Virus record (IMG/VR): IMGVR_UViG_2778260992_000008
Coordinates: 1 to 56,203 of that record
From: a virus
Lineage: Duplodnaviria; Heunggongvirae; Uroviricota; Caudoviricetes
Direction: 5' to 3' (one strand)
DNA: 56,203 nt
Shown: positions 1 through 56,203 of the stretch, one piece after another
How positions within the stretch are numbered: position 1 is the stretch's first letter
Layout: the number at the start of each line of letters is the position of its first letter
Program-made: the position numbers and the translations under genes
The notes under the pieces: model-generated
Databases searched by the model: none
Told to the model about the DNA's origin: nothing
Seen by the model: the letters and a program-made list of their open reading frames with translations, nothing else

Positions 1-234
1 TTACGTTTTATCAGTATCAGAAAGCAAGCCTACTGACTTAAAGAACTGCATTACATCTTGATAACGATATACAGGGCGCGACGTAGTTGATAATTCGTGA
101 AGCGGTTCAGGAAATGGGGTACCTGCCGCTTCCCATTTCATTTTCCATACTCTAAAGGTTGTCCTACTTATTCCGCCAAGCATTTCCCTGATCCGTGCCG
201 TAGTTAATAATAATGTCGCGGTTTTATCCATCAC
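1..234 (-). CDS. AlpA/Xis-family small DNA-binding protein (candidate excisionase or regulator)
   Basis: 77-aa ORF; HTH-like segment LLLTTARIREMLGGISRTTFRVW; last gene of the minus-strand arm. Confidence 0.45.
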   Translation of the reverse strand: MMDKTATLLLTTARIREMLGGISRTTFRVWKMKWEAAGTPFPEPLHELSTTSRPVYRYQDVMQFFKSVGLLSDTDKT

Positions 235-884
235 TCATCCCCGGTATATTTAGTTAGCGGGATATCCCCATTAATAATAAATTTTGCCATACCGCGATAA
301 TCACGCGAGTAGTCATTGTCGTGACCGAAATCAATTTCACTTGCCGCATCGAATCCGATAACGACGTTTGCCAGCGCGAACGCAATTTGTGCCAACGCTT
401 TTTCGCGCGGGTCAACGTGAATCCGGTAAGTGTATTGCGTCCATGCAATCGGTGTTTCTGCCTTACGCTCAAGTTTGCTTTGAGCAATGGCCCACTTGTC
501 ACCGATGAAACGGAACATAACCGTGTCGATTACGCAGCCGCTGGCTAAACCGTGACAATCAAGCCACACGCCGCACGGTGGTTTCTCCCCTACAATCCAT
601 TCCGTTTTCTCCGGTTTCGGATCACAGTCGTGGCGTTCGTCTTCGATCAGTTCATCAATAATTTCGCTTTCTTTATTCATGCCGTCATCATCCGTTTCAG
701 AGTAACGCACAAAGCGCCACGTATTAGCCATCAGCGTATAAGATTCACCGCCTACCTTAGATCCGGCGTAATACTCCGTCCCGAAATCGTAATAACTTAA
801 AAACGTAGTTACTTCAAAAGACGGAATATCGCCACGGAAGCGGTGAACCATTTTACCTATTGCAAAAGGGGTTTTCTTTGTCAT
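231..884 (-). CDS. hypothetical phage protein (217 aa)
   Basis: Long ORF whose stop overlaps the downstream gene start by 4 nt; no motif recognised. Confidence 0.45.
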   Translation of the reverse strand: MTKKTPFAIGKMVHRFRGDIPSFEVTTFLSYYDFGTEYYAGSKVGGESYTLMANTWRFVRYSETDDDGMNKESEIIDELIEDERHDCDPKPEKTEWIVGEKPPCGVWLDCHGLASGCVIDTVMFRFIGDKWAIAQSKLERKAETPIAWTQYTYRIHVDPREKALAQIAFALANVVIGFDAASEIDFGHDNDYSRDYRGMAKFIINGDIPLTKYTGDE

Positions 885-885
885 A

Positions 886-1074
886 TTACGCCACCGTTAC
901 ATTGTCAACCTGAATAAAATATTCAGGGTGGTTTTCTATTTCGTGCTGAAAGTGCGCGTGACACAATCGCCACTCCCGCGCCTGGTTGTGAAAGTAATAA
1001 ACGCATTCGCCATCAACCTTATACAAAATTCCGGTAGGTCTAGCCATATAATAACGCGCCATTATTGCCCCCAA
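886..1074 (-). CDS. hypothetical small Cys/His-containing protein
   Basis: 62-aa ORF packed between neighbouring minus-strand genes. Confidence 0.3.
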   Translation of the reverse strand: MGAIMARYYMARPTGILYKVDGECVYYFHNQAREWRLCHAHFQHEIENHPEYFIQVDNVTVA

Positions 1075-1493
1075 CGTTTTATGAATTCCTCGTTTAATTT
1101 CGTATCACCAGACCATTGAACATCATGTTCAGCACCGAACGAGTAAATCAATTCGATTAGTTCGCTGAATTCTGATTTACTCATCCGGCTTGTAGACGTT
1201 CCCAATACAACGAAGCCGGATTTATCCAGGTTAGGGACGACGCCATATTTCTTAAGCCCGGCAGTGAATACCGCTTTCCAGTCTTCCGGCGACAGCTTCT
1301 TACCGTACCAATTAACCTGATCGCTAATGTCGGTTAACAGCGCCCAAAGCAACGCATTTTGGCTTAGCGAGCGGGTTTTCTCCTGGATGGTAATTATCAG
1401 CGGGCTTTTGCTATCAGGCTGGATCTCTCTTATCTGCCTGATAGCATTTTCTTTCACTGCGTCGTTGACTATCTCAAATCTAATTTGCCTCAT
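1062..1493 (-). CDS. ninB: NinB-family recombination protein
   Basis: 143 aa; close match in order and motifs to lambda NinB (SQNALLWALLTDIS..., VVPNLDKSGFVVLGTSTSRMSKSEF...). Confidence 0.8.
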   Translation of the reverse strand: MRQIRFEIVNDAVKENAIRQIREIQPDSKSPLIITIQEKTRSLSQNALLWALLTDISDQVNWYGKKLSPEDWKAVFTAGLKKYGVVPNLDKSGFVVLGTSTSRMSKSEFSELIELIYSFGAEHDVQWSGDTKLNEEFIKRWGQ

Positions 1494-1687
1494 AATACAC
1501 CGTTGCTATTTTTCCATTGCGCCCGTGCGTACATAATCGCCTGCAAAGAAATTAGCCGCGAGCTTGTCATGAATGCGCCTTTTAAATATTTCATATCAAC
1601 CGTAACGGGCTTATCAGGATCATCGCCGCGCATGTACTCCGCGATAGTGCTTAAGTCTTCCACTGTTAAATCCAATTCCTTGTCCAT
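1490..1687 (-). CDS. hypothetical protein
   Basis: 65-aa ORF, 4-nt overlap with ninB start. Confidence 0.35.
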   Translation of the reverse strand: MDKELDLTVEDLSTIAEYMRGDDPDKPVTVDMKYLKGAFMTSSRLISLQAIMYARAQWKNSNGVL

Positions 1688-1696
1688 AATTCCCCC

Positions 1697-1903
1697 TTAC
1701 ACAATCCGCATTGTGTTTCGTAATTCCCCGCGCAGCGCCCGCAATGCATCGCGCATTGGCACAAAAACCCGGTTAAATTTTACGTGTTTATATTTACGCA
1801 TCAGTGGCGGTGTATACACCATTGCGTCGTATACTTCCCACGGATAATAAACGCGCGTATCGTCAACAAACGTTTCAACTGAATAAAAGATTACACGTCT
1901 CAT
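1697..1903 (-). CDS. hypothetical protein
   Basis: 68-aa ORF in operon context. Confidence 0.35.
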   Translation of the reverse strand: MRRVIFYSVETFVDDTRVYYPWEVYDAMVYTPPLMRKYKHVKFNRVFVPMRDALRALRGELRNTMRIV

Positions 1904-2457
1904 AATTCTAACCCCGTTTCCCCGTTAAGTTTTTCGATCTCAAATACTGGTTTATCCGGTAGTAGGCCGTTATTTTTCCGGTATTCGTTCAGGCGGCTGT
2001 CAAAGTCAAACGCGAGATCATTCGCGTGACCGAAGCGACCAGGTTTAAACAGTGAGTAAAAATTAAGGCCGTGTTTATTGGTATCTATGCAAAGCGTTTC
2101 ATCCAGCACCATTAAACGCAGCGTGCGCGAAAGGTAATTCCACGGAATGCCAGTTTCCGCGCTAATATCTCTCATTCGCTTTCTAACGTTGTAGTCAGTA
2201 AATAACGCGGCTACACGCTCGCGTCGTTGTTCGTATAAATATTTAATTCGATAGCCCAGCAAGCGGCGGCGCGGGCCAAAATATGTATACACCCGCTCAA
2301 CCAGATTAGTGTCGATCAGGTGTTTAACTGTTTCCGGCAAGCATCCGGCTTCGTCGTATTCCGCTGATAATCCTGTTTTCTGGCGTAGCTGGTGCATTGT
2401 TGCGATGCCATCAAGTTCAAGGATATTGATAATTTTTGCTTCAAGTTCAATGCTCAT
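1900..2457 (-). CDS. hypothetical protein downstream of helicase gene
   Basis: ORF 1900-2493; ATG at 2457 preceded by GAGG chosen over the upstream non-ATG start. Confidence 0.4.
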   Translation of the reverse strand: MSIELEAKIINILELDGIATMHQLRQKTGLSAEYDEAGCLPETVKHLIDTNLVERVYTYFGPRRRLLGYRIKYLYEQRRERVAALFTDYNVRKRMRDISAETGIPWNYLSRTLRLMVLDETLCIDTNKHGLNFYSLFKPGRFGHANDLAFDFDSRLNEYRKNNGLLPDKPVFEIEKLNGETGLEL

Positions 2458-2536
2458 TGTTTTTCGCCTCGTTTTAAGCGCGAAAACAGCCACCAGAAAG
2501 CGGTCAACTTTCCGGTAAGCCGTTTGCTCAAGTTAA

Positions 2537-3958
2537 TTAAAAAGATGCGTTGTTCTGGCTGTTTCGTGTGGAGAATCGACTTGCCGCCGGACGTTGTTGC
2601 ATTGACTGAATGCAAGCGGACGCCGCGCGGGCCTGGTCGCATGGGATGATGTTGCCGTTATCGTCAAACCGCTGGTAAACAGTCCCCGTTTTCCCGTGAC
2701 GGTTTTTTGAAACGATGATCTCCATATATTCGCGGGCAACCGATTGTTCGTTGTAGTAGCCGTCGCGGTAGACCATGATGATCCGGTCTGCGTCCTGTTC
2801 AAGATTACCGGAATCACGCAGATCAGAATTGTTCGGGCGCTTGTTCGGTCGTTCCTCAACGCGGCGGGATAATTGCGCCAGCGCCGCCACTGGCACGCGC
2901 AACTCTTTCGCCATCATTTTCAATGACCACGACAATTGCCCTACGGCGAGATCATGACGTTCGGCCTTAGCCAGCTTCATTAACCCGATGTAGTCAATCA
3001 TTACCATCCCCAGGTTAGGATGGTCCTGTTTCATCCGTTCGACGGTGGCGCGTATTTCCTCGACCGTTAACTGCGATGCGTCAACAATCCACACATCGAG
3101 ATCGGCAAGGGCACTCATTCCCTGGGCGACGTGCGCCCAACCTTCGTCATCCAGTTTTACCGGATTACGTAGGCAATCCGTTGATAAGTTCCCAGCGCCA
3201 GCGATAGCACGTTCAGTCATCTGATCGAGCGACATTTCAAGCGTGAACAGCAAAACGCCGACCCGTTGACCTTCGCCGCCAGGGTATGGACGTTCAGCCG
3301 CCGCGCGGGCAATTGCCAACGCTAACGCCGATTTACCAGACCCTGGGCGTCCGGCGATAAGCACCAGATCAGTAGCGTTAATGCCGCCTAACATTTCGTC
3401 GAGTGGTTCGATCCCTGTTTTGATGTTGTCAGAATTAACACCACATTCCATACGTTTGCTTAAGACTTCCGTATATTCCTGTACCGCGTCGCGCAACAGC
3501 ACCGGAATAATCTTGTCTTTCGTTGTCTTTAATTTTGAATAGCGGGAATCAAAATATTTCATCGTCTCCCTGACGGCTTCGAGCGTCCCGGTCTCCAGGT
3601 TGTAGCGGATATCGTCTATCAGTTCCAACATTTGCCGCCGCTGATATTCCTCCTGCAATAGAGCTGCGTACCCCTTAAGGTTGGCAGCAGATGGACACGA
3701 TCGCGCCGTTTGCATTAGCGGGACAAAATTTTCGTTACCGATTTCATCACCGACCATCAGCGCGTCAATAAGGTTTCTGTTTCTGGCTTGCGCCCGGATT
3801 ATCTCAAACGCTCGTTTATATAGTGGAATGGTGAAGACTTCAGGATCGAGCGTAGCAAGAACATCTTGCGCGTTAGGAGTAAGACCGCCCAACAGGAGGC
3901 CACCTATCACAGCCGCCTCCCGTTCCTGGCGTAATGAGTTTATTTGCTCAGTCACCAT
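2537..3958 (-). CDS. replicative DNA helicase, DnaB family
   Basis: 473 aa; Walker A GRPGSGKSALALAIA, DnaB-like N-terminal domain and RecA-like core motifs. Confidence 0.9.
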   Translation of the reverse strand: MVTEQINSLRQEREAAVIGGLLLGGLTPNAQDVLATLDPEVFTIPLYKRAFEIIRAQARNRNLIDALMVGDEIGNENFVPLMQTARSCPSAANLKGYAALLQEEYQRRQMLELIDDIRYNLETGTLEAVRETMKYFDSRYSKLKTTKDKIIPVLLRDAVQEYTEVLSKRMECGVNSDNIKTGIEPLDEMLGGINATDLVLIAGRPGSGKSALALAIARAAAERPYPGGEGQRVGVLLFTLEMSLDQMTERAIAGAGNLSTDCLRNPVKLDDEGWAHVAQGMSALADLDVWIVDASQLTVEEIRATVERMKQDHPNLGMVMIDYIGLMKLAKAERHDLAVGQLSWSLKMMAKELRVPVAALAQLSRRVEERPNKRPNNSDLRDSGNLEQDADRIIMVYRDGYYNEQSVAREYMEIIVSKNRHGKTGTVYQRFDDNGNIIPCDQARAASACIQSMQQRPAASRFSTRNSQNNASF

Positions 3959-3976
3959 TATGGTATTGCCTCCGGT

Positions 3977-5095
3977 TTACAAAATGGAATATTCAGGGTA
4001 ATAAACAAAGCGCCCAATTTCCCCATAATCCGGGCTGTAAATTATTACCGCTGCCAGCCGCCGCGACCGCCAGCCGCCATTTGTTGAATAAGCGTCTTTG
4101 CCCGCTAACGTGCCGTGATGTTCAACGATCCCTAACGATGTTTCTACGACAGATTGATGATGTAGGTGGCCCGTGTGAGCGTAAACCGCCGCCGACTTAC
4201 CGAAATCCTCCCGCCAGTCAGAAACGCAGGCAGCCAACAAATTTTCGGGTTTTTTGATAGTGTGCCCGTGGTGGTAAGCAAGGAATGTTTTTCCGTACTG
4301 TGTGTGGTGAACGATAGCAGGGGATACATCAACCGTCACGCGCGGTTCATCTTCATAAAAAGCCGCCAGCGCCGCACGTAGCCAAATCATCCCCGATTGG
4401 TCGTGGTTGCCGGATAATACCTGGATCTCGACATCCTTATGATTTAGTAACATCTTCCCGACCGCACGCCTGACCGACCGGATCGCCACATAAACAAGTT
4501 TTGCGTAGCGACTATCTTGATCAAGAATATGTCCGCTTGTCGGTGTAACCGGGATCATCCCATCAGAATGGAGTAGATCTCCGCCTAACAGCAAAACAGC
4601 CTTTTCAGACATTGGAGCAGCGCCTACAGCGTAGTCGAAGAAGTCATTTAGCACGCGTTCAGCGATCCCGGTGTCGTAGCTTTCGCCGCATTCCGCCCTA
4701 TGCGCAAGCGCCCCGATATGAAGATCGAATACCGGATAAAGGGCCAGGCTTTTTTGGAAATCAATCTCAGGAACTGGCACAGCCTCCGCGCGGGGTATCT
4801 CTTCCGTGAAAGCATCGCAAGCCGCTTGCATTAGCCTTTCCATTTCGTCTCGATCACGGGCCGTTTTAATCCAGCGCATAATCACATTGCCATCCTTATC
4901 AACGAGCAATGATTCACCGTTAACACCGAAGCCAGGAGCGCGACGCGTGGATATTAAACCGCGCTTCGCCAGCCGTGCGCCCAGGCGTTCGACGTTGCGT
5001 TTTGCCATTCCATATTCTTCGGCTATTTGCTTGTAAGTTTTCCCCTTATTGTATTCAGCGATCAGTTGTTCGTCGCTGATCTTTCTTTGTGACAT
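3977..5095 (-). CDS. HTH-domain protein fused to calcineurin-like metallophosphoesterase
   Basis: N-terminal HTH (KTYKQIAEEYGMAKRNVERL); phosphoesterase motifs FDLHIG, GGDLLHSDG, SGNHDQ, YHHGH, HTGHLHH; sits between replication organiser and helicase. Confidence 0.6.
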   Translation of the reverse strand: MSQRKISDEQLIAEYNKGKTYKQIAEEYGMAKRNVERLGARLAKRGLISTRRAPGFGVNGESLLVDKDGNVIMRWIKTARDRDEMERLMQAACDAFTEEIPRAEAVPVPEIDFQKSLALYPVFDLHIGALAHRAECGESYDTGIAERVLNDFFDYAVGAAPMSEKAVLLLGGDLLHSDGMIPVTPTSGHILDQDSRYAKLVYVAIRSVRRAVGKMLLNHKDVEIQVLSGNHDQSGMIWLRAALAAFYEDEPRVTVDVSPAIVHHTQYGKTFLAYHHGHTIKKPENLLAACVSDWREDFGKSAAVYAHTGHLHHQSVVETSLGIVEHHGTLAGKDAYSTNGGWRSRRLAAVIIYSPDYGEIGRFVYYPEYSIL

Positions 5096-5272
5096 AACGT
5101 TATTCCCTCCGGTTCACGGAATGAGTATTTATTCATAAATAACTATTTTTATTAACATGGATTTTCCGGTGACAAAAAAAGTCATCGGTGATAAATCAAT
5201 AACTTACGCAAATTAAAAATAACTACTTAATAAATAACTAATCGTATACATTATAGTTTACATTTTGTATAT

Positions 5273-6184
5273 TCATTGACAGCAAACAATCTCTTTATAT
5301 GTTTCTTCTACCATGTCGAAAACTTCAGGCCTGTAATAAAAAAATTCTTCGCTACCGCTAAATTTTACAGGAAAGTTAATTTTATAATTGCTAAAAGCCT
5401 TATGCATCGTTCTTTCTAATTCATATATATTTTCGGTTGGTCCATATAGCGTTTTCACGATATGCAAATCAGGAATTATAACGCCTGCTTTATGTGCGCT
5501 TCTTAATACCTGATTTCTTCGCTCGTTCTCCTTAACACTTACACCTATTTTCATTTGTGTAGGTACTTCCAGATCATCAACCATGATGTAAAGTTTTCCG
5601 TGATCGTGGGATAAAAAACCGCGTTTACCGCATTTCGGGCAACCGTGCCCGCATTTAAGGTGACTAGGCTTTGCTAACCACTTGTGATTACAAACTTTAC
5701 AGCGACACAATACCTTCTTCGCATCTCCGGTAATTTTCCCTAAAACTTCAACATCATGATTAGCCTTAACAATATTTGCAACTTGTTCTTTGTGTGTTAA
5801 TGTTGCTTTTAATCTCGCGCATTTCGGGCAACCGTGCCCGCATTTAAGGGCATTAGGTATAGACGACCATTCATGTCTACAAACCTTGCATCGACATAAC
5901 ACTTTCGTTTTGTCTCCTGTTATTTCTCCTGTAACTTCAACATCAGGATTAACCTTAGCAATGGCTACAACCTGTTCTTCGTGTGTTAACTTCGCATTTC
6001 CAGCGCATTTTGGACAACCCTGACCTCGCTTGAGGTTGCAAGGTGTAGGCGACCATTCATGTCTACAAACCTTGCATCTACATGTGACTTTTGTTTTATT
6101 GCCAGTAATTTCCCCGATCACTTCAACATCAGGATTGACGTCAGCAATAACTGCAACCTGTTCTTCGTGTGTTAACTTTCTCAT
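5273..6184 (-). CDS. triple zinc-ribbon repeat protein with C-terminal T5orf172/GIY-YIG-like domain
   Basis: Three ~47-aa repeats (LTHEEQV..NPDVEV.GEITG.KTKV.CRCKVCRHEWS...GCPKC); C-terminal KLYIMVDD...ENIYELERTMH...SGSEEFF; AT-rich; start 6184 chosen (ORF extends to 6226). Confidence 0.55.
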   Translation of the reverse strand: MRKLTHEEQVAVIADVNPDVEVIGEITGNKTKVTCRCKVCRHEWSPTPCNLKRGQGCPKCAGNAKLTHEEQVVAIAKVNPDVEVTGEITGDKTKVLCRCKVCRHEWSSIPNALKCGHGCPKCARLKATLTHKEQVANIVKANHDVEVLGKITGDAKKVLCRCKVCNHKWLAKPSHLKCGHGCPKCGKRGFLSHDHGKLYIMVDDLEVPTQMKIGVSVKENERRNQVLRSAHKAGVIIPDLHIVKTLYGPTENIYELERTMHKAFSNYKINFPVKFSGSEEFFYYRPEVFDMVEETYKEIVCCQ

Positions 6185-6324
6185 CGATCCAACTCCACAA
6201 AACGCACCAGACGCTATACAACGCAAAATTCCACCGCGTAACCCACTTGTAAGGGTGCAGTGTCTTTTTCGCGCCAGAGACGCTATCAGGTGGCTAATTT
6301 TCGATTTTTAAGGTGACAGGGTAG

Positions 6325-6426
6325 TTATGGATTAACTAGCAGATACAAACCGCCGAACAAAGCGACATTAACAGCGATAGCCATCGCGATCGCGAAAGCC
6401 AGGGCGAACATGCGTTTACCGTTCAT
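6325..6426 (-). CDS. small hydrophobic peptide (33 aa)
   Basis: MNGKRMFALAFAIAMAIAVNVALFGGLYLLVNP; RBS AGAGAGGA 8 nt upstream; not in track (<60 aa). Confidence 0.3.
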   Translation of the reverse strand: MNGKRMFALAFAIAMAIAVNVALFGGLYLLVNP

Positions 6427-6558
6427 AGCTAAATCCTCTCTCAATCGCTCTCTAACGAGCTAATCGCAAAAAGGTAAGAAGTGTAGCACCCCATGCGATT
6501 TAGCCCGCTGGTGAGCTTGTTTTGTGGGTAATTTTGGTTCTTTAGTGATGATGGATAG

Positions 6559-7668
6559 TCAAAGAGCGCCAGCGCGTGTATCACGTAGCGTTTTTGGTTT
6601 AAGCAGGAAATCAAGTGTCGCAGTAAAGCCATTGCCGAAGTAAAAATCTGAAGCCGTGTTTTTGAACGCCTCAAAGTAAGCAATAAAGCCAGTGATGCTT
6701 TTGTCTTTCAGGTAGTCAGTGAACGCATAGATCTTGCGTTCCAAATCCCGATCCAGTTCGGCAGGTGGTAACAGGCCGTCGAATGTCTGGTTAAATGCTG
6801 ATACCACGACAGCAGCGTTAACAGTAGCTGTAACTCTTCGCCATTGTTCAGCATCAGCCAGATACCCATCAAACTTAGTTACCCGGCAAATGTTGATAGG
6901 CTTAGGTACTCCACTCCGGCTACGCCATTGCGTTAAAGCCCATTCAATTACTAATGTGATCTCATCCTCCGTATATGCCTTACGTGTTTTTGTTTCTGTC
7001 AGTAGTTCGATGAATGGCTTCGTATCACGACATTTGCATCCTGCTTTTTCGTTGTAGAAAGCTAAGCAACGGTAAGCCGCCTCGCTTATCTGAAAGTCAC
7101 CGTCCTGATTGACCGTTTTTTGTCCATTTTCGCTAATACACGAAGTGTATATATCTTTTTCTATTTCTTCTTCTACTTCTTCTTCTACTTCTAATCCATG
7201 GCTATGACATGGTTGTGCCATGGCTGCATCATGGTTGTGCCATGGTTTTTCTTTTTCTGTATCTTGTGAATTATTTACTTCCACTAAAGGATTATCTAAC
7301 TTTTTATTTTTTTTGACGTTTAGCCTTTTAATTGCTTCCCTAAATTCGCTTTTTGATGAAGCCATTGATTGATCAAGTCTTTTTGCTAACGACAAGCATC
7401 TTACAACGCCATGCGAGCAATCGAACAAGCCAACTTCGATGAAGTATCTCATCATTTCTTCTACACGTTTCGGACTTGATCCGACATTACGGGCAATAAT
7501 TCTTGCGTCGTGTTTTAGTTCGAATGTCAGATTATGTTGATCTACTTCGTAGGCTATTAACTCGATGCAGTACCAATAAAGGCCGTATCCTTCCAGACCA
7601 TAATCAAGCAAAACGTTTTGAAGTTTTTCATCGCGGTTCGCATCGCTATCATGCTTAAACCACTTCAT
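6559..7668 (-). CDS. replication initiation / replisome organiser protein
   Basis: N-terminus MKWFKHDSDANRDEKLQNVLLDYGLEGYGLYWYCIELIA resembles phage replisome-organiser N-terminal domains; strong RBS AGGAGAAAAGCAA-ATG; first gene of minus-strand arm. Confidence 0.7.
   Translation of the reverse strand: MKWFKHDSDANRDEKLQNVLLDYGLEGYGLYWYCIELIAYEVDQHNLTFELKHDARIIARNVGSSPKRVEEMMRYFIEVGLFDCSHGVVRCLSLAKRLDQSMASSKSEFREAIKRLNVKKNKKLDNPLVEVNNSQDTEKEKPWHNHDAAMAQPCHSHGLEVEEEVEEEIEKDIYTSCISENGQKTVNQDGDFQISEAAYRCLAFYNEKAGCKCRDTKPFIELLTETKTRKAYTEDEITLVIEWALTQWRSRSGVPKPINICRVTKFDGYLADAEQWRRVTATVNAAVVVSAFNQTFDGLLPPAELDRDLERKIYAFTDYLKDKSITGFIAYFEAFKNTASDFYFGNGFTATLDFLLKPKTLRDTRAGAL
7160..7330. repeat. iteron-like direct repeats plus AT-rich tract inside the replication gene (candidate origin)
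   Basis: CATGGTTGTGCCATGG at 7208-7223 and 7230-7245; CTTCTTCTACTT x2 upstream; AT-rich run 7246-7330. Confidence 0.45.
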
Positions 7669-7975
7669 TTGCTTTTCTCCTATGGTTAAAATGAACGCGC
7701 GGGCGGGTATCCCATTAGCATTAGATAGCAGTGATTGACCGCTTAACAGATCCCGCCGTTGCGTGATATTTGTTTTTCGCTTCGCAGCGACACCGGGTTT
7801 TTAAAGAGCTTTAAGGTATGCGCCTTTTTGTGCTATTCCCTTATCTTTTTTCTTGCATCCTTGCAAGTCTGGCTTTACCTTGTCTGCAAGTTTACAGAAT
7901 GGCATTTACAGGTCAAGACTTGAAAAATACATTTTGTGACTTGCATCAAACTTTTTGGGGCGATAGGGTAGCGAC

Positions 7976-8623
7976 ATGAAAACAAAATGGTATGACTTAG
8001 CAAAACAACTCATGCGGGCGCAAGGTATGAGCCAGGATTCATTGGCGGACCTGATGGGGATCACGAAAGGCGGCTTATCGCACTGGCTGAACGGTCGCCG
8101 TGAGCCAAATCTTAATGATATTGCGCGGATCATGCGGGCGCTTGGTCGTCGGCAGTTTACGGTCACACATGATGGGATGGTTATTGATGATTCACTTTCT
8201 AATACACTGCCGGGAGCGCCACCGCTCGACGTAGGGCGTTATCCGGTGATTGACTGGAAAGACGCAGGAAACTACATGGAAGAAGCAAAACGCGCATCAT
8301 TACCGCACGTTAACACTAGCGTGATTTGTTCGGATGATAGTTATTGGCTGGTTGCAAAAGGTGAATCGATGAACGCGCCGCAAGGATTGAGCATCCCGGC
8401 GGGAACGATGATACTTGTTGATCCACACGCGCCAGCTATTGACGGCAAACTGGTTATAGCCCAATTGGAGGAAGGGCAAACGCCGACGTTTAAACAGTTG
8501 ATTATTGATGGAGGTCAAAGGCTTTTACGCTCGCTTAATCCGTTGTATCCACCAATCCCGCTAAATCCTGAATCAAAAATTATTGGCGTGGTGGTGGACG
8601 CGAAGATCGTAAACCTGCCATAA
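7976..8623 (+). CDS. cI-like repressor, HTH plus S24 LexA-type peptidase domain
   Basis: N-terminal HTH (SQDSLADLMGITKGGLSHWLNGRR); C-terminal GESM Ser and FKQL Lys dyad; divergent from replication genes. Confidence 0.85.
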   Translation: MKTKWYDLAKQLMRAQGMSQDSLADLMGITKGGLSHWLNGRREPNLNDIARIMRALGRRQFTVTHDGMVIDDSLSNTLPGAPPLDVGRYPVIDWKDAGNYMEEAKRASLPHVNTSVICSDDSYWLVAKGESMNAPQGLSIPAGTMILVDPHAPAIDGKLVIAQLEEGQTPTFKQLIIDGGQRLLRSLNPLYPPIPLNPESKIIGVVVDAKIVNLP

Positions 8624-8628
8624 ACATT

Positions 8629-8653
8629 AGCCGCCGGATGGCGGCTTTTCTTT
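8629..8653 (+). terminator. rho-independent terminator after repressor gene
   Basis: AGCCGCC-GGAT-GGCGGCT hairpin followed by TTTCTTT. Confidence 0.55.
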
Positions 8654-8732
8654 GCCCGGAAAACACCAAAACGTAAACCGAAAACGGGTTTTATCATTTG
8701 AATATCAATGAGATAGAAAATATTTTAAAAAA

Positions 8733-8775
8733 GTATACAAAATGGATTGACTCGACATATCACAGGGCGTATATT
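8733..8775 (+). promoter_or_regulatory. sigma70-like early promoter with upstream ACAAAATGG element
   Basis: TTGACT (8747-8752), 17-nt spacer, TATATT (8770-8775); GTATACAAAATGGA immediately upstream. Confidence 0.55.
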
Positions 8776-9098
8776 GCGAATCAAAGGAAGGAAGCAGGAA
8801 ACAAAAAGCACCTTCCAGGCACTTTAAAAATCAGGCTTAACACCTTGTCAACCGTGGAGTAACTCCCCGATGTGGGACCGAAAGCGGCACTGATAACAAG
8901 GCGCATGGGGTGTTTAAAGCGTTACATCCCCCACGAAACCGCACGCAAGGCGACGAGTCAGATCACTTGGATTGAGTGGTGTCACACCGGAAACGGCGAT
9001 GATTGCGGGATTAGTTGAACGATGTTAAGCCATTCTCTTTAACAATCTGGTCGCTACTGAAATGTAGCAAACATGATTTTAACTAAGGAGAAAAGATT

Positions 9099-9389
9099 AT
9101 GAATGCGAAGATCATTTACGGTAACTGTGAGAGCAAATTAAATGCACGGAAGCGCCGCCGGATGAAGCGGGCAGCCGAACAAGACGAAGGCCCGCACATA
9201 CAGAAGATTGATAAAGTGGAAAAAGCTATTCGCTTTGCAAATGAGGAAAGATGCAAATCAAATAGCGTTAAAGAACGTCGCAAGGGCGCGACAAAATGGT
9301 ATCAGGAAAATGAAAGCGGCAACTACTTCCACGCAACGCAGCCGCGCCAGCTTGGGGAGATCCCGTTAGATAAAGTTCGATACCATTAA
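9099..9389 (+). CDS. hypothetical basic protein (96 aa)
   Basis: Strong RBS AAGGAGAAAAGATT-ATG; first ORF after a ~320-nt leader. Confidence 0.5.
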   Translation: MNAKIIYGNCESKLNARKRRRMKRAAEQDEGPHIQKIDKVEKAIRFANEERCKSNSVKERRKGATKWYQENESGNYFHATQPRQLGEIPLDKVRYH

Positions 9390-9419
9390 TACAAAATGTA
9401 TACAATCGGAGGTGACATT

Positions 9420-9539
9420 ATGGTTATTCAGGCGCTTCAATTCAAACTGGCAGTAGCGGAAATGCTTCACGATGCCGAAATGTGGAGCGCCGCGAATAAA
9501 GCCTTATACGTAGTGTTAACAGCGAAGGAGATTAAATAG
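9420..9539 (+). CDS. small hypothetical protein (39 aa)
   Basis: RBS GGAGGTGA; stop overlaps the GTG start of erf. Confidence 0.3.
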   Translation: MVIQALQFKLAVAEMLHDAEMWSAANKALYVVLTAKEIK

Positions 9540-10174
9540 TGAAAACAGAGTTACACAAAAAGCTGTGGACGATTCAGCAAACGCTGAACGCGCCGAAAAA
9601 TCAGCGTAATAATTTTGGCGGGTATAATTACAGGTCGGCGGAGGATATTCTAGAGGCGGTTAAACCACTGCTTCAAAATATCACGCTGACTGTAAGTGAT
9701 GAAATTGTCCTGATCGGCAATCGCTATTATGTGAAAGCAACTGCAACATTAAGCGACGGTGAAGACGTAATAGCGGTAACTGCTTACGCCAGGGAGGAAG
9801 AAAGCAAGAAGGGTATGGATGCAAGCCAGCTAACAGGAGCGACATCAAGTTACGCGCGAAAATATGCTTTGAACGGCTTATTCTGCATTGATGACGCAAA
9901 AGATCCTGATACTGATGCTTACGCGAAACAGACAAATCAACAGCCGCGACAGCAGAAAAACCCGCCAAAACAACAGCAGCAGAAATCGCCGCCAAATCCT
10001 GATGAAGTATTAGCACGTTTCTGTGATGCAGCAGCAAAAGCGCCGGACGCTAACAAGCTGCGTGAAATATTTGGCAAATGTTGGAAATTACTACCGGAAG
10101 GATCGGAACATCGAATCAAGGCAAAAGATGTTTATGACATCCGGGTCGCAGAACTTAACGGGGAGATGGGTTAA
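9539..10174 (+). CDS. erf: Erf-family ssDNA annealing recombinase
   Basis: LNAPKNQ.N.FG.Y.YRS.EDILE..KPLL and IVLIGNRYYVKATAT...GATSSYARKYALNGLF match P22 Erf; GTG start. Confidence 0.8.
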   Translation: MKTELHKKLWTIQQTLNAPKNQRNNFGGYNYRSAEDILEAVKPLLQNITLTVSDEIVLIGNRYYVKATATLSDGEDVIAVTAYAREEESKKGMDASQLTGATSSYARKYALNGLFCIDDAKDPDTDAYAKQTNQQPRQQKNPPKQQQQKSPPNPDEVLARFCDAAAKAPDANKLREIFGKCWKLLPEGSEHRIKAKDVYDIRVAELNGEMG

Positions 10175-10590
10175 TGAGTTTAAATTCAATTACGCTGGGC
10201 GGGAATATCGGAAATGACATGGAAGTCCGCTACACGCAAAGCGGCAAAGCGATCGGTAGCTTCCCGTTAGCTGTAACGAATGGCTACGGCGATAATAAGC
10301 GGACAATGTGGATCACTTGTCTGGTATTTGGTGAGCGTGCGGAAAAATTAGCGCCGCATATCCGCAAGGGTGGAAAAATAGTGGTAAGCGGTCGCCTGGA
10401 TGTTCGGCAGTTTGACCGGAACGATGGCACGAAGGGGACGGCGGTCGAAGTGGCGGTTAATGAGTTCGAATTCATGAACGTTAACCAACAAGGCCAGCAG
10501 CAAGGCCAGCAGCAGAAAGCGCCGCCGCAGCAGCAGAATAATAACGGGAATAATCCGCCGATGGACTTCGACGACGATATTCCTTTTTAG
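10174..10590 (+). CDS. ssb: single-stranded DNA-binding protein
   Basis: OB-fold N-terminus, Gln/Gly-rich linker, canonical acidic tail PPMDFDDDIPF. Confidence 0.85.
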   Translation: MSLNSITLGGNIGNDMEVRYTQSGKAIGSFPLAVTNGYGDNKRTMWITCLVFGERAEKLAPHIRKGGKIVVSGRLDVRQFDRNDGTKGTAVEVAVNEFEFMNVNQQGQQQGQQQKAPPQQQNNNGNNPPMDFDDDIPF

Positions 10591-10597
10591 AATCAAT

Positions 10598-10885
10598 GTG
10601 TTAGCGATGAGTGATTATCTAAAACCGCCACCGCCACCACGAACAAAAGAGCAAGTATTAAAAGAAGCCCGTGATCAAATCGATCATGGGCTTTTTTTAT
10701 GCGGCACGGCAGCGGATCGGATGGCGAAAAGATTTAGTGACCTGTACGCAAAGCAAATATGGTTCGACAACTGGCAGGCAAGTTTTTACCCACTGCAAAG
10801 AAAACCGGATATGCATTGGCCTGAATATGTCGATCCACGTATGCGCAAATATCGCGGTCGTATGGGCCAGGTTATTAATGATTAA
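10598..10885 (+). CDS. hypothetical protein (Pro-rich N-terminus)
   Basis: ORF in track; non-ATG track start, in-frame ATG at 10607. Confidence 0.3.
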   Translation: MLAMSDYLKPPPPPRTKEQVLKEARDQIDHGLFLCGTAADRMAKRFSDLYAKQIWFDNWQASFYPLQRKPDMHWPEYVDPRMRKYRGRMGQVIND

Positions 10886-10898
10886 TGAGGTGTTAATC

Positions 10899-11150
10899 AT
10901 GACAGCTACAACATTAAGCGAAAATAACGGCAGAGGTTTTCAGAGGACTGCGGAAAGTCTTGATGATAGTGACGTATTTGTTGATTTCGGCGGCGGTAGC
11001 TATGAATTCGAAACATCGGCTGGATGGGTAGATAAATGGCCTTTCCCAACGCGCCAGGAATTAAGCGAACGTAAATCATTTGGCGAAGATGCCGAACGCC
11101 TGGCGAATAATAAATGGCTTGATAAATTCATTACGGAGGGTGGCAAATGA
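10899..11150 (+). CDS. hypothetical protein (83 aa)
   Basis: ATG 10899 with RBS GAGGTG; in frame inside track ORF 10671-11150. Confidence 0.4.
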   Translation: MTATTLSENNGRGFQRTAESLDDSDVFVDFGGGSYEFETSAGWVDKWPFPTRQELSERKSFGEDAERLANNKWLDKFITEGGK

Positions 11151-11260
11151 ATCTCGCAAAAATTGCCGCATTGCTTGCGGCTGTAGCGGTGGCGGTGCTG
11201 TATCTCAGCGTATCGCTTTATATTACGGTGGCGATCATCAAACTGATTACTAATATGTGA
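11147..11260 (+). CDS. small hydrophobic peptide (37 aa)
   Basis: MNLAKIAALLAAVAVAVLYLSVSLYITVAIIKLITNM; ATGA overlap with upstream stop. Confidence 0.3.
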   Translation: MNLAKIAALLAAVAVAVLYLSVSLYITVAIIKLITNM

Positions 11261-11268
11261 GGCTAATT

Positions 11269-11388
11269 ATGAAAGTCGGTAAGGATATTGTAACGGTTGC
11301 GCTTTGCGTTATTTGTTTCCTGTTTACGGTTGTGTTTTGCGGAGCACTGGCGGCGGTGATTGGCTTTATTGGTAAAGGGTGGATGTGA
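11269..11388 (+). CDS. small hydrophobic peptide (39 aa)
   Basis: MKVGKDIVTVALCVICFLFTVVFCGALAAVIGFIGKGWM; RBS GTGAGG. Confidence 0.3.
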   Translation: MKVGKDIVTVALCVICFLFTVVFCGALAAVIGFIGKGWM

Positions 11389-11675
11389 TGATGTTATGGG
11401 ATGCAAAGGCGGGTGATCTCGTTGTCTTGCCCGCATATCGTAGTGACCCTGGCCTGGTCGTGCTAAGTAAACCGGAAGATCAGAACGGGATTGTTGAACG
11501 TCCGGTGCTCGTAAAATACCTCGACGGGACACTAATCAAGCCGCGTTATTTTGATGCGGTCCAGCTTAAAGCGCGTAACGTGAAGTTTAAGCCGTTCCGC
11601 GATTACGCCAACAGATACTGGCGGCACTTGTTTGCCGGACTGAACGGAATGTTCGGGGTATTCTATGAATATTAA
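11388..11675 (+). CDS. hypothetical protein
   Basis: ORF in track; ATG 11388 overlaps upstream stop. Confidence 0.4.
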   Translation: MMLWDAKAGDLVVLPAYRSDPGLVVLSKPEDQNGIVERPVLVKYLDGTLIKPRYFDAVQLKARNVKFKPFRDYANRYWRHLFAGLNGMFGVFYEY

Positions 11676-11850
11676 GAAAGTGAAACACTTGAAAGGCGGT
11701 GAGCGAATAAGGGCGTGGTACGGCTACGAATTCACCGTGACGGCCTTCGATCTGCTGGCTGGCGGTGAGGTGGCTATTTACGATGAAGAATATCAGGAGG
11801 TGGGCCGCTGGCACCTGGAACAATATGTCGAGGTGTTAAATGAAAATTAA
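11665..11850 (+). CDS. hypothetical protein
   Basis: 61-aa ORF, overlapping tandem arrangement. Confidence 0.35.
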   Translation: MNIKKVKHLKGGERIRAWYGYEFTVTAFDLLAGGEVAIYDEEYQEVGRWHLEQYVEVLNEN

Positions 11851-12172
11851 ATTCCATAAAGCATATGATAGCGCGACAAATAAGCTATCACTATTTATCG
11901 AATTCGAACGCCGGATCGTGGTTGTACCTTATTCGCGGCGCTTCAATGACGCTGGCGGGCGGCGACAATTCGCGATCGATATGCTGTTACGCGGCTGCGG
12001 CCTTATGCGCCCGCTATCTGATTTGAAACGAATGATGCCTGGATCGTTCGGTCAGATTGATGAAATAGAAATAAGCCCGGAAGAACTGAAACGGGAGCGT
12101 GATTTATTCCTTTCAAGCGAAGGTATCCCGTTTAATTCAGAAACTGAAATGCGCTGGCATCACCCGTTATAA
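11840..12172 (+). CDS. hypothetical protein
   Basis: 110-aa ORF, overlapping tandem arrangement. Confidence 0.4.
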   Translation: MKIKFHKAYDSATNKLSLFIEFERRIVVVPYSRRFNDAGGRRQFAIDMLLRGCGLMRPLSDLKRMMPGSFGQIDEIEISPEELKRERDLFLSSEGIPFNSETEMRWHHPL

Positions 12173-12183
12173 GGATAAATATC

Positions 12184-12804
12184 ATGAACGACATCAAAAC
12201 AGCTTATTCACTTGGCAGCGAAGGCATGTTAATTACTCGCTACACAGAGGACGCAAGTTTTCACGAAGTGGAAACGAAGGACTATCACGAAGTCATTAAA
12301 GATATGGATGCAGGCGCGTATGACGGCGATTTAAACCTGGCCCTGCAAATTGCTGATCTTGTAATGGATGCGTCGATCCGCGATTACGTGTCTTTAAGCG
12401 CGGAAGAGAAAACATCGGTAGCGCGTTACGTATTCTGCCTCACTTTCGTAAAACGCATGGAAGAGGATTTCGGACGCGTGCCAGTACCGGAAGAACTGGA
12501 CCCGCTCGCATATGGTAGCGCGGTGATTGTCCCACTGGGGGACGGGGTGATGGGTAGCGCTTCGTTGCATACAGTCCGCGAACTGATGCGCACTATCCTT
12601 GAGGCTGGCGTGCTTCAGAAAGCGGTTGAAGATGGACACATCGAGAAAAACGCAAAAGAATTTATGCCGCTTATTTATGGCGAGATGGTCGGTAATGACA
12701 TGCGGGCTAATGATTTTGGCGTCCAGGCGGTGGCCTCAGTGCTGAATGAAGCGCGGAAACGTGCACAGCCAATGCCTCACCCGGAAAAACGTGTACTTCA
12801 TTAA
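12184..12804 (+). CDS. hypothetical protein (206 aa)
   Basis: ORF in track with upstream purine-rich RBS; no motif recognised. Confidence 0.5.
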   Translation: MNDIKTAYSLGSEGMLITRYTEDASFHEVETKDYHEVIKDMDAGAYDGDLNLALQIADLVMDASIRDYVSLSAEEKTSVARYVFCLTFVKRMEEDFGRVPVPEELDPLAYGSAVIVPLGDGVMGSASLHTVRELMRTILEAGVLQKAVEDGHIEKNAKEFMPLIYGEMVGNDMRANDFGVQAVASVLNEARKRAQPMPHPEKRVLH

Positions 12805-12807
12805 TCG

Positions 12808-12823
12808 TGTGACATCGTTCACA
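12808..12823. promoter_or_regulatory. perfect CRP-type palindrome TGTGA-N6-TCACA
   Basis: TGTGACATCGTTCACA; lies ~18 nt upstream of a candidate -35 (TTGTCC 12841-12846). Confidence 0.4.
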
Positions 12824-12903
12824 TAAATATACATTTTGTATTGTCCCGCTGTATCCGTTTTGTAAACTGAAGTTAGAAGGTATACAGAACGGAGGGCGGG
12901 AAG

Positions 12904-13086
12904 ATGACAAACTTTGAACGTAACCACAAAAGCAAAGTAAACCCGCATTTCATCATTGAGCGCACGTTAGGCGGACTATTCGCGATCCTGGTCCCGGCGG
13001 CGGCTGTAATGCTCGTTTACATGGTCATCGACCTGATCATTAAAGCCTTTAATAACGGGATCTGTATGTACGCGGTTTGCTATTAA
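12904..13086 (+). CDS. small membrane protein (60 aa)
   Basis: RBS GGAGGG; hydrophobic core LGGLFAILVPAAAVMLVYMVIDLII. Confidence 0.4.
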   Translation: MTNFERNHKSKVNPHFIIERTLGGLFAILVPAAAVMLVYMVIDLIIKAFNNGICMYAVCY

Positions 13087-13097
13087 CGGGGTGCGAT

Positions 13098-13316
13098 ATG
13101 GAACGGGAAATCATGCTGTATTGTGTCGAAGGTGGCGTAGGTCCGGGCGCTTACGTCGCCGGGCGGAAATATCCAGCAAACGAAGTGCTAAGCCATGAAC
13201 AATGGCGGGAGGACGCTTATCACGTAACTGTATGGGGCGCGGACGTCCAGGGCGTCGAGATGATCGGCATCGAGATGTATTTAGGGCGCTTCGATTACGC
13301 GGTTATGGAGGCTTAA
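13098..13316 (+). CDS. hypothetical protein
   Basis: ATG 13098 with RBS GGGGTG; inside track ORF 13077-13316. Confidence 0.4.
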   Translation: MEREIMLYCVEGGVGPGAYVAGRKYPANEVLSHEQWREDAYHVTVWGADVQGVEMIGIEMYLGRFDYAVMEA

Positions 13317-13318
13317 TC

Positions 13319-13417
13319 ATGTGGCTGATTGATTTAATCCTGGCTTGCTGGTTGATTGTTCTGGTTGGTTTTGTCGGGTATTTCGCTTGGGAAGAGGGAA
13401 AACACAATGGACGCTGA
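13319..13417 (+). CDS. small hydrophobic peptide (32 aa)
   Basis: MWLIDLILACWLIVLVGFVGYFAWEEGKHNGR. Confidence 0.3.
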   Translation: MWLIDLILACWLIVLVGFVGYFAWEEGKHNGR

Positions 13418-13496
13418 AATGATCTTTATGGCTTGTTGCTGTGGGATCGTCGCGGTTGGTCTGTTTCTCCGCTGGGTGATTGAAAAATATTTATGA
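13407..13496 (+). CDS. small Cys-containing hydrophobic peptide (29 aa)
   Basis: MDAEMIFMACCCGIVAVGLFLRWVIEKYL; RBS AGAGGG; overlaps the previous mini-ORF. Confidence 0.25.
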   Translation: MDAEMIFMACCCGIVAVGLFLRWVIEKYL

Positions 13497-13504
13497 GGCT
13501 GAAT

Positions 13505-13699
13505 ATGAAAAAGGTTGGCATCTATACATTGCCGGATAACGCTGAATTGGCCGGGATTGGTTTTCTCGGCTGTTATTACTACAACAGTGTAGGCGATATT
13601 TATCGTGTGCGTTTTGTTAATGGTGTGCAGTATTTTTGCAGATTACCAGACGTTACATTGATCGACCTTATCCGGGAGGTATCGTTACATGCGGTTTAA
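13505..13699 (+). CDS. hypothetical protein
   Basis: ATG 13505 preceded by GAGG; inside track ORF 13493-13699. Confidence 0.4.
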   Translation: MKKVGIYTLPDNAELAGIGFLGCYYYNSVGDIYRVRFVNGVQYFCRLPDVTLIDLIREVSLHAV

Positions 13700-13892
13700 A
13701 CATTACAGAGAATGGAAAATTCCAGAAGCAGCAACAAAGGCCGCACCTGGTAATTTTTCGGGCGTTTATTTTTATATGGATGGCAAATGGTATTTCGGCA
13801 GCAGGCCGGATCACTATTATCAAGAAATGTGTAAGCCTCACGTATGGGATATTAAAGAACGCGTGAAAGGCGGGGTAATTGAGGACGTTTAA
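13689..13892 (+). CDS. hypothetical protein
   Basis: 67-aa ORF, overlapping tandem arrangement. Confidence 0.4.
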   Translation: MRFKHYREWKIPEAATKAAPGNFSGVYFYMDGKWYFGSRPDHYYQEMCKPHVWDIKERVKGGVIEDV

Positions 13893-14114
13893 ATGTTAAG
13901 AGAAGTGTTTCACTTTTTTGGGGCGTGGCTTTTAGCCGCGCTTTTATTTTTCCTGGCGTGCGCCGTTGTTATTGCCGTCCTGATCGTCGGCGCAATGTTT
14001 ATCACATGGTCGCTTCCTGATGTTCAGTCGTGGGCGGAATTGCTTTTGGGTATACGCGTGCTATTCGCTTTTAGTGTTTTCGTGGGTTTTTTCTGGGTGG
14101 CCTCGACTTATTGA
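13893..14114 (+). CDS. small integral membrane protein
   Basis: 73 aa with two long hydrophobic segments. Confidence 0.45.
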   Translation: MLREVFHFFGAWLLAALLFFLACAVVIAVLIVGAMFITWSLPDVQSWAELLLGIRVLFAFSVFVGFFWVASTY

Positions 14115-14133
14115 GATGATCCGTGGTGATTAT

Positions 14134-14367
14134 ATGGCTTTATTCAACCTGTCAGAGCCGCAATTCAACGCCGTAAAAACTGCCGCACGCGCGGCGCTTT
14201 CTGCCTGCAAAGCAGAGGTAGAAAGAAACGGATATAGCGATAAAGCCACGCGGCTGATATTAGATAAGCATTATCGCAAGGTCGCCCCGCTAATCAGTAT
14301 TGAGCGTTTTGTGTGGTTGGTGGGATATCTGAATAACCGCTGGGGAGCAGATCAGGATTATTTCTAA
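14134..14367 (+). CDS. hypothetical protein
   Basis: ATG 14134 with RBS GGTGA (alternative ATG 14116); inside track ORF 14020-14367. Confidence 0.4.
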   Translation: MALFNLSEPQFNAVKTAARAALSACKAEVERNGYSDKATRLILDKHYRKVAPLISIERFVWLVGYLNNRWGADQDYF

Positions 14368-14376
14368 GGGGGCGTA

Positions 14377-14915
14377 ATGAAAAATGATTACGGCGGAAGC
14401 CATACGCCAAAAGAAATAAAGGACTTATGGCAAACGCCAAAACCCGTTTTTAGAGGAATGGATCGTGAATTCGAATTCGTCGCGGATGTGGCGGCAAACA
14501 AGGCAAACGCATTAGTTCCGCGATATATAACCGAAGAGATGGACACACTCCATTATCCGTGGGGAGCGGTAGCAATGCCTGGTGAGTATGTCTGGCTTAA
14601 TCCGCCATATTCGAATCCGGGCCATTCGTAGATAAGGCAGCGATGGAACATCACCGAAATCATATTGGCTGTGTAATGTTGTTGCCCGCTGATATCTCTG
14701 TTAACTGGTTTATGAACGGCCTGGAGACGGCAAGCGAATGTCGCTTAATCACGCGCGGGCGGCTGGCGTTTATTAATGCTGCGACGGGTAAGTCAGCAAG
14801 CGGAAACAATAAAGGGAGCTTGTTCTTGATCTGGCATCCACGGTGCAAACATGAATGTATTTTCACGCAGATAACACGTAAAGAGCTATACGCAAGAGGT
14901 GCAAATAATGACTAA
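14377..14915 (+). pseudogene. phage Dam-type DNA N6-adenine methyltransferase, reading frame disrupted
   Basis: ORF 14377-14631 has WQTP...WLNPPYS then stops; downstream frame 14643-14915 carries the VMLLPADIS...WF segment; a 1-nt frame change near 14610-14630 would join them. Confidence 0.55.
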
Positions 14916-15408
14916 GGCAACAGATTTATTGAGACTTGCGGCGGAAACCATAGAGCAAAGAGGTAAGCAAAACGGATACGACAAAAAAGAGGAAAAATCA
15001 GCGCCAAAAATAGCCGCTATTTACAACGCTAAGAAGGGGGCAAATTTAACCCCGCTTGATGTATGGGATCTACTAATTTGTCTCAAGGAGGCGCGATTAG
15101 AAGCTATTTTGAGCAATAATAGCAATCCGACAGACACGCTAATTGATTTGATTAGCTACAACGCGCTAAAAGCAGAACAAATATTAACGGAGCGGGAGGA
15201 AGAACAAAGAAAGAAACAGGCTGTTTTTGAAATGCCGCTGAATAGTGGATTTATAAAAGATGAAGCTATAACCAGTTGTAAGGGATTGCCGCCTTCTATG
15301 CTTAACCCTCAATGTGGTTGCATTTCAACTCGACTTGATTTGAAGTTTGATAGAGCTGAAGCTATTCGTGATAAGAGGTACGATCCAAATGAAAAGGGTG
15401 GTAATTGA
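14908..15408 (+). CDS. hypothetical protein (166 aa)
   Basis: ATG 14908 with RBS AAGAGGTG; no motif recognised. Confidence 0.45.
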   Translation: MTKATDLLRLAAETIEQRGKQNGYDKKEEKSAPKIAAIYNAKKGANLTPLDVWDLLICLKEARLEAILSNNSNPTDTLIDLISYNALKAEQILTEREEEQRKKQAVFEMPLNSGFIKDEAITSCKGLPPSMLNPQCGCISTRLDLKFDRAEAIRDKRYDPNEKGGN

Positions 15409-15892
15409 CAGGTTATTAGCCTGCGTTTATGTCGCCGTTTTCGTGATCATCAATCTTATTGTTAACCATTGCGGCCCGTGGGTAATTCCGATCACCACGG
15501 TAGCCGCCGTGTGTGTCAATATGATGATCCGTGACTTCCTGTTATATGACGGCGGCCTGAAATGGTCGGCTACCACATGCGCCATAGCTGGCGCGATCAC
15601 GGTGCTGATAAATTACGATGCCGGAATGGTGGCGATTGCGTCATTCGTCGCGGTTGTTTCCGGTGCGCTTATTTCTGGCGGTGTTTACCGGGTATTACCT
15701 GGTGACTTTGATTCTAAACGCTGGCCTGCAAATATAGCGTCCGCCATTGGTGATGCGTTAATTTTCCCCACGCTATCGTTTATGGCGTTTATGCCTGAAA
15801 TATCAGCTATGCAATTCATCTCAAAAATGGCGGCGGTAACGGTGATAACTATCATCATGCGCCGCTATTTCACGTTTGAGGGTAGGGAATGA
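15389..15892 (+). CDS. polytopic membrane protein, YhhQ/VUT-like (possible queuosine-precursor transporter)
   Basis: Several hydrophobic helices; resemblance to YhhQ-family segments judged by eye only. Confidence 0.4.
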   Translation: MKRVVIDRLLACVYVAVFVIINLIVNHCGPWVIPITTVAAVCVNMMIRDFLLYDGGLKWSATTCAIAGAITVLINYDAGMVAIASFVAVVSGALISGGVYRVLPGDFDSKRWPANIASAIGDALIFPTLSFMAFMPEISAMQFISKMAAVTVITIIMRRYFTFEGRE

Positions 15893-16677
15893 GCAGGGCT
15901 AAACATTGGTTAAATAAACAGCTTAGAAATTGGGTGGTGTGGTCGCTGTACGACGGCAGCGGGTACGCTGTTAAAGATTGGGCGGACGCTGGTTATAAAT
16001 GTTATTGCTTTAACTATGACGGCGCTAATCACGGCGATTATGACGGGGTAAAAATAATTCATCCAAATATTGAATATGTCAACGTCTGGATTGATAGCCA
16101 TTTCCTGGTAATGTTCTCCCCTGAATTGTCTGTATATCCAGATCCTGACATTATCCTGGGCTTTCCTCCGTGTGATGATCTTGCTGTGTCCGGCGCTCGT
16201 TGGTTCGCTGATAAGCGGAAGAAAGATCCTTACTTTCAGCAGAAAGCAGCGTACAACGCAAAACTGGTAGAAACGCTGGCGAGTATGTATAACGTCCCGT
16301 GGATGGTGGAAAATCCTGTGGGCGCACTGTCAACGTTATGGCGTAAACCTGATTTTATTTTCAATCCGTGCGCTTACGGTGGCTACCTGCCGGAAGATGA
16401 CAAGCATCCTGCTTTCCCGGAATACATCGCTGCCCGTGACGCCTACACGAAGAAAACTTGTATTTGGTGTGGAAATGGATTTAAGCAGCCGCTATTCCGG
16501 CCTGTATCGATGCCGGATGAATGGGAAGACAGTAAACAGCACGCTAAGTTAGGAGGAAAATCGAAACGCACTAAGATGATCCGCTCACTAACGCCGCGCG
16601 GCTTTGCCCGTGCTGTATTCCTGGCTAACGACCGGGCTATCACGCGGACGACGCTTAACCGTGTTTTACCGGATTGA
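15889..16677 (+). CDS. DNA C5-cytosine methyltransferase-like protein with atypical motif IV
   Basis: Motif I-like LYDGSGY; motif IV-like GFPPCDD (canonical PCQ); motif VI-like MVENPVG; only 262 aa. Confidence 0.45.
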   Translation: MSRAKHWLNKQLRNWVVWSLYDGSGYAVKDWADAGYKCYCFNYDGANHGDYDGVKIIHPNIEYVNVWIDSHFLVMFSPELSVYPDPDIILGFPPCDDLAVSGARWFADKRKKDPYFQQKAAYNAKLVETLASMYNVPWMVENPVGALSTLWRKPDFIFNPCAYGGYLPEDDKHPAFPEYIAARDAYTKKTCIWCGNGFKQPLFRPVSMPDEWEDSKQHAKLGGKSKRTKMIRSLTPRGFARAVFLANDRAITRTTLNRVLPD

Positions 16678-16699
16678 TGTTTACAAAATGGCGTCATTG

Positions 16700-16715
16700 T
16701 GTGATGAAGGTCACA
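16700..16715. promoter_or_regulatory. perfect CRP-type palindrome TGTGA-N6-TCACA
   Basis: TGTGATGAAGGTCACA, ~18 nt upstream of candidate -35 TTGTTC (16733-16738) and -10 TATACT (16755-16760). Confidence 0.4.
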
Positions 16716-16840
16716 TAATGGCGCTTTTTACTTTGTTCGGGTGTATCCATTTTGTATACTGCAATCAAACGAAATGCTCTTTAAAAATCCGGCCCCGCTG
16801 AAATGCGGAAACACATCACCTAACAGAATGAGATCAAATT

Positions 16841-17017
16841 ATGAACGATGACAGGTATGCGTGGCATGACGACTACGAGCGCGAATGCGTAATGCGGGCA
16901 ATGTGCAATTTGTGTAACCCCGACAAAGGAGACTGTAACGAGTGCAACAAATGCGTAGATCATTGGCTAAGGGCCGGAGCCGCCGCAAAGCCGAACGAAA
17001 TAGAAAATCGAAAATAA
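16841..17017 (+). CDS. small Cys-rich protein, NinF-like by position
   Basis: 58 aa with eight Cys (CNLCNPDKGDCNECNKC); immediately upstream of ninG; weak RBS. Confidence 0.35.
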   Translation: MNDDRYAWHDDYERECVMRAMCNLCNPDKGDCNECNKCVDHWLRAGAAAKPNEIENRK

Positions 17018-17031
17018 TTGGGGTGATCTTT

Positions 17032-17646
17032 ATGCAAAATCCCAAAAAACCCATAAGACGCCGTTGCAAGTGCTGCGGCGTTTTTTTTGAGCCTAAATAT
17101 CATAATCAAACGTGGTGCAGCGATGAATGTCTGGAAGAACTGAAGTTTGACCAGCTATGCCGCGACCGTGAAAAGGCTATGAAGGCGATGGAACGGAAGA
17201 AACGCCGCGATAGCCAGCGTGATGAACGCAACAGGAAGCGGAAACAGTTAAATCCGCGCAGTTATTGGTTAAAGCAGGCGCAAAACGTGTTTAACGCATA
17301 TATTCGCGAACGTGACGCAGGACAGCCGTGTATATCTTGCGGGACTTATTATTACGAACAATGCGGAATCGATGCGGGACACTGGCGCACAGTAGCGGCA
17401 GCCGGACACCTTCGCTTTAACGAGGATAACGTAAACCTACAATGCCGACATTGCAATCAGGTATTAGACGGCAATGTTGAGTTATACAGAATAAATTTAA
17501 TAAAAAAAATAGGATTAGAAAGGGTTGAGGCATTAGAAAATAATAACGAGACTCACAAATGGACGATCGAAGAATGCAAAGAAATAATAAATATATATCA
17601 GCGTAAATTAGACACATTAAGGAAGGAGAGAGCGCAATGCGCATGA
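17032..17646 (+). CDS. ninG: NinG/Rap-family recombination protein
   Basis: WLKQAQNVFNAYIRERD...CISCG...GH...LRFNEDNVNLQCRHCN...GN match lambda NinG; start 17032 with RBS GGGGTGA. Confidence 0.75.
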   Translation: MQNPKKPIRRRCKCCGVFFEPKYHNQTWCSDECLEELKFDQLCRDREKAMKAMERKKRRDSQRDERNRKRKQLNPRSYWLKQAQNVFNAYIRERDAGQPCISCGTYYYEQCGIDAGHWRTVAAAGHLRFNEDNVNLQCRHCNQVLDGNVELYRINLIKKIGLERVEALENNNETHKWTIEECKEIINIYQRKLDTLRKERAQCA

Positions 17647-17661
17647 TTGGGAGTGTATTGC

Positions 17662-18138
17662 ATGATGAATTGGCACGAATGGTTTTGTTACGATGGTATT
17701 AACCTGATATGGAAAAAGTCACGCGGTAGAATGAAAGCAGGGAGTATTGCTGGGTGTCCAAATGATACTGGTCGCATACGCGTTAGGCTTTTTGGTAGAT
17801 GGTATAAAGCGCACCGTATTATATGGGAAATGCACAACGGCCCTATCCCGGAAGGATACGAGATAGACCATTTAGATCATGACCCTAGCAATAACAGGCT
17901 TAATAATTTTAGATTGGTATTAGGTAAGGAGAACGCGAAGAATAGACCAAAAAATAAAAATAATACCAGCGGGTATACTGGTATCTCATGGGACAAAGGA
18001 AGGGGTAAATGGTCGGTAACGATAATGGTTAATTATAAAACCATTCATCTAGGTAGATTTGATAATTTAGAGGACGCAATAAAGGCAAGACAAGAAGCTG
18101 AAATTAAATACGGTTTTCATCCAAATCACGGTAAGTAA
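17662..18138 (+). CDS. HNH endonuclease with AP2 DNA-binding domain
   Basis: HRIIWEMHNGPIPEGYEIDHLDHDPSNNRLNN then GYTGISWDKGRGKWSV...HLGRFDNLEDAIKARQEAE; AT-rich insertion between ninG and rusA. Confidence 0.75.
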   Translation: MMNWHEWFCYDGINLIWKKSRGRMKAGSIAGCPNDTGRIRVRLFGRWYKAHRIIWEMHNGPIPEGYEIDHLDHDPSNNRLNNFRLVLGKENAKNRPKNKNNTSGYTGISWDKGRGKWSVTIMVNYKTIHLGRFDNLEDAIKARQEAEIKYGFHPNHGK

Positions 18139-18151
18139 GGAGAAAGGTAGC

Positions 18152-18571
18152 ATGAATGAATATTCTTTTAGTCTGCCTTACCCGCCGTCGAATAACCGAT
18201 ATTACCGACATTCACGCGGTTTTCACTATATCAGCAAGGTTGGAAAAGAATACAGGGAACAGGTAAGAGACATCATCGAGCTATTAAATTTAAATATTAA
18301 CCTACCTTGCCGACTGGCAATTGCCATTTACGCCGCGCCGCCGGATAACCGGATCAGAGATCTGGACAATATCCCTAAATGCCTTTTTGACAGCCTTACT
18401 TATGCCGGATTCTGGAAGGATGACGGGCAAATCGACTCAATAAAAATTGTTCGCTGCCGGAAGGTAAAAGGCGGACGCTTGTTTATTAAGATACGCGAGC
18501 GCGGCGACCTGCTACCGGATATTGACGAATACGCGACGAATATGTGGGGTGACAATGAAAAACGAAATTAA
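18152..18571 (+). CDS. rusA: RusA-family Holliday junction resolvase
   Basis: PPSNNRYY...RDLDNIPKCLFDSLTYAGFWKDDGQI typical of RusA. Confidence 0.75.
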   Translation: MNEYSFSLPYPPSNNRYYRHSRGFHYISKVGKEYREQVRDIIELLNLNINLPCRLAIAIYAAPPDNRIRDLDNIPKCLFDSLTYAGFWKDDGQIDSIKIVRCRKVKGGRLFIKIRERGDLLPDIDEYATNMWGDNEKRN

Positions 18572-18737
18572 AGATCTGCAAATTGATATTCAGCGTGATG
18601 AGCATGATTTAGAAACTGTCAGACAAATCCAGGCTTTTCACATGCGCGAATTGCTCGCATTAAAAGAGCTTGAGAGAAAGTTAGTCCAGGCTATTTCTGA
18701 TCGTAAACAACTGGCGGCGCGTTACGGGGGTAAATAA
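18555..18737 (+). CDS. hypothetical coiled-coil protein (60 aa)
   Basis: ATG 18555 with RBS GGGGTGA; inside track ORF 18522-18737. Confidence 0.4.
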   Translation: MKNEIKDLQIDIQRDEHDLETVRQIQAFHMRELLALKELERKLVQAISDRKQLAARYGGK

Positions 18738-19459
18738 TGAATTTAGAATCCATTCTAAAATTCCACTTCCCCAAATCGCCGCGATTATCAGACGAAAGCC
18801 GGGGCACGTCACCGGATGCGCTTAATACAACGGATGCGCTAACCGCTGCTGGTATGGCGCAATCGCGCGTAGAGCTTGGATATAGCGCTTTTTTAGGAAA
18901 GATGGAACTATCGCAAGCCGAAAAACACAGGGCCGTAGTTTTGCTTACAGAGCGTTTAAGAGCTATGGCAAAAGATTACGAATACGTGATGGAATTAAAT
19001 GAAGAACAACGCAATGATCTTATTATTCTTGTTGCCGTTTTCGCGTTTCGGGATTATTGCCAAAGCGCCGCGACGGAAAAAACTTGTATGGAGTGCGGCG
19101 GATATAAATTTACGTTTGACGACTACGGAGAAAAACACCTTTGCAAAAAATGCAAGGGGCATGGGAAAGTTCGCAATCATTGTAAACAATGCAAGGGGCG
19201 TGGCGAAGTACCGGATAAAGCAGCCAGCGAAGCGGCGGAAATGCCAGTTTTCAAAACGTGCCAGCACTGCGGCGGGCGCGGGTACTCGCGTTTCCCGGTA
19301 GATCTTGTCCGCCAGGCGGTTAATCAGCTTGTTTTCCCGGTAAGCCGATCAACCTGGTGGAAAAAATACCGGGTTTTCTATGAAGACGCCATAGCGGAGC
19401 TATTCAAAGAAGAGGCCCGCGCGGAAAGTGAAATCAAACGAGTGACACGGGGTGATTAA
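18737..19459 (+). CDS. DnaJ-type zinc-finger protein (CxxCxGxG x4), possible late regulator
   Basis: CMECGGYK, CKKCKGHG, CKQCKGRG, CQHCGGRG; downstream of nin/rusA where lambdoid phages often place Q. Confidence 0.4.
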   Translation: MNLESILKFHFPKSPRLSDESRGTSPDALNTTDALTAAGMAQSRVELGYSAFLGKMELSQAEKHRAVVLLTERLRAMAKDYEYVMELNEEQRNDLIILVAVFAFRDYCQSAATEKTCMECGGYKFTFDDYGEKHLCKKCKGHGKVRNHCKQCKGRGEVPDKAASEAAEMPVFKTCQHCGGRGYSRFPVDLVRQAVNQLVFPVSRSTWWKKYRVFYEDAIAELFKEEARAESEIKRVTRGD

Positions 19460-19659
19460 TGGATAAGCTGGAAATAAACGATCAGTTTGTCGTTCTCTTG
19501 TTTGAAGATAAAACAGGCGGCGCATGGTGTAAGAAAGTCACTGGTGCGGAAGCGCGTTTAATATTGGGTATGGCAAGCGCGTTAAATGAAGGCGAATTGC
19601 CTGCCATCCCTATTAAGCCTGTCAAAATTTACAAGCGGGGTGACGATGATGAAGCCTAA
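19459..19659 (+). CDS. hypothetical protein
   Basis: 66-aa ORF, ATGA-type junction with upstream gene. Confidence 0.35.
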   Translation: MDKLEINDQFVVLLFEDKTGGAWCKKVTGAEARLILGMASALNEGELPAIPIKPVKIYKRGDDDEA

Positions 19660-19918
19660 ATTAAAAGAACATCTATTTGCAAAGCTGGTTAATGACCTGA
19701 CATTATCCGCGCGGTTGTGCCGTGATACACAACAATTAAGGGCGTGGATAGCAAGGGATTTAAAAAAATATATTGAGCCTGGCGGGCCAGGTGGCGAAAT
19801 CACGATGGACGAAGCCATCAAGCGCCGGACGGCTGAATGGTCAGTGAGTAACACCGGATTAACCGGATACATTGAAGGATATAACGACTGTTTACAGGAT
19901 CATAATGATGACAAATAA
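19646..19918 (+). CDS. hypothetical protein
   Basis: ATG 19646 with RBS GGGGTGA; inside track ORF 19586-19918. Confidence 0.4.
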   Translation: MMKPKLKEHLFAKLVNDLTLSARLCRDTQQLRAWIARDLKKYIEPGGPGGEITMDEAIKRRTAEWSVSNTGLTGYIEGYNDCLQDHNDDK

Positions 19919-20207
19919 ACACTTACATTTAAATTTAAAAGGGGAATACTTTCACGCTATCCGGGCGGGAAAGAAAGTGGAGGAATACAGGCTTTATAAT
20001 GACTACTGGCGGAAACGCCTGGAAGGGCGGGAATACACAAGATTAATCATCAAATGGGGATACCCGGCTAACGACGAGAAGGAACGAATACTTATTCTTC
20101 CTTATATGGGATACACAATCAAGACAATTCAGCATCCTTTATTTGGCGACGATCCTGTTAAAGTTTTTGCTATCAAATGCGATATTTATTGGCAATATAG
20201 GTTTTAG
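19905..20207 (+). CDS. hypothetical protein
   Basis: ATG 19905 with RBS AGGA; inside track ORF 19872-20207. Confidence 0.35.
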   Translation: MMTNKHLHLNLKGEYFHAIRAGKKVEEYRLYNDYWRKRLEGREYTRLIIKWGYPANDEKERILILPYMGYTIKTIQHPLFGDDPVKVFAIKCDIYWQYRF

Positions 20208-20210
20208 AAT

Positions 20211-20423
20211 ATGAAAAGTAACCGCAAGCGCCTTGTAAGGGCATACGACAAAGCATTAAAGGCTTTTGATGATCTGCGACACAATAAACGCCAGCGCCGT
20301 AAATGGGCGCGAATGCTTGTTAGTGAGTGGCATGATGAGGATTTTTTCCTTGAGGCCAGACACATGACGCAGGATGACGCCGACTTATTAGCTGATGATA
20401 ACGTTTACTATATGATGTGGTGA
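20211..20423 (+). CDS. hypothetical protein
   Basis: 70-aa ORF in tandem array. Confidence 0.35.
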   Translation: MKSNRKRLVRAYDKALKAFDDLRHNKRQRRKWARMLVSEWHDEDFFLEARHMTQDDADLLADDNVYYMMW

Positions 20424-20427
20424 TAAT

Positions 20428-20793
20428 ATGCAAATAATCATTGATTATCTTTGCCATGCTGCAAATACGCTTTTCGGTTTCTATCAACAGCCGTTTCTCA
20501 GAGAATGGGATAACATGTTGAACGATATCCTCGACAAAGGATTAATAATGGAAGTCGGGGAACTAACAATCAAATTTAATTACGAAGGCGAAGAATATGA
20601 TATATGGGTAGGTAACAGATGGTATGCATACGCTCATATTTATTCAATTGGCGGTAAATACATTAAACGAAGTCAAGAATTCAGACCACGCTTCCGCACA
20701 ATGCGCCGCCTGCATGATCTGCATATGAAGTTATTCGAAGATCAGGAAGCACGGGAATTATTCAAAATTTACGGGGATAAATCATGGAGCTAA
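20428..20793 (+). CDS. hypothetical protein
   Basis: 121-aa ORF in tandem array. Confidence 0.4.
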   Translation: MQIIIDYLCHAANTLFGFYQQPFLREWDNMLNDILDKGLIMEVGELTIKFNYEGEEYDIWVGNRWYAYAHIYSIGGKYIKRSQEFRPRFRTMRRLHDLHMKLFEDQEARELFKIYGDKSWS

Positions 20794-21014
20794 AAATCTG
20801 GCAGGCTATCGACGTAGTTGATAACGAATTATCTATGTTCGCCACTGACGGAAAGCGCGTGGTGATCGCTACATGGACGCGTAACCATGATGATATCGCT
20901 TTTCGTCGCAAGGCTGCGGAGTGGCTTTTCTCTGATGGCGGCTACACGATGAACATCGCACAGCTTGCCAGAATGAAGGATGAAAAGCTGGTAGACAGCT
21001 ACACAACTGCATAG
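20784..21014 (+). CDS. hypothetical protein
   Basis: 76-aa ORF overlapping upstream gene end. Confidence 0.35.
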   Translation: MELKIWQAIDVVDNELSMFATDGKRVVIATWTRNHDDIAFRRKAAEWLFSDGGYTMNIAQLARMKDEKLVDSYTTA

Positions 21015-21024
21015 CGGGGGAAAT

Positions 21025-21258
21025 ATGCGTATCTATGAGCACAAGCGGGATAAAACCCGCTTTTTTGTTCGTGCTGGCGTGGCGTACCAGTATCACGACT
21101 GCGGATATATTGAGGCGCTTGCTTACGATCTGGACTTCGAACAAGAAAAAGAATGGTTCGATTTCAAAATTTACCGGAAGCGGAAACCAACGCGCGACGA
21201 GCGCCACGCTATCCGCGATTTTCTAATCAGCATTGACCGCTGGGAGGCAGAGGAATGA
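21025..21258 (+). CDS. hypothetical protein
   Basis: 77-aa ORF in tandem array. Confidence 0.35.
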   Translation: MRIYEHKRDKTRFFVRAGVAYQYHDCGYIEALAYDLDFEQEKEWFDFKIYRKRKPTRDERHAIRDFLISIDRWEAEE

Positions 21259-21548
21259 AAGCAAAGAAAGCAGCAGATCAGAAAGCGTTAGTTATCGCAA
21301 CAACGGATGTATCGTTATTCACGAAGGGAGAAGAAATAGATCTTAAATTGCTTTTTGGCATGTTTGAGCCACACGAAAGGCCGTGGTTTGTTCATGAAGA
21401 TAAACAAGGCAATATGCGCGTTGTAGTGCCGGACAGAAACAGCGACATATTTTTTGCTATTCCAGACCCGTTACATGACGAGGAAATGCTGGCGGTATTG
21501 TTGATCGCTGATGCTGTTACTTACAAGGGAAAGAAATATGAAAGTTAA
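21255..21548 (+). CDS. hypothetical protein
   Basis: 97-aa ORF, 4-nt overlap with upstream gene. Confidence 0.35.
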   Translation: MKAKKAADQKALVIATTDVSLFTKGEEIDLKLLFGMFEPHERPWFVHEDKQGNMRVVVPDRNSDIFFAIPDPLHDEEMLAVLLIADAVTYKGKKYES

Positions 21549-21765
21549 ATTCTTGCACGATCACGGCTACCCGTCATTAAAACGCGTAGTAGGGGAAGTG
21601 GTAGACGTTGTTCACTCTGATGATGTGACCTGCGTCATTTTGGGTAAAGACCTTATTGCTCACGGTGCTGATCAGAATTATATCAATCCGGCGTGGTCGT
21701 ACACGTTCAGTCTTGGGGACTTTGTAGGCGATAAGGGGCGCGGGCTGCAAGTAGTCGAGGGTTAA
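21538..21765 (+). CDS. hypothetical protein
   Basis: ATG 21538 with RBS AGGGA; begins MKVKF like two other array members. Confidence 0.35.
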   Translation: MKVKFLHDHGYPSLKRVVGEVVDVVHSDDVTCVILGKDLIAHGADQNYINPAWSYTFSLGDFVGDKGRGLQVVEG

Positions 21766-21769
21766 TATC

Positions 21770-21985
21770 ATGGATGTTTACGAAGATTTATACCTTCAAA
21801 CAAATACCCGCACTTTTTATTTTTTGAAAAACGGCGTCGTATATCGCAGCGATGATGGGGTAATAATGAAGGAGTGGTTATTTAAACGCAAAGACCTGAT
21901 TGATGACCTGGTTTTTGCCGGGATATTCCGTAAACGTCCGGCTAACCTGGAAGAAGAAATGTTGATCGATGAGGTATTAAAATGA
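21770..21985 (+). CDS. hypothetical protein
   Basis: 71-aa ORF in tandem array. Confidence 0.35.
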   Translation: MDVYEDLYLQTNTRTFYFLKNGVVYRSDDGVIMKEWLFKRKDLIDDLVFAGIFRKRPANLEEEMLIDEVLK

Positions 21986-22233
21986 AAGTGAAAGTGAATT
22001 ATTTCAGGGCAAAAGACAAGGCAACAGGGAAGCGTGTAGCCGTCCTGGTTAATGAGGCCAATTACATGTTTATCCTTCAGCCGTGGTGCATAGCTGATTA
22101 TAACGATGATTATCGACGTCATGCTGCGCGGCGGGCGGTTGGCATGAAAGGCTGGCAACCGCGCGACATGCTTAATTATTGCGATTGGAACCTGATAGCA
22201 AAATATACGGTCGATTATAAAGGGGTTTTCTGA
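21982..22233 (+). CDS. hypothetical protein
   Basis: 83-aa ORF, 4-nt overlap; begins MKVKV. Confidence 0.35.
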   Translation: MKVKVNYFRAKDKATGKRVAVLVNEANYMFILQPWCIADYNDDYRRHAARRAVGMKGWQPRDMLNYCDWNLIAKYTVDYKGVF

Positions 22234-22517
22234 TGGAAAGCTATTTTGATCGGATGTTTTGCCGCACAACTTGTAACGAATACAAATTCACTACGGGCCA
22301 GGCTTACAAAATTCACAGGCTGCGCAATGCGACCACTGATCCGATGGTGTTTATCATGGACGACAACGAAGGCGCGTTTTACCAGGTATTCTACTGCGGT
22401 GATCTTGATTATGCACTGGTGAAAAATATCACCGGACAATGGCTTGCGCAGTTTTCCAGATACCCGGCTGATGTTGACACGAAAAATTATTTAAAGGTGG
22501 CTGATAATGCAAGTTAA
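22233..22517 (+). CDS. hypothetical protein
   Basis: 94-aa ORF, 1-nt overlap with upstream gene. Confidence 0.35.
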   Translation: MESYFDRMFCRTTCNEYKFTTGQAYKIHRLRNATTDPMVFIMDDNEGAFYQVFYCGDLDYALVKNITGQWLAQFSRYPADVDTKNYLKVADNAS

Positions 22518-22719
22518 GTGTTCATATTCAAGCAATGACAGTGTTTTCACTCTTGGGCGTGTTTATGACGTTCATATCGTTTATGGCAATGAAGCACACA
22601 GAGTGAGTGATTGCCTTGCCTTGATTGATAATCATGATGAAATTTGGATATTCAGGCCAACTTATCGGGGTGGCGAAATATCCGGTATTGATTTTTCCGC
22701 CAGCTTCGAGCGTTATTAA
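22507..22719 (+). CDS. hypothetical protein
   Basis: 70-aa ORF; begins MQVKC. Confidence 0.35.
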   Translation: MQVKCSYSSNDSVFTLGRVYDVHIVYGNEAHRVSDCLALIDNHDEIWIFRPTYRGGEISGIDFSASFERY

Positions 22720-22728
22720 GGGGGCGAC

Positions 22729-22944
22729 ATGATTTTAACGTGTCACGGATCTGATCTTGATTGTTTCGAAGACGGTTGCCAGTACGAAGCGGAAAAGCCA
22801 GGTGGATTACCAAAAAACCCGTTTTTAGTCGTTACGGACACTTACGGGCACTTATGGTATGCAGCGCCCAGCAAGGCGCGCGGCTGGTGGTTGATTCAGA
22901 ATGAAGATCGCGCGGTTGTGGTGGCCTTTAGGCAGGATGAATAA
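22729..22944 (+). CDS. hypothetical protein
   Basis: RBS AAGGGGG; 71-aa ORF. Confidence 0.4.
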   Translation: MILTCHGSDLDCFEDGCQYEAEKPGGLPKNPFLVVTDTYGHLWYAAPSKARGWWLIQNEDRAVVVAFRQDE

Positions 22945-22968
22945 AACGTGATCTACCCCGCAAAGTTT

Positions 22969-23008
22969 ACAAAATGGCATTGTTCAGGCAGTGCCATTTT
23001 GTTATAAA
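22969..23008 (+). promoter_or_regulatory. inverted repeat ACAAAATGGCA/TGCCATTTTGT overlapping a sigma70-like promoter
   Basis: 11-nt arms at 22969-22979 and 22992-23002; TTGTTC (22980-22985), 17-nt spacer, TATAAA (23003-23008). Confidence 0.5.
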
Positions 23009-23043
23009 GAAGCTGAAGAGAGAATGATGCGGAGGGTAGAAAA

Positions 23044-23316
23044 ATGAAACGCTGGATTAACGAAGAAACAGAGTCCCGCTTCAATGCAATTTGGGATCTG
23101 ATTGAAAAAGAGGACGGCGTTTCTAGTCCCTACCTGAACAATCTTGAGTTCCACTATGTAGAAGCGATGAACGCAGAGCATGACCACGAAGGCGGTGCTG
23201 ATGAATTCGCTAAAAAATACGGCTTCGATGATGCAAACCATATGATTAACAACGTGGTGATGCAGGCAGAGGAAGACTACGAATGCAAATCACTTGAATT
23301 CGCACGCATGGCATAA
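23044..23316 (+). CDS. hypothetical acidic protein
   Basis: RBS GGAGGG; 90-aa ORF. Confidence 0.4.
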   Translation: MKRWINEETESRFNAIWDLIEKEDGVSSPYLNNLEFHYVEAMNAEHDHEGGADEFAKKYGFDDANHMINNVVMQAEEDYECKSLEFARMA

Positions 23317-23326
23317 GGGGGAAAAC

Positions 23327-23467
23327 ATGAACGCTAACGATAAATATCCGGCCTGGGTCTTTGAACTATACGCCCGCTATTTTGAAGAACTGGCACCAGG
23401 GGAAGAAGCATTGAGCATTGACGAATACGCGGAGTGTTTAGGATTTAAAGGGGGCAAAGAAGAATAA
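23327..23467 (+). CDS. small hypothetical protein (46 aa)
   Basis: RBS AAGGGGGAAAAC-ATG; not in track (<60 aa). Confidence 0.35.
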   Translation: MNANDKYPAWVFELYARYFEELAPGEEALSIDEYAECLGFKGGKEE

Positions 23468-23479
23468 ACACGGGGCCGG

Positions 23480-23761
23480 ATGGCCCCCATAAGGAGTGAA
23501 GCAGTGGTTGTTATCAGACTATGGCGCGGTAATAGCAAGTTAGACGGCGAATACAGCCGCGTTGTTGAAGTCGTCAATCTTAAACGGTTTTACGAACTGG
23601 CATACAGCGAAAAACGGGAGAGTGTTTATTTGGACGAATCAATCCCAACGTGGCGCAAGGTAGCAGGTTTGCAGTCGCTGGTTAAACATGGGTTTTGGAC
23701 TGACCATAACACCCTGGAAGATGCAGAACTGGTAAAAACATTCTATGTGGAAGGAGAATAA
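23480..23761 (+). CDS. hypothetical protein
   Basis: 93-aa ORF in tandem array. Confidence 0.35.
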   Translation: MAPIRSEAVVVIRLWRGNSKLDGEYSRVVEVVNLKRFYELAYSEKRESVYLDESIPTWRKVAGLQSLVKHGFWTDHNTLEDAELVKTFYVEGE

Positions 23762-23764
23762 ACA

Positions 23765-24085
23765 ATGGCTAAATTCATCATCATTAAAGTTATGCGCGGC
23801 ACTTTCCCGAACGACGAAAAAGCGTATGGCCCGTTCGCAGGCAAGCCGGGCGCTATCTTCCATGTTGAAACTGAGGAAGGGAAAGCGACATACATTCCGG
23901 TAAGCGAGCCGCCATTCGAAGTGGCACATCTGGAAGAACCGAACAGGATTAAAGCGTTTGTTTGCCTGTCACTGATGATGGGTAACGTGCTCGATAATCC
24001 GGTTGATCTTGAAAACGGGGAACAAGTAGCAGAGTTCCGCATGACTCCAAACGAAGATGGAAACGCAGAAATTGAACGTTTATAA
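23765..24085 (+). CDS. hypothetical protein
   Basis: 106-aa ORF; RBS GGAAGGAG upstream. Confidence 0.4.
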   Translation: MAKFIIIKVMRGTFPNDEKAYGPFAGKPGAIFHVETEEGKATYIPVSEPPFEVAHLEEPNRIKAFVCLSLMMGNVLDNPVDLENGEQVAEFRMTPNEDGNAEIERL

Positions 24086-24308
24086 AATCCGCTGCAAAGG
24101 CAGTTATGACGGATTCACCACGGGGAGCGAATACTTGGGCCATATTGGGTATGGCCCTTTCGGCAACCTGGGGATGAATACGATCGACGATGACGGCGAC
24201 GAGCGAACGTTGGATCTTGATTCTGATGACTTCGAATACATTCCGCCAGTTACCCACTACGCCGTTGATTGTTTCCTGGACGAACAAGAAGACGAGGACG
24301 ACGACTAA
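24057..24308 (+). CDS. hypothetical acidic protein
   Basis: 83-aa ORF with strongly acidic C-terminus. Confidence 0.35.
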   Translation: METQKLNVYKIRCKGSYDGFTTGSEYLGHIGYGPFGNLGMNTIDDDGDERTLDLDSDDFEYIPPVTHYAVDCFLDEQEDEDDD

Positions 24309-24439
24309 TGGACGAATGGTATCAAAATTTACTTATTCTATTCCTTGCTGAAAATTGGGCCTTATTCGAACGCTTTTGTGAACAGCACGGCGAAGACCCT
24401 GAGGATATTTATCACGATCTTGGGGGTGAGGATGATTGA
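24308..24439 (+). CDS. small hypothetical protein (43 aa)
   Basis: ATG overlaps upstream stop (TAATG). Confidence 0.25.
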   Translation: MDEWYQNLLILFLAENWALFERFCEQHGEDPEDIYHDLGGEDD

Positions 24440-24632
24440 GTGTCTTATAGCTGTGATTGTTCTCATTTATATCGCTGGCGCTGGCCTGATGGCTTGTTTT
24501 ATCAAATATAACGATCTCGACCCTAGAAGTTTTGAGATTATTTTCTGGCCTGTAGTGGTGTTTATCGCTTACGTCGAGGCCACGCACGCACAGATCAAAA
24601 GAGCTATTAAGGAGCGTAAAAATGGGAAATAG
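24432..24632 (+). CDS. small membrane protein
   Basis: ATG 24432 with RBS GGGGGTGAGG; two hydrophobic helices. Confidence 0.4.
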   Translation: MIECLIAVIVLIYIAGAGLMACFIKYNDLDPRSFEIIFWPVVVFIAYVEATHAQIKRAIKERKNGK

Positions 24633-24819
24633 CGACCATGAATATGATGGCGTTTATCAGTCATTGGCTACGCGAGCTTATTACCGCCTCGAAGGTGAAC
24701 ACGTTTTGATGCGACTTGGTAGTCTTGATCGGTGGCATGAGCCATTTTTACCTATGACAGCGAAAGAAGTTATCACGATGGTTAATCACAGATACTGGCG
24801 CAAGGTTGGTGATTTGTAA
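24622..24819 (+). CDS. hypothetical protein
   Basis: 65-aa ORF, last gene before terminator. Confidence 0.35.
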   Translation: MGNSDHEYDGVYQSLATRAYYRLEGEHVLMRLGSLDRWHEPFLPMTAKEVITMVNHRYWRKVGDL

Positions 24820-24882
24820 CCATAATCGCGCATAAAAAACAAATAGATTAAAATATTTCCTAACAATGCGAAATTGTATTCA

Positions 24883-24905
24883 CCCGGCATCGCGCCGGGT
24901 TTTTT
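24883..24905 (+). terminator. rho-independent terminator upstream of lysis cassette
   Basis: CCCGGC-ATCGC-GCCGGG hairpin followed by TTTTTT. Confidence 0.6.
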
Positions 24906-24925
24906 GCTTTGTTGGAGGTAAATCT

Positions 24926-25126
24926 ATGTTCGACAAAATACGGGAGGCGTGCGCGTATGTGACCGGGGCCGTAACTGCTTTTTTCGGCGCGATAACCATC
25001 AATGACGTTGCCGTCTTTGTGGGTATCTTATCAACCATAGGCACATTTGCCGTTAATTATTACTTCAAATCACAGGAGAACAAGCGAGCGCAAGAGGAAC
25101 ACGACGCGCGAATGGGGAATAAGTAA
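24926..25126 (+). CDS. holin (66 aa)
   Basis: RBS GGAGG; two hydrophobic helices and charged C-terminus; directly precedes endolysin. Confidence 0.5.
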
Positions 25127-25127
25127 C

Positions 25128-25619
25128 ATGATTAGCCAATCGCTGAAGAATAAAATTATTGCTGCGGCGGCTGGTGGGGCGATCGCTATTGCGGCGGTGA
25201 TGGTTAAACCATTAGAGGGCGTGGAGTACGATCCCTATCGTGATGTTATCGGTGTATGGACCGTTTGTTATGGTCACACCGGAAAAGACATCATGCTGGG
25301 TAAGACTTACACGCAATCAGAATGCGATGCTTTGTTAAACAAAGATCTCCACAAAACCGCAAAAGCGATTGACCCATATATTAAAGTCGAAATATCAGAT
25401 TTTACCCGCGCGGCGCTTTATTCATTCGCCTATAACGTAGGCGCTACCAACTTCAAAACATCAACCTTATTAAAACTACTCAACGATGGCAAGAAATCCG
25501 AAGCGTGCGCCCAGCTTAAACGCTGGATATATGCTGGTGGTCAAAAATGGCAAGGTTTAATCAACCGCCGTGATGTTGAATATGCCGTTTGTGAATGGGG
25601 GGAAACGTGGACAAGATAA
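25128..25619 (+). CDS. SAR endolysin, T4-type lysozyme family
   Basis: N-terminal signal-arrest-release helix [17 protein letters not shown] followed by [23 protein letters not shown] catalytic region. Confidence 0.75.
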
Positions 25620-26077
25620 AGGCGTTAATCATCGCCGTGATTGTTTGCATTGTTGCCGGACTCACCGCCGCGCTTTGTTACTACCAGTCAACCATAAACA
25701 CGCTACAGACTGAACTAACGACAACTCAAGGCGCATTAAAAACGGCAAGTAACACTATCCAGCAAATGAAGGATCGAAACGCCGAACTGTCAAAACTTGA
25801 TAAGAGGTATCACGATGAAATTAAAGCTATCAGGTCCGATATTGCCGATCTGCGCAGCGGTATTGATAGCGGCGCTATCAGGTTGCACGTCAACGCAATA
25901 CCCGTGCGAGTGCCCGACACCACCGGAACCGCCAGCAGCATTGATGGAGCCGCCTGTAGACTCACTTCCGACGCTGAATCGGCTTATCTATCCCTCAGAG
26001 AACAACTAAAAGAGAAAGACGCGAAGATTACCGGATTACAGAGCTACATCAAAACGCAGTGCTTACGCAAAGAATAA
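25595..26077 (+). CDS. i-spanin (Rz-like)
   Basis: N-terminal TM helix then coiled-coil periplasmic region; overlaps endolysin end (GTG at 25607 is an alternative start). Confidence 0.6.
25815..26009 (+). CDS. o-spanin (Rz1-like lipoprotein) nested in +1 frame of i-spanin
   Basis: Lipobox LSGC after signal [20 protein letters not shown]; Pro-rich mature part. Confidence 0.6.
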   Translation: MKLKLSGPILPICAAVLIAALSGCTSTQYPCECPTPPEPPAALMEPPVDSLPTLNRLIYPSENN

Positions 26078-26345
26078 CAGCGCGTGGACGTGTCGCCGTT
26101 TCCGCCAGCCAGCCATAACCGGGTCAATCCTTCCCGCGAGCGACGGCGGAATAGTCAAAAACACGTAATGCCGGATCATCCATCCCATTAACAGGTCGGC
26201 GCTACCTGGGCAGAAGAAAGTGCCATTCACCAATTTTATAAAATTCTGGAAACGGTACTGATGAAGCGCCGTTTTCAGTGTTTTATGTCATTCCTGCCGC
26301 TGTATAAACAGGAAGTAAAAGTAAACCAGACAGGAGATTATTCTG

Positions 26346-26888
26346 ATGGCTAAGGGTAAAGGCTTGAAATTGCCTCATTTCAAAGTACCGCTCTTTGAGC
26401 ATACAACAGTCTTCTTTTGCCCGACCCGCGAAATCTTCTATGAATTTTGCGAGCGTGCACATATTCCAATCGAACCTGATTTCGAACTGGCTGGCGGCCT
26501 GACTTTAACCTGTACAGGTGAGAACGGCGGCAATTTCTATGTTGTAGCTGTATTCGATCATGAGATGGGTACGCTAGTTCATGAATGCGCCCATAGTACA
26601 TTCCATGTATTAAGTGACGTGGGCGTACTGGCGACCACTGACGCAACTCATCCGGCGAATGAAACCTACGCCTACATGATTGGGCGCATGTTTGACACTT
26701 TCTTCCCGATCCTGGCTGAATCAAACGAAGCGGAAGTGGCAGCACAACAGGCGGCGGAAGTGGTAGAGCAAGCGTTAGAACAGGCAGAACAGCCGAAGGA
26801 AGAAGAAAAACCCGCGAAGAAAGGGAAACGTAAGCCGAAGGCAAAAGAAGCGCTTGTACCGCGCGTAATGAGCTTTAGACGGGGGTGA
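26346..26888 (+). CDS. hypothetical protein with HExxH motif and Lys/Glu-rich tail
   Basis: RBS CAGGAG; LVHECAHSTFH; C-terminus EEKPAKKGKRKPKAKE. Confidence 0.45.
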   Translation: MAKGKGLKLPHFKVPLFEHTTVFFCPTREIFYEFCERAHIPIEPDFELAGGLTLTCTGENGGNFYVVAVFDHEMGTLVHECAHSTFHVLSDVGVLATTDATHPANETYAYMIGRMFDTFFPILAESNEAEVAAQQAAEVVEQALEQAEQPKEEEKPAKKGKRKPKAKEALVPRVMSFRRG

Positions 26889-26890
26889 TC

Positions 26891-26962
26891 ATGGGCGACT
26901 TTCTGTTACTAATAGTTTTGTTATTTACTGGCCTTGCATTGCTCGATGTTATAACGAGGTAA
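26891..26962 (+). CDS. mini-ORF 1 of 7, single-helix hydrophobic peptide (23 aa)
   Basis: MGDFLLLIVLLFTGLALLDVITR; RBS GGGGGTGA. Confidence 0.35.
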   Translation: MGDFLLLIVLLFTGLALLDVITR

Positions 26963-26965
26963 CAT

Positions 26966-27061
26966 ATGGATGAGTGCATCATTGCCGGATTAATCGGAAT
27001 ATCTGTATTTCTGGTGGGCTTTGTTATTGCCGTGCTGATAACAGTAAAGAGTAAATTATGA
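26966..27061 (+). CDS. mini-ORF 2 of 7, hydrophobic peptide (31 aa)
   Basis: MDECIIAGLIGISVFLVGFVIAVLITVKSKL; RBS GAGGTAA. Confidence 0.35.
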   Translation: MDECIIAGLIGISVFLVGFVIAVLITVKSKL

Positions 27062-27132
27062 ACGCTTACGATCTCATCTGGTTGTTGGTGCTCATCGTAG
27101 GTATTGGCGTGAATATCTATAGATTATGGTGA
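27058..27132 (+). CDS. mini-ORF 3 of 7, hydrophobic peptide (24 aa)
   Basis: MNAYDLIWLLVLIVGIGVNIYRLW; ATGA overlap with mini-ORF 2. Confidence 0.35.
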   Translation: MNAYDLIWLLVLIVGIGVNIYRLW

Positions 27133-27136
27133 CGCA

Positions 27137-27211
27137 ATGGAGTTTTACGAAATTATAGCATGTGTAGCCTTTGCCTTTGTCCTGTATTTCTGGTGGAAGA
27201 ATGTTGTATAG
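27137..27211 (+). CDS. mini-ORF 4 of 7, hydrophobic peptide (24 aa)
   Basis: MEFYEIIACVAFAFVLYFWWKNVV; RBS GGTGA. Confidence 0.35.
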   Translation: MEFYEIIACVAFAFVLYFWWKNVV

Positions 27212-27219
27212 GTGAAAGC

Positions 27220-27300
27220 ATGAACGCATACGAAATGCTATTGCTGGTGGCTGTTATTGCAGTTATTGCCGTTGATTTTTATCGAGGGTTAAAAAGATGA
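27220..27300 (+). CDS. mini-ORF 5 of 7, hydrophobic peptide (26 aa)
   Basis: MNAYEMLLLVAVIAVIAVDFYRGLKR; RBS AGGTGA; paralog of mini-ORF 3. Confidence 0.35.
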   Translation: MNAYEMLLLVAVIAVIAVDFYRGLKR

Positions 27301-27365
27301 GAGAGTCAGATTTTATCTATATGGTTTTAGCTATTGTCTTTATCGCCCTGGCTTTCGCAATTTAG
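27297..27365 (+). CDS. mini-ORF 6 of 7, hydrophobic peptide (22 aa)
   Basis: MRESDFIYMVLAIVFIALAFAI; ATGA overlap with mini-ORF 5. Confidence 0.3.
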   Translation: MRESDFIYMVLAIVFIALAFAI

Positions 27366-27377
27366 CAGGAATAAGCA

Positions 27378-27461
27378 ATGAAAGAGCTATTCGACTGGTT
27401 GGAAGTATTAACATACTGCGCAAGTTTTGTAGCTTGCGTATATATCATCAATAGATATTGA
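27378..27461 (+). CDS. mini-ORF 7 of 7, hydrophobic peptide (27 aa)
   Basis: MKELFDWLEVLTYCASFVACVYIINRY; RBS AGGA. Confidence 0.35.
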   Translation: MKELFDWLEVLTYCASFVACVYIINRY

Positions 27462-27472
27462 GAGGTGACATT

Positions 27473-27958
27473 ATGGCCCGCACTAAAAAGGCAAAGGCTG
27501 ACGATAAAAAGCCAGCCGCTAAAAAGGTGGGCCGTCCGCATGGATATACCGAAGAGAAAGCATTAGAGATCTGCGAACTGGTAGCGGATGGTCAGAGTAT
27601 TAACAAAATATCGAAAATGCCTGGGATGCCGAACCGTTCAACGATTCTCAAATGGTTTCGGGACGTGCCGGAGTTTTCCACCATGTACGCGCGAGCAAAG
27701 GAAATAGGCTTTGAAGTATTGGCAGATGAAATCATCGATCTGGCTGATGCCGAAGTAAACACGGATAAAGACCAGTTGCGCCGCCATCAACTGATGATTG
27801 ATACCCGTAAATGGCTACTGGCAAAACTGCAACCGCGCAAATATGGTGAGCGCGTCACACAGGAGATCGTTGGTAACAAGGAGGAAGCGCCCGTCCAGAT
27901 TGAAGTCACGAAAGAAGAGATCGCCCGCATCGTCCAGGAAGTAGAAGATGAGGTGTGA
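27473..27958 (+). CDS. terminase small subunit
   Basis: RBS GAGAGGTGA; basic N-terminus with HTH (GQSINKISKMPGMPNRSTILKWF); directly upstream of large terminase. Confidence 0.6.
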   Translation: MARTKKAKADDKKPAAKKVGRPHGYTEEKALEICELVADGQSINKISKMPGMPNRSTILKWFRDVPEFSTMYARAKEIGFEVLADEIIDLADAEVNTDKDQLRRHQLMIDTRKWLLAKLQPRKYGERVTQEIVGNKEEAPVQIEVTKEEIARIVQEVEDEV

Positions 27959-27960
27959 TT

Positions 27961-29433
27961 ATGTTGACCATCAAAGAAAAGGTTATTCAGTCAAAATGCG
28001 AAAAAGATGGCCTGTTCTTCAACCGTTATTTCTACAAGCAGGCAAACGGTACGAAGATGTTAATATCAGGCCATCAAGTAGCCATCCATGATGCGCTACA
28101 ACGTGTTATTAATGGTGAAATTACCCGCCTCATCATTAACATCCCCCCAGGGTATGGTAAAACCGCGATCGCAACAATCAATATGATGGCGCGGTCCCTC
28201 GCAATAAGTCCCCGCACACGATTTCTTCACGTTTCCTATTCCGACAACCTTGCGTTACTCAATTCCTCGACAGTCAGAAACATGATTTGCTCGCAGGAGT
28301 ACCAGAAATTATGGCCCATGAAGATCCGTAATGACGCCAATTCTAAATCAATGTGGTGGACAGAACATGGCGGCGGGGTATATGCCGCATCATCACACGG
28401 TCAGATTACGGGTTTTCGTGCTGGTTACATGGAGCCAGGCTTTAACGGCGCGATGATTATCGACGACCCATTAAAGCCCGCTGACGCTTACTCTGATGTG
28501 ATGCGGGATAAAGTTAACACCAACTACAACGATACGCTTGCTTCACGTCTGGCTGTGCAAACAACGCCAGTCATCGTCATTATGCAGCGCATCCACTACG
28601 ATGATTTGTCCGGCTACCTGTTACGTGGCGGTAGTGGTGAGAAATGGCATCACCTTTGCCTGCCAGTGAAGATCGACAACAGTCTTGACTATTGGGATCT
28701 GTACCCGGAAAACGAATTCGCTATTCCTGTTCCTCACAACCTGCCGGACGGCTGGCTATGGTTGCATAAGCATAGTGATAAAGATGAATCAACTCTTAAA
28801 TCACATCGCCGAACATTCGAAGCTCAATATATGCAGCGTCCGCGCAAGTTCGATCAAGAGGGCGCATTGTGGTCGGAAGCAATGATAACCGCCGCGCACA
28901 GAATGCAGATAACGCAGGACAGGATCCGCACGGTGATAGCAATCGACCCGGCAACAACATCATCGGAAGCGTCGGACGAAACCGGGATCGTGGCGTGTTC
29001 CGCTTATGGTGGCGGCAAGTGCGCTCAGTATTCTGTAGACGGTGACTACTCAGGCCGCATGTCTCCTAACGAATGGGCGCAAGCCTCAATGAACGCTTAC
29101 AACATCCATGAAGCTGACGCGATAGTTATCGAAACCAACCAGGGCGGCGAAATGGCAGAGGCCACGCTACGTAACGCCGGATTCAAAGGCCGCATTGTTA
29201 AGGTGCACGCAAGCAAGGGTAAATTCGCCCGCGCCGAGCCAATATCAGCACTGTATGCACAAGGAAGGGTGGCCCACACAGGCAGCCTGTACATGCTGGA
29301 AAATCAAATGATGGAATACGTGCCAGCTACCGCCAAAAAATCCCCGGACCGACTCGACGCTATGGTGTGGGGCATCACTGAATTGAGTCAGCCTCAAGCT
29401 ATGGGCCTTATGTTACCGAAGCGCCTACGCTGA
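27961..29433 (+). CDS. terminase large subunit
   Basis: Walker A-like PPGYGKT, ATPase core and C-terminal nuclease-like region (IVIETNQGGEM); start ATG 27961 after GAGGTG. Confidence 0.85.
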   Translation: MLTIKEKVIQSKCEKDGLFFNRYFYKQANGTKMLISGHQVAIHDALQRVINGEITRLIINIPPGYGKTAIATINMMARSLAISPRTRFLHVSYSDNLALLNSSTVRNMICSQEYQKLWPMKIRNDANSKSMWWTEHGGGVYAASSHGQITGFRAGYMEPGFNGAMIIDDPLKPADAYSDVMRDKVNTNYNDTLASRLAVQTTPVIVIMQRIHYDDLSGYLLRGGSGEKWHHLCLPVKIDNSLDYWDLYPENEFAIPVPHNLPDGWLWLHKHSDKDESTLKSHRRTFEAQYMQRPRKFDQEGALWSEAMITAAHRMQITQDRIRTVIAIDPATTSSEASDETGIVACSAYGGGKCAQYSVDGDYSGRMSPNEWAQASMNAYNIHEADAIVIETNQGGEMAEATLRNAGFKGRIVKVHASKGKFARAEPISALYAQGRVAHTGSLYMLENQMMEYVPATAKKSPDRLDAMVWGITELSQPQAMGLMLPKRLR

Positions 29434-29517
29434 TTTTGAAATCTGCCTCACAATCCCTCACGAATTTTTCTATTTTTCGCGTAGCGACGCGTAAACGTGT
29501 ATTCAGGAGTAAACATT

Positions 29518-30891
29518 ATGCCTTCAAACCTTGAACTGGCGGTCAATGCTGCATTATCACAACGTCATGCGGCAATGGTCCGCTATGCTGCCGCTAACCC
29601 ATTCTCAATGGGTATTGATGCGAAACGTAACGCAGCATGGAGTGAATACGGATTCAAAGAAGAAATCACCTACACCGATTTATATAAGCTGTATCGTCGC
29701 GGTGGTATCGCTCACGGGGCCATCGAAAAGATAATTACCACTTGCTGGCGCACATCCCCGGTTATCATCGAGGGGACGGAAGATGAACGCGCCGAAAAGG
29801 AAACGCCCTGGGAAAAGGCGATTAAAAAGCAATTTGATAATCGTTTTTGGCGCACTATCTCAGAATGCGACCGTCGCCGCCTCATCGGTCGTTATGCCGG
29901 ACTATTAATCCACGTCAAAGATAACCAACCGTGGGATAAGCCCGTAACTAAGGGAACAGCGATCGAGAAGTTTACGCCTGTGTGGGCTGGCGCACTGACG
30001 CCGAAAGACTTCGAAGAGGATCCAGATAAACCGAACTATGGTCTGCCGACCTGGTGGGAGTACAAAGAACGCATCAACGGGAAGACCGTAGACCGGAAGA
30101 TCCACGCGGACCGGGTTTTCATCTTCGGTGACTATTCTGAAGACGCCATAGCCTTTCTTGAGCCGTCCTATAACGCCTTCGTTTCACTGGAGAAGGTGGA
30201 AGGGGGTAGCGGTGAGTCATTCCTTAAAAACGCAGCGCGTCAACTGGCTATCTCATTCGATAAGGAAATTGATTTTCGGTCCCTGGCTGCGACCTACGAT
30301 TGCGACGTTACGGAACTGCGCGAGAAGTTCAACGAGGCCACCGCTGAAATTAACAAGGGCAATGACGTGATGATGGCGTTACAAGGCGCTACCGTAAGCC
30401 CATTGGTCACAGCAGTAGCCGATCCCTCGGCAACCTATGACGTCAACCTGCAAACCGCCGCCGCTGGTATTGATATTCCTACTCGCATCCTCGTTGGGAA
30501 CCAGCAAGGTGAGCGCGCATCAACCGAAGATCTCCGCTACTTCAATAATCGCTGTATGACTCGACGCGAGGAAATCGGCGGTGAACTGGAAGACCTTTTC
30601 CGCAAACTGGCAGATCTTCGTCTGATTGCAATGCCTGCCGATATATCAGTGATATGGGACGACCTTAACGCCATGACTAAGGCCGAAATGCTGGAAGCGG
30701 CCCATAAGATGGCGCAAATCAATCAGGCGTGTTTAGCCACCGGGGAGCAAATATTCGACGGTGAAGAAATCCGCGAAGCTGCCGGATATGAAGGCCCGAC
30801 GCAGGAAGTGGAGCTGGAAGAAGAGGAAGACGAGGATGAAGATAAAGAAAATAATCAAAAAGATACCGCCGTCCGCAATAATGCCAAATAA
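29518..30891 (+). CDS. portal protein
   Basis: ~460-aa protein directly after terminase with acidic C-terminus; start ATG 29518 after AGGAG. Confidence 0.6.
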   Translation: MPSNLELAVNAALSQRHAAMVRYAAANPFSMGIDAKRNAAWSEYGFKEEITYTDLYKLYRRGGIAHGAIEKIITTCWRTSPVIIEGTEDERAEKETPWEKAIKKQFDNRFWRTISECDRRRLIGRYAGLLIHVKDNQPWDKPVTKGTAIEKFTPVWAGALTPKDFEEDPDKPNYGLPTWWEYKERINGKTVDRKIHADRVFIFGDYSEDAIAFLEPSYNAFVSLEKVEGGSGESFLKNAARQLAISFDKEIDFRSLAATYDCDVTELREKFNEATAEINKGNDVMMALQGATVSPLVTAVADPSATYDVNLQTAAAGIDIPTRILVGNQQGERASTEDLRYFNNRCMTRREEIGGELEDLFRKLADLRLIAMPADISVIWDDLNAMTKAEMLEAAHKMAQINQACLATGEQIFDGEEIREAAGYEGPTQEVELEEEEDEDEDKENNQKDTAVRNNAK

Positions 30892-31777
30892 CACCGAAGA
30901 CCCGACCATGACAGGTAAGTTACGGTCGGGGGCTGATAAGCGGTTTAAAGCGTGCTTAAAGAAAGTGGCGCAACCTTATATCGACATCCTGGACAAGATA
31001 CCCGCGCAAAAGTCACTGAATAAGAAATACACCTTTCAGATATACATGGATGAACTGCAAACATTGCTTGATGATGCTGGTCGAATGATTGATGAGATAT
31101 TCGAGCTATCTGATCCTGATTCATTCTGGTTTTGGCAAAACTATGTGAAGGCCGCTTATCAGCGCGGGACATCTCAAGAACACGCTAACCTGGCTAACCA
31201 GTCGGTCACATATGCCAGGGCTTATCCTGAAGTAGCGGACGTGTTAGCCAGTACACCTTATCGCACCAGGCTTGCACTGGTCCGCACCCGTGTCTTTGAA
31301 GAAATGCGCGGCCTCACTGCGCAGATCAAAAAGGATATGGCCCGCCGATTAACCGAAGGAATGGCCCGTGGTTTAAATCCGCTTGAAATAGCCCGCACGC
31401 TGGAGCAGGAAACAAAATTGCCGCTATACAGGTGCAAACGTATTGCCCGAACGGAAATATGCACAGCGTTGCGCACGGCGCGTATGGATGAGGCCGAAGC
31501 GGCGATAGAAGAATTCAATCTGCGCACTAAGCAATTGCATATTTCGGCATTATCACCAACAACCAGGCTATCACACGCGCGGCGGCACGGGAACACCTAC
31601 ACCATAGACGAGCAAAGGAAGTGGTGGAGTGAATCGCCCAACTCGATTAACTGCAAATGCACCACGATTACCGTATTGGTGGATGAAAACGGTAAGATAT
31701 TAAACAAACGAATCGAACAACGGGCGCAAGAAAATTACAAGGTGGCGCACGCTAAATATGGTAATGATTGGGAGTAA
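30881..31777 (+). CDS. head morphogenesis protein, Mu F / SPP1 gp7-like
   Basis: KRIARTEICTALRTARMDEA motif; ATG 30881 overlaps portal stop. Confidence 0.6.
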   Translation: MPNNTEDPTMTGKLRSGADKRFKACLKKVAQPYIDILDKIPAQKSLNKKYTFQIYMDELQTLLDDAGRMIDEIFELSDPDSFWFWQNYVKAAYQRGTSQEHANLANQSVTYARAYPEVADVLASTPYRTRLALVRTRVFEEMRGLTAQIKKDMARRLTEGMARGLNPLEIARTLEQETKLPLYRCKRIARTEICTALRTARMDEAEAAIEEFNLRTKQLHISALSPTTRLSHARRHGNTYTIDEQRKWWSESPNSINCKCTTITVLVDENGKILNKRIEQRAQENYKVAHAKYGNDWE

Positions 31778-33051
31778 AGACCGTGAATAAAGAATTAATT
31801 CAGGTTAATACCAAATTAACCGCTAATACCATCCGCCGGGAAACATACAACGGGCGGGAACATATTGTCGTCCCGTCCTACACATTACCCTTTAACATCG
31901 TTATGAATCGGGAATATTACCCGGAAGCTGAAATTATCGCTAATTACCAGTCACTGGAGGGCACACTCGCCCCGCTTGGTCATCCTACCGTAGACGGTAA
32001 ATTTGTTTCCGCATTTAGCCCGGAGGGATTAAACACGGGTTTTTGTGGAGCATGGAATAGAAACGTGGAATTACGCGGCAATCGTGTTTATGTGGAAAAA
32101 TGGGTGGACGTGGAAACCGCCAGCCATTCAGAGCAGGGCCGGGAATTATTAACCCGACTGGAAGCGCTGGAGAAAGGCGAAAGCAAGGATCCGATCTGGT
32201 CTTCCGTCGCTGTATATCGTCAACGTATGCCAGCTACTGAAGAGATGAAAGCCCAGGGTGCGGATCACGTAGTGAAAATTATGTCAATTGACCATGACGC
32301 TATTTTACTGCATGAACCGCCCGCCGCATCACCAGAGCAGGGCGTTGGCCTGATGGTTAACACCGACCAGGCGAAACCGTTAATGACGGTGGCGATGAAA
32401 GAAAATAGCTATCGCACCCTTGAAAAACAATTAACCGACGCGGCGCGGGAATTGTTCCCTGATGCCGATTATGTGTATGTGGTGGACTTCACTGATAAAG
32501 AAGTGACGATCGCTACTAATACTGAAAGTGCTCAAGTTTGCGCATATGAAAAACAGGCTGATAAAATTATTCTCAATAATGGCGAACTGCAAACTAACGA
32601 GGATTCCAAATCCTGGTTCGCTCAATTCGCTGAACATCTATCTGATTTATTCATCCTGAAAGAAAAAATCCAGGCCAATAAGAAAGAGGAAACCGACATG
32701 CCTTTGACCAAAGAAGAACGCGCCGATCTGGTAAAAGAAATTAACGAAGGTTTAGCCGCTAATATCGCTAATGCAGTAGCTGAAGCATTAAAACCAGTAC
32801 AGGCAAGCGTAGAAGAATTGCAGACCAACCAGAAAGCAATTAAAGAAGAAATTGCAGCAAACGCAGATAAAGAAGTCGAAGCAAAACGCGCCGCAGTAGC
32901 AAAAGTCCACGGCGAAATTGTTGCTAATGATTTGGGTCGTGAAGCATTAGAAGAAATGTTTAAAAACCTGGGCAAAGCCGCGCCGCTGGCAACCAATGCC
33001 GCCGAAGAAGGCAAAAAAGGCGAAGTGCCAGACTTTAACACTTATTTCTAA
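31768..33051 (+). CDS. capsid scaffolding protein (possibly with N-terminal protease-like domain)
   Basis: 427 aa; C-terminal half Ala/Glu/Lys-rich; positioned between MuF-like and capsid genes. Confidence 0.45.
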   Translation: MGVKTVNKELIQVNTKLTANTIRRETYNGREHIVVPSYTLPFNIVMNREYYPEAEIIANYQSLEGTLAPLGHPTVDGKFVSAFSPEGLNTGFCGAWNRNVELRGNRVYVEKWVDVETASHSEQGRELLTRLEALEKGESKDPIWSSVAVYRQRMPATEEMKAQGADHVVKIMSIDHDAILLHEPPAASPEQGVGLMVNTDQAKPLMTVAMKENSYRTLEKQLTDAARELFPDADYVYVVDFTDKEVTIATNTESAQVCAYEKQADKIILNNGELQTNEDSKSWFAQFAEHLSDLFILKEKIQANKKEETDMPLTKEERADLVKEINEGLAANIANAVAEALKPVQASVEELQTNQKAIKEEIAANADKEVEAKRAAVAKVHGEIVANDLGREALEEMFKNLGKAAPLATNAAEEGKKGEVPDFNTYF

Positions 33052-33067
33052 TTAAGAGGGGATCACA

Positions 33068-33439
33068 ATGTTTCGTTTTCGTCGTGTAAATATTGACGGT
33101 AAATCTATTACCGAAACCTACGCAGCAGGCGAGGAAGTTTTGCCGGGTAAACTGGTTTCCCTGGTTGATGGCGTGTTTATGAACGCTACCGACGCAACAG
33201 GTCGCCTGTATATCGTTAACCCTGCATATCATGAAGGTAAGGGTATTGGCGATGCTATCGCAGCAGGTGAAACCGTTGTAGCTGACTACGTGGAAGAAGG
33301 GCGTGAATTCGCCATGCGTCTTGATGCTGGTAAATACGTGAAAGACCAGGCTATCAAGCTGGGCGATGTAACCGTCGCATTCTGCCAGGAAAACGTCACC
33401 TTAGAAGACGTTGATTTTGTCCGCGTCCGCGTCGCTTAA
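33068..33439 (+). CDS. head structural/decoration-like protein
   Basis: 123-aa ORF with RBS AGAGGGG immediately upstream of major capsid gene. Confidence 0.35.
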   Translation: MFRFRRVNIDGKSITETYAAGEEVLPGKLVSLVDGVFMNATDATGRLYIVNPAYHEGKGIGDAIAAGETVVADYVEEGREFAMRLDAGKYVKDQAIKLGDVTVAFCQENVTLEDVDFVRVRVA

Positions 33440-33457
33440 TTTTAGAAGGGGAAAAAC

Positions 33458-34507
33458 ATGTACTTTACCAAAGAAAATTTAGCCGCTAATAGCCGCCTTC
33501 AGGCACATTGGGCTGAACTGTGGGCGCAACGTAACATTTACAACAACCAGCACAACGCCATGATTGCAGCCAATAAGGCAAACATGACCACTGAAATGCT
33601 GGCATGTAACGCCGTTGGCGGCTTCGAGAAGGAATTCTGGAAAGAAATTGATAACCAGATCATCGAACTGAACACCGAAGAGATCGGTATCGAGATCGTA
33701 AACGACTTGATGGCTGTACAAACCGTGCTACCTATCGGTAAAACTCTGAAAATGTATAGCGTCGCTGGCGATATCAACGATGAAGTGGTCATGTCTATGG
33801 ACGGTCAAGTTCCGCATGGCTTCGACCACACTGAATACGGTAGCGATGGCGACCCGATCCCGATGTTCGCAGCGGGTTACGGTGTTAACTGGCGTCACGC
33901 CGCTGGCCTGAATACCGTAGGTATCGACCTTGCACTGGACAGCCAGCGCCTGAAACTGAAAAAATTCAACAAAGCACGCGTAGATTTCTACCTGAACGGG
34001 AATGAACGCATGGTTGTTGACGGTCATAAAGCAATGGGTCTGAAAAACCACAAAAACACCCAACAACTAACCCTGACCATTGACCTGACTACCGCAGGCT
34101 TTGAAGAAATTATCGATTTCTTCACCGTTGGCGAGTTCGGCGTACTGGCACGCAATAACTTTGTTGCTAAGTATGATCGTCTGTGGGTATCCCCTGAAAT
34201 TATGGCTAACCTGGCCCGTCCGCACATCGTTAACGGCGCGATCGTTGGTAGTGTCCTGGATATCATCAAACCGTTTGCTCCGGTTGGTGAAATTACCCAA
34301 ACCTTCGCCCTGAAAGGCAACGAAATCCTGGGTTATCAACGTCGCAAAGATGTAGTCACCCCACTGATTGGTATGACTACTGGTGTTGTGCCGCTGCCGC
34401 GCATGATGCCGACCGACAACTACAACTTCCGCATTATGTCGGCTGAAGGTTTACAAATCACTTCCGACATGCTGGGCCGTTCCGGTGTCGTTTACGGTCA
34501 CGATTAA
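33458..34507 (+). CDS. major capsid protein
   Basis: 349 aa; RBS AGAAGGGGAAAAAC-ATG; followed by a strong terminator. Confidence 0.6.
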   Translation: MYFTKENLAANSRLQAHWAELWAQRNIYNNQHNAMIAANKANMTTEMLACNAVGGFEKEFWKEIDNQIIELNTEEIGIEIVNDLMAVQTVLPIGKTLKMYSVAGDINDEVVMSMDGQVPHGFDHTEYGSDGDPIPMFAAGYGVNWRHAAGLNTVGIDLALDSQRLKLKKFNKARVDFYLNGNERMVVDGHKAMGLKNHKNTQQLTLTIDLTTAGFEEIIDFFTVGEFGVLARNNFVAKYDRLWVSPEIMANLARPHIVNGAIVGSVLDIIKPFAPVGEITQTFALKGNEILGYQRRKDVVTPLIGMTTGVVPLPRMMPTDNYNFRIMSAEGLQITSDMLGRSGVVYGHD

Positions 34508-34527
34508 TCTAAATGTTTCCTGTAACT

Positions 34528-34555
34528 CCCCGGCGCGATGCCGGGGATTTTTTTT
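34528..34555 (+). terminator. rho-independent terminator after major capsid gene
   Basis: CCCCGGC-GCGAT-GCCGGGG hairpin followed by T8. Confidence 0.7.
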
Positions 34556-34573
34556 GTATGTGGAGCAAGCAAA

Positions 34574-34960
34574 ATGGTTACTACTGAACAGGCGCGGGAC
34601 TATCTCGACAGCCAGGGGATAGAGTTACCCGACATCATTCTGGATTTGATGGTGGAGCAAGCAAATAGCGTTAATGAATGTCTTGATGCTAACTATCCGG
34701 CCTCCACTGCAACGCTAATACAACTTTATCTGATCGGCCTGTTAGGACTCACGCAGGCGAATAAATATATTTCCTCACAGACAGGTCCGAACGGTGCAAA
34801 CCAGTCCTACCGCTATGTCGATTTCAACAAGAAACTGAAAGCGGCGCGGACGTTGCTTTATTCCGTTGATAAGCACCATTGCACGGCTGAACTGATTCCG
34901 GCAGATCCTGAAGCCACCGCGCACGCCGGGATCTGGATTGGTAAAAGCGGGAGGTTGTAA
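34574..34960 (+). CDS. head-tail connector/adaptor protein
   Basis: Position after capsid gene; ATG 34574 with RBS TGGAG. Confidence 0.4.
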   Translation: MVTTEQARDYLDSQGIELPDIILDLMVEQANSVNECLDANYPASTATLIQLYLIGLLGLTQANKYISSQTGPNGANQSYRYVDFNKKLKAARTLLYSVDKHHCTAELIPADPEATAHAGIWIGKSGRL

Positions 34961-34962
34961 CC

Positions 34963-35148
34963 ATGTGGAACGACCTAACGTTACCGGATCCGGTATTACC
35001 GAAGCCATTTACCCGTGTGTGGGTGAAGACTGACACCGGGCGACAGGTTGCCGCCTATCTCAATGATACTGGTCAATGGGTAATTCTTTGCCCGCGCGTG
35101 GCGAAAACCCATCCAAAAATCATCAAGTGGAGTTACGGTTATGAGTAA
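34963..35148 (+). CDS. hypothetical small protein
   Basis: 61-aa ORF in head-tail joining block. Confidence 0.35.
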   Translation: MWNDLTLPDPVLPKPFTRVWVKTDTGRQVAAYLNDTGQWVILCPRVAKTHPKIIKWSYGYE

Positions 35149-35527
35149 GATTGCCCGATTCAGTTACAAGGCATTAGCCACTATTTACCCCGTAACGTAT
35201 GACGACTGGAACAATTCGAAGGTATACGGGCAACCTTACCTGATTGATTGCGCCTGGACGGCGACGGAAGGTAAAGACGAAGACGAGCGCGGGAGTGAAA
35301 CCGATGTTAGTTACGTCATATTTACCGAACTGCTTTACAACCTGCAACCAGTGGAGCGCCCCCGGAAAGGGTGGATGATTGCCCCAGGTGATACCACGGC
35401 TTTTTCTGATCCGCTTGAGGCTGGCGCGAATGAGATCTCCGGTGTGGTTGAATGGGACATGAGCATGTTTAACGACACGCCGGATTATAAAATCATTACA
35501 GGTAATAGCGTGCAAAGTAAATATTAA
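35141..35527 (+). CDS. head-tail joining / head closure protein
   Basis: 128-aa ORF by position; overlapping starts. Confidence 0.35.
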   Translation: MSKIARFSYKALATIYPVTYDDWNNSKVYGQPYLIDCAWTATEGKDEDERGSETDVSYVIFTELLYNLQPVERPRKGWMIAPGDTTAFSDPLEAGANEISGVVEWDMSMFNDTPDYKIITGNSVQSKY

Positions 35528-35538
35528 AGGGGTTTTCT

Positions 35539-35973
35539 ATGCCTATTAAGGGTGTTAAGCGTGTACGCGAGCGTATAAAGCAAGAATTAAAAGAGATAGC
35601 CGATAAGAAGACCGCCAGTGTTTTATGGCGTGTTGGCATGATTGGCGGCGGATATGCGGCATTATTAACGCCAGTGGACACCAGTTTTCTAATTAATAGC
35701 CAATATCAGGAAATTGATAACACGCCAACCGGAATGCAATTGCGCCTGGGATATACGGCACGCTATGCGGAATGGGTGCATGATATGCCGGGTAAATTAA
35801 AAGGCCAACCGCGCGAAAACTTCGGGCGCACTAGTGACGGGGTGGAGTTCGGCGGCGGCACGGGGAATGGTGAATATTGGGATCCAAACGCGGAGCCGGA
35901 ATTCTTGCGCAAAGGTATTGACGAAAACTTAGGAGAAATTACGCGAGAGATTGAGCGAGGTTATCAAATATGA
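35539..35973 (+). CDS. HK97 gp10-like tail component
   Basis: GYAALLTPVDTSFL...YAEWVHDMPG...GEYWDPNAEPEFLRKG resembles HK97 gp10 family. Confidence 0.5.
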   Translation: MPIKGVKRVRERIKQELKEIADKKTASVLWRVGMIGGGYAALLTPVDTSFLINSQYQEIDNTPTGMQLRLGYTARYAEWVHDMPGKLKGQPRENFGRTSDGVEFGGGTGNGEYWDPNAEPEFLRKGIDENLGEITREIERGYQI

Positions 35974-36356
35974 AACGCAGCGAAGTCTACGACAATATAA
36001 GAGATTGGATTCAATCCCACGGCTATGATGAAGGTTATATCTTACAGGCCCGTTTCTGGAATGAGCGACCGGATACAAACAATGATCGTTATATCGTGAT
36101 CCAGCAAAACGGCGGCGCGGCGGGGGAAGAAGCTATCACCCGCGATTATTTCCGCATCCTGGTTATTTCCTCTCGCAATGATAAAAATATCAGTGAAGTG
36201 GAAGATCTTGCCGATGCTATCCGGCAAAGTATGTTAACTGAATTTAAAACTGATAAAATTGTTCACATGAAACCAACTGGCGCTATTCCGGCGATCATGA
36301 CGAAGGAAGGGCGCTATATATTCACAGTAGCTTTCCAAGCCATAATATCTAGATAA
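35970..36356 (+). CDS. tail completion / terminator-like protein
   Basis: 128-aa ORF immediately upstream of major tail gene. Confidence 0.35.
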   Translation: MKRSEVYDNIRDWIQSHGYDEGYILQARFWNERPDTNNDRYIVIQQNGGAAGEEAITRDYFRILVISSRNDKNISEVEDLADAIRQSMLTEFKTDKIVHMKPTGAIPAIMTKEGRYIFTVAFQAIISR

Positions 36357-36369
36357 GAGGTAAAAGAAT

Positions 36370-36876
36370 ATGTCTACAACTTGCCAGAAAGGCGCATTCA
36401 CAGGGCGCGACGTCGCGGTGTTTTACGCTATTGCTTGCCCTAACGCGAAGCCAGCGGATGAAGATTATTTAGAGCTTGGCATGATGCGTGCTAAAACGCT
36501 TTCCGTCGAATGGGAAACCGCAGACGCCACCGCTGACAAATCCGCTGATTACACCAAAGAATCACTGGTAACTTACAAATCTGTTTCTTTCTCCGGTGAT
36601 GGCGTATCCCGTACCGAAGAAATCTATAATCAGAAGGCATTGAAACGCCATACCATCAATCCAGGTGAAGCCACTGGCGGACAGCCTTATGTATGGTTGA
36701 AAATTGTTTCCCCGATGGACGTAACAGAGGGACCATTCCTTTGCACCAACTTTGAAGAAGACGATCCACACGATGACGTTTGCACCTGGTCGATCGAATG
36801 TTCCAGCGCCGGACAAGTCACCTCCGATGACCTCCCGGCGGAAGAAGTCGCCGAAGACGGAGTTCCTACTGAATAA
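36370..36876 (+). CDS. major tail protein
   Basis: 168 aa; RBS AGAGGTAAAAGAAT-ATG; followed by terminator and chaperone/tape-measure genes. Confidence 0.55.
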   Translation: MSTTCQKGAFTGRDVAVFYAIACPNAKPADEDYLELGMMRAKTLSVEWETADATADKSADYTKESLVTYKSVSFSGDGVSRTEEIYNQKALKRHTINPGEATGGQPYVWLKIVSPMDVTEGPFLCTNFEEDDPHDDVCTWSIECSSAGQVTSDDLPAEEVAEDGVPTE

Positions 36877-36884
36877 CATTTAAT

Positions 36885-36909
36885 GGGGCCATCCGGCCCC
36901 TTTTCTTTT
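36885..36909 (+). terminator. rho-independent terminator/attenuator after major tail gene
   Basis: GGGGCC-ATCC-GGCCCC hairpin followed by TTTTCTTTT. Confidence 0.6.
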
Positions 36910-36915
36910 AGGGTG

Positions 36916-37602
36916 ATGATTATGATTCATGTTCGTACCGGACAATTTGAAATTAAGGTTGATGGTCACGCATATATATTTAATCCATCCTTTGCAGCTA
37001 TGGCGCGAATCGGTGATGATTCCGAACTGGTGCGCTACTTTGCCATTGTTCATGGTGGAAGGTATCCGAAAATCTTCCCTATCGATCCAGACCTTCGCAA
37101 ACGGGTTTTAGCGCGGTGTTATGGTGAACTGGTGCAGACGGCTATTCACATTCTGAAATCATGCGCAGAAAGCGAAATAGGGCCGCTGGTGGGCGAGTGT
37201 AGATTTACTCCGGCGGGCAAATTACGGTTGCGCCCTGGCTTGCTGCCAACTCAGGACGTCATCACGCTGGCGCAACATTGCATGTACCACGGTTTAATCG
37301 GTGACATCCCCGGTAACAAACAACAAACTGATAAGCAGGAAGGGGAATATAAATCAACGTTCGATGTTCTTGATTACGTTTATTCCGCCGTTGCTCATCT
37401 TGGACTATCTGAATCAGAGGCGTGGGCCATGACCATGACCGGATATAGGGCCGCTGTACGCGCTAAAACGCCGCCAGAAGCGAAAAACGAGAAAAGACGA
37501 CCAGATGCCGCCATAGATAAAAAGGCTTATGACGATGGGATGCAGGCCGCAAGAAAGGCACTGGAAAGAATGAAAAAATTAAAACAGAAAAAAGCCCGGT
37601 AG
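36916..37602 (+). CDS. tail assembly chaperone (putative)
   Basis: Position between major tail and tape-measure genes; ATG 36916 (track ORF begins 36883 inside the hairpin). Confidence 0.4.
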   Translation: MIMIHVRTGQFEIKVDGHAYIFNPSFAAMARIGDDSELVRYFAIVHGGRYPKIFPIDPDLRKRVLARCYGELVQTAIHILKSCAESEIGPLVGECRFTPAGKLRLRPGLLPTQDVITLAQHCMYHGLIGDIPGNKQQTDKQEGEYKSTFDVLDYVYSAVAHLGLSESEAWAMTMTGYRAAVRAKTPPEAKNEKRRPDAAIDKKAYDDGMQAARKALERMKKLKQKKAR

Positions 37603-37614
37603 TTCCGGGCTTTT
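37593..37614. terminator. bidirectional hairpin terminator
   Basis: AGCCCGG-TAGTT-CCGGGCT with T-runs on both strands; sits between convergent genes. Confidence 0.55.
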
Positions 37615-37616
37615 GT

Positions 37617-38228
37617 TTAGTTCCAGTGGCAAGCATTTTTCACTTTGTTGATATGTTTTTCTAAGCCTTCGATGTTGAATGTTGCTTTTTCGATATAGCC
37701 CGCTTCCGGCAATGTTTCGATAATGAATTGTTTCTCGTTAAGCATTTTTTTAATCATCGGGATGGCTTTTTTGCCGTTCCATAATCCCAGGGCTTTATAG
37801 TTAGTTGCCCGTTGCCATTCTGCTTTCACCGCTTTATGTTCCCCGATCCGGTAGGTAACTTGGGTGGTATCGCCAGCATCCGCAATCATGTTATGCCAGG
37901 CTACAAACATTTTTGTTGTATTGGCTTTGCATTCGATAACTAATACCGGTTTATTTTTCTCTTTTGCTTTCAGTGCCGGGAAATCATCAAGCTGACCGTT
38001 AAATTTTACCGCTTTGACATGTAGCTGTACATTGGGTGTATCGTGCATATCGTCCTTACCTTCCCACACGGCCCACTGTTTCCCAATGTTATCCCGTTCC
38101 ATTTCTTGATGTTTTTCAGCTATTTCTTTTTCAAATTGTTTAATATTTTCAAGGCTTTTTGCTTGTTGTTCGCAACCAACCAGCCCAACCAGCGCCGCCA
38201 TTATTGCCACTTTCGCTAACCGTTTCAT
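37617..38228 (-). CDS. lipoprotein (accessory gene, opposite strand, inside tail module)
   Basis: Signal peptide plus lipobox MKRLAKVAIMAALVGLVGC; ATG 38228 with GGGG RBS; own promoter and terminator. Confidence 0.6.
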   Translation of the reverse strand: MKRLAKVAIMAALVGLVGCEQQAKSLENIKQFEKEIAEKHQEMERDNIGKQWAVWEGKDDMHDTPNVQLHVKAVKFNGQLDDFPALKAKEKNKPVLVIECKANTTKMFVAWHNMIADAGDTTQVTYRIGEHKAVKAEWQRATNYKALGLWNGKKAIPMIKKMLNEKQFIIETLPEAGYIEKATFNIEGLEKHINKVKNACHWN

Positions 38229-38276
38229 AAAACACCCCGTTTGCCTTGAATTACTAACCACTTCCTATAGCTTCTT

Positions 38277-38316
38277 TATACAAAATGGAGTCGTTAAAGC
38301 AAATCCATTTTGTATA
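38277..38316. promoter_or_regulatory. perfect inverted repeat TATACAAAATGGA-N14-TCCATTTTGTATA with divergent promoter elements
   Basis: 13-nt arms at 38277-38289 and 38304-38316; TATAAA-like hexamers at both ends, one per strand. Confidence 0.55.
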
Positions 38317-38354
38317 AAATAGTTACACAGATCACAAAAACGGAGATCAACGCT

Positions 38355-41237
38355 ATGGCTAAAAATGTAGGCGCGATTGAATACACGGTCGACGCCAAAA
38401 CCGGGTCGCTACTGGTTGCACAGAAAGAAGTAGACAAAGCAACCGGAGCGATGGAAAAAGACCTGCAACGGGTAGACACCGCCGCTGATAAGGTGAGTAA
38501 ATCCCTGGCTGGCTTATCCACGGTCGCCCGTGCGGTTGGCGCGGCACTGGTGACAAGAAAGATCATTGACTACGCCAACGCCTGGCAAGAAGTAAACAAT
38601 AAGCTGGTTAACTCCGTCCGGTCAAATGAATCACTGGAAGAAGTTACAAACCGGGTTTTTAAAGCCGCACAGAAATCAATGTCACCACTGGACGCCACCG
38701 CCGCGCTTTACTCCAAATTGGAACGCGCAACGCGTGACAGTGGACTAAGCGGGCGTGACCTGGCAAGCATCGTGGAAACGATTAACAAATCCTTTCAGGT
38801 GTCCGGTGCATCCGCAAGCGAAATGGAAGGCGGGATCAGACAATTGGCCCAGGCTTTGGGGTCTGGTGAATTGCGCGGCGATGAATTTAATAGCGTAATG
38901 GAGAACGCGCCACGCCTGGCGGAAGGTATCGCAAAATCAATGGGCGTATCCAGTACCGCATTACGTGAAATGGCGAAGGATGGCAAGATCACGAAAGATA
39001 TAATTATCGCAGCGGTCCGGGCGATGAAGTCCGAAGTCGATAAAGAATTCAGCAATATGGCGATCACCATGTCGGACGCCTTCACCGTCGCCACCAACAA
39101 CGCGACTAAGTATTTCGGTGAAAACTCCGTGATCCGTAGCGGGATTAACGCGTTTAACAGCACGCTGATTACCCTATCTGAAAACCTGGACGTTGTAACC
39201 GCCTCAGCCATCGCGCTTGGTGCTGTAATGGGTGGTCGGGCGTTGGGTGGCATTATCCAGGCAACGGCGGAAAACATCCGGCTGGCAGCCGCCAACCAGA
39301 AAGCAGCACAGGCCGCCGCGCAGCAGGCAGCAGCAGAAGCCAACCTGGCACGCCAGCAGCTACACACAGCCGCCGCCGGACTTAAAGCAGCATTGCAGGC
39401 AGAAGGGGAGGCCCGCGCCCACTACCAGGCCGCGCAGGGTACAAACGCCCACACCGCCGCGCTTGCTCGTCTCCGTGTAGCGCAAGCGCAAACCGCCGCC
39501 GCTTACACGGCTATGCGCACCGCTGCCACCACGGCTAACGCGGCAATCGTTGCTTCCGGTACAGCAGCAAAAGCCGCCAGTATCGGGATGCGGATCTTTA
39601 ATGGCGCGTTAGGGTTACTTGGTGGCCCCGCTGGCGCAATCATGACCGCCGCTATTTGCTTGGGTACGCTTATCCTTAACATGGAAAGCACCGAAGAGAA
39701 AGCCGCCAACGCAAAAGCCAAAATCGACGAATTGGCTATGTCGTTCGACGATATGAGCAAAAATGAACTGGAAGCGGCCTTAATTGAGATAAACAAACAA
39801 CTCAAAGACATTGAGGAAAACGCCCGGAAGGCAAAAGCCGAACTGGATCGTATGGTGAAAAACCGCGCTATCCTGGAAAAATTAGCACAGAGTGAGGATC
39901 CAGAAATTGCCGGGCCTGCAAAGGCGGCGTTAGGCATTGCCGATGACAATATGAAAACCTTAGAGGGTAAGGTTGACACAGCTAATAAAAACCTTGAAAA
40001 AGCCAACGAGAAAGCCGACGAAGCAAAAGCCCGCATTAATGGTACATACGTTCCGCCGAAACCTACCGGAACAGGAAGCGGCAGCGGTGGCAGCGGTGGC
40101 AAGGACGGGAAGGGCAAGAAACCGAAAAAATCTGATTGGGATAAGTTAGGCGATGAAGGCTTAAATATTTCCGACCAGTACAACAAAGACGCCGCCGCAA
40201 TGCGTAAACTTGGCGAAGAACAAAAAGCCCTGGATGCAGCGTACAAGCAAGGGAAGATCACTTATCTGGAATATACAGCCGCGAAGGAGGGCGCAAGCAA
40301 GGCACTGGCTGACACGCTGAAACAGTTACGCGAGGAAGAACAGCAAGCCAAATGGGACAGCCTTGTCTCTGATGAAGACAAGAAAAAAGGCCAGGTAGAC
40401 CCTATTCAGCAGTTGCAAAATGAATGGACTATCAGAAAGCAAATGCTCACTGATTTAGGCGCTACACAGGCCCAATTAAAAATGGAAGAGTTAGCCTATG
40501 AACAACAGCTAACCGCGCTCAAATGGGAACAATGGCAGGCACAAAGCGACACTAACGCGCTTATTGGTGATTGCGTCAACGGTTTAACAAGCGGCATGGG
40601 TAACGCCATTACCGGATTAGTCAATGGCACGCAATCCCTTAGCGAGATGTTTGCTAACCTGGGTAGTAACATCCTCGGCACGGTAGGTAACCGCTTATCT
40701 CAGATTGCAGCAAACTGGATAGCCGATCAGATCATGATGGAAAGCCAGAGCAAGGCAGCGCAAGCCAGTACCACGGCGGGCGCGGTAGCGGCGCAAGGTC
40801 AGATCGCAGCGGCAGCGGCCCCGGCAGCGGCGGCAACGGCGGCTTCAACTGGCGGTAGCTGGGCGGCGGCTGGTGCGGCGGCATTATCTGCGATCATGAC
40901 GCTGGCGACATCCATTTTTGGCGGCGGGCGTTATCATGGGGGTAGCGTAACTGGTGGCAACCTATACCGCGTGGGTGAGCATAACAAGCCAGAATTATTT
41001 CAGGCCACTAACGGGCGGCAATACATGATCCCCGGCGAAAACGGTCGCGTGGTAAGCAATAGCGCGATGGGTGGCGGCGGCATCAATATGCCTGTTAACA
41101 TCACAGTAAACACGACAAATGGTTTTGGCGAAGAAGACAGCAAGCGCCTACAACAGACAATCGAGAATACGGCAATGGGGATTATCAGGCGCGAAAGCCA
41201 ACGCCCTGGAGGCATGATCCAACCGCGCAAAAAATAA
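38355..41237 (+). CDS. tail tape measure protein
   Basis: ~960 aa, Ala-rich coiled-coil with Gly-rich C-terminal segment; ATG 38355 with RBS GGAG. Confidence 0.85.
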   Translation: MAKNVGAIEYTVDAKTGSLLVAQKEVDKATGAMEKDLQRVDTAADKVSKSLAGLSTVARAVGAALVTRKIIDYANAWQEVNNKLVNSVRSNESLEEVTNRVFKAAQKSMSPLDATAALYSKLERATRDSGLSGRDLASIVETINKSFQVSGASASEMEGGIRQLAQALGSGELRGDEFNSVMENAPRLAEGIAKSMGVSSTALREMAKDGKITKDIIIAAVRAMKSEVDKEFSNMAITMSDAFTVATNNATKYFGENSVIRSGINAFNSTLITLSENLDVVTASAIALGAVMGGRALGGIIQATAENIRLAAANQKAAQAAAQQAAAEANLARQQLHTAAAGLKAALQAEGEARAHYQAAQGTNAHTAALARLRVAQAQTAAAYTAMRTAATTANAAIVASGTAAKAASIGMRIFNGALGLLGGPAGAIMTAAICLGTLILNMESTEEKAANAKAKIDELAMSFDDMSKNELEAALIEINKQLKDIEENARKAKAELDRMVKNRAILEKLAQSEDPEIAGPAKAALGIADDNMKTLEGKVDTANKNLEKANEKADEAKARINGTYVPPKPTGTGSGSGGSGGKDGKGKKPKKSDWDKLGDEGLNISDQYNKDAAAMRKLGEEQKALDAAYKQGKITYLEYTAAKEGASKALADTLKQLREEEQQAKWDSLVSDEDKKKGQVDPIQQLQNEWTIRKQMLTDLGATQAQLKMEELAYEQQLTALKWEQWQAQSDTNALIGDCVNGLTSGMGNAITGLVNGTQSLSEMFANLGSNILGTVGNRLSQIAANWIADQIMMESQSKAAQASTTAGAVAAQGQIAAAAAPAAAATAASTGGSWAAAGAAALSAIMTLATSIFGGGRYHGGSVTGGNLYRVGEHNKPELFQATNGRQYMIPGENGRVVSNSAMGGGGINMPVNITVNTTNGFGEEDSKRLQQTIENTAMGIIRRESQRPGGMIQPRKK

Positions 41238-41242
41238 AATAA

Positions 41243-41270
41243 CCCCCGGCGAAAGCTGGGGGTTTTCTTT
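41243..41270. terminator. bidirectional hairpin terminator after tape measure gene
   Basis: CCCCCGGC-GAAA-GCTGGGGG followed by TTTTCTTT; T-rich on the opposite strand too. Confidence 0.6.
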
Positions 41271-41448
41271 ATTCAACTTCGTCATTTTTAAATTCGTTGT
41301 TTACATAAAGCTGTAATGCGCTTATCAGTTCGGCGGCTTGCTTTTTGTCTATGACGATTAATTCGCAGTCACTTTCAAGCCATAATCTTTCGTCATATTC
41401 AATGCTAAGATTAATCCGCCGACAACCTTCCGTTTCATGAATAATCAT
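41269..41448 (-). CDS. small acidic protein (59 aa)
   Basis: MIIHETEGCRRINLSIEYDERLWLESDCELIVIDKKQAAELISALQLYVNNEFKNDEVE; RBS GGGGGAAATA; ends at the bidirectional terminator. Confidence 0.35.
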   Translation of the reverse strand: MIIHETEGCRRINLSIEYDERLWLESDCELIVIDKKQAAELISALQLYVNNEFKNDEVE

Positions 41449-41539
41449 TATTTCCCCCTATAATCGACCATTCCGCGCAATATATCCCCTTCCGAAAATT
41501 ACCAACCAAATATTCCAGATCTCCCGCCATGTAAATTTA

Positions 41540-41689
41540 TCATCTTCCATATCTCACCCCATCGCGCTTATAAGGCTTGTTATCAGCAAACGGGATTAAC
41601 GCATCGTTTGCCACCTGGCGATTAAACCAATCTTTCAGGACAACCAGGGAAAACCGGATGCCGTAGCTATGTAATTCGTGCCATTTCAT
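41540..41689 (-). CDS. small hypothetical protein (49 aa)
   Basis: ATG overlaps stop of upstream 84-aa gene (ATGA). Confidence 0.25.
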   Translation of the reverse strand: MKWHELHSYGIRFSLVVLKDWFNRQVANDALIPFADNKPYKRDGVRYGR

Positions 41690-41940
41690 TTATGACACCC
41701 CCGCACGCCGCATAATTCATTGTATTTATGATGCTCAACAATCAACCAAACTTTTAGATCCTGGCTGTAAAGCCGCCAATCAGGGTTGATATCGAATTTA
41801 AAACCATAACCATCTCGTAACTTTTTGGGGTGGGCTTCTTTATTTAGGAAAGCATTTAATAAAGCCTTACCCTTTTTGATGATCCGGTCCTGCGCGTTTT
41901 TTTGTGCTTTCAAATTTTTATCAATCGCTACCAGTTTCAT
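41686..41940 (-). CDS. hypothetical basic protein (84 aa)
   Basis: ORF in track; second gene of a tightly packed minus-strand cassette. Confidence 0.45.
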   Translation of the reverse strand: MKLVAIDKNLKAQKNAQDRIIKKGKALLNAFLNKEAHPKKLRDGYGFKFDINPDWRLYSQDLKVWLIVEHHKYNELCGVRGCHK

Positions 41941-41958
41941 AGCCCACCCCCATCATCC

Positions 41959-42126
41959 TTAGTTGACCGCTTTCAGGTAAAAATCCCGGTATTCGTTTTC
42001 CTTCACGTTCATGTAGAATTGGCCCATTTTAAATGCATCGTCGAAGCCTTTAACGATCGCCACTTCCACTTGTTCGAATGCGTCGTTAAGCATCACGACC
42101 GCGTAGTGTTTATCGTTGCGTTTCAT
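41959..42126 (-). CDS. small hypothetical protein (55 aa)
   Basis: ATG 42126 preceded by AAGGAGG; track ORF 41959-42201 begins further upstream. Confidence 0.4.
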   Translation of the reverse strand: MKRNDKHYAVVMLNDAFEQVEVAIVKGFDDAFKMGQFYMNVKENEYRDFYLKAVN

Positions 42127-42295
42127 CTTGGGCCTCCTTTGTTGGTACTGCTTTTCTTCTTGCTTTCTGTATACATCTTGTTGCGTCCTGTGTGAAGCCA
42201 TTTTGTAAACTGGTTATAATTCTTGTGATGAAGTTCTCATTTTTCGCGTAGAAGCGCGTAAAGATGTACACAAAATGTAACTTATAGGGGGAATT

Positions 42296-42649
42296 ATGCC
42301 GGAAGTGTTTACCTGGACGCCGCAGCGTAGCTACAGCGTAACCAGGGAGCCGAACGTTTCAGTTATTAAGCTGGGTGATGGTTATGAACAAAGGCAGACA
42401 AAAGGGATTAACCCTTTGCTTGATAGCTATAGCCTTGTCTTTAAGGGTACAAGCGCCGGATGCGGTGACGCTGGCAATCCAGCGATCCAGGCGGAGGCGT
42501 TTTTACGGGCGCGCGGCGCGGTCGAGGCGTTTTACTGGACGCCATCAATGGATGGGGAGCAAAGGCTTTTTGTCTGCCGAAAATGGAACATGACAAAGGA
42601 TGGCCCTGTGTTCACGCTAACCGCGACGTTTGAGCAAGTGATGAATTAA
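42296..42649 (+). CDS. minor tail protein M (lambda gpM-like)
   Basis: GDGYEQRQ...YSLVFKG...EAFLRARGAVEAFYWTP...FTLTATFEQVMN parallels lambda M. Confidence 0.8.
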   Translation: MPEVFTWTPQRSYSVTREPNVSVIKLGDGYEQRQTKGINPLLDSYSLVFKGTSAGCGDAGNPAIQAEAFLRARGAVEAFYWTPSMDGEQRLFVCRKWNMTKDGPVFTLTATFEQVMN

Positions 42650-42659
42650 AGGGGGCAAT

Positions 42660-42845
42660 ATGTACGGGATGTGCGTTAAGACTGGCGATGAATCATTTAC
42701 GCTATTCGAAGACTATCAGATCGATAATCTCACGGTGATGAGTGATAAAGGGGATATCTGGTATTTGCATGACTACGGCGACGGGTATGTGGGATGCAGA
42801 TCTTACGAAGGGAAGGAATATTTATTCTTGATTGAGGGCGTTTAA
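42660..42845 (+). CDS. hypothetical small protein
   Basis: 61-aa ORF with RBS AAGGGGG. Confidence 0.4.
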   Translation: MYGMCVKTGDESFTLFEDYQIDNLTVMSDKGDIWYLHDYGDGYVGCRSYEGKEYLFLIEGV

Positions 42846-42846
42846 T

Positions 42847-42933
42847 ATGCTGGTTGATGGCTTAGTAATGGTATTTATTATCGCGGTAAGTATGGCTATT
42901 TTTTACGAAATCGATAGTCGGAACGACAAATAA
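42847..42933 (+). CDS. small hydrophobic peptide (28 aa)
   Basis: MLVDGLVMVFIIAVSMAIFYEIDSRNDK; ends just before terminator. Confidence 0.3.
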   Translation: MLVDGLVMVFIIAVSMAIFYEIDSRNDK

Positions 42934-42940
42934 AATAACA

Positions 42941-42961
42941 CCCCGCCGAAGCGGGGTTTTT
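42941..42961. terminator. bidirectional hairpin terminator
   Basis: CCCCGC-CGAA-GCGGGG followed by TTTTTCG; between convergent plus and minus genes. Confidence 0.6.
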
Positions 42962-42965
42962 CGTG

Positions 42966-43103
42966 TTAGAAGTTCATGTGCATCAAGCCCATTGGGTGAG
43001 CGTGCGCCATGTTCTCAGCTATTGCGCACCAATCCCAATCCGCAGCGTGCACGCCAAATACTATCAAGCCCATTGCGATTAGCGCTAAAACTTCGATTTT
43101 CAT
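42966..43103 (-). CDS. small secreted His/Met-rich peptide (45 aa)
   Basis: MKIEVLALIAMGLIVFGVHA signal-like N-terminus then ADWDWCAIAENMAHAHPMGLMHMNF; RBS GGGGTGAACC. Confidence 0.35.
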   Translation of the reverse strand: MKIEVLALIAMGLIVFGVHAADWDWCAIAENMAHAHPMGLMHMNF

Positions 43104-43114
43104 GGTTCACCCCA

Positions 43115-43186
43115 TTAATTCAGAAAGGCATAAACGATGGCAATCGCGCCAGCCACTACCAAAACATTTTCGATTACTTCATCCAT
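43115..43186 (-). CDS. small hydrophobic peptide (23 aa)
   Basis: MDEVIENVLVVAGAIAIVYAFLN; RBS GGCGGTGA. Confidence 0.3.
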   Translation of the reverse strand: MDEVIENVLVVAGAIAIVYAFLN

Positions 43187-43195
43187 AATCACCGC

Positions 43196-43444
43196 CTATA
43201 AGTTATCACGCAGATAATTAACGCCCTTGTCAGTGACGAATGAATGATTAACCTGGTTTTCATCCGTCATAATAATGAATAACTTTTCCTGTAAGTATTT
43301 TGCTTTTGGGTACAGCGTTAAACAGACCTGATACAGTATCCCGCGCTCAATCAGCAAATCAATAAATTCGTGCTCATGATAACCGATGAGACGGGCGGCC
43401 TGTTTCAACGTGTACACATAATCACCGTGATTGCGCCGCCCCAT
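43196..43444 (-). CDS. hypothetical protein (82 aa), possibly DNA-binding
   Basis: ORF in track; YTLKQAARLIGYHEHEFIDLLIERGIL has HTH-like character. Confidence 0.4.
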   Translation of the reverse strand: MGRRNHGDYVYTLKQAARLIGYHEHEFIDLLIERGILYQVCLTLYPKAKYLQEKLFIIMTDENQVNHSFVTDKGVNYLRDNL

Positions 43445-43452
43445 GTTGCCGC

Positions 43453-43806
43453 CTATTTATCAAAGCAACTTAAATTATCGATACAGAAGTCTTTAGCAGC
43501 ATTTTCGTATTCGCGTTTTGCTTCAGGATCGTCAGCCGGGAAGCCTTTTGCGTGGATTTCACCAGGGCAAGACTGATCCATAGAGTCTGCAAATTCAACA
43601 TTGACGTTAAAGTTAATATCTTTCGGGTTCATATCTTCCACCTTCTCGGCTATTTGTACCGGAGTTATTTTGAATTCCCTGGCGCGCCCGAAGAAGCGAA
43701 CAAGTTTTTCTCCTTCCTCGACTGCCATTTCGTAACTGTCATGTAAGCCGTAACCTTCCCAATCCTTACTGCCTGCCATCCATACATCGAGACGGTATTT
43801 TTGCAT
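43453..43806 (-). CDS. hypothetical acidic protein (117 aa)
   Basis: ATG 43806 four nt after upstream stop; track ORF extends to 43860. Confidence 0.4.
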   Translation of the reverse strand: MQKYRLDVWMAGSKDWEGYGLHDSYEMAVEEGEKLVRFFGRAREFKITPVQIAEKVEDMNPKDINFNVNVEFADSMDQSCPGEIHAKGFPADDPEAKREYENAAKDFCIDNLSCFDK

Positions 43807-43807
43807 T

Positions 43808-43975
43808 TTACTGATCCCCGCTTTTAATCGGTTTAATCCGGTAGCCCAGGACGCGATCATCTTTTTCCGATAGGTCGAGGGCCGTTTCTAGGGCGTCGCC
43901 AGGGTTATCGAATTCAGCCTCGATATCACGCCCGTTACTCATGAATAAGGTCAGTCGCCATAGTTTATCGTTCAT
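43808..43975 (-). CDS. small hypothetical acidic protein (55 aa)
   Basis: MNDKLWRLTLFMSNGRDIEAEFDNPGDALETALDLSEKDDRVLGYRIKPIKSGDQ; RBS AAGGGCGCGGG; first gene downstream of minus-strand promoter. Confidence 0.35.
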   Translation of the reverse strand: MNDKLWRLTLFMSNGRDIEAEFDNPGDALETALDLSEKDDRVLGYRIKPIKSGDQ

Positions 43976-44023
43976 CCCGCGCCCTTTTGTGCCATTTTGT
44001 TAACTGTGCTTCCGTTTGAGTAA

Positions 44024-44061
44024 AATATACATATTGTACAAACCGCGATCAATCCATTTTG
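44024..44061 (-). promoter_or_regulatory. sigma70-like promoter for minus-strand cassette, with upstream CAAAATGGA element
   Basis: On minus strand: CCAAAATGGA-TTGATC-N17-TATATT; same layout as the promoter at 8733-8775. Confidence 0.5.
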
Positions 44062-44106
44062 GTATGATTTGGCGTGACGCAGATCACAAAATCAGAAGGT
44101 GAGAAA

Positions 44107-44811
44107 ATGCGCAATATACCGACAGAGATGATTATTGATTCCGTGGACGCTGGCGTGGGCGCGGTGATTGACTTGTTCGAATTGGACTTGTCGCCCCTGG
44201 GTGGGGAAGTTATCCGCTTCCATTCTGGCACGAATGGTTATTACGGTGATGTAATTTGGAAAGGGATTGCATACAACAGCTACCCGATCGAGGTTAGCGG
44301 CTTTGAGATGAAAAACGAGGGCGTTTATTCGCGGCCCCAAATGGCGGTCGCCAATATGGGCGGCCTTGTTACCGGAATGAACAACGATTACAACGACCTG
44401 GTAGGAATGAAGGTAACGCGCCGCCAGGTGGCGGTAAAGTACCTGGACGCTGTTAACTTCCCTAACGGCAATCCCGATGCAGATCCATCTATCGAGGCCG
44501 TATCGGTTTACGTTGTCGAGGCAATGAGCGAAGAAACCGCCGACCAGGTGCAATATGAACTGGCAACGCCGATTGATGCAGATAAGGCCATCATCCCAGG
44601 GCGCACCATCCTTGCGGACGTTTGCCAATGGCAATACAAAGGCGATGGATGCGGCTACGCTGGCGGGCCAGTTGCCACCGACAAAGACACACCGACCAAT
44701 GACCCGACGCTGGACAAATGCAGCCACCGCCTAAGCGGTTGTCGCTTGCGTTTCCCGCGCCCAAATCCGCTACCGATTTCGTGCTTTCCTGGTTCGGGTA
44801 AGGTGAGCTAA
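44107..44811 (+). CDS. minor tail protein L (lambda gpL-like)
   Basis: GFE.NG....RP...V.N..G.VTGM and CQWQYKGDGCGYAG match lambda L; ATG 44107 with RBS AAGGTGAG. Confidence 0.85.
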   Translation: MRNIPTEMIIDSVDAGVGAVIDLFELDLSPLGGEVIRFHSGTNGYYGDVIWKGIAYNSYPIEVSGFEMKNEGVYSRPQMAVANMGGLVTGMNNDYNDLVGMKVTRRQVAVKYLDAVNFPNGNPDADPSIEAVSVYVVEAMSEETADQVQYELATPIDADKAIIPGRTILADVCQWQYKGDGCGYAGGPVATDKDTPTNDPTLDKCSHRLSGCRLRFPRPNPLPISCFPGSGKVS

Positions 44812-44813
44812 TT

Positions 44814-45545
44814 ATGGCGCTTGAAGATGAAATGTTTTGCTATGCCGCCGCTCGACCGTTTGAGGAAGTTTGCGGACTGGTGATAAATAACGAGCGTTTT
44901 TATCCGTGCAAGAACGTGTCTGAAACGCCGTGTAACAGTTTCAAGATTTCGCCGGACGATTACATCAAAGCGGACGGAATGGGCGCTATAACCGCCGTTT
45001 TCCACTCTCACGTTGATGATATTCCGGTATTGTCGGCACTGGATCGACAACAGCAGGTTATTTCCGGGCTACCGTGGTTTTTATATTCCGATGGCAAGAT
45101 CAGAAAATTCCGTCCGGTGGCGCACCTGTTAGGCCGAAAGTTCATACACGGAACGACTGACTGTTACACGCTTTTCCGGGACGCTTATCACCTTTGCGGT
45201 GTGGATCTGCCGGACTTCGAGCGCCTTGATGGGTGGTGGCTACGTGGTGAAAACCTGTATTTAAAAAACTTGCCTTTAAACGGGTTTTTCCAGGTTGACG
45301 CGCAAAACATCCAGCCGGGCGACGTGATCATCAGGCAACCATTTAAAGGCGCGGATCCGTGTCATGCGATGGTTTACCTGGGGAATAACACGGTTTTGCA
45401 TCATGACCATGCCGGACTATTGAGCCGCCGCGAGCAAATGCGGCCCGCGTATGTTCGACAAACGCATTCAATATGGAGATCTGACAAATGCTCAAATTTA
45501 GATTTACGGGCAATCTTCGAAGATATTACAGCAAAGTGTGTTTAA
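44814..45545 (+). CDS. tail tip assembly protein K (JAMM/MPN plus NlpC/P60-like domains)
   Basis: FHSHVDD metal-binding motif; C-terminal Cys/His region (TTDCYTLFRDAYH...); lambda K position. Confidence 0.8.
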   Translation: MALEDEMFCYAAARPFEEVCGLVINNERFYPCKNVSETPCNSFKISPDDYIKADGMGAITAVFHSHVDDIPVLSALDRQQQVISGLPWFLYSDGKIRKFRPVAHLLGRKFIHGTTDCYTLFRDAYHLCGVDLPDFERLDGWWLRGENLYLKNLPLNGFFQVDAQNIQPGDVIIRQPFKGADPCHAMVYLGNNTVLHHDHAGLLSRREQMRPAYVRQTHSIWRSDKCSNLDLRAIFEDITAKCV

Positions 45546-46018
45546 ACGTTGATACGCCCGCGCAAGGGCTTCGCTTATTGACCGCACAGAATAAGGAATT
45601 TAAGCGAGCGTTTTTAAGTACACCATTGCGCTTACGAATTGCCGGGAGGGATTACAACGAAGAAACCGCACCCGCCGCCGTTAATAACAAATATCCAGAC
45701 GGAACAACCATCATTATTGCCCCGGTGGTTGAAGGTGGTTTAACCGGGATCGGGTTAGCTGGTTGGATCTTAATTGGGATTTCAGTAGTTAGCGTGGCGT
45801 TTTCTATTTTCATGTCACTGAACATGAAAACGAAAACATCAGCCGAAAGCGCACAGGATAACAGCATAACGAATAACACTTACACCAGTGTAGAAAACAG
45901 AGTAGGCCAGGGCCGACCTGTTCCGATCTTATTGGGTGAAATGAAAATAGGTTCGAATGTTGGTTCTTTGGGTATTGACACAACCAATAATAAAGACGCC
46001 TTAGACGTTGTAAGTTAA
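45488..46018 (+). CDS. tail assembly protein I (lambda gpI-like)
   Basis: Overlaps K end as in lambda; hydrophobic middle segment; PILLGEMKIGSNV like lambda YGEMRVGS. Confidence 0.7.
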   Translation: MLKFRFTGNLRRYYSKVCLNVDTPAQGLRLLTAQNKEFKRAFLSTPLRLRIAGRDYNEETAPAAVNNKYPDGTTIIIAPVVEGGLTGIGLAGWILIGISVVSVAFSIFMSLNMKTKTSAESAQDNSITNNTYTSVENRVGQGRPVPILLGEMKIGSNVGSLGIDTTNNKDALDVVS

Positions 46019-46030
46019 TAGGGGGTTACT

Positions 46031-49000
46031 ATGGGCGGCGGTGGTGGTAAAACAAAAACACCTGAATTATTGAATGATAACTTATATCATAAACAGTTTT
46101 ATCGCGTGCTGGATATATTAAGCGAAGGACCGATTTATGGTCCCGTTAATACGACCGCGCCGTTAAACTGCGTGATGTTGAATGATACACCTATAACCGA
46201 TGAAGTGGGAAATACCAGTATTCCGGGCGTTAGTGTCGCCTGGCGGCCTGGTACGCTCGACCAATCCCCGATTAATGGTTTTAATGCCATCGAATCGACG
46301 GTAATGGTTAACGCAAAAGTAACGCATGACACCCCACTGGTTAGGACGGTATCAGACCCGAACGTGACGCGCGTCCGGTTAAATATTGGCGTGGACTCAC
46401 TAGTGGAAAGCGACAGTGAATCTAATCAGCACAATACAACGGTTATAATGGCGATCGACGTTAAGCCTTCGTCATCGTCTACCTGGTCGGCGGTTAAAGC
46501 CGTTTCTATCACTGGTAAAATTAGCGGCGAATATCTGGAATCACACATCATTGACGCGCCAAGTGAAAGCCCGTTTGATATTCGCGTCCGGCGCGTCACC
46601 GCTGACAGTGTAAGCGACTTATTGCAGAATGATACCCGCTGGAATAGCTACAGTGAGATCATCGACGATAACCTGGCTTACCCTTACACAGCCGTAGCAG
46701 GTGCGGTAATTGACCATGACCAGTACGCTGACACACCCACCCGCACTTATCATCTGCGCGGCCTGATTGTTGATGTACCGGATAACTACGACCCGGAAAC
46801 GCGTACTTATTCCGGTTTATGGCTGGGTGGCTTTAAAAAGGCGTACACCAATAACCCCGCGTGGTTGTTCCGCTACCTGATCAAAAACGACCGTTTCGGC
46901 CTTGCTCGACAGGCTGGTTATATTGATGTTGACGATGGCGCTTTATACACGCTTTCACAATATTGCGATCAGTTGGTTGATGATGGCTACGGCGGAAAAG
47001 AGCCACGCCTTACCCTTAACGCCTATATCACCGAACAAAAAAGCGCCCGTGATTTACTGGATAACATCGCCGGAATGTTCCGTGGCATCGCATTATGGGA
47101 CGGGCAGCGCCTTACCGTGATGATTGATGCGCCGCAAGACCCGATTGCAACCATCACAAACGCAAACGTCGTTGATGGCGCTTTCACCCGTTCAAGCATC
47201 GCCCGTGCCGAACGTTACAACGCGGTTGTTGTGTCCTGGACCGACCCGGAAAACGGCTGGGAGCAAACAAAAGAGTATGTATCAGATGATGAACTGATCG
47301 CCCGTGACGGTTACAACGAAACCACGCTGGAGGCGTTCGGATGCACATCACGCGGGCAAGCATACCGCGCGGGCAAATGGCTGATAGAAACAGCAAAACG
47401 CGAGCCGTCAAAATTCACGTTTAAAATGGCCCGTGACGCGATTCACTTTACGCCAGGGGATATCATCGAGATCCTCGACAATAACCGCGCGGGCGCTCGT
47501 TTAGGCGGTCGTATCGTGGCGAACAATGGCAAGGTGATAACGGTCGATAAGGTTGATTCAGAATACATTACCGCAGGTGACACCATCAGCTTACTCGATA
47601 GCGATGGCAAATTTAAAAAGCACCAGATTACCGGGGTGAATGGAAATGAGATCACCTTAGCGGCGGCCCCGGCATGGATACGCAACGGGACCGTTTTCGC
47701 TGTATCCACTGAAGCAGCAAAACCCGTTTTGTGTCGGATCACCAGTGTAGCCGAAACTGAAAATAACAGCGTGTACACCATCGAGGCCGCGCAGCACGAC
47801 CCAAATAAACAGGCGGTAGTCGATGAAGGCACAATCTTCGAAATCAGCAGCGACACGCTAAATCACTTCCGCGTGCCGAACATCGAAAATTTGAAAGTGG
47901 TAAACGTTGGATCAGAGACAGTTCAATGCCGCGCCACCTGGGAGACACAGACAACAACGCGTAGCCTGACTTTTGAGATCCGCATATACAACGCAGACGG
48001 GCGCGTGGTGGCAAGCTACGAAACGCAGAATTACCGATATGAATTTTTCGGCCTTGAATGCGGGAATTACTCGTTGGGCGTGCGCGGGCGTAATGATGCT
48101 GGCATGAAGGGTGCGGAAACGCTGGTAGATCTCATCGTTGGAGCGCCAGCCGCGCCGACTGGTGTTAATTGGGTGCCAGGTGTTTTCCAGGCAACCGTCT
48201 ACCCGATCAACAGCACCACACTAACGACCGATACCACTTACGAATTTTATTATGCCGGGGAAAACCAGATCACTGACTTCAGCCAGGTAACAACATCAGC
48301 GCAATTCACCGGGCGCGGGTATCAATGGACCTTCGGCGGGATGGCAACGGGGCACACGTATTACGTTTACGTGCGCACAAAAAACGCTTTCGGTGTATCT
48401 GACTTTATCGAAGCCAGCGGTAAACCTTCCGAAAACTTCGAAGAAATCACGGATGCCGTGCTGAATGAAGTTATGGAAGGCGAACAATTCCAGAACATGA
48501 TCAAGGACTCCATAGACGAAGTAACAGGCGGTTTAATGGGTGACGTGGAAGAACTGAAACAAACCACGGTAGACATTGACCAGGCTGTTACCGATCTGAA
48601 GGAATCAACCGCCGATCTGGAAGAACGTGTAAAAAACAATGAGGACGGAATTGGGGAGCACGAAAGCCAGATTAACGAAATCAGCGTAGAATTGACGGAG
48701 CAGGAAAACGAGCTAATGCAGACCCGCGCCAGCCTGCAAAACGCAGCCATTGCGCTTATGAATAACTCATTAGCCAACACCAGCACCCGCACCACGTTAA
48801 CGGCGCAATATAAGAGCCAGAAAGCGGAAACGAAAGCAGAAATTGAGCGCATTGATTCAGTTATTGCTACAGAGAAGGAGGCGACCGCGCAGGCGCTTAC
48901 CACGCTTGAAAGCAAGGTGAATGACGAAATCAGCGCCAACTTAACCGAAATGCAGCAGACGATCGCAACGCTGGAGGAATCGACAAGCCAATCAATCGAA

Positions 49001-50005
49001 AAACTGGAAAGCCAGGTAAACGAGGATATCCAGGCCAGCTTAACGGAGATTAACCAGACAATCACCAATCTGGAATCATCCACGGCTGAATCCATTAATA
49101 ACCTTGAAGCGAAAGTAGACGGCGATATCTCATCAGCGATCAGCAGTATGGATCAGGCATTAGCTACGCATGAACAAGCCAACGCTACACAGTTTGCCAG
49201 CCTGCAATCTCAGATTGATGAGAATGAAGCGGCAATCACTGAAACTAATCAGACGATTGCAACCAATGAGCAAGCGACCGCGCAGAAGCTGGAGCAATTG
49301 CAAGCCCAAATCGATGATGATGTGTCGGCAGCCATTACCGAAATGCAAACGGCACTTGCTACCCACGAAAAGGCCAACGCTACACAGTTTGCGGAGATTA
49401 GCGCATCACTGGAAGCAAACGAAGCAACGATCACGGAGTGGGGCGAAGCGTTTACATCTTACAAGGAATCAACCGCCACGCAGATCGAAAGCATCACGGC
49501 CTCAATCGACGGGCAATCGGTATCAATCGAAGAAAACAAAACCGCAATTGCCGGTATTGAAACAGATATGTCGGCAACGTGGAGCATTAAGATCGCTACT
49601 GACAATAACGGCATGAAGTATGCGTCCGGGATTTCGTTAGGTATGACCGGATCAGGAAGTAGCACACAATCACAATGCATTTTCCTTGTTGACCGCTTTG
49701 TGCTAATGACGGCGGCAAACGGCACATATACGACACCTTTCTATGTTACAAACGGTGCAATGTATGTGCGCGAAGCGTTTATTAAAGACGCATCAATCAC
49801 TAACGCGAAAATTGGATCTTACATCCAGTCCAATAACTATGTTTCCGGTAGCACTGGCTGGAAGCTGGATAAATCCGGTACATTCGAAAACTATGGCGCG
49901 GTGAGTGGTGAAGGCGCAATGAAATTAACAAATACCACTATTTCAGTAAAAGACGGTAACGGCGTTTTACGCGTCCAAATTGGGCGGATTACCGGATCAT
50001 GGTAG
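46031..50005 (+). CDS. host specificity / central tail fibre protein J
   Basis: 1324 aa; conserved gpJ N-terminal region; quasi-repetitive coiled-coil region ~48500-49500. Confidence 0.85.
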   Translation: MGGGGGKTKTPELLNDNLYHKQFYRVLDILSEGPIYGPVNTTAPLNCVMLNDTPITDEVGNTSIPGVSVAWRPGTLDQSPINGFNAIESTVMVNAKVTHDTPLVRTVSDPNVTRVRLNIGVDSLVESDSESNQHNTTVIMAIDVKPSSSSTWSAVKAVSITGKISGEYLESHIIDAPSESPFDIRVRRVTADSVSDLLQNDTRWNSYSEIIDDNLAYPYTAVAGAVIDHDQYADTPTRTYHLRGLIVDVPDNYDPETRTYSGLWLGGFKKAYTNNPAWLFRYLIKNDRFGLARQAGYIDVDDGALYTLSQYCDQLVDDGYGGKEPRLTLNAYITEQKSARDLLDNIAGMFRGIALWDGQRLTVMIDAPQDPIATITNANVVDGAFTRSSIARAERYNAVVVSWTDPENGWEQTKEYVSDDELIARDGYNETTLEAFGCTSRGQAYRAGKWLIETAKREPSKFTFKMARDAIHFTPGDIIEILDNNRAGARLGGRIVANNGKVITVDKVDSEYITAGDTISLLDSDGKFKKHQITGVNGNEITLAAAPAWIRNGTVFAVSTEAAKPVLCRITSVAETENNSVYTIEAAQHDPNKQAVVDEGTIFEISSDTLNHFRVPNIENLKVVNVGSETVQCRATWETQTTTRSLTFEIRIYNADGRVVASYETQNYRYEFFGLECGNYSLGVRGRNDAGMKGAETLVDLIVGAPAAPTGVNWVPGVFQATVYPINSTTLTTDTTYEFYYAGENQITDFSQVTTSAQFTGRGYQWTFGGMATGHTYYVYVRTKNAFGVSDFIEASGKPSENFEEITDAVLNEVMEGEQFQNMIKDSIDEVTGGLMGDVEELKQTTVDIDQAVTDLKESTADLEERVKNNEDGIGEHESQINEISVELTEQENELMQTRASLQNAAIALMNNSLANTSTRTTLTAQYKSQKAETKAEIERIDSVIATEKEATAQALTTLESKVNDEISANLTEMQQTIATLEESTSQSIEKLESQVNEDIQASLTEINQTITNLESSTAESINNLEAKVDGDISSAISSMDQALATHEQANATQFASLQSQIDENEAAITETNQTIATNEQATAQKLEQLQAQIDDDVSAAITEMQTALATHEKANATQFAEISASLEANEATITEWGEAFTSYKESTATQIESITASIDGQSVSIEENKTAIAGIETDMSATWSIKIATDNNGMKYASGISLGMTGSGSSTQSQCIFLVDRFVLMTAANGTYTTPFYVTNGAMYVREAFIKDASITNAKIGSYIQSNNYVSGSTGWKLDKSGTFENYGAVSGEGAMKLTNTTISVKDGNGVLRVQIGRITGSW

Positions 50006-50011
50006 AATTAA

Positions 50012-50040
50012 GGGGCCGACTTGTTCGGCCTCAGTTTTAT
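50012..50040 (+). terminator. weak hairpin terminator after J
   Basis: GGCCGA-CTTGT-TCGGCC followed by TCAGTTTTA. Confidence 0.35.
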
Positions 50041-50055
50041 TAAGGAGGTGCAATT

Positions 50056-50367
50056 ATGGCTACTTTCGGCGTAGCAACCTGGGACGCCAGCGGCAAAGCT
50101 AACAACTACGGGATCAAACCTTCAGTCGTGGTTGGTTATATTTCCCTATCCTCCGGGCAAGTATCCGGCACGTATACTTTTACAGTGCCGACCGGATGTA
50201 AATTATCCTACGGTATGACACTTGATTATGGCACAACGTCAACGACGCGCAGAAAGATCACTATTTCGGGTGGTACTGTTTCCATTTCCTCAGCAGGAAA
50301 CACGGTAGGCGCTAATATATGGCCCGCGTCACAGTGTGAAATTGTTATATTTGCGGAGGTGGCTTAA
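50056..50367 (+). CDS. hypothetical tail-associated protein (MATFG paralog 1)
   Basis: 103 aa; RBS AAGGAGGTG; begins MATFGVATWDASG. Confidence 0.45.
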   Translation: MATFGVATWDASGKANNYGIKPSVVVGYISLSSGQVSGTYTFTVPTGCKLSYGMTLDYGTTSTTRRKITISGGTVSISSAGNTVGANIWPASQCEIVIFAEVA

Positions 50368-50960
50368 TGGCAACCTTCGGAGCTTATTTGAGATTAAGTA
50401 ACGGGAATATTTTCGTTACACCGGAAGCGACGCCGCTTTGCTTATATAAACGGGTGGCATTAACATCATCGAATCAAACCGTCGCCGTGCCACCCGGAAA
50501 ACCCGTGATGGTATTTGTGAAAAGCACTACCGCCGCCGCTGTATTAGCTTATAGAAATAGTTCATCGACTTTACTGATCGGTGCTGGTTCGGGGTATGCG
50601 TATATTTTCAGTATTTTCCCGCCATCGCTGCCGAAATGGGGAATGGCTATCTGGAACGCTTCCGGGGAACTGGTGCTAACTAATGAATCAAGAATATTAA
50701 CAGACCTTGTAACCGTGGGGACAGCAGGATCAAGTGGCGGGATTTATATAGACCAGACGTTATCCGGTTCTTATGCTATTTGCCCCCAATTGTTAGGGGC
50801 GCTCGTTGGACAGGGTAGTGCCTCCATTTATGCGGCGGCTTATTACAACGGAAGCACGACCAGAATTTACGGTATCCAGGCGGGTAGCGTATATGCACCA
50901 ACTGGCTATATCAACCACGGGAACGCTATCACCGCCATTAAAACCGACGCCTATGATTAA
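50367..50960 (+). CDS. hypothetical tail-associated protein (MATFG paralog 2)
   Basis: 197 aa; ATGA overlap; begins MATFGAYL and shares WNASGE with paralog 1. Confidence 0.45.
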   Translation: MATFGAYLRLSNGNIFVTPEATPLCLYKRVALTSSNQTVAVPPGKPVMVFVKSTTAAAVLAYRNSSSTLLIGAGSGYAYIFSIFPPSLPKWGMAIWNASGELVLTNESRILTDLVTVGTAGSSGGIYIDQTLSGSYAICPQLLGALVGQGSASIYAAAYYNGSTTRIYGIQAGSVYAPTGYINHGNAITAIKTDAYD

Positions 50961-51196
50961 TTCAGTTCCGGGCAATCCGTTTTCTTGAAGTGGTCAACGC
51001 TTACCCATTGAAAATTAAACGGATACCCGGCCTTAACCATTTTATGACCGCCAACATCCGCGACACCGAAGACTGCAACCGCATATTCATTACCGCCAGT
51101 TTGATAAATTGCCGTGCATTCACGTTTAGGCATGTCAGCGCAACCAACCAGACCAGCAACCATTGCAACGATAGCGATATTTTTTAAGCCTTTCAT
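50957..51196 (-). CDS. Cor-like lipoprotein (candidate superinfection exclusion)
   Basis: Signal plus lipobox MKGLKNIAIVAMVAGLVGC; ATG 51196 with RBS GGAGGG; between J and side tail fibre, where cor sits in lambdoid phages. Confidence 0.45.
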   Translation of the reverse strand: MKGLKNIAIVAMVAGLVGCADMPKRECTAIYQTGGNEYAVAVFGVADVGGHKMVKAGYPFNFQWVSVDHFKKTDCPELN

Positions 51197-51355
51197 TGTC
51201 TTACCCTCCGTTGTTTCGTTGGTTGTAGTATCCACAAACTGTATTTTCTCAACATTGATATAAATCAACAAATACATTTTGTATAAACCAAAAATGTAAC
51301 ATAGATCACAAAATGGTAGAATTATTCCGTTAATTAACATAATGGAGTCATTGCA

Positions 51356-54300
51356 ATGATCTACACCATTGGAAATATTGCCGTATCCGGTAACACGCTG
51401 ACCGGGACGGGCACAAATTTTAAAGCACCCTTATCTATGATCCGCGTAGGGTGCACCGTTATTGTAAAAAGCGACCCTATCCAGATCTTTTCCATCACTG
51501 AAATTGTCAGTGAAACGGAATTATCTGTGACCCCGGCAGCATCACCGGATATTCCGGCGGGTACTGCTTACAGTATTTTATTGTGTGATTCGATCTCAGT
51601 TGATGGGCTGGCGCAAGACGTAGCGGAAGCATTACGGTATTTTACCGGGCAAGAGTCAGAGATCTATGCTGCCGTTGAATACTGGAAAAATTATGGTGAT
51701 GCCGCGCAGGTGGAAGCATTGTTAACCGCTATCCAGGCGGAAACAGCGCAATCAACCGCCAACGCCGCAGCCACCGCCGCAGACGTTGAAACAACCGCCG
51801 CAGCACTGAATGAAGCTGTAGCAGCAAAAGACGCAGCGGAAGCAGCAGCCGCCAACGCAGAGCAGCAGGCCGCCACCGCCACCACGCAGGCGACTACCGC
51901 TACCGAACAAGCTACCGCCGCAGCGGAAGCAGCAGCAGAAGCAAAAGATCATCGTGGCACGGCTTACATCTGGATGAATGAGGCTATCAGCCAGGCGACA
52001 ACGGCTACCGAGCAAGCGACCATCGCTACCGAAAAAGCAACGGCAGCGACCGATGCCGCCACCGCCGCACAGGAAGCACTGACGCTTACCCAGGAAGCCC
52101 GCGACACTGCCACCCAACAGGCAACCATCGCTACCGAACAGGCCACTATCGCTACTGACGCCGCCAACGCCGCCGAAACAAGCGCCGCCAACGTCGCAGC
52201 AGACGAACAAGAAATTGCAGCCAATGCAGCCGCAGCAGCAGAAGCAGCCACCGCCGCCGCATTATCAGAAGCTAATGCGAAAACTTACGCGGAGCAAGCA
52301 AAAGCACTATCAGAAGACTCATTATCCCTTATCGGCTTGGGCGCTGATCGCCGTGATTGGCCCGATTGCACGACTGATCCATCAGCCTATATTGGCTTTG
52401 TTCGTCTGGAAGAAGCCACCGCGACGGGTTTCCCGTCTATCGCTTCCGGTGAAGTCTACCTGGTAGGCTGGCTGGCACGCGGTGACGGCCTGTTCATCAA
52501 TGGTTGTTTCGTAGGTACGAATACTCGCTCGCTCTACACCTACATGTATAACAATGCCGATGGGACTTACGGCTGGACCCGTCACGCCCGGAAGGACGAA
52601 GTAAGTCGCTTTGTTCAGCGCGGCGGTGAATCGGAGGTGTACAGTGGCGATGGTCGTAAATATTTTTTCATAAACAACATGGACGGGACTTATCATTGGG
52701 GGGCTTACGATACAAGTACGGGGCAAACCGTTCCGTTACAAGTATCTTGCGGCGGTACAGGTGGGCGTAATGCCGGACAAGCCCGCACCAGCTTACAGGT
52801 GATGTACGAACAAAAAACTGACCTCGGAGATACGGATCTAAACACCCTGACTGGTGAGTATTCCGGTTTCTATCGCCAGAAAACCAACGCAAAAGCCACC
52901 ACTGAACATAATTACCCGTGCAACTATGCGGGCGCGCTTGTCGTGCTGGGGAATAGTGCTAATAGTGATTCGGGATGTACGCAAATTTATTACCCCTATA
53001 ACTATAGTGATTTGTATTATACCCGTTGGTGTAATGGTTCTGATCTTAATTGGTCCGACTGGTGCGAGCATCGCGGCTACTGGACAATCCTTAATAACAT
53101 TGGCTTAGGTGCATCACCTCGCCATTGTAATGATCTCACGGGTGATCCATTCTCTTATATTGGCTTCTTACGCCTGACTCCGGCGGGGACCACTGGCTAT
53201 CCTGACGTCGCAACAGAAGCGGGCGAGGGCGCTTTGAGTGGTTACATCTGCCGTAACGATGGTGAACCTTCATACTCCGGCTTATTTGTCGGTGCTACGA
53301 CTGGCGCGGCCTACACCTACCGCTATAGCTTAGGTGGTGGCGTTCAATGGCAAAGAATTCCGCGAGCTAATGACTTAAGCCGTTTTGTGCAAAACGACTC
53401 AACAACGCGCATGTATGGCCCGACAGGCGATCGCTTCTTTGAGATCCACACCAACGGTAATTGGGGTGTTTACAGTACCGCTGATTCCGCGTGGATACCG
53501 TTAGGTATTGCACAGGGCGGCACAGGTGCAACAGACGCAGCCACGGCCCGCACTAATTTAGGGTTAGGCACTACAAACGATGTGCAGCATCAGAATCTGA
53601 CGCTGACCCGTACAAGCGACGGGACAGATGGTTGGGTAGCTGGTGGTATGACCAAATCTAAACTTTTAGGTACTGACGGCACTGTACGCGCCGAGGGCTG
53701 GATGTATGCAGAATGCAACGCAAGTAGCCCAACGCAAATGACCTTTGCCATCCATTCAGCGACCGAAGGCTACAAATATTTGTCTTTCAATACGAAAGGC
53801 CAGATCCTGGCTGAAACGGCTATTTTCCGTTCAACCTACGTTAACCCGTTGGTTATTGAAAGCACTACCCCGACAGTCAGCTTTAACGAAACCGACCGCC
53901 CGGATGGCGCACCTTATTACAACTTTATTGCCGATGGCGGCAACTGGCGTATTCAGAAAAACGGCGACGGGTATGATGGTGAATATGTAATAAGTTATGA
54001 CTATAAACTCAACGAGATTCAAGTACCTAACTTGCTTGCTACGGCTATCCAGAAACCTTTAAACCTCGATCAGACCAAAACAAATCTGCAAATCCCTTAC
54101 ACCGGGGTGAGCCATTGGACCGACTACAACGCCCCGGAAGGCGCGGAAGCAACCAAATACTATCCGGTTATTATTTCTCAACCGTCATACTTCAACGGTG
54201 ATTTCTTTGTCGAAGTCGCTATGCGCACACGCTCAATACAGGGCGCTGAAGAACCTAACTGTAACGCCATTCACCTATGGATGCGTGATGGTGGCTGGTC

Positions 54301-56203
54301 TGATATGGGTCAAGGTTGTTTCGGTCATTATTGCGCTTACGCTTCCAACGAAGTAGCTATCCTTTGTGTGCGCGGTACTGACAAAGGCCAATATCCACAC
54401 AATGCAATCTATGTTCGCGGTGACGCTTTCCCTATTCGTCTTGCCGCCACGGTTGGCTGCACTGTAACAATACCTACAGCAGACTGGAAACCTTCAACCG
54501 CAAGCGATAGCCCGACTTATAAATGGGGTATCACTGATTCCGCCGATGGCCTTGATCTCGATACCTATGGTATCGCGGGTAACTTGCTTGATTTCACGCA
54601 TGGTAAAAGCGGTTTTTATTCTGACAAGCAATTCCGTCATGCTAATGGCGATGGCTATCTTTATAACCACATGACGGTTGGCGCTCTCAATATAACATCC
54701 ACGGAAGCGTTTAACTTCCGTGGCACGTCTAACTTTTACGGGACCGTTAATTGTGGTTATGGCTATTATTCTGTAAGCGATGATGTAACGAAATGCGCAT
54801 ACTATTCACGCCTGATTGACTCATCAGGGAACATTCTCGGACAAGGTGAATTCCGCGTAGGAGAATACGCCGCGCAAATTGTTGTACGCGATCTCACAGA
54901 TACCGCCGCGCATAAATTCTTTAACTTCAACAAAGACGGCACATTCCATGCGCCTAACGGTTGCGTTACCCACACTGGCGCGGACTGGAGCGGGCACACA
55001 TCCGATAACATAAACAAATTTAAGCCTATTGCTGGCAGCACTAACGGGCCATCAGATCCGACCGTTTTTGGTGGTTTCCATGTTAGTTTCAGCGGTAACT
55101 ATGCTACCCAATTTGCTGGGCGTTTATCCCAATTTTGGGCCAGAAGCATTGAAGCGGGAGTAGATCAAGGCTGGAAACGCTTATTGACTACAGATGACTT
55201 AAGCGCATCCACTGATTTAACAGTCAACAGCCTGACCACTACAACAGCCGTTAGATCTGGTGGTGGCGATCTGCATATTCTCGGTGATACCGCATACCGT
55301 GAAGCGATGAATTGCGGCCTTACTGGTTATGACTCCACCGGACAGAATATGAGCTGGTATCTCGGCACATATAAGAGCCAGGAATATAAAGTTTACTTCG
55401 AAGACTATTTAGGTTCCGAAGGTATCGAGCTTAACGGTGATAATGGTTCCGTTAAATTGTACACTGGCGGCCTGGCGACAGGAACACCAGCAGAGCTTAC
55501 GCTTTATGATAACCAGTGTTTATCAACTGTAAACTATACCATCAAACCCGCTTCGTCCTCATGGGATAGATATTTCACAATGGAAAATAGCGGCACAGCT
55601 TACCATAACGGCACTTATCAATTTTGGGGTAATGCTGTTTATGATGGTAGTAACATTACAGGTGATCGCTATAGTGTCTTTGAATGGAAGTTAGACACTG
55701 GTTATTTAGCCTATTTGGAACGTTCAGCCGATGGTTCTCAGAAGCTACAGGTTAACGGCGGCATACATTGCACAGCAGTTACTCAGTCCTCCGACCGTGA
55801 TTTGAAGGACAATATCGAGGTTATACCGGACGCCACCGCCGCGATCCGCAAGATGAACGGCTATACCTACACTCTGAAAGAAAACGGCCTACCTTACGCC
55901 GGGATTATCGCACAGGAAGCAATGGAGGCCATCCCGGAAGCGGTAGGATCTTTCATGTGGGAAGGTGAAGAACTGGAAGGCCCGACACAGGACGGTCGCG
56001 AACTACGCGAAACGGCACGTTACCTCAATGTTGACTATGCCGCCGTGACTGGTTTACTTGTTCAGGTGGCACGCGAAACAGATGATCGCGTTACCGCGCT
56101 GGAAGAAGAAAACGCCAGCTTACGCGCGAACATTGCTGTTATGGATGAACGCATCACAAAACTTGAAGCACTGGTCCAGCAGTTGACCGGAAGCGAAGAA
56201 TAA
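51356..56203 (+). CDS. side tail fibre protein with C-terminal intramolecular chaperone (S74-like) domain
   Basis: 1615 aa; Ala/Thr-rich repeats ~51700-52300; duplicated ~150-aa domain; C-terminal SSDRDLKDNIEVIPDATAAIRKMNGYTYTL; stop at window end. Confidence 0.75.
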   Translation: MIYTIGNIAVSGNTLTGTGTNFKAPLSMIRVGCTVIVKSDPIQIFSITEIVSETELSVTPAASPDIPAGTAYSILLCDSISVDGLAQDVAEALRYFTGQESEIYAAVEYWKNYGDAAQVEALLTAIQAETAQSTANAAATAADVETTAAALNEAVAAKDAAEAAAANAEQQAATATTQATTATEQATAAAEAAAEAKDHRGTAYIWMNEAISQATTATEQATIATEKATAATDAATAAQEALTLTQEARDTATQQATIATEQATIATDAANAAETSAANVAADEQEIAANAAAAAEAATAAALSEANAKTYAEQAKALSEDSLSLIGLGADRRDWPDCTTDPSAYIGFVRLEEATATGFPSIASGEVYLVGWLARGDGLFINGCFVGTNTRSLYTYMYNNADGTYGWTRHARKDEVSRFVQRGGESEVYSGDGRKYFFINNMDGTYHWGAYDTSTGQTVPLQVSCGGTGGRNAGQARTSLQVMYEQKTDLGDTDLNTLTGEYSGFYRQKTNAKATTEHNYPCNYAGALVVLGNSANSDSGCTQIYYPYNYSDLYYTRWCNGSDLNWSDWCEHRGYWTILNNIGLGASPRHCNDLTGDPFSYIGFLRLTPAGTTGYPDVATEAGEGALSGYICRNDGEPSYSGLFVGATTGAAYTYRYSLGGGVQWQRIPRANDLSRFVQNDSTTRMYGPTGDRFFEIHTNGNWGVYSTADSAWIPLGIAQGGTGATDAATARTNLGLGTTNDVQHQNLTLTRTSDGTDGWVAGGMTKSKLLGTDGTVRAEGWMYAECNASSPTQMTFAIHSATEGYKYLSFNTKGQILAETAIFRSTYVNPLVIESTTPTVSFNETDRPDGAPYYNFIADGGNWRIQKNGDGYDGEYVISYDYKLNEIQVPNLLATAIQKPLNLDQTKTNLQIPYTGVSHWTDYNAPEGAEATKYYPVIISQPSYFNGDFFVEVAMRTRSIQGAEEPNCNAIHLWMRDGGWSDMGQGCFGHYCAYASNEVAILCVRGTDKGQYPHNAIYVRGDAFPIRLAATVGCTVTIPTADWKPSTASDSPTYKWGITDSADGLDLDTYGIAGNLLDFTHGKSGFYSDKQFRHANGDGYLYNHMTVGALNITSTEAFNFRGTSNFYGTVNCGYGYYSVSDDVTKCAYYSRLIDSSGNILGQGEFRVGEYAAQIVVRDLTDTAAHKFFNFNKDGTFHAPNGCVTHTGADWSGHTSDNINKFKPIAGSTNGPSDPTVFGGFHVSFSGNYATQFAGRLSQFWARSIEAGVDQGWKRLLTTDDLSASTDLTVNSLTTTTAVRSGGGDLHILGDTAYREAMNCGLTGYDSTGQNMSWYLGTYKSQEYKVYFEDYLGSEGIELNGDNGSVKLYTGGLATGTPAELTLYDNQCLSTVNYTIKPASSSWDRYFTMENSGTAYHNGTYQFWGNAVYDGSNITGDRYSVFEWKLDTGYLAYLERSADGSQKLQVNGGIHCTAVTQSSDRDLKDNIEVIPDATAAIRKMNGYTYTLKENGLPYAGIIAQEAMEAIPEAVGSFMWEGEELEGPTQDGRELRETARYLNVDYAAVTGLLVQVARETDDRVTALEEENASLRANIAVMDERITKLEALVQQLTGSEE

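Follow-up and report, generated by a model that had tools for sequence, protein, structure and literature searches.

We analysed a viral sequence of 56,203 nucleotides, referred to here as the window (IMG/VR record IMGVR_UViG_2778260992_000008), which is an mEp021-like (mEpimmI) temperate E. coli prophage. Between the tape-measure gene and tail gene M, its minus strand carries a cassette of five mini-genes of 55, 84, 49, 30 and 59 codons, with a coding fraction of about 97%, a non-coding leader upstream and a terminator downstream. The features of the locus are as follows:

42127..42295, minus strand: leader/promoter region, non-coding, divergent from tail gene M
42262-42241, minus strand: putative imperfect inverted repeat TTTACGCG-N6-CGCGAAAA, read from the sequence
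42229-42224 and 42205-42200, minus strand: candidate sigma-70 promoter, likewise read from the sequence, with ATCACA, an 18-nt spacer and CAAAAT
42139-42133, minus strand: Shine-Dalgarno sequence AAGGAGG, 6 nt ahead of the ATG of the 55-codon ORF
41959..42126, minus strand: 55-aa gene, its ATG 6 nt after AAGGAGG, recognised by its reading frame and by purifying selection
41686..41940, minus strand: 84-aa gene, Pfam PF24732, the anchor gene of the cassette
41540..41689, minus strand: 49-aa gene, its ATG overlapping the TGA of the 84-codon ORF (ATGA), optional cargo
41458..41550, minus strand: 30-aa gene, encoding the Trp-rich peptide MEDDKFTWREIWNIWLVIFGRGYIARNGRL and overlapping the 49-codon ORF by 11 nt
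41269..41448, minus strand: 59-aa gene, the last gene of the operon, optional cargo
41241..41264, both strands: bidirectional intrinsic terminator, a hairpin common to the tape-measure gene (plus strand) and the cassette (minus strand)

By sequence criteria, the ORFs of the cassette are real genes. In their own frames dN/dS was 0.07 for the 55-aa gene, 0.07 for the 84-aa gene, 0.11 for the 49-aa gene and 0.22 for the 59-aa gene (4-9 related loci each), whereas the shifted frames of the same four ORFs gave values of 0.98-1.9, i.e. roughly 1 or more. Purifying selection on the cassette ORFs was reconfirmed with up to 40 loci. In addition, a G-rich Shine-Dalgarno-like motif precedes each ORF, three of the proteins belong to PHROG families (phrog_29810, phrog_1525 and phrog_13627), and the ORFs are also called by independent annotations of related phages and genomes. 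A first-pass annotation, made from the window alone, had described four tightly packed minus-strand genes. Those four ORFs are conserved as coding sequence in related phages (dN/dS 0.07-0.22), but the count was one short, a fifth gene of 30 codons filling the 91 nt that separate the 49- and 59-codon ORFs. The ATGA stop-start overlap that had been noted between the 84- and 49-codon ORFs is present (41689/41686), as is the strong ribosome-binding site AAGGAGG of the first ORF (42139..42133). A small basic protein followed by acidic ones had also been described, and this is contradicted by the computed pI values, which are 5.7, 9.8, 9.9, 8.3 and 4.4 for the 55-, 84-, 49-, 30- and 59-aa proteins, respectively.

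The leader has a mean pairwise identity of 85% among 36 distinct relatives, rising to 89% in the promoter-proximal 96 nt, at a locus where the synonymous sites of adjacent genes differ at 48-63%. Conservation so far above that of synonymous sites fits a regulated promoter or operator. Nothing in the leader reached the 9-of-12 consensus threshold in a sigma-70 scan, and the best candidate, at 8 of 12, is weak; a transcription start is predicted near 42193-42198. At the other end of the cassette, the bidirectional terminator proposed in the first reading was recovered as a hairpin that begins 4 nt beyond the end of the 59-codon ORF and is followed by a U-run on both strands. On the plus strand the hairpin has a folding energy of -21.5 kcal/mol (z = -5.0); on the minus strand it has one A-C mismatch and an energy of -15.5 to -16.4 kcal/mol, with a z of only -1.9, which is no clear gain over shuffles. 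Terminators are annotated at the matching place in mEp515 and mEp010, and an Rfam scan of the region returned terminator-like matches only, all sub-threshold.

The GC content of the cassette is 0.42, compared with 0.48-0.62 in its flanks, and phages with 71-75% identity in gene M lack the cassette. Because of this low GC content and its absence from more distant phages, the cassette bears the mark of an acquired accessory unit. It is a moron, i.e. an autonomous accessory transcription unit, on the basis of its terminator, its low GC content and its absence from those phages, together with a putative promoter.

The anchor gene encodes a protein of 84 aa that, as judged by profile comparison, belongs to the RelE/HigB/ParE toxin superfamily as a divergent member. 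Its match to the Pfam family PF24732 (ParE_like) scores 44.1 bits where the curated gathering cut-off is 24.4 (E 2.1e-11), with residues 19-74 spanning profile positions 2-66 of 67, and the same family was matched by 35/35 of its homologues. It also matches phrog_1525 (E 4e-19), and homologues with 75-93% identity in RefSeq E. coli genomes carry the PGAP name ‘ParE family toxin-like protein’. We also compared the 84-aa family by hhalign with an alignment of six proteins annotated as HigB toxins; one of them shares all 42 compared residues with the PDB HigB fragment (100% identity). This gave a probability of 90.4% (E 1.4e-6, score 36.9), compared with 0.05% for the reversed control and scores of at most 19.5 for 20 column shuffles. 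The aligned span sets residues 33-73 of the protein in the window against HigB residues 50-91, the catalytic core. The first-pass annotation had proposed profile searches for RelE/ParE/HigB-like or antitoxin folds; for the 84-aa protein, the Pfam match and the HigB alignment indicate homology to the toxin superfamily.

Within Pfam, PF24732 was the sole family matched up to E 10, with no match to the canonical ParE_toxin, and no NCBIfam model, RelE/ParE included, matched the protein. Comparison by hhalign with single E. coli K-12 toxins and antitoxins (the toxins being RelE, YafQ and HigB) gave no significance. Sequence and profile searches of the PDB gave no significant match and no ParE chain; their one sensible hit, independent of the hhalign result, was HigB (4px8) at a marginal E of 0.55, in the same register as that found by hhalign. 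The AlphaFold2 model of the protein was poor (pLDDT 54) and a fold search with it stayed at noise level. The name of PF24732 is a fold-based label.

Five residues, His54, Arg73, Asp90, Tyr91 and His92, make up the catalytic set of HigB (PMC5027501). The hhalign register pairs H37 of the 84-aa protein with His54, R56 with Arg73 and Y73 with Tyr91. Among PF24732 relatives, R56 (the Arg73 equivalent) and H70 are invariant, and Pro38, Y73 (the Tyr91 equivalent) and Asn74 are near-invariant. The equivalent of His54 is His in the window and variable among close relatives, and the equivalents of Asp90 and His92 in the 84-aa family are Lys/Glu and Asn. At the C-terminus the family carries an additional conserved tail, GV(K/R)G(A/C)HK.

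Beyond the mEp phages, PF24732 occurs in at least 10 contexts, among them N4-like and jumbo phages (strictly lytic ones included), temperate Hendrixvirinae and the backbone of an integrative conjugative element (ICE). The members that we examined are mostly solitary phage genes within arrays of small early genes, and no recognisable antitoxin was found among the neighbours tested in those contexts. The nearest outgroup homologue of the 84-aa protein (49% identity) lies on two 140-kb contigs (L146 and L147), and there is no 55-aa-like neighbour in these or in 11 other PF24732 contexts. On plasmids the family is rare, with 23 records versus 471 for a HigB fragment. In the literature, we found no paper that cites the family by accession.

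The 55-aa protein is mildly acidic and has a length of 51 aa in most relatives. Its gene has a pN of 0.049 (up to 40 loci), and the protein evolves more slowly than the 84-aa protein, the reverse of the usual toxin-antitoxin pattern. The gene was seen in mEp-like contigs only, always beside the 84-aa gene (43/43). The protein matches phrog_29810, which has no assigned function in that collection, and gave no match in Pfam, NCBIfam, PADLOC or the PDB and nothing resembling an antitoxin, DNA-binding or defence family. AlphaFold2 modelled it as one helix of 52 residues (pLDDT 84), with disagreement among the five models. We regard the 55-aa protein as a candidate for partnering or neutralising the 84-aa protein. 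Its possible identity as a PUR-like protein (PDB 3n8b) came from a weak match (E 1.6) that was taken as chance. A longer first ORF of 80 codons (ATG at 42201; 68 aa in relatives) and an upstream ORF were also considered and rejected, the frame being broken or shifted in relatives.

The genes of 49, 30 and 59 codons are exchangeable cargo. Among 41 mEp-like phages, which were sampled as relatives through gene M, four loci carry the 49-aa gene, which is also found in the window, RM9245, mEp515 and E21845; it is an optional insertion between the 84-aa and 30-aa genes, and its product belongs to no family in Pfam, NCBIfam, PHROG or PADLOC. The 30-aa gene (pN 0.085 versus pS 0.80) is of full length in 22 of the 41 relatives, with premature stops in two of these copies, while nine relatives keep a 13-codon remnant and it is absent from another nine. 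Six mEp phage records annotate it as a hypothetical protein, and unrelated viral contigs of 140 kb contain a homologue with 69% identity. The 59-aa protein matches phrog_13627, function unassigned there, and a PDB profile search with it gave no significant match; its gene may be kept, swapped for a paralogue of ~47% identity, duplicated or missing in relatives, and in E21845 it is a pseudogene. An HNH endonuclease is inserted in the cassette of some relatives. A derivation of the 49- and 30-aa genes as remnants of this endonuclease was rejected, there being no similarity. The smallest cassettes among the relatives consist of the 55-aa and 84-aa genes and nothing else. A scan of PADLOC-DB 2.0 (E up to 1) assigned none of the five proteins to a defence family, and the cassette genes go unmentioned in the mEpimmI paper and its supplements. 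The first-pass annotation had looked to the downstream genes for the partners of a toxin; these genes are variable cargo, and any partner would be the upstream 55-aa gene.

The first two genes have a type II-like layout, with a small acidic gene upstream and a basic one downstream on the same strand, a gap of 18 nt between them, one leader and one terminator. They are adjacent, co-directional and small, as the genes of type II systems are, and the single leader and terminator suggest that they are co-transcribed. Type II systems are further characterised by a recognisable antitoxin, by a toxin that is not kept without it and by a pairing that persists in divergent homologues. For the 55-, 49-, 30- and 59-aa proteins, no antitoxin match was found in Pfam, NCBIfam or PADLOC, and hhalign of the cassette neighbours with HigA, RelB and DinJ gave probabilities of at most 2%; in these searches none of the four neighbours resembled an antitoxin. 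The 84-aa gene is present in 41/41 of the mEp-like phages and the 55-aa gene accompanies it in 39/41. Two distinct contigs, L013 and L015 (= L083 and L080), lack the 55-aa gene but keep the 84-aa gene intact, with a Shine-Dalgarno sequence of its own immediately after the leader; the two phages are IMG/VR UViG_2561511241_000005 and 3300045988_046788. That their 84-aa gene is retained without the candidate partner argues against a canonical pair, in which the antitoxin should be indispensable. Distant PF24732 members without a partner argue in the same direction, the 55-aa gene being confined to the mEp group. The toxin-antitoxin reading of the cassette is partly supported and unproven. The toxin-type protein suspected at the outset is upheld by PF24732, the PGAP name and the HigB profile, the basic-then-acidic partners are not, and the pairing is a putative one.

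Our tentative preference is for an 84-aa HigB-like effector with a 55-aa partner, encoded in an autonomous moron operon with exchangeable cargo. The 84-aa protein would act on mRNA or on the translating ribosome, as an effector of the HigB-like endoribonuclease type; this is suggested by the conservation of Arg56, His70 and Tyr73-Asn74. The 55-aa protein, made from the same transcript, would bind the 84-aa protein and temper it, most likely as a lineage-specific partner, and would resemble an antitoxin without a DNA-binding domain. Together, with the antitoxin-like gene first and the toxin-like gene second, they would make up a pair resembling a toxin-antitoxin system that the prophage expresses, and the genes of 49, 30 and 59 codons would ride independently on the shared transcript. 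RNase activity, toxicity, binding by the 55-aa protein and expression in the lysogen are the predicted properties of such an operon.

Alternatively, the 84-aa protein may work alone, which we consider conceivable but somewhat doubtful. It would then be a RelE/HigB-fold protein in need of no antitoxin, with a mild or substrate-restricted activity on mRNA or the ribosome that serves to control gene expression in the phage or the lysogen, and the other small genes would be unrelated accessory genes on its transcript by coincidence. PF24732 members do occur singly in at least 10 contexts, including strictly lytic phages, and the 84-aa gene is universal in its lineage, like a core gene, and viable without the 55-aa gene. 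The variants of the two proteins show no sign of co-variation, and a precedent exists in T4 RegB, which has a RelE/YoeB fold and no known antitoxin (PMC3014915). However, in 96% of genomes the 55-aa gene is the immediate upstream neighbour; it is subject to very strong purifying selection and never occurs apart from the 84-aa gene, and the minimal cassettes keep precisely these two genes. Furthermore, lysogen-expressed accessory genes typically lie as this cassette does, in reverse orientation within the late operon and followed by a terminator of their own, and an unchecked RNase would be costly there.

The preferred pairing of effector and partner can be carried further, to a proposal that we consider unlikely as a whole. 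PF24732 may comprise a phage-centred clade of HigB-like endonucleases, directed at the ribosome or mRNA, that normally lack an antitoxin and are functional analogues of T4 RegB, and the mEpimmI member may have been domesticated as a lysogen-expressed abortive-infection or addiction module, with a new antitoxin of 51-55 aa that has no DNA-binding domain, and with silencing by antisense late transcription on lytic entry, in the manner of a ‘non-contiguous operon’. If this were true, the 51-55-aa antitoxin of the mEpimmI phages would be among the smallest known.

An inactive toxin fold is improbable. Such a protein could be a decoy for host antitoxins or defence sensors or a factor of superinfection exclusion, or the gene could act as an antisense regulator against the late tail transcript. 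In line with this, three of the five HigB catalytic residues (His54, Asp90 and His92) have unconserved equivalents, the 84-aa gene is tolerated without a partner, and its reverse orientation within the late operon recalls the phi80 Tai ‘non-contiguous operon’ (PMC11364771). Nevertheless, Arg56 and His70 stay invariant, and Pro38, Tyr73 and Asn74 nearly so, across very divergent phages, suggesting that an active or binding site has been conserved. The searches matched no family of defence or anti-defence proteins, and there is direct evidence for none of these roles.

It is likewise improbable that the module has three parts, with the Trp-rich 30-aa peptide as a second or as the real modulator of the 84-aa protein beside the 55-aa protein, either small protein sufficing. 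Where the 49-aa and HNH insertions are missing, 11 nt separate the 84-aa gene from the 30-aa gene, which is under strong purifying selection; both genomes without the 55-aa gene carry the 30-aa gene, and none of the sampled genomes is without both small genes. At these frequencies only ~0.8 double-negative genomes would be expected, so that their absence is uninformative. Only one outgroup has a close 84-aa homologue, and a homologue of the 30-aa gene lies within the same 3 kb, but in these 140-kb contigs it is 2.6 kb away from the 84-aa homologue and paired with an mEp515_88-like gene, as in mEp515. In addition, ~45% of the relatives have lost the 30-aa gene or keep its 13-codon remnant, two have premature stops, and the peptide has no similarity to antitoxins. 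Finally, chance ORFs in a non-coding spacer or a decayed remnant, for which the very short lengths and the three proteins without a family assignment might speak, are effectively refuted by the frame-specific purifying selection in each ORF, the Shine-Dalgarno-like motifs, the 97% coding density, the PHROG families for three proteins and the independent annotations.

Pfam and RefSeq already have a name for the family of the 84-aa gene, the remainder of the cassette is a typical mosaic accessory region, and the practical weight of the result is modest. Should the 55-aa and 84-aa proteins prove to work together as a toxin-antitoxin or abortive-infection module, the known antitoxins would gain a very small type, and a function would be found for a core gene of the mEpimmI phages, whose prevalence in the human gut has been reported (PMC11893012). 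Should the 84-aa protein prove to act by itself, it would represent a widespread set of phage-borne RelE/HigB-fold effectors without antitoxins, lytic phages included, that is apparently uncharacterised. Either way, the ‘toxin’ labels on PF24732 are a statement on fold, not on function.

Among known systems, HigB of HigBA (Proteus vulgaris Rts1 type) is a ribosome-dependent mRNA endonuclease of the RelE/ParE superfamily. The 84-aa protein shares Pro, Lys, Trp-Arg and Tyr positions with HigB, including the equivalents of Arg73 and Tyr91, and both are small, basic and found on mobile elements. Unlike HigB, it matches no HigB, RelE or ParE model in Pfam or NCBIfam; the equivalent of His54 is variable and those of Asp90 and His92 are absent, the 84-aa family has its extra C-terminal tail, and it is rare on plasmids. 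Moreover, the cassette has no HigA-type helix-turn-helix antitoxin downstream, and the sole candidate partner lies upstream.

In PaaA2-ParE2 of E. coli O157:H7 prophages, a small and largely helical antitoxin without a DNA-binding domain is combined with a ParE-type toxin. That system is likewise prophage-borne and in antitoxin-then-toxin order, and its antitoxin is very small and helical, as the 55-aa protein would be if it were an antitoxin. Neither the 55-aa nor the 84-aa protein has sequence similarity to it in profile searches of PDB chains, the cassette has no paaR-like regulator gene, and the 55-aa protein (51-55 aa) is smaller still and a putative partner.

T4 RegB is a phage mRNA-processing endoribonuclease with a RelE/YoeB fold and no known antitoxin (PMC3014915). 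It provides a functional model for the solitary PF24732 members of lytic phages, with no relationship expected in sequence; RegB belongs to the early genes of a lytic phage, whereas the 84-aa gene is a prophage accessory gene. The genes of the taiEcA/atiEcA ‘non-contiguous operon’ of phi80 run against the direction of the late structural operon, and the prophage expresses them (PMC11364771). The product TaiEcA, a protein of 26 kDa that blocks tail assembly, is far larger than any product of the cassette, and the comparison is one of architecture only: the cassette, too, is reverse-oriented, with its own terminator, low GC content and patchy gene content.

The window represents a member of the mEp021/mEpimmI group, either a temperate E. 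coli phage or a prophage. Its cassette region has approximately 80% DNA identity to mEp515, mEp010, mEp044, mEp021 and related phages and a 92% match to the E. coli RM9245 prophage, and in all these relatives the tape-measure gene and the lambda-M-like minor tail gene are separated by a set of small genes on the reverse strand. The cassette is poorer in GC (0.42) than the tail genes on either side of it (0.48-0.62). The description of the mEpimmI group and its supplements contain no discussion of the cassette genes (PMC11893012). The region is firmly established as a five-gene, reverse-oriented accessory operon:

41959-42126, minus strand, 55-aa gene
41686-41940, minus strand, 84-aa gene
41540-41689, minus strand, 49-aa gene
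41458-41550, minus strand, 30-aa gene
41269-41448, minus strand, 59-aa gene

Four of these ORFs are present exactly as described in the first-pass annotation, with the ATGA overlap it had noted and AAGGAGG 6 nt upstream of the first ATG. The proposed bidirectional terminator is also borne out, since a hairpin at 41241-41264 folds on both strands (-21.5 kcal/mol on the plus strand, approximately -16 on the minus) and each copy is followed by a U-run. The four-gene count, however, overlooked the Trp-rich gene of 30 codons, which is annotated in six mEp phage records and kept in all eight relatives (pN 0.085 versus pS 0.80). When synonymous and non-synonymous differences were counted in all three frames across eight annotated relatives, own-frame dN/dS was 0.07, 0.07, 0.11 and 0.22 for the 55-, 84-, 49- and 59-aa genes, respectively. 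Strong purifying selection was confined to the own frame of each ORF, larger samples agree, and the ORFs are thus conserved as coding sequence in related phages. An 80-codon extension of the first ORF was rejected because the extension is not conserved. Computed pI values in gene order are 5.7, 9.8, 9.9, 8.3 and 4.4, and therefore the layout is not that of a small basic protein followed by acidic ones, as had been suggested.

Further features lie near the cassette:

37617-38261, minus strand, 214-aa gene just upstream of the tape-measure gene, VasI/TagO family (PF11319, E 8e-17)
42660-42845, plus strand, 61-aa ORF directly 3' of gene M, conserved in mEp phages (mEp021_70), without family assignment
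42963-43975, minus strand, second reverse-strand cassette, between tail genes M and L, with a bidirectional terminator at 42940-42957

As cargo of a phage tail module, a gene matching the type VI secretion-associated VasI/TagO family is unusual. Besides a 45-aa ORF, the M-L cassette encodes proteins of 82 aa (KilAC/ANT domain, PF03374), 135 aa and 55 aa, the last named 'transporter' by PGAP.

Relatives were collected by three routes: 44 viral contigs by way of the 84-aa protein, 80 by way of tail gene M and 43 by way of the 55-aa protein. The 41 mEp-like contigs chosen via M form a sample unbiased with respect to the cassette. All 41 carry the 84-aa gene, which is firmly established as core to the lineage, and 39 carry the 55-aa gene. 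For the 30-aa gene, 22 contigs have a full-length copy, nine have a remnant of 13 codons and nine have none; the 49-aa gene occurs in four, and the 59-aa gene in 12, with a paralogue at approximately 47% identity in five more. No cassette was found in phages of the gene M sample whose M protein is only 71-75% identical. Many contigs, as well as E. coli O157:H7 LSU61, have only the minimal cassette of a 55-aa-type gene and the 84-aa gene. In relatives, nested insertions 3' of the 84-aa gene comprise the 49-aa gene, an HNH endonuclease that separates the 84-aa gene from the 49-aa gene, or genes of zinc-finger/T5orf172 type. This slot (approximately 41540-41690 in the window; 3717-4223, 2002-2484 and 1681-3015 in sampled loci L001, L005 and L002) is an insertion hot spot, occupied by the HNH endonuclease in mEp515, E21845 and locus L045 and by treble-clef zinc-finger/CapR and T5orf172 (GIY-YIG-like) genes in mEp021. 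Overall, the 84-aa gene belongs to a family already known and named, and the surrounding region is ordinary mosaic accessory DNA.

That family is Pfam PF24732, 'ParE-like toxin domain', which the 84-aa protein matches at E 2e-11 (44 bits versus a gathering score of 24) and which was recovered in 35/35 of its homologues. PGAP names these homologues 'ParE family toxin-like protein'; phrog_1525 (function unknown) also matches the protein, no NCBIfam or PADLOC model does, and neither the protein nor its homologues match canonical RelE/ParE Pfam models. When PDB sequences were searched with a profile built on 15 diverse family members, HigB (4px8) aligned in a sensible register at E 0.55; single E. 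coli K-12 toxins gave no significant match. A six-member HigB alignment was then built from plasmid loci annotated as higBA. In hhalign the family matched it over 41 columns with 90.4% probability (E 1.4e-6, score 36.9), compared with 0.05% for the reversed control and scores of at most 19.5 for 20 column-shuffled controls. Membership of the HigB/RelE/ParE superfamily is firmly established, and these alignments support homology to the HigB branch in particular.

H37, P38, K40, W55, R56 and Y73 align with HigB His54, Pro55, Lys57, Trp72, Arg73 and Tyr91. The HigB active site comprises His54, Arg73, Asp90, Tyr91 and His92 (PMC5027501). Of these, Asp90 and His92 lack a counterpart in the 84-aa family, and the residue corresponding to His54 differs even between close relatives. 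Within PF24732, R56 and H70 never vary, and P38, Y73 and N74 hardly do. The family probably has a conserved functional site, and RNase chemistry is a plausible inference.

We tentatively prefer a toxin-antitoxin-like pair, in the order antitoxin then toxin, in which the 55-aa protein would partner the 84-aa protein and the latter would act on mRNA or ribosomes. The 55-aa gene is firmly established as a lineage-specific, almost constant companion: among the 43 contigs sampled through its product, it was not found outside the mEp lineage and never without the 84-aa gene. Its product varies less than the 84-aa protein (pN 0.049 versus 0.105). Structure prediction gives this product a single long helix, with pLDDT 84 for two of five models and below 50 for two others, which is compatible with a partner-dependent helical peptide but proves nothing. 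The 55-, 49-, 30- and 59-aa proteins have no match in Pfam, NCBIfam or PADLOC and no similarity to HigA, RelB or DinJ. The earlier toxin-antitoxin guess gains from PF24732 membership and HigB homology but lacks a neighbor with an antitoxin signature.

In the main rival reading, somewhat less probable yet serious, the 84-aa protein would be a solitary effector resembling RegB, the model for such a reading (PMC3014915), and the other genes would be unrelated accessories. Two distinct contigs, one from an isolate genome and one from a metagenome, retain an intact 84-aa gene without the 55-aa gene; in both, the leader is followed immediately by the 84-aa gene with a ribosome-binding site of its own. 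The closest outgroup, at 49% identity in unrelated 140-kb viral contigs, has no 55-aa-like neighbor. More distant members, with 25-37% identity and each confirmed as PF24732, emerged from a translated search of the phage collection. Their hosts are Vibrio phages of N4-like type, jumbo phages (K64-1 and PBECO4 type), Sortsnevirus and Hendrixvirinae (OS31), and the gene is annotated 'YafQ-like' in K64-1 and 'HigB-like' in OS31. These distant genes stand singly inside small-gene arrays, and no recognizable antitoxin domain was found in their neighbors. We make no stronger claim for a toxin-antitoxin pair, given that natural genomes can lack the 55-aa gene, that distant homologues are solitary and that no antitoxin signature was seen. 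The 140-kb contigs also carry a 30-aa homologue (69% identity; L146, 325-435), 2.6 kb from the 84-aa homologue and adjoining an mEp515_88-like gene, the same neighbor as in mEp515; it therefore behaves as a small, independent gene belonging to a shared phage pool.

The 169-nt leader (42127-42295) is 85-89% identical between relatives, against synonymous-site differences of 48-63% in the adjoining genes, and is therefore under constraint. Within it, ATCACA and CAAAAT, 18 nt apart, form an 8-of-12 sigma-70 candidate, and there is also an inverted repeat, imperfect, TTTACGCG-N6-CGCGAAAA; a consensus promoter scan reported no site in the leader.

PF24732 proteins are uncommon on plasmids: among 72,556 records the family had 23 matches, mostly to phage-plasmid-like replicons or an ICE backbone, whereas a 44-residue HigB fragment matched 471. 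Relatives follow ParB-family genes in pEB102 (L148, 1456-1704), with the ICE/plasmid-backbone order ParB, DUF2857, PF24732 relative, STY4528, and in the temperate Serratia phage OS31 (L056, 1483-1701). This placement hints at a role tied to mobile-element establishment rather than classical addiction. In the window, the whole cassette is antisense to the late tail transcript, an arrangement shared with the phi80 Tai gene, which is expressed in lysogens (PMC11364771).

What the first reader, a model, noticed from the sequence alone, without database searches (positions are those of the whole stretch)
42966..44061. Five-gene minus-strand accessory cassette between tail genes M and L
Five small genes (55, 117, 82, 23 and 45 codons) run opposite to the tail operon. 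They have their own sigma70-like promoter (TTGATC-N17-TATATT, preceded by the CAAAATGGA element) and end at a bidirectional terminator. The products include an HTH-like protein, a single-helix membrane peptide, and a signal-peptide-bearing His/Met-rich peptide (AHAHPMGLMHMNF). None looks like a tail structural protein. The organisation suggests a lysogen-expressed module, possibly defence, exclusion, toxin-antitoxin or metal-related.
Basis: partly seen in the sequence, partly recalled or inferred. Interest (0 to 1): 0.8.

Follow-up and report, generated by a model that had tools for sequence, protein, structure and literature searches.

The report
Reverse accessory operon in phage tail genes
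Five small genes sit backwards between two tail genes of an mEp021-type E. coli prophage; they are real, conserved and occasionally absent, so this is an ordinary phage accessory island ("moron") whose proteins have no known function.

Summary
Five tightly packed minus-strand ORFs (55, 117, 82, 23 and 45 codons; 42966-43975) lie between tail genes M and L. All five, including the two tiny ones, show purifying selection in frame (pN/pS 0.05-0.17; other frames at least 0.83). A sigma70-like promoter (TTGATC-17-TATATT) is invariant in 38 distinct relatives. A 7-bp GC hairpin (42940-42957) can terminate on both strands.

The window is an mEp021-type (mEpimmI) E. coli temperate siphophage. The island is in 43 of 44 close relatives and 33 of 34 E. 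coli prophages. It is precisely absent in one lineage, and more distant relatives have M and L adjacent. Its G+C is lower than that of the tail genes.

- The 82-aa protein is a remote, stand-alone ANT/KilAC domain.
- The 55-aa protein and the N-terminal half of the 117-aa protein are probably paralogous small beta-beta-alpha-beta domains.
- Every island ends with one or two interchangeable small acidic hydrophobic peptides.

No defence, toxin-antitoxin, metal-binding or tail-assembly family matched. The best reading is a moron-type accessory operon interrupting the late operon. Expression in the lysogen and the function are inferred, not shown. It is a new member of a known kind, of modest interest.

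The parts
44024..44052 (-). Sigma70-like promoter of the cassette: -35 TTGATC (44047-44052), 17-nt spacer, -10 TATATT (44024-44029); inferred start near 44017
   Evidence: 9/12 match; both hexamers invariant in 38 distinct relatives; no expression data
44053..44061 (-). CAAAATGGA element abutting the -35. Possibly a proximal UP-like A-tract; part of a dispersed 13-mer motif
   Evidence: This copy varies among relatives. The UP-element reading (7/9 match to AAAAAARNR) is my own inference
43972..44003 (-). Conserved leader: invariant GTTAACAAAATGG motif plus a 7-codon mini-ORF (MAQKGAG) whose stop overlaps the p55 start (ATGA). In most relatives this ATG is in frame with the first gene
43808..43975 (-). 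p55: 55-aa acidic protein, phrog_29559, with predicted beta-beta-alpha-beta pattern. PGAP calls it 'transporter' with no family support found here
   Evidence: (pN/pS 0.16)
43453..43806 (-). p117: 117-aa acidic protein, phrog_38567. The N-terminal domain (1-52) is variable but confidently folded and resembles p55. The C-terminal half is sequence-conserved but poorly modelled
   Evidence: (pN/pS 0.14)
43196..43444 (-). p82: stand-alone remote ANT/KilAC domain, HTH-like; the most conserved gene of the island
   Evidence: PF03374, 29.9 bits against cutoff 25.3; pN/pS 0.05
43115..43186 (-). p23: 23-aa acidic single-helix hydrophobic peptide; present in only part of the islands
   Evidence: (pN/pS 0.11)
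42966..43103 (-). p45: 45-aa peptide with a hydrophobic N-terminal segment (signal-peptide-like, V-H-A|A) and a His/Met-rich tail. Allelic with a 38-aa form that lacks the tail
   Evidence: (pN/pS 0.17)
42940..42957 (.). Bidirectional intrinsic-terminator-like hairpin shared by the minus-strand cassette and the plus-strand M-p61-p33 unit
42660..42933 (+). Plus-strand part of the same island: p61 (42660-42845, phrog_3249) and a 33-aa hydrophobic ORF (42832-42933), both convergent with the cassette. No p61 or p33 homologue is found in the island-less relative
43997..44026 (+). Plus-strand promoter-like site TTGTTA-18-TAAAAT pointing at gene L. Its -10 overlaps the -10 of the cassette promoter
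   Evidence: conserved; retained in island-less L086
42296..42649 (+). Left flank: minor tail protein M homologue
   Evidence: PF05939, E 4e-30
44107..44811 (+). Right flank: minor tail protein L homologue
   Evidence: PF05100, E 8e-72

Best explanation
This is a moron-type accessory island inserted at the M/L junction of the tail operon of an mEp021-type (mEpimmI) E. coli temperate siphophage. Its minus-strand part is one five-gene operon, read from a conserved sigma70-type promoter just upstream of gene L. It ends at a hairpin that also stops the plus-strand M-p61-p33 unit. The late operon is therefore interrupted, in a 'non-contiguous operon' layout.

Shown here: the five genes are real and under purifying selection. 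The island is nearly universal in the group but dispensable. Its content is modular: p55 - p117 - [optional insert] - p82 - [optional 67-aa gene] - one or two small hydrophobic peptides, which exist as interchangeable alleles.

Inferred: the operon is transcribed independently of late transcription, most likely from the repressed prophage, and its products act on the host cell rather than on the virion. The stand-alone KilAC protein p82 probably binds a highly conserved partner. That partner could be DNA, or a host or phage regulator such as RecA or the phage repressor. The only tested KilAC domain, in Listeria AriS, damps the SOS response. The small acidic single-pass peptides probably act at the inner membrane, most plausibly in exclusion of incoming phage, as HK97 gp15 does. 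The paralogous acidic proteins p55 and p117 have no assignable role.
For: - Identity of the phage.
- Coding status of all five ORFs.
- Operon-like packing.
- Promoter hexamers invariant in 38 distinct sequences. Terminator.
- Accessory nature: the island is present in 43 of 44 close relatives found through gene L and in 33 of 34 E. coli genomes, with one exact island-less junction. In 70%-identity relatives, M and L are adjacent or separated by unrelated small cargo. G+C is 0.42-0.47 against 0.52-0.55 in gene L.
- Modularity, and a small hydrophobic peptide at the end of every island.
- p82 is a KilAC domain. Its pN/pS of 0.05 is the lowest in the island.
- AriS KilAC domain inhibits SOS: PMC9043618.
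- mEpimmI lysogens are mostly not UV-inducible, and their repressor lacks the cleavage site: PMC11893012. No LexA box occurs in the window.
- Precedents: HK97 gp15 (PMC3594210) and phi80 taiEcA (PMC11364771).
- Neighbouring reverse islands carry typical moron cargo, a ParE-like toxin and a lipoprotein.
Against: - There are no expression data of any kind.
- The promoter-like site is no better than chance expectation for the region.
- Its conservation cannot be separated from that of an overlapping plus-strand promoter-like site for gene L, and the whole segment is kept in the island-less variant.
- Near-universal presence (about 97%) is unusual for optional cargo.
- p82 is a marginal KilAC member. 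It has no significant BLASTP match to the AriS-like protein A118 gp42, and its model is low-confidence.
- No homology links the peptides to any known exclusion protein.
- Peptide alleles track neighbouring genes only as far as physical linkage predicts, with no special link to the tape measure or J.
Confidence: 0.55

Rival explanations
1. The operon is part of the phage's own lytic programme (early or middle), not a lysogen-expressed moron. Its promoter would be controlled by a phage factor acting at the conserved motifs around it. The acidic proteins p55 and p117, with p82, would serve host takeover, anti-defence or control of the tail genes.
For: The island is nearly universal in the group. 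The paper on this group lists the KilAC-like protein among the proteins it counted as core genes in its manual analysis. The promoter sits among conserved motifs: a near-palindrome TATACATATTGTACA over its -10 and spacer, and copies of a 13-mer that also flank the early promoters next to the repressor gene. p117 (net charge -10) and p55 (-4) are acidic, like many anti-defence proteins.
Against: No regulator or binding site has been identified. The orientation against the late operon, a private terminator and lower G+C are the classic moron signature. No anti-defence family matched.
Confidence: 0.25
2. It is a toxin-antitoxin or abortive-infection module. The small hydrophobic peptides would be membrane toxins, held in check by p82 (as regulator) or by p55/p117 (as antidotes).
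For: The 23-24-aa and 38-45-aa hydrophobic peptides resemble small membrane toxins in size. The neighbouring reverse island carries a ParE-like toxin. The alleles are interchangeable.
Against: No toxin or antitoxin family hit in Pfam or PADLOC. All the peptides are acidic and lack the basic residues typical of type I toxins. No antisense RNA family was found. p55 and p117 variants reassort freely, so there is no cognate-pair pattern.
Confidence: 0.08
3. It is a metal-related module. The secreted His/Met-rich peptide would bind periplasmic Cu, Ag or Zn.
For: The tail MAHAHPMGLMHM has 3 His and 4 Met in 12 residues, after a signal-peptide-like segment.
Against: The commonest allele (38 aa...ENIALMEME) lacks the tail entirely. 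A third allele class is an unrelated 24-aa peptide. There is no match to any metal-binding family, and no metal-responsive regulator or transporter nearby.
Confidence: 0.02
4. The products are tail-assembly or virion components.
For: Only their location inside the tail gene cluster.
Against: They are on the opposite strand. No tail family matched. A viable lineage lacks the whole island. The text of the mEp021 virion proteomics names none of them, though the full list is in a figure I could not read.
Confidence: 0.02

Closest known systems
HK97 gene 15 moron (Juhala et al. 2000; Cumby et al. 2012; reviewed in PMC3594210)
   Same: Extra DNA inside the tail operon, with its own promoter and terminator and a different G+C, encoding a small inner-membrane protein. 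HK97 gp15 is expressed from the prophage and blocks DNA entry of incoming phage.
   Different: HK97 has one gene, between the tail chaperone and tape measure genes, and gp15 is YebO-like. Here there are five genes on the opposite strand between M and L. No Pfam family at all matched the peptides. Exclusion is untested.
phi80 taiEcA/atiEcA non-contiguous operon (He et al. 2024, PMC11364771)
   Same: A reverse-oriented gene interrupts the late operon. It is expressed in the lysogen and sits next to a gene in late-operon orientation. Here the plus-strand p61 lies convergent to the reverse cassette in the same island.
   Different: TaiEcA is a 26-kDa protein located before the packaging genes. No sequence comparison with Tai or Ati was possible. 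Nothing here shows defence or counter-defence.
AriS of Listeria phage phi10403S, ANT/KilAC domain (Azulay et al. 2022, PMC9043618)
   Same: p82 matches the same Pfam family (PF03374). In AriS the isolated KilAC domain is enough to suppress the SOS response.
   Different: AriS has two domains (AntA/AntB plus KilAC) and lies in the early region of a Firmicute phage. p82 is a bare, remote domain (29.9 bits against 112.7 for A118 gp42; BLASTP not significant).
P22 immI region (mnt, arc, ant); from my own knowledge of the literature
   Same: A regulatory module named for an antirepressor, lying among late genes with its own promoters.
   Different: P22 Ant belongs to other families. No Arc or Mnt-like repressors occur here, and no antirepressor activity is shown for p82.
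Lpp exclusion lipoproteins of mEpimmI phages (PMC11893012)
   Same: Small envelope proteins of the same phage group, shown to exclude related phages.
   Different: They are lipoproteins with a lipobox; p23 and p45 have none. They are encoded at a different locus.

Membership tests
Moron (Hendrix/Juhala definition) | Extra DNA absent from closely related genomes | tested here: met
   Island-less junction in L086 and E. coli MS 21-1. M and L are adjacent in 70%-identity relatives.
Moron (Hendrix/Juhala definition) | Own promoter | tested here: inconclusive
   A conserved sigma70-like site, but no better than chance in the scan, overlapped by a plus-strand site, and with no transcript data.
Moron (Hendrix/Juhala definition) | Own terminator | tested here: met
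   GC hairpin with U-tracts on both strands, 9 nt after the last stop codon; sequence level only.
Moron (Hendrix/Juhala definition) | Base composition differs from neighbours | tested here: met
   G+C 0.42-0.47 in the island against 0.52-0.55 in gene L and up to 0.62 in the tape measure gene.
Moron (Hendrix/Juhala definition) | Expressed from the repressed prophage | not testable with these tools
   Needs RNA-seq, 5' RACE or a reporter in a lysogen.
ANT/KilAC domain, PF03374 (p82) | Score above Pfam's gathering threshold | tested here: met
   29.9 bits against 25.3, E 7e-7, covering model positions 23-105 of 108.
ANT/KilAC domain, PF03374 (p82) | Direct homology to proteins with a strong KilAC domain | tested here: met
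   34% identity to residues 185-256 of P0105 (E 9e-5 across 1.8 billion proteins), whose ANT domain scores 99 bits. 32-38% identity to the C-termini of Rha/Ant proteins of Vibrio, Cronobacter and Hafnia phages.
ANT/KilAC domain, PF03374 (p82) | Usual architecture: C-terminal to a Bro-N, KilA-N, Rha or AntA domain | tested here: not met
   p82 is the bare domain. Only one 82-aa cluster of this kind exists among 1.84 billion representatives.
AriS-like SOS inhibitors | KilAC domain lowers SOS gene expression | not testable with these tools
   The activity is known only for Listeria proteins. BLASTP of p82 against A118 gp42 is not significant.
HK97 gp15 / YebO-like exclusion proteins | Sequence membership in the YebO family | tested here: not met
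   No Pfam hit at E up to 1 for p23 or p45.
HK97 gp15 / YebO-like exclusion proteins | Small single-pass inner-membrane protein encoded in the tail operon | tested here: met
   Hydropathy 2.5-3.1 over 15 residues for p23, p45 and their alleles. This shows resemblance only.
Toxin-antitoxin or known defence systems | A recognised toxin, antitoxin or defence domain | tested here: not met
   No hits in PADLOC, NCBIfam or Pfam for the five proteins.
Tai/Ati tail-assembly-inhibition system | Homology to Tai or Ati proteins | not tested
   Tai and Ati sequences were not at hand. Only the layout (reverse genes interrupting the late operon) is shared.
Periplasmic His/Met metal-binding peptides | His/Met motif conserved across the family | tested here: not met
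   The 38-aa alleles lack the tail and are the commonest form.
Tail structural or assembly proteins | Match to a tail protein family, or indispensability | tested here: not met
   No such match. An island-less lineage exists.

The most novel reading that the evidence does not exclude
The island is a two-sided prophage module. In the lysogen, the reverse operon would make a bare KilAC protein that damps RecA/SOS signalling or induction. That would help explain why these phages are mostly not UV-inducible. It would also make small acidic membrane peptides that exclude incoming phages. The convergent late-strand gene p61 would neutralise one of these products during the phage's own lytic growth, giving a defence/counter-defence pair arranged as a non-contiguous operon, built entirely from protein families with no described members.
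Probability: 0.12. Interest if true: 0.6.

Novelty: new member of a known kind. Interest (0 to 1): 0.33.

Why it matters
If the inferred roles hold, the island would add new small-protein families to the set of prophage genes that alter host behaviour. These would be a minimal KilAC domain, a duplicated beta-beta-alpha-beta domain, and very small acidic membrane peptides. It would also give a second coliphage example of reverse genes embedded in a late operon. Phages of this group are reported to be as common as lambdoid phages in human faecal isolates (PMC11893012). A nearly universal module that affects induction or exclusion would therefore matter for prophage stability in gut E. coli. As it stands, it is a well-delimited but functionally unassigned accessory operon.

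Tried and rejected
- PADLOC and NCBIfam gave no hits for any of the five proteins. PHROGs gave only families of unknown function.
- PDB sequence searches with p82 and with profiles of p55 and p117 found nothing meaningful.
- The single-sequence model of p82 has low confidence. MerR-type HTH domains top the list but are not significant.
- Homologues of p117, p45 and p55 are confined to this E. coli/Shigella phage group, so there is no informative context elsewhere.
- The PGAP name 'transporter' for p55 has no support in any library.
- I tested whether the peptide allele is coupled to tape-measure or J alleles, as an injection-blocking exclusion protein might be. The association simply decays with distance (p61 0.51, p82 0.41, gpM 0.30, tape measure 0.19, gpL 0.17).
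- p55 and p117 variants reassort freely, so there is no cognate-pair signal.
- Rfam found no RNA family in 37-45 kb.
- No LexA box occurs in the window, so a LexA-controlled antirepressor is unlikely.
- I could not settle what the 13-mer motif TATACAAAATGGA is. I considered operator, UP element, -10 region, mini-ORF start and module boundary. It is not palindromic, so a CI-type operator is unlikely.
- The supplements of the mEp021 paper did not mention these genes.

Full report
**What the window is.** The region matches Escherichia phages mEp021, mEp010, mEp013, mEp044, mEp515, mEp554 and MagusPhagus, and about 34 E. coli prophages. These form the recently described mEpimmI group of Nus-dependent, non-lambdoid temperate siphophages (PMC11893012). 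The flanking genes are minor tail protein M (42296-42649, PF05939) and minor tail protein L (44107-44811, PF05100). Upstream lies the tape measure gene; K, I and J lie downstream.

- Five minus-strand ORFs of 55, 117, 82, 23 and 45 codons occupy 42966-43975. The gaps between them are 1, 8, 9 and 11 nt, and each has an SD-like motif.
- I collected 43 related loci through the 117-aa protein and 52 through gene L.
- A Nei-Gojobori count on ungapped homologous segments gives in-frame pN/pS of 0.16 (p55), 0.14 (p117), 0.05 (p82), 0.11 (p23) and 0.17 (p45). The two other frames of the same strand give 0.83-4.6.
- The 23- and 45-codon ORFs are therefore genuine genes. PGAP annotates the 45-aa one in E. 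coli and misses the 23-aa one.

**Promoter and terminator.**
- TTGATC-17-TATATT (44052..44024) scores 9/12. Such sites are not enriched over shuffled sequence. Both hexamers are nevertheless invariant in 38 distinct intergenic sequences, while parts of the spacer and flanks vary.
- Two caveats apply. A plus-strand promoter-like site pointing at gene L (TTGTTA-18-TAAAAT, 43997-44026) overlaps the -10, so the conservation cannot be assigned to one strand. The whole segment is also retained in the one lineage that has lost the cassette.
- The hairpin at 42940-42957 folds at -13 to -15 kcal/mol on either strand, with U-rich tails on both sides. It lies 9 nt after the p45 stop codon.

**It is an accessory island at a hotspot.**
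- Among 44 close relatives found through gene L (a search unbiased for the island), 43 carry the island and one (L086) does not.
- Among 34 complete E. coli genomes with this junction, one (strain MS 21-1) has the same island-less joint.
- In L086 the stop codon of M is joined directly to ...ATTTTGTTAAC, that is, to the leader and promoter segment. This looks like a secondary deletion.
- In relatives with about 70% identical L, M and L are 35-45 nt apart. Alternatively they are separated by an unrelated convergent pair of small genes.
- The island therefore spans 42650-44106. It includes two plus-strand small genes, p61 (phrog_3249) and a 33-aa hydrophobic ORF.
- G+C is 0.42-0.47 in the island against 0.52-0.55 in L.
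- The tail operon is interrupted by two further reverse islands. One lies before the tape measure gene and encodes a VasI-domain lipoprotein. The other lies between the tape measure gene and M and encodes a ParE-like toxin domain.

**Anatomy across relatives.**
- The order is always p55-like, p117, p82, then small peptide gene(s).
- Optional inserts are a 77-aa gene (mEp021 gp72) or an HNH endonuclease between p117 and p82, and a 67-aa gene after p82.
- Every island ends with at least one small hydrophobic peptide gene. The alleles are:
  - the 45-aa form (two subtypes);
  - a 38-aa form with the same N-terminal half but no His/Met tail;
  - an unrelated 24-aa peptide (MCEHYVLEMIIIIIGLLCILLSTL).
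- p23 is an optional extra. The window's exact layout occurs in 4 of 44 loci.
- All these peptides are very hydrophobic (Kyte-Doolittle 2.5-3.1 over 15 residues) and acidic (net charge -2 to -4).

**The proteins.**
- *p82.* It matches Pfam ANT/KilAC above the gathering score. It aligns to the strong KilAC domain of a 264-aa protein, and to the C-termini of Rha/Ant proteins of Vibrio, Cronobacter and Hafnia phages. It is the bare domain, and its own 82-aa cluster is the only one of that kind among 1.84 billion representatives. A single-sequence model is of low confidence. Its best structural matches are MerR-type winged HTH domains, but none is significant.
- *p55 and p117.* A profile comparison aligns the whole p55 family with the N-terminal domain of p117 (85% probability, E 6e-6, 54 columns). 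The two are probably tandem paralogues.
- *Distribution.* The p55, p117 and p45 families occur only in this E. coli/Shigella phage group.
- *Negative searches.* No defence, toxin-antitoxin, exclusion, metal-binding or tail family matched.

**How it most likely works.**
- The layout has four features of a moron: reverse orientation, a private promoter-like site, a shared bidirectional terminator and lower G+C. It also resembles the non-contiguous operon described for phi80 taiEcA (PMC3594210; PMC11364771). I therefore favour an autonomously transcribed accessory operon, probably active in the lysogen, whose products act on the cell. This step is inferred.
- For p82, the only tested KilAC domain (Listeria AriS) suffices to suppress the SOS response, probably through RecA (PMC9043618). 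The extreme constraint on p82 (pN/pS 0.05, with synonymous divergence of 0.23) fits a conserved partner. mEpimmI lysogens are mostly not UV-inducible, and the window has no LexA box. This is a lead, not a test: p82 shows no significant BLASTP similarity to the AriS-like A118 gp42.
- For the peptides, exclusion at the inner membrane as with HK97 gp15 is the most plausible role. However, allele associations simply decay with distance and show no link to the tape measure or J.

**Rivals.**
- A lytic-cycle operon under phage control remains quite possible. The island is near-universal, and conserved motifs surround the promoter.
- Toxin-antitoxin, metal-related and tail-assembly readings are poorly supported. 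Details are in the rival entries.

**Verdict.** This is a real, well-delimited, conserved five-gene reverse operon: an ordinary kind of element (moron or non-contiguous operon) made of uncharacterised lineage-specific proteins. The functional suggestions are partly plausible but untested, and the metal idea is unlikely.

Noticed in passing
window 8734-8746(+), 16746-16758(-), 38277-38289(+), 38304-38316(-); near copies at 3976, 5259, 12830-12893, 16680, 42197(-), 42267(+), 43991(-), 51273(-), 51334(+): The 13-mer TATACAAAATGGA occurs four times perfectly. Near copies bring the count to 43 sites with up to 3 mismatches, against 22 expected. Copies sit next to the early promoter after the repressor gene, before the nutR2-like boxA, and in every divergent junction of the tail operon. 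The motif is not palindromic. Its ATG often starts a mini-ORF or the first gene. What it does is unexplained.
   Followed up: partly
window 38277-38316: A perfect 40-bp palindrome (the 13-mer, 14 nt, then the inverted 13-mer) lies between the reverse lipoprotein gene and the tape measure gene. It can be read as two back-to-back promoters, each with a TATAAA -10.
   Followed up: partly
window 41269-42201(-): A second reverse island lies between the tape measure gene and M. It holds an 84-aa ParE-like toxin domain protein (41686-41940, PF24732, E 2e-11), preceded by a small ORF (41959-42126) that could be its antitoxin, plus two further small ORFs.
   Followed up: partly
window 37617-38228(-): A reverse-oriented lipoprotein (lipobox LVGC) with a T6SS VasI domain (PF11319, E 7e-17) lies between the tail chaperone genes and the tape measure gene. 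This is the same slot as the HK97 gp15 moron.
   Followed up: partly
window 42660-42933(+): p61 (phrog_3249) and a 33-aa hydrophobic ORF follow gene M on the late strand and belong to the same island. No p61 or p33 homologue is found in the island-less relative. p61 variants track the small-peptide alleles (Spearman 0.51), which physical linkage alone could explain.
   Followed up: partly
window 43997-44052: Two promoter-like sites on opposite strands have overlapping -10 hexamers (TAAAAT on plus, TATATT on minus). RNA polymerase could probably occupy only one at a time, giving a possible switch between the cassette and gene L.
   Followed up: no
L086 3369-3500; E. coli MS 21-1 (NZ_CP146670.1, 2541630-2542229): In the island-less variant the cassette promoter would fire antisense into gene M.
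   Followed up: partly
L004, L005 (RM9245, MLI107) and protein clusters P0096-P0100: RefSeq names the p55 family 'transporter'. Nothing supports this: the protein is 55 aa, has no hydrophobic segment and matches no family.
   Followed up: yes
L007 3357-3842; L001 6083-6649 (mEp021 gp78): HNH endonuclease genes are inserted at different places in relatives: inside this island between p117 and p82, and between I and J in mEp021. This suggests mobile HNH elements add to the mosaicism.
   Followed up: no
window 7976-8623(+), 9099-9389(+), 7795-7806, about 16775: A CI-like repressor (HTH plus S24) and an Arg-rich N-like protein are encoded on the same strand. rrn-type boxA sequences (GCTCTTTAAA) mark the nutL and nutR2 sites described for mEp021. 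The window contains no LexA box.
   Followed up: partly
L094 2865-3335, L097 2824-3294, L095 2943-3336: More distant relatives carry a different, smaller convergent gene pair (88 aa on plus, 71 aa on minus) at the same M/L junction. The junction is thus a recurrent insertion hotspot with the same topology.
   Followed up: no

What the first reader, a model, noticed from the sequence alone, without database searches (positions are those of the whole stretch)
50056..50960. Two paralogous MATFG proteins downstream of J
Adjacent genes of 103 and 197 codons both start MATFG, share WNASGE-like segments and overlap by ATGA. Duplicated small proteins next to the host-specificity gene may be fibre-associated or receptor-binding accessory factors.
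Basis: seen in the sequence. Interest (0 to 1): 0.35.

Follow-up and report, generated by a model that had tools for sequence, protein, structure and literature searches.

The report
FhuA-type receptor-binding cassette after J
The two small genes after the tail-tip gene J are real, distantly related to each other, and belong to a widespread, already described cassette (J tip, two small proteins, Cor lipoprotein) that lets many coliphages use the outer-membrane protein FhuA as receptor, so this is an ordinary new member.

Summary
Both ORFs exist at the stated coordinates: 50056-50367 (103 aa) and 50367-50960 (197 aa). Both start MATFG and carry WDASGK / WNASGE. The overlap is TAATG (one shared base), not ATGA.

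They match PHROG 557 and PHROG 425. They sit between the tail-tip domain of J (PF09327) and a convergent cor lipoprotein gene. The arrangement J tip, ORF1, ORF2, cor recurs in T1, HK022-like phages, Dhillonvirus, Bas05 and many Enterobacterales prophages. Every member with an experimentally determined receptor that I found uses FhuA.

Here the cassette has been swapped into a mEpimmI-type (mEp021-like) temperate phage backbone. Its characterised relatives have a longer J and use LamB or OmpA.

Paralogy is real but distant. ORF1 aligns with the N-terminal domain of ORF2 (hhalign 79%, 0 of 300 permutations as good). The ORF1 leader motif recurs at ORF2 residues 90-102.

Neither protein has a signal peptide or a membrane segment, so the database labels "outer membrane" and "membrane associated" are probably wrong.

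Best reading: tail-tip receptor-recognition proteins. ORF2 is probably the FhuA binder and ORF1 an Ig-like adaptor, with Cor as the cognate exclusion factor. This is known biology, not yet proven biochemically.

The parts
46031..50005 (+). J-like central tail fibre / tip attachment gene (1324 aa)
   Evidence: ORF. Pfam hits FNIII-A_GpJ, Phage-tail_3, Ig_J, Ig_J_second and Phage_Tail_Tip. About 66% aa identity to mEp010 and mEp021 J over aa 1-1160, but roughly 400 aa shorter.
49526..50002 (+). C-terminal tail-tip domain of J (aa 1166-1324). It lacks a lambda-type receptor-binding end and is the presumed docking platform for ORF1 and ORF2.
   Evidence: PF09327 Phage_Tail_Tip, E = 4e-41, aa 1166-1302. 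The last 145 aa match T1 gp33 (9l9p_S residues 1029-1172), E = 5e-44. DNA similarity to Drexlerviridae begins near 49785 and runs through ORF1, ORF2 and cor.
50012..50042 (+). GC-rich hairpin plus U-tract between the J stop and the ORF1 start (terminator- or attenuator-like)
   Evidence: Terminator-like site with 8 pairs, 6 of them GC. Lineages that have a gap between J and ORF1 carry a hairpin there with a different stem sequence.
50042..50048 (+). Shine-Dalgarno AAGGAGG, 7 nt before the ORF1 ATG
   Evidence: Read from the sequence.
50056..50367 (+). ORF1, 103 aa: flexible N-terminal leader (aa 1-20) followed by an Ig-like beta-sandwich (aa 23-102). PHROG 557.
   Evidence: PHROG 557, E = 1e-28. 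AF2 mean pLDDT 83.8, seven strands, low confidence at aa 1-20. A profile of this family also hits Ig-like repeat proteins. No signal peptide or membrane segment.
50062..50100 (+). ORF1 leader motif, aa 3-15 (TFGVATWDASGKA); the most conserved part of the family
   Evidence: Frequencies G5 1.00, W9 0.96, D10 0.89, G13 0.98 in 102 sequences. Aligns to ORF2 90-102.
50355..50359 (+). Shine-Dalgarno GGAGG for ORF2, inside the 3' end of ORF1 (translational coupling)
   Evidence: Read from the sequence. The TAATG junction is conserved in 70 of 79 pairs.
50367..50960 (+). ORF2, 197 aa: two beta-rich domains. PHROG 425. Probable FhuA-binding protein.
   Evidence: PHROG 425, E = 3e-50. AF2 mean pLDDT 84.0, pTM 0.81, low confidence at aa 1-20 and 88-110. 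No solved structure has this fold. Fold relatives occur in many phages. No signal peptide or membrane segment.
50367..50591 (+). ORF2 N-terminal domain (aa 1-75), the ORF1-like paralogous domain
   Evidence: hhalign ORF1 1-81 against ORF2 1-75: probability 78.6%, P = 1.7e-5. 0 of 300 permutations reached the score. Strand positions match.
50634..50672 (+). Second copy of the leader motif inside ORF2 (aa 90-102, KWGMAIWNASGEL), at the start of the C-terminal domain
   Evidence: hhalign probability 87-89%, P = 2-4e-6. 0 of 300 permutations reached the score. The PHROG 557 profile touches ORF2 aa 90-116, E = 0.063.
50957..51196 (-). cor: 79-aa lipoprotein for superinfection exclusion. It is convergent with ORF2 and the two stop codons overlap (TTAA).
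   Evidence: PHROG 1119 Cor, E = 2e-23. Lipobox LVGC at aa 16-19. GGAGGG lies 8 nt upstream of the ATG. RefSeq names the homologue 'phage exclusion lipoprotein Cor'.

Best explanation
ORF1 and ORF2 are the detachable receptor-recognition end of the central tail fibre of a temperate siphophage. The J protein here ends in a tail-tip domain without its own receptor-binding domain.

**Proposed mechanism**
- ORF1 and ORF2 are made from the same late transcript as J. Their expression is probably damped by the hairpin after J. ORF2 is translationally coupled to ORF1 through the TAATG overlap.
- Both dock non-covalently onto the trimeric J tip through their flexible N-terminal leader segments.
- ORF2, the two-domain beta protein, binds the extracellular face of the FhuA ferrichrome transporter and triggers infection.
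- ORF1, an Ig-like domain paralogous to the first domain of ORF2, acts as an adaptor or stabiliser at the junction between J and ORF2.
- The convergent cor gene encodes the cognate lipoprotein. It blocks FhuA in the lysogen or infected cell, preventing superinfection and loss of progeny on cell debris.

**Shown here**
- Gene structure.
- Family membership.
- Linkage with the J tip and cor.
- Absence of export signals.
- Predicted folds.
- Distant paralogy.
- The cassette is a horizontally acquired module in a mEpimmI-type backbone.

**Inferred**
- Presence of the proteins in the virion.
- Which protein binds FhuA.
- Docking through the leader segments.
- The role of the hairpin.
For: **Family membership**
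- PHROG 557, 425 and 1119.

**Linkage across 82 related loci**
- ORF1 present in 79.
- J tip upstream in 78.
- cor within 300 nt downstream in 71 of the 80 loci that have room for it.
- TAATG junction in 70 of 79 pairs.
- cor changes strand between lineages (12 minus, 59 plus), whereas ORF1 and ORF2 always follow J on its strand.

**Modular transfer**
- The backbone is about 81% nt identical to mEp010, mEp021 and relatives. Those phages have a 1707-1727-aa J and no ORF1 or ORF2.
- The last ~70 codons of J plus ORF1, ORF2 and cor match Drexlerviridae such as Bas05 at 64-70% nt.

**Receptor**
- Homologues are present in T1, HK75, HK225, HK633, mEp043 and Teewinot, and JLBYU41 shares the cassette DNA.
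- Bas05 depends on fhuA in RB-TnSeq, and its locus-encoded RBP models with FhuA at ipTM 0.88.
- The published association of this cassette with FhuA includes T1, HK022, N15, ES18 and phi80 (PMC13164509, citing Wietzorrek 2006).
- It is treated as a receptor-specificity locus in PMC8594841 and in the 2026 preprint.

**Soluble, non-exported proteins**
- Maximum Kyte-Doolittle hydropathy over 19 residues is 1.0 and 1.2, and there is no lipobox. Cor has one.

**Folds**
- ORF1 is an Ig-like sandwich.
- The leaders of both proteins are low-confidence in monomer models, as expected for segments that order on a partner.

**Published multimer modelling of homologues (PMC12309495)**
- The 23-kDa protein is placed on all three chains of the spike tip and on FhuA.
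Against: - I found no experimental detection of either protein in virions. The T1 cryo-EM map did not resolve the C-terminal 350 residues of gp33 or anything attached to it (PMC11945409).
- No solved structure exists for either family.
- All assignments of an FhuA-binding role rest on co-occurrence and AlphaFold models.
- A terminator-like hairpin sits between J and ORF1. This could mean the pair is not simply co-expressed with J.
- One paper proposes a role in superinfection exclusion instead (PMC13164509).
- I could not run multimer predictions here.
Confidence: 0.7

Rival explanations
1. ORF1 and ORF2 are membrane or envelope proteins that work with Cor in superinfection exclusion. [quoted passage not shown]
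For: - PHROG annotations.
- Tight linkage with cor in 71 of 80 loci.
- Proposal in PMC13164509.
Against: - Neither protein has a signal peptide, lipobox or hydrophobic segment, while Cor has all the marks of a lipoprotein.
- They are on the J strand and are translationally coupled to each other (in many lineages ORF1 also abuts or overlaps the J stop), whereas cor flips orientation between lineages.
- Here cor is convergent, so it cannot share their transcript.
- They co-transfer with the J tip.
- Published membrane-affinity estimates for homologues are low (PMC12309495).
Confidence: 0.07
2. They are assembly chaperones for the tip of the J trimer or for the neighbouring side fibre. They are needed for folding but are absent from the finished virion, like lambda Tfa or T4 gp57A-type factors.
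For: - Position between the central-fibre and side-fibre genes.
- No virion detection found.
- The chaperone idea is mentioned in PMC12309495.
Against: - The cassette tracks the receptor (FhuA) and the cognate exclusion gene, not the type of side fibre.
- A J that ends in PF09327 without a receptor-binding domain needs a separate binder.
- The downstream fibre is annotated in relatives as an S74 family peptidase, i.e. with its own intramolecular chaperone.
- Published models place the ORF2 homologue on FhuA with high confidence.
Confidence: 0.13
3. ORF1, as a trimer capping J, is the FhuA binder, and ORF2 is the accessory.
For: - ORF1 is Ig-like, and the receptor-binding end of lambda J is described as Ig-like (PMC12309495).
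- ORF1 directly follows J, and in many lineages its start overlaps the J stop.
- One database entry fuses the J C-terminus to ORF1 (P0074).
Against: - Published multimer models give the ORF1 homologue the worst scores with FhuA and the ORF2 homologue the best.
- A Tempevirinae phage species that uses BtuB keeps an ORF2-like protein plus a Cor-like lipoprotein but lacks ORF1.
- The gene numbering in the 2026 preprint tables is most simply read as pointing to the second gene after J. This is my inference.
Confidence: 0.1

Closest known systems
FhuA-type 'bona fide RBP locus' downstream of gpJ in Drexlerviridae, Dhillonvirus and HK022-like phages (T1 ORF32, ORF31 and cor; Bas05 bas05_0023, 0024 and 0025)
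   Same: - Same three gene families in the same order after a J that ends in the same tip domain.
- ORF2 is 68% aa identical to SLUR29, about 52% to Henu8 and aaroes, and 42% to T1.
- ORF1 is 61% identical to morffagbaw.
- Same TAATG coupling.
   Different: - The host genome is a temperate mEpimmI-type phage, not a T1-like or lambdoid phage.
- This allele is rare: 4 of 5426 complete E. coli genomes at 80% coverage or more.
- ORF2 is shorter (197 aa against 212-225) because of deletions in the N-terminal domain and near aa 150-160.
Dhillonvirus JLBYU60 YP_010740311.1 (Ig-like) and YP_010740312.1 ('hand-like', 23 kDa), PMC12309495
   Same: - Same pair: a small beta-sandwich protein and a protein of about 200 aa with a beta fold that has no PDB relative.
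- Modelled at the tip of the spike and on FhuA.
   Different: The sections of that paper I read treat the two proteins as unrelated folds. Here ORF1 is shown to be homologous to the first domain of ORF2, and the leader motif is shown to recur.
Phage T5 pb5 (FhuA-binding protein) with Llp (exclusion lipoprotein)
   Same: Same logic: a separate protein at the end of a trimeric central fibre binds FhuA, and an adjacent small lipoprotein blocks FhuA from the periplasmic side (PMC9586334; Cor and Llp compared).
   Different: - No sequence or fold match to pb5.
- Two proteins here instead of one.
- Different fibre protein (pb4 against J).
Oekolampad (Bas18) RBP and Rtp45, the LptD-specific allele of the same locus
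   Same: Same genomic position after gpJ and the same pairing of an RBP with an exclusion lipoprotein. This allele has been confirmed experimentally by cryo-EM (PMC12685063).
   Different: - The protein family is described as unrelated.
- The receptor is LptDE.
- A single RBP gene.
Lambda gpJ C-terminal receptor-binding domain
   Same: Same function at the same place on the virion. The N-terminal two thirds of J are homologous (PDB 8iyk hit).
   Different: In lambda the binding domain is part of J. Here J ends in PF09327 and the binding function is encoded by separate genes.

Membership tests
PHROG 557 (ORF1) and PHROG 425 (ORF2) | Full-length match to the family profile | tested here: met
   ORF1 aa 3-101 against profile positions 2-99 of 100, E = 1e-28. 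ORF2 aa 1-197 against 1-224 of 224, E = 3e-50.
FhuA-type RBP cassette downstream of gpJ | Located immediately after a gpJ homologue on the same strand | tested here: met
   The J stop is at 50005 and the ORF1 start at 50056. The same holds in 78 of 82 related loci.
FhuA-type RBP cassette downstream of gpJ | J ends in the conserved tip domain (...GEGAMKLTNTTISV..LRVQIGR.TG.W) rather than a built-in receptor-binding domain | tested here: met
   PF09327, E = 4e-41. The T1 gp33 C-terminus aligns to the last residue. The Bas05 J C-terminus is nearly identical.
FhuA-type RBP cassette downstream of gpJ | Adjacent cognate Cor lipoprotein gene | tested here: met
   PHROG 1119, E = 2e-23. Lipobox present. 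Linked in 71 of 80 loci.
FhuA-type RBP cassette downstream of gpJ | The phage needs FhuA for infection | not testable with these tools
   Inferred from relatives: Bas05 RB-TnSeq; T1, HK022, N15, ES18 and phi80; the JLBYU phages.
FhuA-type RBP cassette downstream of gpJ | Proteins are part of the virion tip and bind FhuA | not testable with these tools
   I found no proteomic or structural evidence for any member. Only AlphaFold models have been published.
Outer-membrane or membrane-associated proteins (as the PHROG labels say; Lom-like) | Signal peptide, lipobox, transmembrane helix or beta-barrel | tested here: not met
   No basic or hydrophobic N-terminus, no lipobox, and maximum 19-residue hydropathy of 1.0 and 1.2. 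The predicted folds are small beta-rich domains: a beta-sandwich for ORF1.
Bacterial Ig-like domain superfamily (ORF1) | Seven-strand beta-sandwich with sequence similarity to Ig-like repeat families | tested here: met
   AF2 predicts seven strands at aa 23-102. The ORF1 profile hits multi-repeat proteins whose repeats are Bact_surface_Ig-like, Big_9, Big_2 or PKD.
Split-off lambda gpJ C-terminal Ig-like receptor-binding domain (claim in PMC12309495) | [quoted passage not shown] | not tested
The sequence search of ORF1 against the PDB found nothing.
T5 pb5-type RBP | Sequence or fold similarity to pb5 | tested here: not met
   No PDB sequence hit. No Foldseek hit at E <= 0.001 among 350,542 chains.
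   Deep-profile hhalign gives 78.6% over 74 columns and 87-89% over 13 columns. 0 of 300 column permutations reached either score. It is weak by BLASTP and not detected by HMMER, so the relationship is distant.

The most novel reading that the evidence does not exclude
The two genes together carry three 'leader plus beta-domain' units: ORF1, the ORF2 N-domain and the ORF2 C-domain. Each unit begins with an aromatic-Gly...Gly leader that is disordered in monomer models. The three leaders may each engage one subunit of the trimeric J tip. In that case a 1:1 ORF1-ORF2 heterodimer would form a pseudo-threefold cap. This would solve the mismatch between a threefold fibre and a single, asymmetric FhuA-binding surface. 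It would be a division of labour not described for T5 pb5 or lambda J.
Probability: 0.15. Interest if true: 0.55.

Novelty: new member of a known kind. Interest (0 to 1): 0.3.

Why it matters
**Practical value**
- It predicts that this mEpimmI-type prophage uses FhuA. Its characterised relatives use LamB or OmpA.
- It is one more clear case of the receptor module (J tip, binder genes and exclusion gene) moving as a unit between unrelated phage groups.

**What may be new**
- The homology between ORF1 and the first domain of ORF2, and the repeated leader motif, are not described in the sections I read of the paper that models these two proteins.
- This gives a concrete hypothesis for how the proteins attach to J.

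**Limit**
- The biology of the cassette as a whole is already in the literature.

Tried and rejected
**Searches that found nothing**
- Pfam gave no hit for ORF1, ORF2 or Cor.
- PDB sequence searches for ORF1 and ORF2 were empty.
- Foldseek of the ORF2 model against the PDB gave only noise.
- Foldseek of the ORF1 model against viral predicted structures gave only weak hits, with none at E <= 0.001. These included the 105-aa Littlefixvirus counterpart and some tail-fibre tips. This is too weak to settle fold class or paralogy.

**Paralogy tests that were too shallow**
- The first hhalign runs with shallow alignments showed only a 12-15 residue match.
- The signal across the whole domain appeared only after adding diverse prophage sequences.
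- The HMMER profile of ORF1 over 1.84 billion representatives did not reach the ORF2 family.
- Similarity between the two halves of ORF2 stayed non-significant (P = 0.01). I therefore do not claim three proven copies of the motif.

**Ideas considered and dropped**
- Recent gene conversion as the cause of the MATFG identity: the codons differ at three synonymous sites.
- An internal promoter for the pair: the single promoter-like site (50179-50206) is fewer than expected by chance.

**Literature gaps**
- I looked for virion proteomics of T1-like phages. SH6 lacks the cassette.
- The T1 proteome paper and Wietzorrek 2006 are not in the library.
- The preprint tables did not say which gene was modelled with FhuA. 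The tag numbering only suggests the second gene.
Full report
**1. The observation**

Both start MATFG. ORF1 carries WDASGK at residues 9-14 and ORF2 carries WNASGE at residues 96-101.

The junction reads GCT-TAA-TGG, so the stop TAA (50365-50367) and the start ATG (50367-50369) share one base. It is a TAATG overlap, not ATGA.

Each ORF has a good ribosome-binding site: AAGGAGG 7 nt before ORF1, and GGAGG 7 nt before ORF2 inside the end of ORF1.

The five identical N-terminal residues are encoded with three synonymous differences. They do not reflect a recent DNA duplication.

**2. Surroundings**

- Upstream is a 1324-aa J homologue (46031..50005). It has the usual lambda-J N-terminal domains and ends in PF09327 Phage_Tail_Tip at aa 1166-1302.
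- Its last 145 residues align end to end with the C-terminus of phage T1 gp33 (PDB 9l9p chain S, E = 5e-44).
- Between the J stop and ORF1 there is a GC-rich hairpin followed by a U-tract (50012-50042).
- Downstream, on the opposite strand with overlapping stop codons, is a 79-aa lipoprotein (50957..51196, lipobox LVGC). It matches PHROG 1119, Cor superinfection exclusion protein.
- A very long side-fibre gene starts at 51356.

**3. Where the window comes from**

Positions 30000-51600 are about 81% nt identical to the mEp010, mEp013, mEp021, mEp044, mEp515 and mEp554 group and to MagusPhagus. This is the temperate 'mEpimmI' group described in PMC11893012.

Those phages have a J of 1707-1727 aa, followed directly by a lipoprotein gene on the other strand. 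They have no ORF1 or ORF2. They use LamB or OmpA.

In contrast, the last ~70 codons of J plus ORF1, ORF2 and cor are 64-70% nt identical to T1-like Drexlerviridae such as PeterMerian (Bas05) and SLUR29.

The cassette is therefore a horizontally acquired module in a mEpimmI backbone. This allele is rare: it occurs in 4 of 5426 complete E. coli genomes at 80% coverage or more. There RefSeq calls the two genes 'hypothetical protein' and the third 'phage exclusion lipoprotein Cor'.

**4. The family**

- ORF1 is PHROG 557 ('outer membrane protein', E = 1e-28). ORF2 is PHROG 425 ('membrane associated protein', E = 3e-50). Neither has a Pfam family.
- ORF2 relatives occur in 351 phage records. These include T1, HK75, HK225, HK633, mEp043, Dhillonvirus (Teewinot, Gluttony) and Klebsiella T1-like phages.
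- Relatives also occur in 290 IMG/VR stretches and in prophages of at least 15 Enterobacterales genera.
- In 82 loci analysed, ORF1 is adjacent in 79 and the J-tip motif is upstream in 78. cor lies within 300 nt downstream in 71 of the 80 loci that have room for it.
- The TAATG junction is present in 70 of 79 pairs.
- cor is on the minus strand in 12 loci and on the plus strand in 59. ORF1 and ORF2 never leave the J strand.

**5. Are they paralogues?**

| Test | Result |
|---|---|
| BLASTP, ORF1 against ORF2 | 14 residues aligned (ORF1 1-14 against ORF2 88-101), E = 0.016 |
| HMMER profile of ORF1 over 1.84 billion representatives | about 65 ORF1-like small proteins and some long Ig-repeat proteins, no ORF2-like protein |
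| hhalign, 122 ORF1 and 99 ORF2 sequences, ORF1 1-81 against ORF2 1-75 | 74 columns, probability 78.6%, P = 1.7e-5 |
| hhalign, same alignments, ORF1 3-15 against ORF2 90-102 | probability 87-89%, P = 2-4e-6 |
| 300 column permutations of the ORF1 alignment | maxima 17.2 and 19.6, against observed scores of 31.3 and 37.1 |
| hhalign, the two halves of ORF2 against each other | not significant, P = 0.01 |

The AF2 models agree with the first hhalign result. ORF1 strands lie at 23-31, 38-41, 48-56, 65-71 and 74-81. Strands in the ORF2 N-domain lie at 25-31, 37-40, 47-53, 61-65, 68-71 and 76-82.

I conclude that ORF1 is a distant paralogue of the first domain of ORF2, and that the conserved leader of ORF1 recurs at the start of the second domain of ORF2.

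**6. Predicted structures**

- ORF1: mean pLDDT 83.8, a seven-strand sandwich at aa 23-102, with residues 1-20 at low confidence.
- The ORF1 profile hits proteins built of Bact_surface_Ig-like, Big_9, Big_2 or PKD repeats, so ORF1 is an Ig-like domain.
- ORF2: mean pLDDT 84.0, pTM 0.81, two beta-rich domains, with residues 1-20 and 88-110 at low confidence.
- Nothing in the PDB resembles ORF2. Predicted structures from many phages of Pectobacterium, Proteus, Pseudomonas, Xanthomonas, Acinetobacter and Providencia do resemble it, with E down to 4e-7.
- Two of those proteins (A0A2S1GLF7 and A0A7S5W983) are also hit by the ORF1 model. This is weak structural support for the shared domain.
- The low-confidence segments coincide with the shared leader motif. 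That is the behaviour expected of segments that fold on a partner.

**7. What the literature says**

- The cassette 'two small genes plus cor' after the tail fibre gene was noted in T1, HK022, N15, ES18 and phi80, all FhuA-dependent, and is absent from relatives that do not use FhuA (Wietzorrek 2006 as summarised in PMC13164509).
- Maffei et al. (PMC8594841) called these 'bona fide RBP loci' and matched alleles to receptors.
- A 2026 preprint (10.64898/2026.04.02.716166) confirmed by genome-wide screens that the locus tracks the receptor. It found that the J C-terminal tip co-varies with it, and it reported confident AlphaFold3 models of the locus-encoded RBP with FhuA: Bas05 has fhuA as top hit and ipTM 0.88.
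- Matusiak et al. (PMC12309495) modelled the Dhillonvirus homologues. The small protein is Ig-like. The 23-kDa protein has a novel 'hand-like' fold, contacts all three chains of the spike tip and gives the best model with FhuA.
- The KanT1 paper instead suggests a role in exclusion, based on the membrane labels.
- The T1 cryo-EM structure did not resolve gp33 residues 821-1172 or anything bound there.
- I found no proteomic or biochemical proof for any member.

**8. Mechanism and rivals**

The best reading is a detachable receptor-recognition tip. ORF2 is the FhuA binder, ORF1 is an Ig-like adaptor, and Cor is the cognate exclusion lipoprotein.

- The exclusion or membrane reading is disfavoured. 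Neither protein has any export or membrane signal while Cor does. The proteins follow J rather than cor in strand and coupling. Here cor is convergent.
- A pure chaperone role cannot be excluded without proteomics. It does not explain why the cassette tracks the receptor and the exclusion gene.
- Which of the two proteins touches FhuA rests only on published models, and on the observation that a BtuB-using phage species keeps an ORF2-like protein but lacks ORF1.

**9. Novelty**

This is a new, rare allele of a known cassette in a phage group where it had not been characterised, so it is a new member of a known kind.

The homology between ORF1 and the ORF2 N-domain, and the repeated leader motif, are not described in the sections I read of the paper that models these proteins. 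Together they suggest a testable docking model: three leader-plus-domain units for three J subunits. I rate that model as possible but unproven.

Noticed in passing
window 50012-50042; also L001, L005-L011, L034, L043, L064, L078 between the J stop and the ORF1 start: Wherever there is a gap between J and ORF1, it holds a GC-rich hairpin followed by a U-rich tract. The stem sequences differ between lineages (GGGGCCGA/TCGGCCTC, GCGGGGC/GCCCCGC, GGGGC/GCCCC, GGCGCC/GGCGCC). In HK022-like lineages the genes overlap and there is no hairpin. It could be an attenuator that sets the ratio of J to the tip proteins.
   Followed up: partly
window 50957-50960: ORF2 and cor are convergent and their stop codons overlap in the palindrome TTAA. 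Among relatives cor is sometimes on the same strand as ORF2 (59 loci) and sometimes on the opposite strand (12 loci).
   Followed up: yes
database proteins P0074 and P0075: - P0074 (139 aa) is the C-terminus of a J protein fused in frame to the start of an ORF1 homologue (...VGRLTGCSD-MAYGIQTWDASG...).
- P0075 (124 aa) joins an ORF1 N-terminus to a sequence resembling the N-terminus of the side fibre encoded at 51356.
- These may be natural fusions or deletions, or assembly errors. A real J-ORF1 fusion would support physical association.
   Followed up: no
window 46031-50005 (J aa ~800-1160): The middle of J is a long Ala/Glu/Thr/Gln-rich repeat region. It aligns to two different registers of mEp010 and mEp021 J (aa 802-1283 against 1032-1553). 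The window J is about 400 aa shorter than those, so fibre length differs within the phage group.
   Followed up: partly
window 51356-56203: The side tail fibre ORF runs off the end of the window (at least 1615 aa). It has an alanine-rich repeat region near the N-terminus and two similar internal modules (GLGADRRDWPDCTTDPSAYIGFVRLEE... and GLGASPRHCNDLTGDPFSYIGFLRLTP...). Relatives are annotated as 'pyocin knob domain-containing S74 family peptidase'.
   Followed up: no
window 51197-51355: An AT-rich 160-bp divergent region lies between cor (minus strand) and the side-fibre gene (plus strand). The simple scan found no consensus promoter here, yet cor needs its own promoter if it is expressed in the lysogen.
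   Followed up: partly
BFVD hits of the ORF2 model: The ORF2 fold occurs in phages of Pectobacterium, Proteus, Xanthomonas (phiL7 p23), Pseudomonas, Acinetobacter and Providencia at 10-19% identity. In at least one virus (Siphoviridae sp. cthSp75) an ORF1-like and an ORF2-like protein are both present. The two-protein tip may therefore be much older and broader than the FhuA-specific enterobacterial family.
   Followed up: no

What the first reader, a model, noticed from the sequence alone, without database searches (positions are those of the whole stretch)
50957..51196. Cor-like lipoprotein on the opposite strand between J and the side tail fibre
A 79-aa lipoprotein gene lies antisense between the J-associated genes and the tail fibre, the position where lambdoid phages carry cor, which blocks receptor-mediated infection. 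The call rests on position and lipobox, not on sequence homology.
Basis: partly seen in the sequence, partly recalled or inferred. Interest (0 to 1): 0.45.

Follow-up and report, generated by a model that had tools for sequence, protein, structure and literature searches.

The report
Ordinary Cor phage-exclusion lipoprotein gene

Summary
Window 50957-51196 (- strand) encodes a 79-aa lipoprotein (lipobox LVGC, Cys19, Ala at +2, GGAGGG Shine-Dalgarno sequence 7 nt upstream). It lies convergent to the genes after J and divergent from the side tail fibre gene.

- PHROG 1119 "Cor superinfection exclusion protein", E 5e-24, full length.
- NCBIfam equivalog NF047972 "phage exclusion lipoprotein Cor", 55 bits against a cutoff of 31.
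- 34-35% identity to phi80, N15 and HK022 Cor (E about 1e-15) and 51% to T1 Cor.
- 97% identity to an E. coli prophage gene that RefSeq already names cor.

The two upstream genes are homologues of N15 gp22/gp23. Together with the last ~75 codons of J and cor, they form a ~1.45 kb cassette that the literature ties to FhuA-dependent phages. Here the cassette sits in an mEp021-like (mEpimmI) temperate phage backbone. Relatives carry unrelated exclusion lipoproteins matched to OmpA or LamB in the same slot.

An AlphaFold model's best PDB match is T5 Llp bound to FhuA, though the match is weak.

[quoted passage not shown] The exclusion phenotype, promoter and target are inferred, not shown. Interest is low.

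The parts
50957..51196 (-). cor: 79-aa phage exclusion lipoprotein. The signal peptide is codons 1-18 (51143-51196), the lipidated Cys19 is at 51140-51142, the mature 60-aa domain is 50960-51139 and the stop is 50957-50959.
   Evidence: ORF and sequence. PHROG 1119 E 5e-24. NCBIfam NF047972 55.1 bits against cutoff 31. Alignments to phi80, N15, HK022 and T1 Cor. 10 of 12 differences from the E. coli prophage copy are synonymous.
51204..51209 (-). Shine-Dalgarno sequence GGAGGG, 7 nt upstream of the cor ATG.
   Evidence: Read from the sequence. Identical in the E. coli MFDS1019527 prophage copy.
50367..50960 (+). 197-aa homologue of N15 gp23 / phi80 gp23 ('membrane associated protein', PHROG 425). 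It is part of the receptor-binding locus linked to FhuA use. Its stop overlaps the cor stop by 4 nt, convergently.
   Evidence: PHROG 425 E 2.7e-50. Full-length identity of 42-48% to T1, phi80, N15 and HK022, and 68.5% to SLUR29. Literature link to FhuA: PMC13164509, PMC8594841, bioRxiv 10.64898/2026.04.02.716166.
50056..50367 (+). 103-aa homologue of N15 gp22 / phi80 gp22 ('outer membrane protein', PHROG 557). It is the first gene of the extended cor cassette.
   Evidence: PHROG 557 E 9.9e-29. Identity of 42-53% to T1, N15, phi80 and HK022.
49775..50005 (+). Last ~75 codons of the tail tip protein J (whole gene 46031-50005). This tip travels with the cassette.
   Evidence: Nucleotide similarity to mEp021 and mEp010 J ends at ~49812-49815, and similarity to T1, HK022, phi80, N15 and SLUR29 begins at ~49775-49796. 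The last 100 aa are 60-64% identical to those FhuA-cassette phages, 45% to mEp021 and 20% to mEp010. Pfam Phage_Tail_Tip covers aa 1166-1302.
50012..50032 (.). GC-rich hairpin just after the J stop, terminator-like on both strands. It is the only terminator-like site downstream of cor on the - strand, about 930 nt away.
   Evidence: The count does not exceed the shuffled expectation, so this is weak evidence.
51254..51355 (.). Divergent control region between cor and the side tail fibre gene. It is conserved in mEpimmI phages whatever lipoprotein gene they carry. It holds an extended -10-like TGG-TAGAAT (51314-51322, + strand) and repeated TACATTTTGT / ACAAAATG motifs. Only weak promoter candidates exist for cor.
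   Evidence: Alignment with mEp021, mEp010 and the E. coli prophage. blastn boundaries. Inverted repeats. Lenient promoter scan. The consensus scan found no - strand promoter.
51356..56203 (+). Side tail fibre gene (1615 aa) with a C-terminal Peptidase_S74 chaperone domain. It is a neighbour of the cassette, not part of it.

Best explanation
The gene encodes a Cor-family superinfection-exclusion lipoprotein.

Shown by sequence:
- It has a Sec/Lsp-type signal peptide with the lipobox LVGC and a non-Asp residue at +2.
- The mature 60-residue domain carries the family's invariant Cys27, Cys75, Gly57 and Pro59 and the AGYPF motif.
- It passes the curated Cor equivalog model.
- It is the last gene of the three-gene cassette (N15 gp22-like, gp23-like, cor) directly after J.

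Inferred:
- After processing and lipidation, the protein is anchored in the inner leaflet of the outer membrane.
- It binds the periplasmic face or plug of the TonB-dependent ferrichrome transporter FhuA, as T5 Llp does in PDB 8A60.
- It locks FhuA in a state that the phage's own receptor-binding proteins, and those of other FhuA-dependent phages such as T1, T5 and phi80, cannot use. Lysogens and infected cells, and debris from lysed cells, then no longer adsorb these phages.
- The phage itself is predicted to use FhuA as its terminal receptor.
- The J tip, the two receptor-binding-locus genes and cor were acquired as one ~1.45 kb cassette. It went into an mEpimmI backbone, at the slot where relatives carry OmpA- or LamB-matched exclusion lipoproteins.
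For: Family membership:
- PHROG 1119 E 5.1e-24, full length.
- NCBIfam NF047972 55.1 bits against cutoff 31.
- 34-35% identity to the experimentally studied phi80, N15 and HK022 Cor, and 51% to T1 Cor.
- A profile search finds 324 clusters, many named 'phage exclusion lipoprotein Cor'.
- Invariant C19, C27, G57, P59 and C75 in a 91-sequence alignment.
- 97% identity to an E. coli prophage gene that PGAP annotates as cor, in the same layout.

FhuA link:
- The same J / gp22-like / gp23-like / cor order occurs in T1, HK022, N15 and phi80.
- The flanking proteins are 42-53% identical to those of these phages.
- The J tip is 60-64% identical to theirs, against 20-45% for LamB or OmpA relatives.
- BASEL phages JulesPiccard, GeorgBuechner and KarlBarth carry Cor homologues 47-59% identical to this one and are experimentally FhuA-dependent.
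- The literature states that the extended cor cassette tracks FhuA use (PMC13164509; PMC8594841; bioRxiv 10.64898/2026.04.02.716166).

Mechanism:
- The AF2 model has mean pLDDT 81, with the mature part near 90.
- Its best hit among 350,542 PDB chains is Llp in the FhuA-Llp crystal structure 8a60_B (TM 0.49/0.61, rmsd 3.1 A).
- Cor and Llp are reported to share a fold and a disulphide (PMC9586334; bioRxiv 10.64898/2026.03.26.714494).

Slot logic: mEp021 and mEp010 carry unrelated lipoproteins at the same antisense slot. These were shown to exclude phages that use the same receptor (PMC11893012).
Against: - No experiment exists on this allele.
- The Foldseek E-value for Llp is only 0.036, with Tudor/chromo-like small barrels close behind.
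- No Pfam family matches, and no solved structure is found by sequence.
- No convincing sigma-70 promoter lies upstream of cor, and no terminator follows it. When and how strongly it is expressed is therefore unknown.
- The molecular mechanism of Cor itself is described as not yet elucidated.
- Cor-like proteins also occur in phages that use BtuB, so family membership alone does not fix the target.
Confidence: 0.85

Rival explanations
1. It is a Cor/Llp-family lipoprotein that jams a different outer-membrane transporter, such as BtuB or another TonB-dependent receptor. The phage would then use that receptor rather than FhuA.
For: Cor-like proteins are reported in Markadamsvirinae and in one Tempevirinae group that use BtuB (PMC13164509). 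The best match of the 197-aa neighbour (68.5%) is SLUR29, a Tempevirinae phage whose receptor I could not establish. This allele is only ~35% identical to the Cor proteins tested experimentally.
Against: - The BtuB-linked cases lack one or both accompanying membrane-protein genes. Here both are present and are 42-53% identical over their full length to those of T1, phi80, N15 and HK022.
- That exceeds the >30% identity and >99% coverage reported to define the FhuA-specific family.
- The J tip also matches the FhuA phages.
- The closest receptor-typed carriers of cor homologues are all FhuA-dependent.
Confidence: 0.08
2. It is a Cor homologue, but it excludes by a route other than direct Llp-like jamming of FhuA. 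It might act through other outer-membrane proteins, or at DNA entry after adsorption.
For: [quoted passage not shown] The 2026 Llp preprint says the Cor mechanism is not elucidated. The structural match to Llp here is weak statistically.
Against: Llp is nevertheless the top PDB hit. An AlphaFold3 model for a T1-like Cor docks it at the periplasmic face of FhuA with ipTM 0.84 (PMC13164509). The two cysteines shared with Llp are conserved.
Confidence: 0.05
3. The ORF is not a functional gene. It could be a chance ORF or a decaying remnant, or the real product could be the longer 127-aa ORF starting at 51340.
For: Many chance ORFs of similar size lie in this region. Some public gene calls use the 106- or 127-aa start. 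No clear promoter was found.
Against: - The full-length profile match has E 5e-24.
- The lipobox and both cysteines are intact.
- 10 of 12 substitutions against the E. coli copy are synonymous, whereas the upstream extension changes without codon-position bias.
- A strong Shine-Dalgarno sequence precedes the 79-aa start.
- No Cor homologue carries the extension.
Confidence: 0.02

Closest known systems
Cor of phages phi80, N15, HK022 and mEp167 (lambdoid, FhuA-dependent; NCBIfam NF047972, PHROG 1119)
   Same: - Same family by curated profile.
- Same size (77-79 aa), lipobox, two conserved cysteines and AGYPF(N/S)(W/F)xWV motif.
- Same place after J and the gp22/gp23 homologues and before the side tail fibre gene.
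   Different: Only 34-35% identical. It lacks the 3-residue insertion before Cys27. It is transcribed antisense to the tail genes, whereas in these phages cor is co-directional.
Cor of T1 and other Drexlerviridae / Dhillonvirus phages (e.g. egaa, SLUR29, KarlBarth, GeorgBuechner)
   Same: - Closest subgroup, at 51-63% identity.
- Same convergent orientation against the gp23-like gene.
- Same three-gene cassette.
- Those with typed receptors use FhuA.
   Different: Those phages are virulent, with ~43-51 kb genomes. Here the cassette sits in a ~56 kb temperate mEpimmI-type genome that has a CI/LexA-like repressor. The stop codons overlap by 4 nt here, against a ~20-30 nt gap in T1 and SLUR29.
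Llp of phage T5 (PDB 8A60, FhuA-Llp complex)
   Same: Small outer-membrane lipoprotein with a small beta fold. It is the best PDB match of the model (TM 0.49/0.61, 24% identity over 59 columns). It blocks FhuA from the periplasmic side (PMC9586334).
   Different: No significant sequence similarity. It is encoded next to pb5 in a different genome context. The structural E-value is marginal (0.036).
Lpp021 (type A) and Lpp010 (type C) exclusion lipoproteins of mEpimmI phages mEp021 and mEp010
   Same: Same genomic slot, which is antisense, between J and the tail fibre gene and downstream of the same conserved intergenic region. Same logic of a lipoprotein that excludes phages using the carrier's own receptor (PMC11893012).
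   Different: Unrelated in sequence beyond the signal peptide (forced alignment 21-29%). They are matched to OmpA and LamB rather than FhuA, and are not accompanied by the gp22/gp23-like genes.
Rtp45 of phage Rtp (LptD-directed exclusion lipoprotein)
   Same: Analogous arrangement, with a receptor-binding locus after J followed by a cognate exclusion protein that binds the periplasmic face of the receptor (PMC12685063).
   Different: Different protein family and a different target (LptDE). Not compared by sequence here.

Membership tests
Cor phage exclusion lipoprotein (NCBIfam NF047972 / PHROG 1119) | Scores above the curated cutoff of the family's profile model, over the full length. | tested here: met
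   NF047972 equivalog: 55.1 bits against cutoff 31, residues 7-75 on profile positions 5-76 of 78. PHROG 1119: E 5.1e-24, residues 5-76 on positions 3-75 of 78.
Cor phage exclusion lipoprotein (NCBIfam NF047972 / PHROG 1119) | Significant pairwise similarity to experimentally studied Cor proteins (phi80, N15, HK022). | tested here: met
   BLASTP 34-35% identity, E 3e-15, 2e-16 and 8e-16.
Cor phage exclusion lipoprotein (NCBIfam NF047972 / PHROG 1119) | Small (~70-90 aa) precursor with a signal peptide, a lipobox and a +2 residue compatible with outer-membrane sorting. | tested here: met
   79 aa, MKGLKNIAIVAMVAG-LVGC-AD. The lipobox fits [LVI][ASTVI][GAS]C and +2 is Ala. Cys19 is invariant in 91 homologues. 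Actual lipidation was not tested.
Cor phage exclusion lipoprotein (NCBIfam NF047972 / PHROG 1119) | Two conserved cysteines in the mature domain (the disulphide shared with Llp) and the AGYPF motif. | tested here: met
   C27, C75, G57 and P59 are invariant; A56, Y58 and F60 are nearly invariant. The disulphide is reported for Llp and Cor in PMC9586334. The Cys-Cys distance in my model was not measured.
Cor phage exclusion lipoprotein (NCBIfam NF047972 / PHROG 1119) | Genomic linkage to the N15 gp22/gp23-like genes directly downstream of the J tail tip gene. | tested here: met
   Window order is J, 103 aa (PHROG 557), 197 aa (PHROG 425), cor. T1, HK022, N15, phi80, SLUR29 and an E. coli prophage have the same order.
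Cor phage exclusion lipoprotein (NCBIfam NF047972 / PHROG 1119) | Expression excludes FhuA-dependent phages and inactivates FhuA functions. | not testable with these tools
   Needs plating and ferrichrome, albomycin or colicin M assays. Only indirect support is available: receptor-typed phages with the closest homologues use FhuA.
Llp/Cor structural superfamily (T5 Llp, PDB 8A60) | Llp-like small beta fold. | tested here: inconclusive
   The AF2 model has pLDDT 81. 8a60_B is the top Foldseek hit among 350,542 chains, but with E 0.036 and TM 0.49/0.61, and unrelated small barrels have similar scores.
mEpimmI Lpp exclusion lipoproteins, types A and C (PMC11893012) | Sequence similarity to Lpp021 or Lpp010. 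| tested here: not met
   Only the signal peptide and lipobox align, and the forced alignment gives 29% and 21%. The slot and the upstream region are shared. Whether the paper's untested types B or D correspond to Cor could not be read, because the figure is not held.

The most novel reading that the evidence does not exclude
In the mEpimmI group of temperate gut coliphages, the segment from the last ~75 codons of J to just upstream of the lipoprotein gene (window ~49.8-51.25 kb) may act as a plug-in 'receptor plus matching exclusion' cassette. It is bounded by conserved sequence on both sides. It would be exchanged across the temperate/virulent divide, since the FhuA version here is closest to Drexlerviridae while sister phages carry OmpA or LamB versions. 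The shared divergent control region would then express whichever lipoprotein is plugged in. The published mEpimmI study lists four lipoprotein types but does not name any of them as Cor in its text.
Probability: 0.6. Interest if true: 0.3.

Novelty: new member of a known kind. Interest (0 to 1): 0.12.

Why it matters
It matters little beyond correct annotation.
- It identifies the gene as cor.
- It predicts that this phage uses FhuA and that its lysogens resist T1, T5 and phi80-type phages. They may also show impaired ferrichrome or albomycin uptake.
- It gives a clean example of a receptor-specificity and exclusion cassette shared between virulent T1-like phages and a temperate mEp021-like backbone. 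That is useful for receptor prediction from genomes and for choosing phages for therapy cocktails.
- It flags that public gene calls for this allele often start too far upstream (106 or 127 aa).

Tried and rejected
- Pfam gave no family for cor or for its two neighbours.
- A sequence search of PDB chains gave only a chance hit at E 2.3.
- Megablast of the locus against phage genomes matched only the intergenic region, so protein-level searches were needed.
- The consensus promoter/terminator scan found no - strand promoter for cor and no terminator after it. A lenient scan gave only weak candidates: TTGTTG-17-TGA-GAAAAT ending at 51243, and TTGATT-19-TACAGT ending at 51238. I do not claim a promoter.
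- I considered the 127-aa ORF from 51340 as the true gene and rejected it.
- I considered that the protein might belong to the mEpimmI Lpp types A or C and rejected that.
- I tried to learn from the mEpimmI paper's supplements whether one of its four lipoprotein types is Cor. The text files held do not say.
- The first single-sequence homologue search returned only 8 close relatives, so a profile search was needed to reach the wider family.

Full report
**1. Observation**

The - strand of window 50957-51196 carries an ATG-initiated ORF of 79 codons. Its product is MKGLKNIAIVAMVAGLVGC|ADMPKRECTAIYQTGGNEYAVAVFGVADVGGHKMVKAGYPFNFQWVSVDHFKKTDCPELN.
- It has a lysine-containing N-region, a hydrophobic core and the lipobox LVGC (Cys19).
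- Ala at +2 is compatible with outer-membrane sorting by the established Lol rule.
- A GGAGGG Shine-Dalgarno sequence lies 7 nt upstream (51204-51209).

The gene lies between two small + strand genes that follow the 1324-aa tail tip gene J (46031-50005) and the 1615-aa side tail fibre gene (51356-56203). It is antisense to all of them. Its stop overlaps the stop of the upstream 197-aa gene by 4 nt.

An ORF of this size is not evidence by itself, because one search lists dozens of spurious ones. The case rests on homology and on the substitution pattern. Against the copy in E. coli MFDS1019527, 10 of 12 nucleotide differences in the CDS are synonymous.

The mechanical ORF list extends the frame to an ATG at 51340 (127 aa), and some public gene calls use 106 or 127 aa. 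I reject that extension for three reasons:
- It is absent from all other Cor proteins.
- Its differences from the E. coli copy show no codon-position bias.
- It would bury the signal peptide.

**2. What it is**

There is plenty.
- PHROG 1119 'Cor superinfection exclusion protein' matches at E 5.1e-24 over residues 5-76.
- The NCBIfam equivalog model NF047972 'phage exclusion lipoprotein Cor' scores 55.1 bits against a cutoff of 31.
- Pfam has no model for the family.
- T1 Cor is 51% identical.
- The best phage hits, at 58-63%, are Drexlerviridae and Dhillonvirus phages, many annotated as superinfection exclusion proteins.
- A profile search of the large protein collection finds 324 clusters across Enterobacteriaceae, many named 'cor protein' or 'phage exclusion lipoprotein Cor'.
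- In a 91-sequence alignment C19, C27, G57, P59 and C75 are invariant, and the AGYPF motif is nearly so.
- Four complete E. coli genomes carry the same locus. In the closest one (93.6% nt over the locus, 97% aa for cor), PGAP already names the gene cor, in the identical layout J / 103 aa / 197 aa / cor (antisense) / tail fibre.

**3. Context**

The two upstream genes are PHROG 557 and PHROG 425. These are the N15 gp22 and gp23 families.
- They are 42-53% identical over their full length to the corresponding genes of T1, phi80, N15 and HK022.
- In each of those phages they sit between J and cor.

The window as a whole is a temperate phage genome. It has a CI/LexA-like repressor, replication genes, Erf and NinG. 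It belongs to the mEp021-like 'mEpimmI' group, with ~81% nucleotide identity over about two thirds of 27000-51400.

blastn shows where that backbone similarity is interrupted:
- Similarity to mEp021 and mEp010 stops inside J at ~49812-49815 and resumes at 51254-51272, in the intergenic region upstream of cor.
- The ~1.45 kb in between instead resembles the Drexlerviridae phage SLUR29 (64% nt across 49784-51146).
- At the J tip it also resembles T1, HK022, phi80 and N15.
- The last 100 residues of J are 60-64% identical to those phages, but 45% to mEp021 and 20% to mEp010.

In mEp021 and mEp010 the same antisense slot holds unrelated lipoproteins, Lpp021 and Lpp010. These were shown experimentally to exclude phages that use OmpA and LamB respectively (PMC11893012). 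So the slot is a receptor-matched exclusion slot, and the window carries the FhuA/Cor version.

**4. Mechanism**

The literature supports the following:
- Cor proteins exclude FhuA-dependent phages and functionally inactivate FhuA, although the molecular mechanism is called unresolved (bioRxiv 10.64898/2026.03.26.714494).
- T5 Llp, a distant relative sharing the disulphide, binds the periplasmic face and plug of FhuA. It makes extracellular loops 7 and 8 fold inward, which blocks the receptor-binding protein (PMC9586334).
- The extended cor cassette tracks FhuA use in T1, HK022, N15, ES18 and phi80 and in ten BASEL phages. An AlphaFold3 model docks a T1-like Cor at the periplasmic face of FhuA (PMC13164509).
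- Loci downstream of gpJ encode the receptor-binding proteins together with cognate exclusion proteins (PMC8594841). A FhuA-specific family is defined by >30% identity and >99% coverage, and the GpJ tip co-varies with it (bioRxiv 10.64898/2026.04.02.716166).
- BASEL phages JulesPiccard, GeorgBuechner and KarlBarth are listed as FhuA-dependent. Their Cor homologues are 47-59% identical to this protein.

My AlphaFold2 model, built from a 91-sequence alignment, has mean pLDDT 81, with the mature domain near 90. It is a small five-stranded beta structure. Its best Foldseek hit among 350,542 PDB chains is 8a60_B, Llp in complex with FhuA (TM 0.49/0.61, rmsd 3.1 A, 24% identity). The E-value is only 0.036, and Tudor/chromo-like barrels follow closely. 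I count this as consistent, not decisive.

Shown:
- Family membership.
- The lipoprotein signals.
- The cassette context.

Inferred:
- Lipidation and outer-membrane location.
- FhuA as the target.
- Llp-like periplasmic jamming.
- The exclusion phenotype.

**5. Expression**

Expression is the weakest point.
- The consensus scan finds no sigma-70 promoter on the - strand upstream of cor and no terminator after it. The only hairpin is the one just after J, at 50012-50032.
- A lenient scan gives only weak candidates.
- The intergenic stretch 51254-51355 is conserved among mEpimmI phages regardless of which lipoprotein gene follows. It holds an extended -10-like TGG-TAGAAT facing the tail fibre gene and repeated TACATTTTGT / ACAAAATG motifs. 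A shared control region is plausible but untested.

**6. Comparison and novelty**

This is a divergent but clear member of the Cor family. It is closest to the T1/Drexlerviridae subgroup in both sequence and orientation.

Near-identical copies are already annotated as cor in RefSeq.

The only mildly new aspect is the backbone. The FhuA/Cor cassette sits in an mEpimmI phage, at the slot where sisters carry OmpA- or LamB-matched lipoproteins. The mEpimmI paper mentions four lipoprotein types but does not name Cor in its text.

**7. Verdict**

- Observation: confirmed.
- Interpretation: supported.
- Novelty: new member of a known kind.
- Interest: low (0.12).
- Confidence: about 0.97 that it is a Cor-family lipoprotein, and about 0.85 that it excludes via FhuA. 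The Llp-like jamming step is the least certain part.

Noticed in passing
window 51254-51355: The intergenic region between cor and the side tail fibre gene is conserved (about 75-90% nt) with mEp021, mEp010 and E. coli prophages, even though the adjacent lipoprotein genes are unrelated. It contains an extended -10-like TGG-TAGAAT (51314-51322, + strand) and three copies of an 8-10 nt motif TACATTTTGT / ACAAAATG (51273-51282, 51291-51298, 51308-51315). These could be regulator binding sites.
   Followed up: partly
window 51356-56203: The side tail fibre gene encodes 1615 aa. It has an Ala/Thr/Glu-rich N-terminal region and an internal duplication: residues ~313-505 and ~578-913 both match overlapping stretches (locus 6406-6996 and 6442-7455) of the mEp010 fibre gene. 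It has a C-terminal Peptidase_S74 intramolecular chaperone domain (aa 1479-1530). The window ends exactly at its stop codon, so the window may be a whole linear phage record or a contig.
   Followed up: partly
window 46031-50005: J is 1324 aa, with a long coiled-coil-like repeat region (roughly aa 900-1160; weak Apolipoprotein-type hits) between the conserved lambda-J-like N-terminal domains and the Phage_Tail_Tip domain. This region aligns poorly and repetitively with mEp021, mEp010 and the E. coli prophage J.
   Followed up: no
window 50957-50960: cor and the 197-aa gene converge and overlap by 4 nt at their stop codons, with no terminator between them. Transcription of either would run antisense into the other, so mutual interference between late tail transcription and cor expression is conceivable.
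   Followed up: no
window 51197-51340; proteins P0001, P0002, P0004: Public gene calls for near-identical copies start at upstream ATGs, giving 106- or 127-aa products that bury the signal peptide. These look like mis-annotated starts.
   Followed up: yes
L001 4797-5732 (mEp021 gp80) and L001 5732-5950 (gp81): In mEp021 the antisense slot holds two genes: the Lpp021 lipoprotein and a 311-aa protein annotated as a virion structural protein. The 'cassette' therefore differs in gene content as well as sequence among mEpimmI phages.
   Followed up: no
one search hit list (Klebsiella Webervirus-like phages): The 197-aa gp23-like protein has 111 Klebsiella phage homologues at ~32-34% identity, but the cor search found only one Klebsiella phage. 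The receptor-binding-locus family therefore seems to extend beyond cor-carrying phages.
   Followed up: no
window 7976-8623 and 1-20000: The early region encodes a CI/LexA-like repressor, a DnaB-like helicase, a replication initiator, Erf, a DNA methyltransferase and NinG. This is consistent with a complete temperate mEpimmI-type genome. No integrase was looked for.
   Followed up: partly
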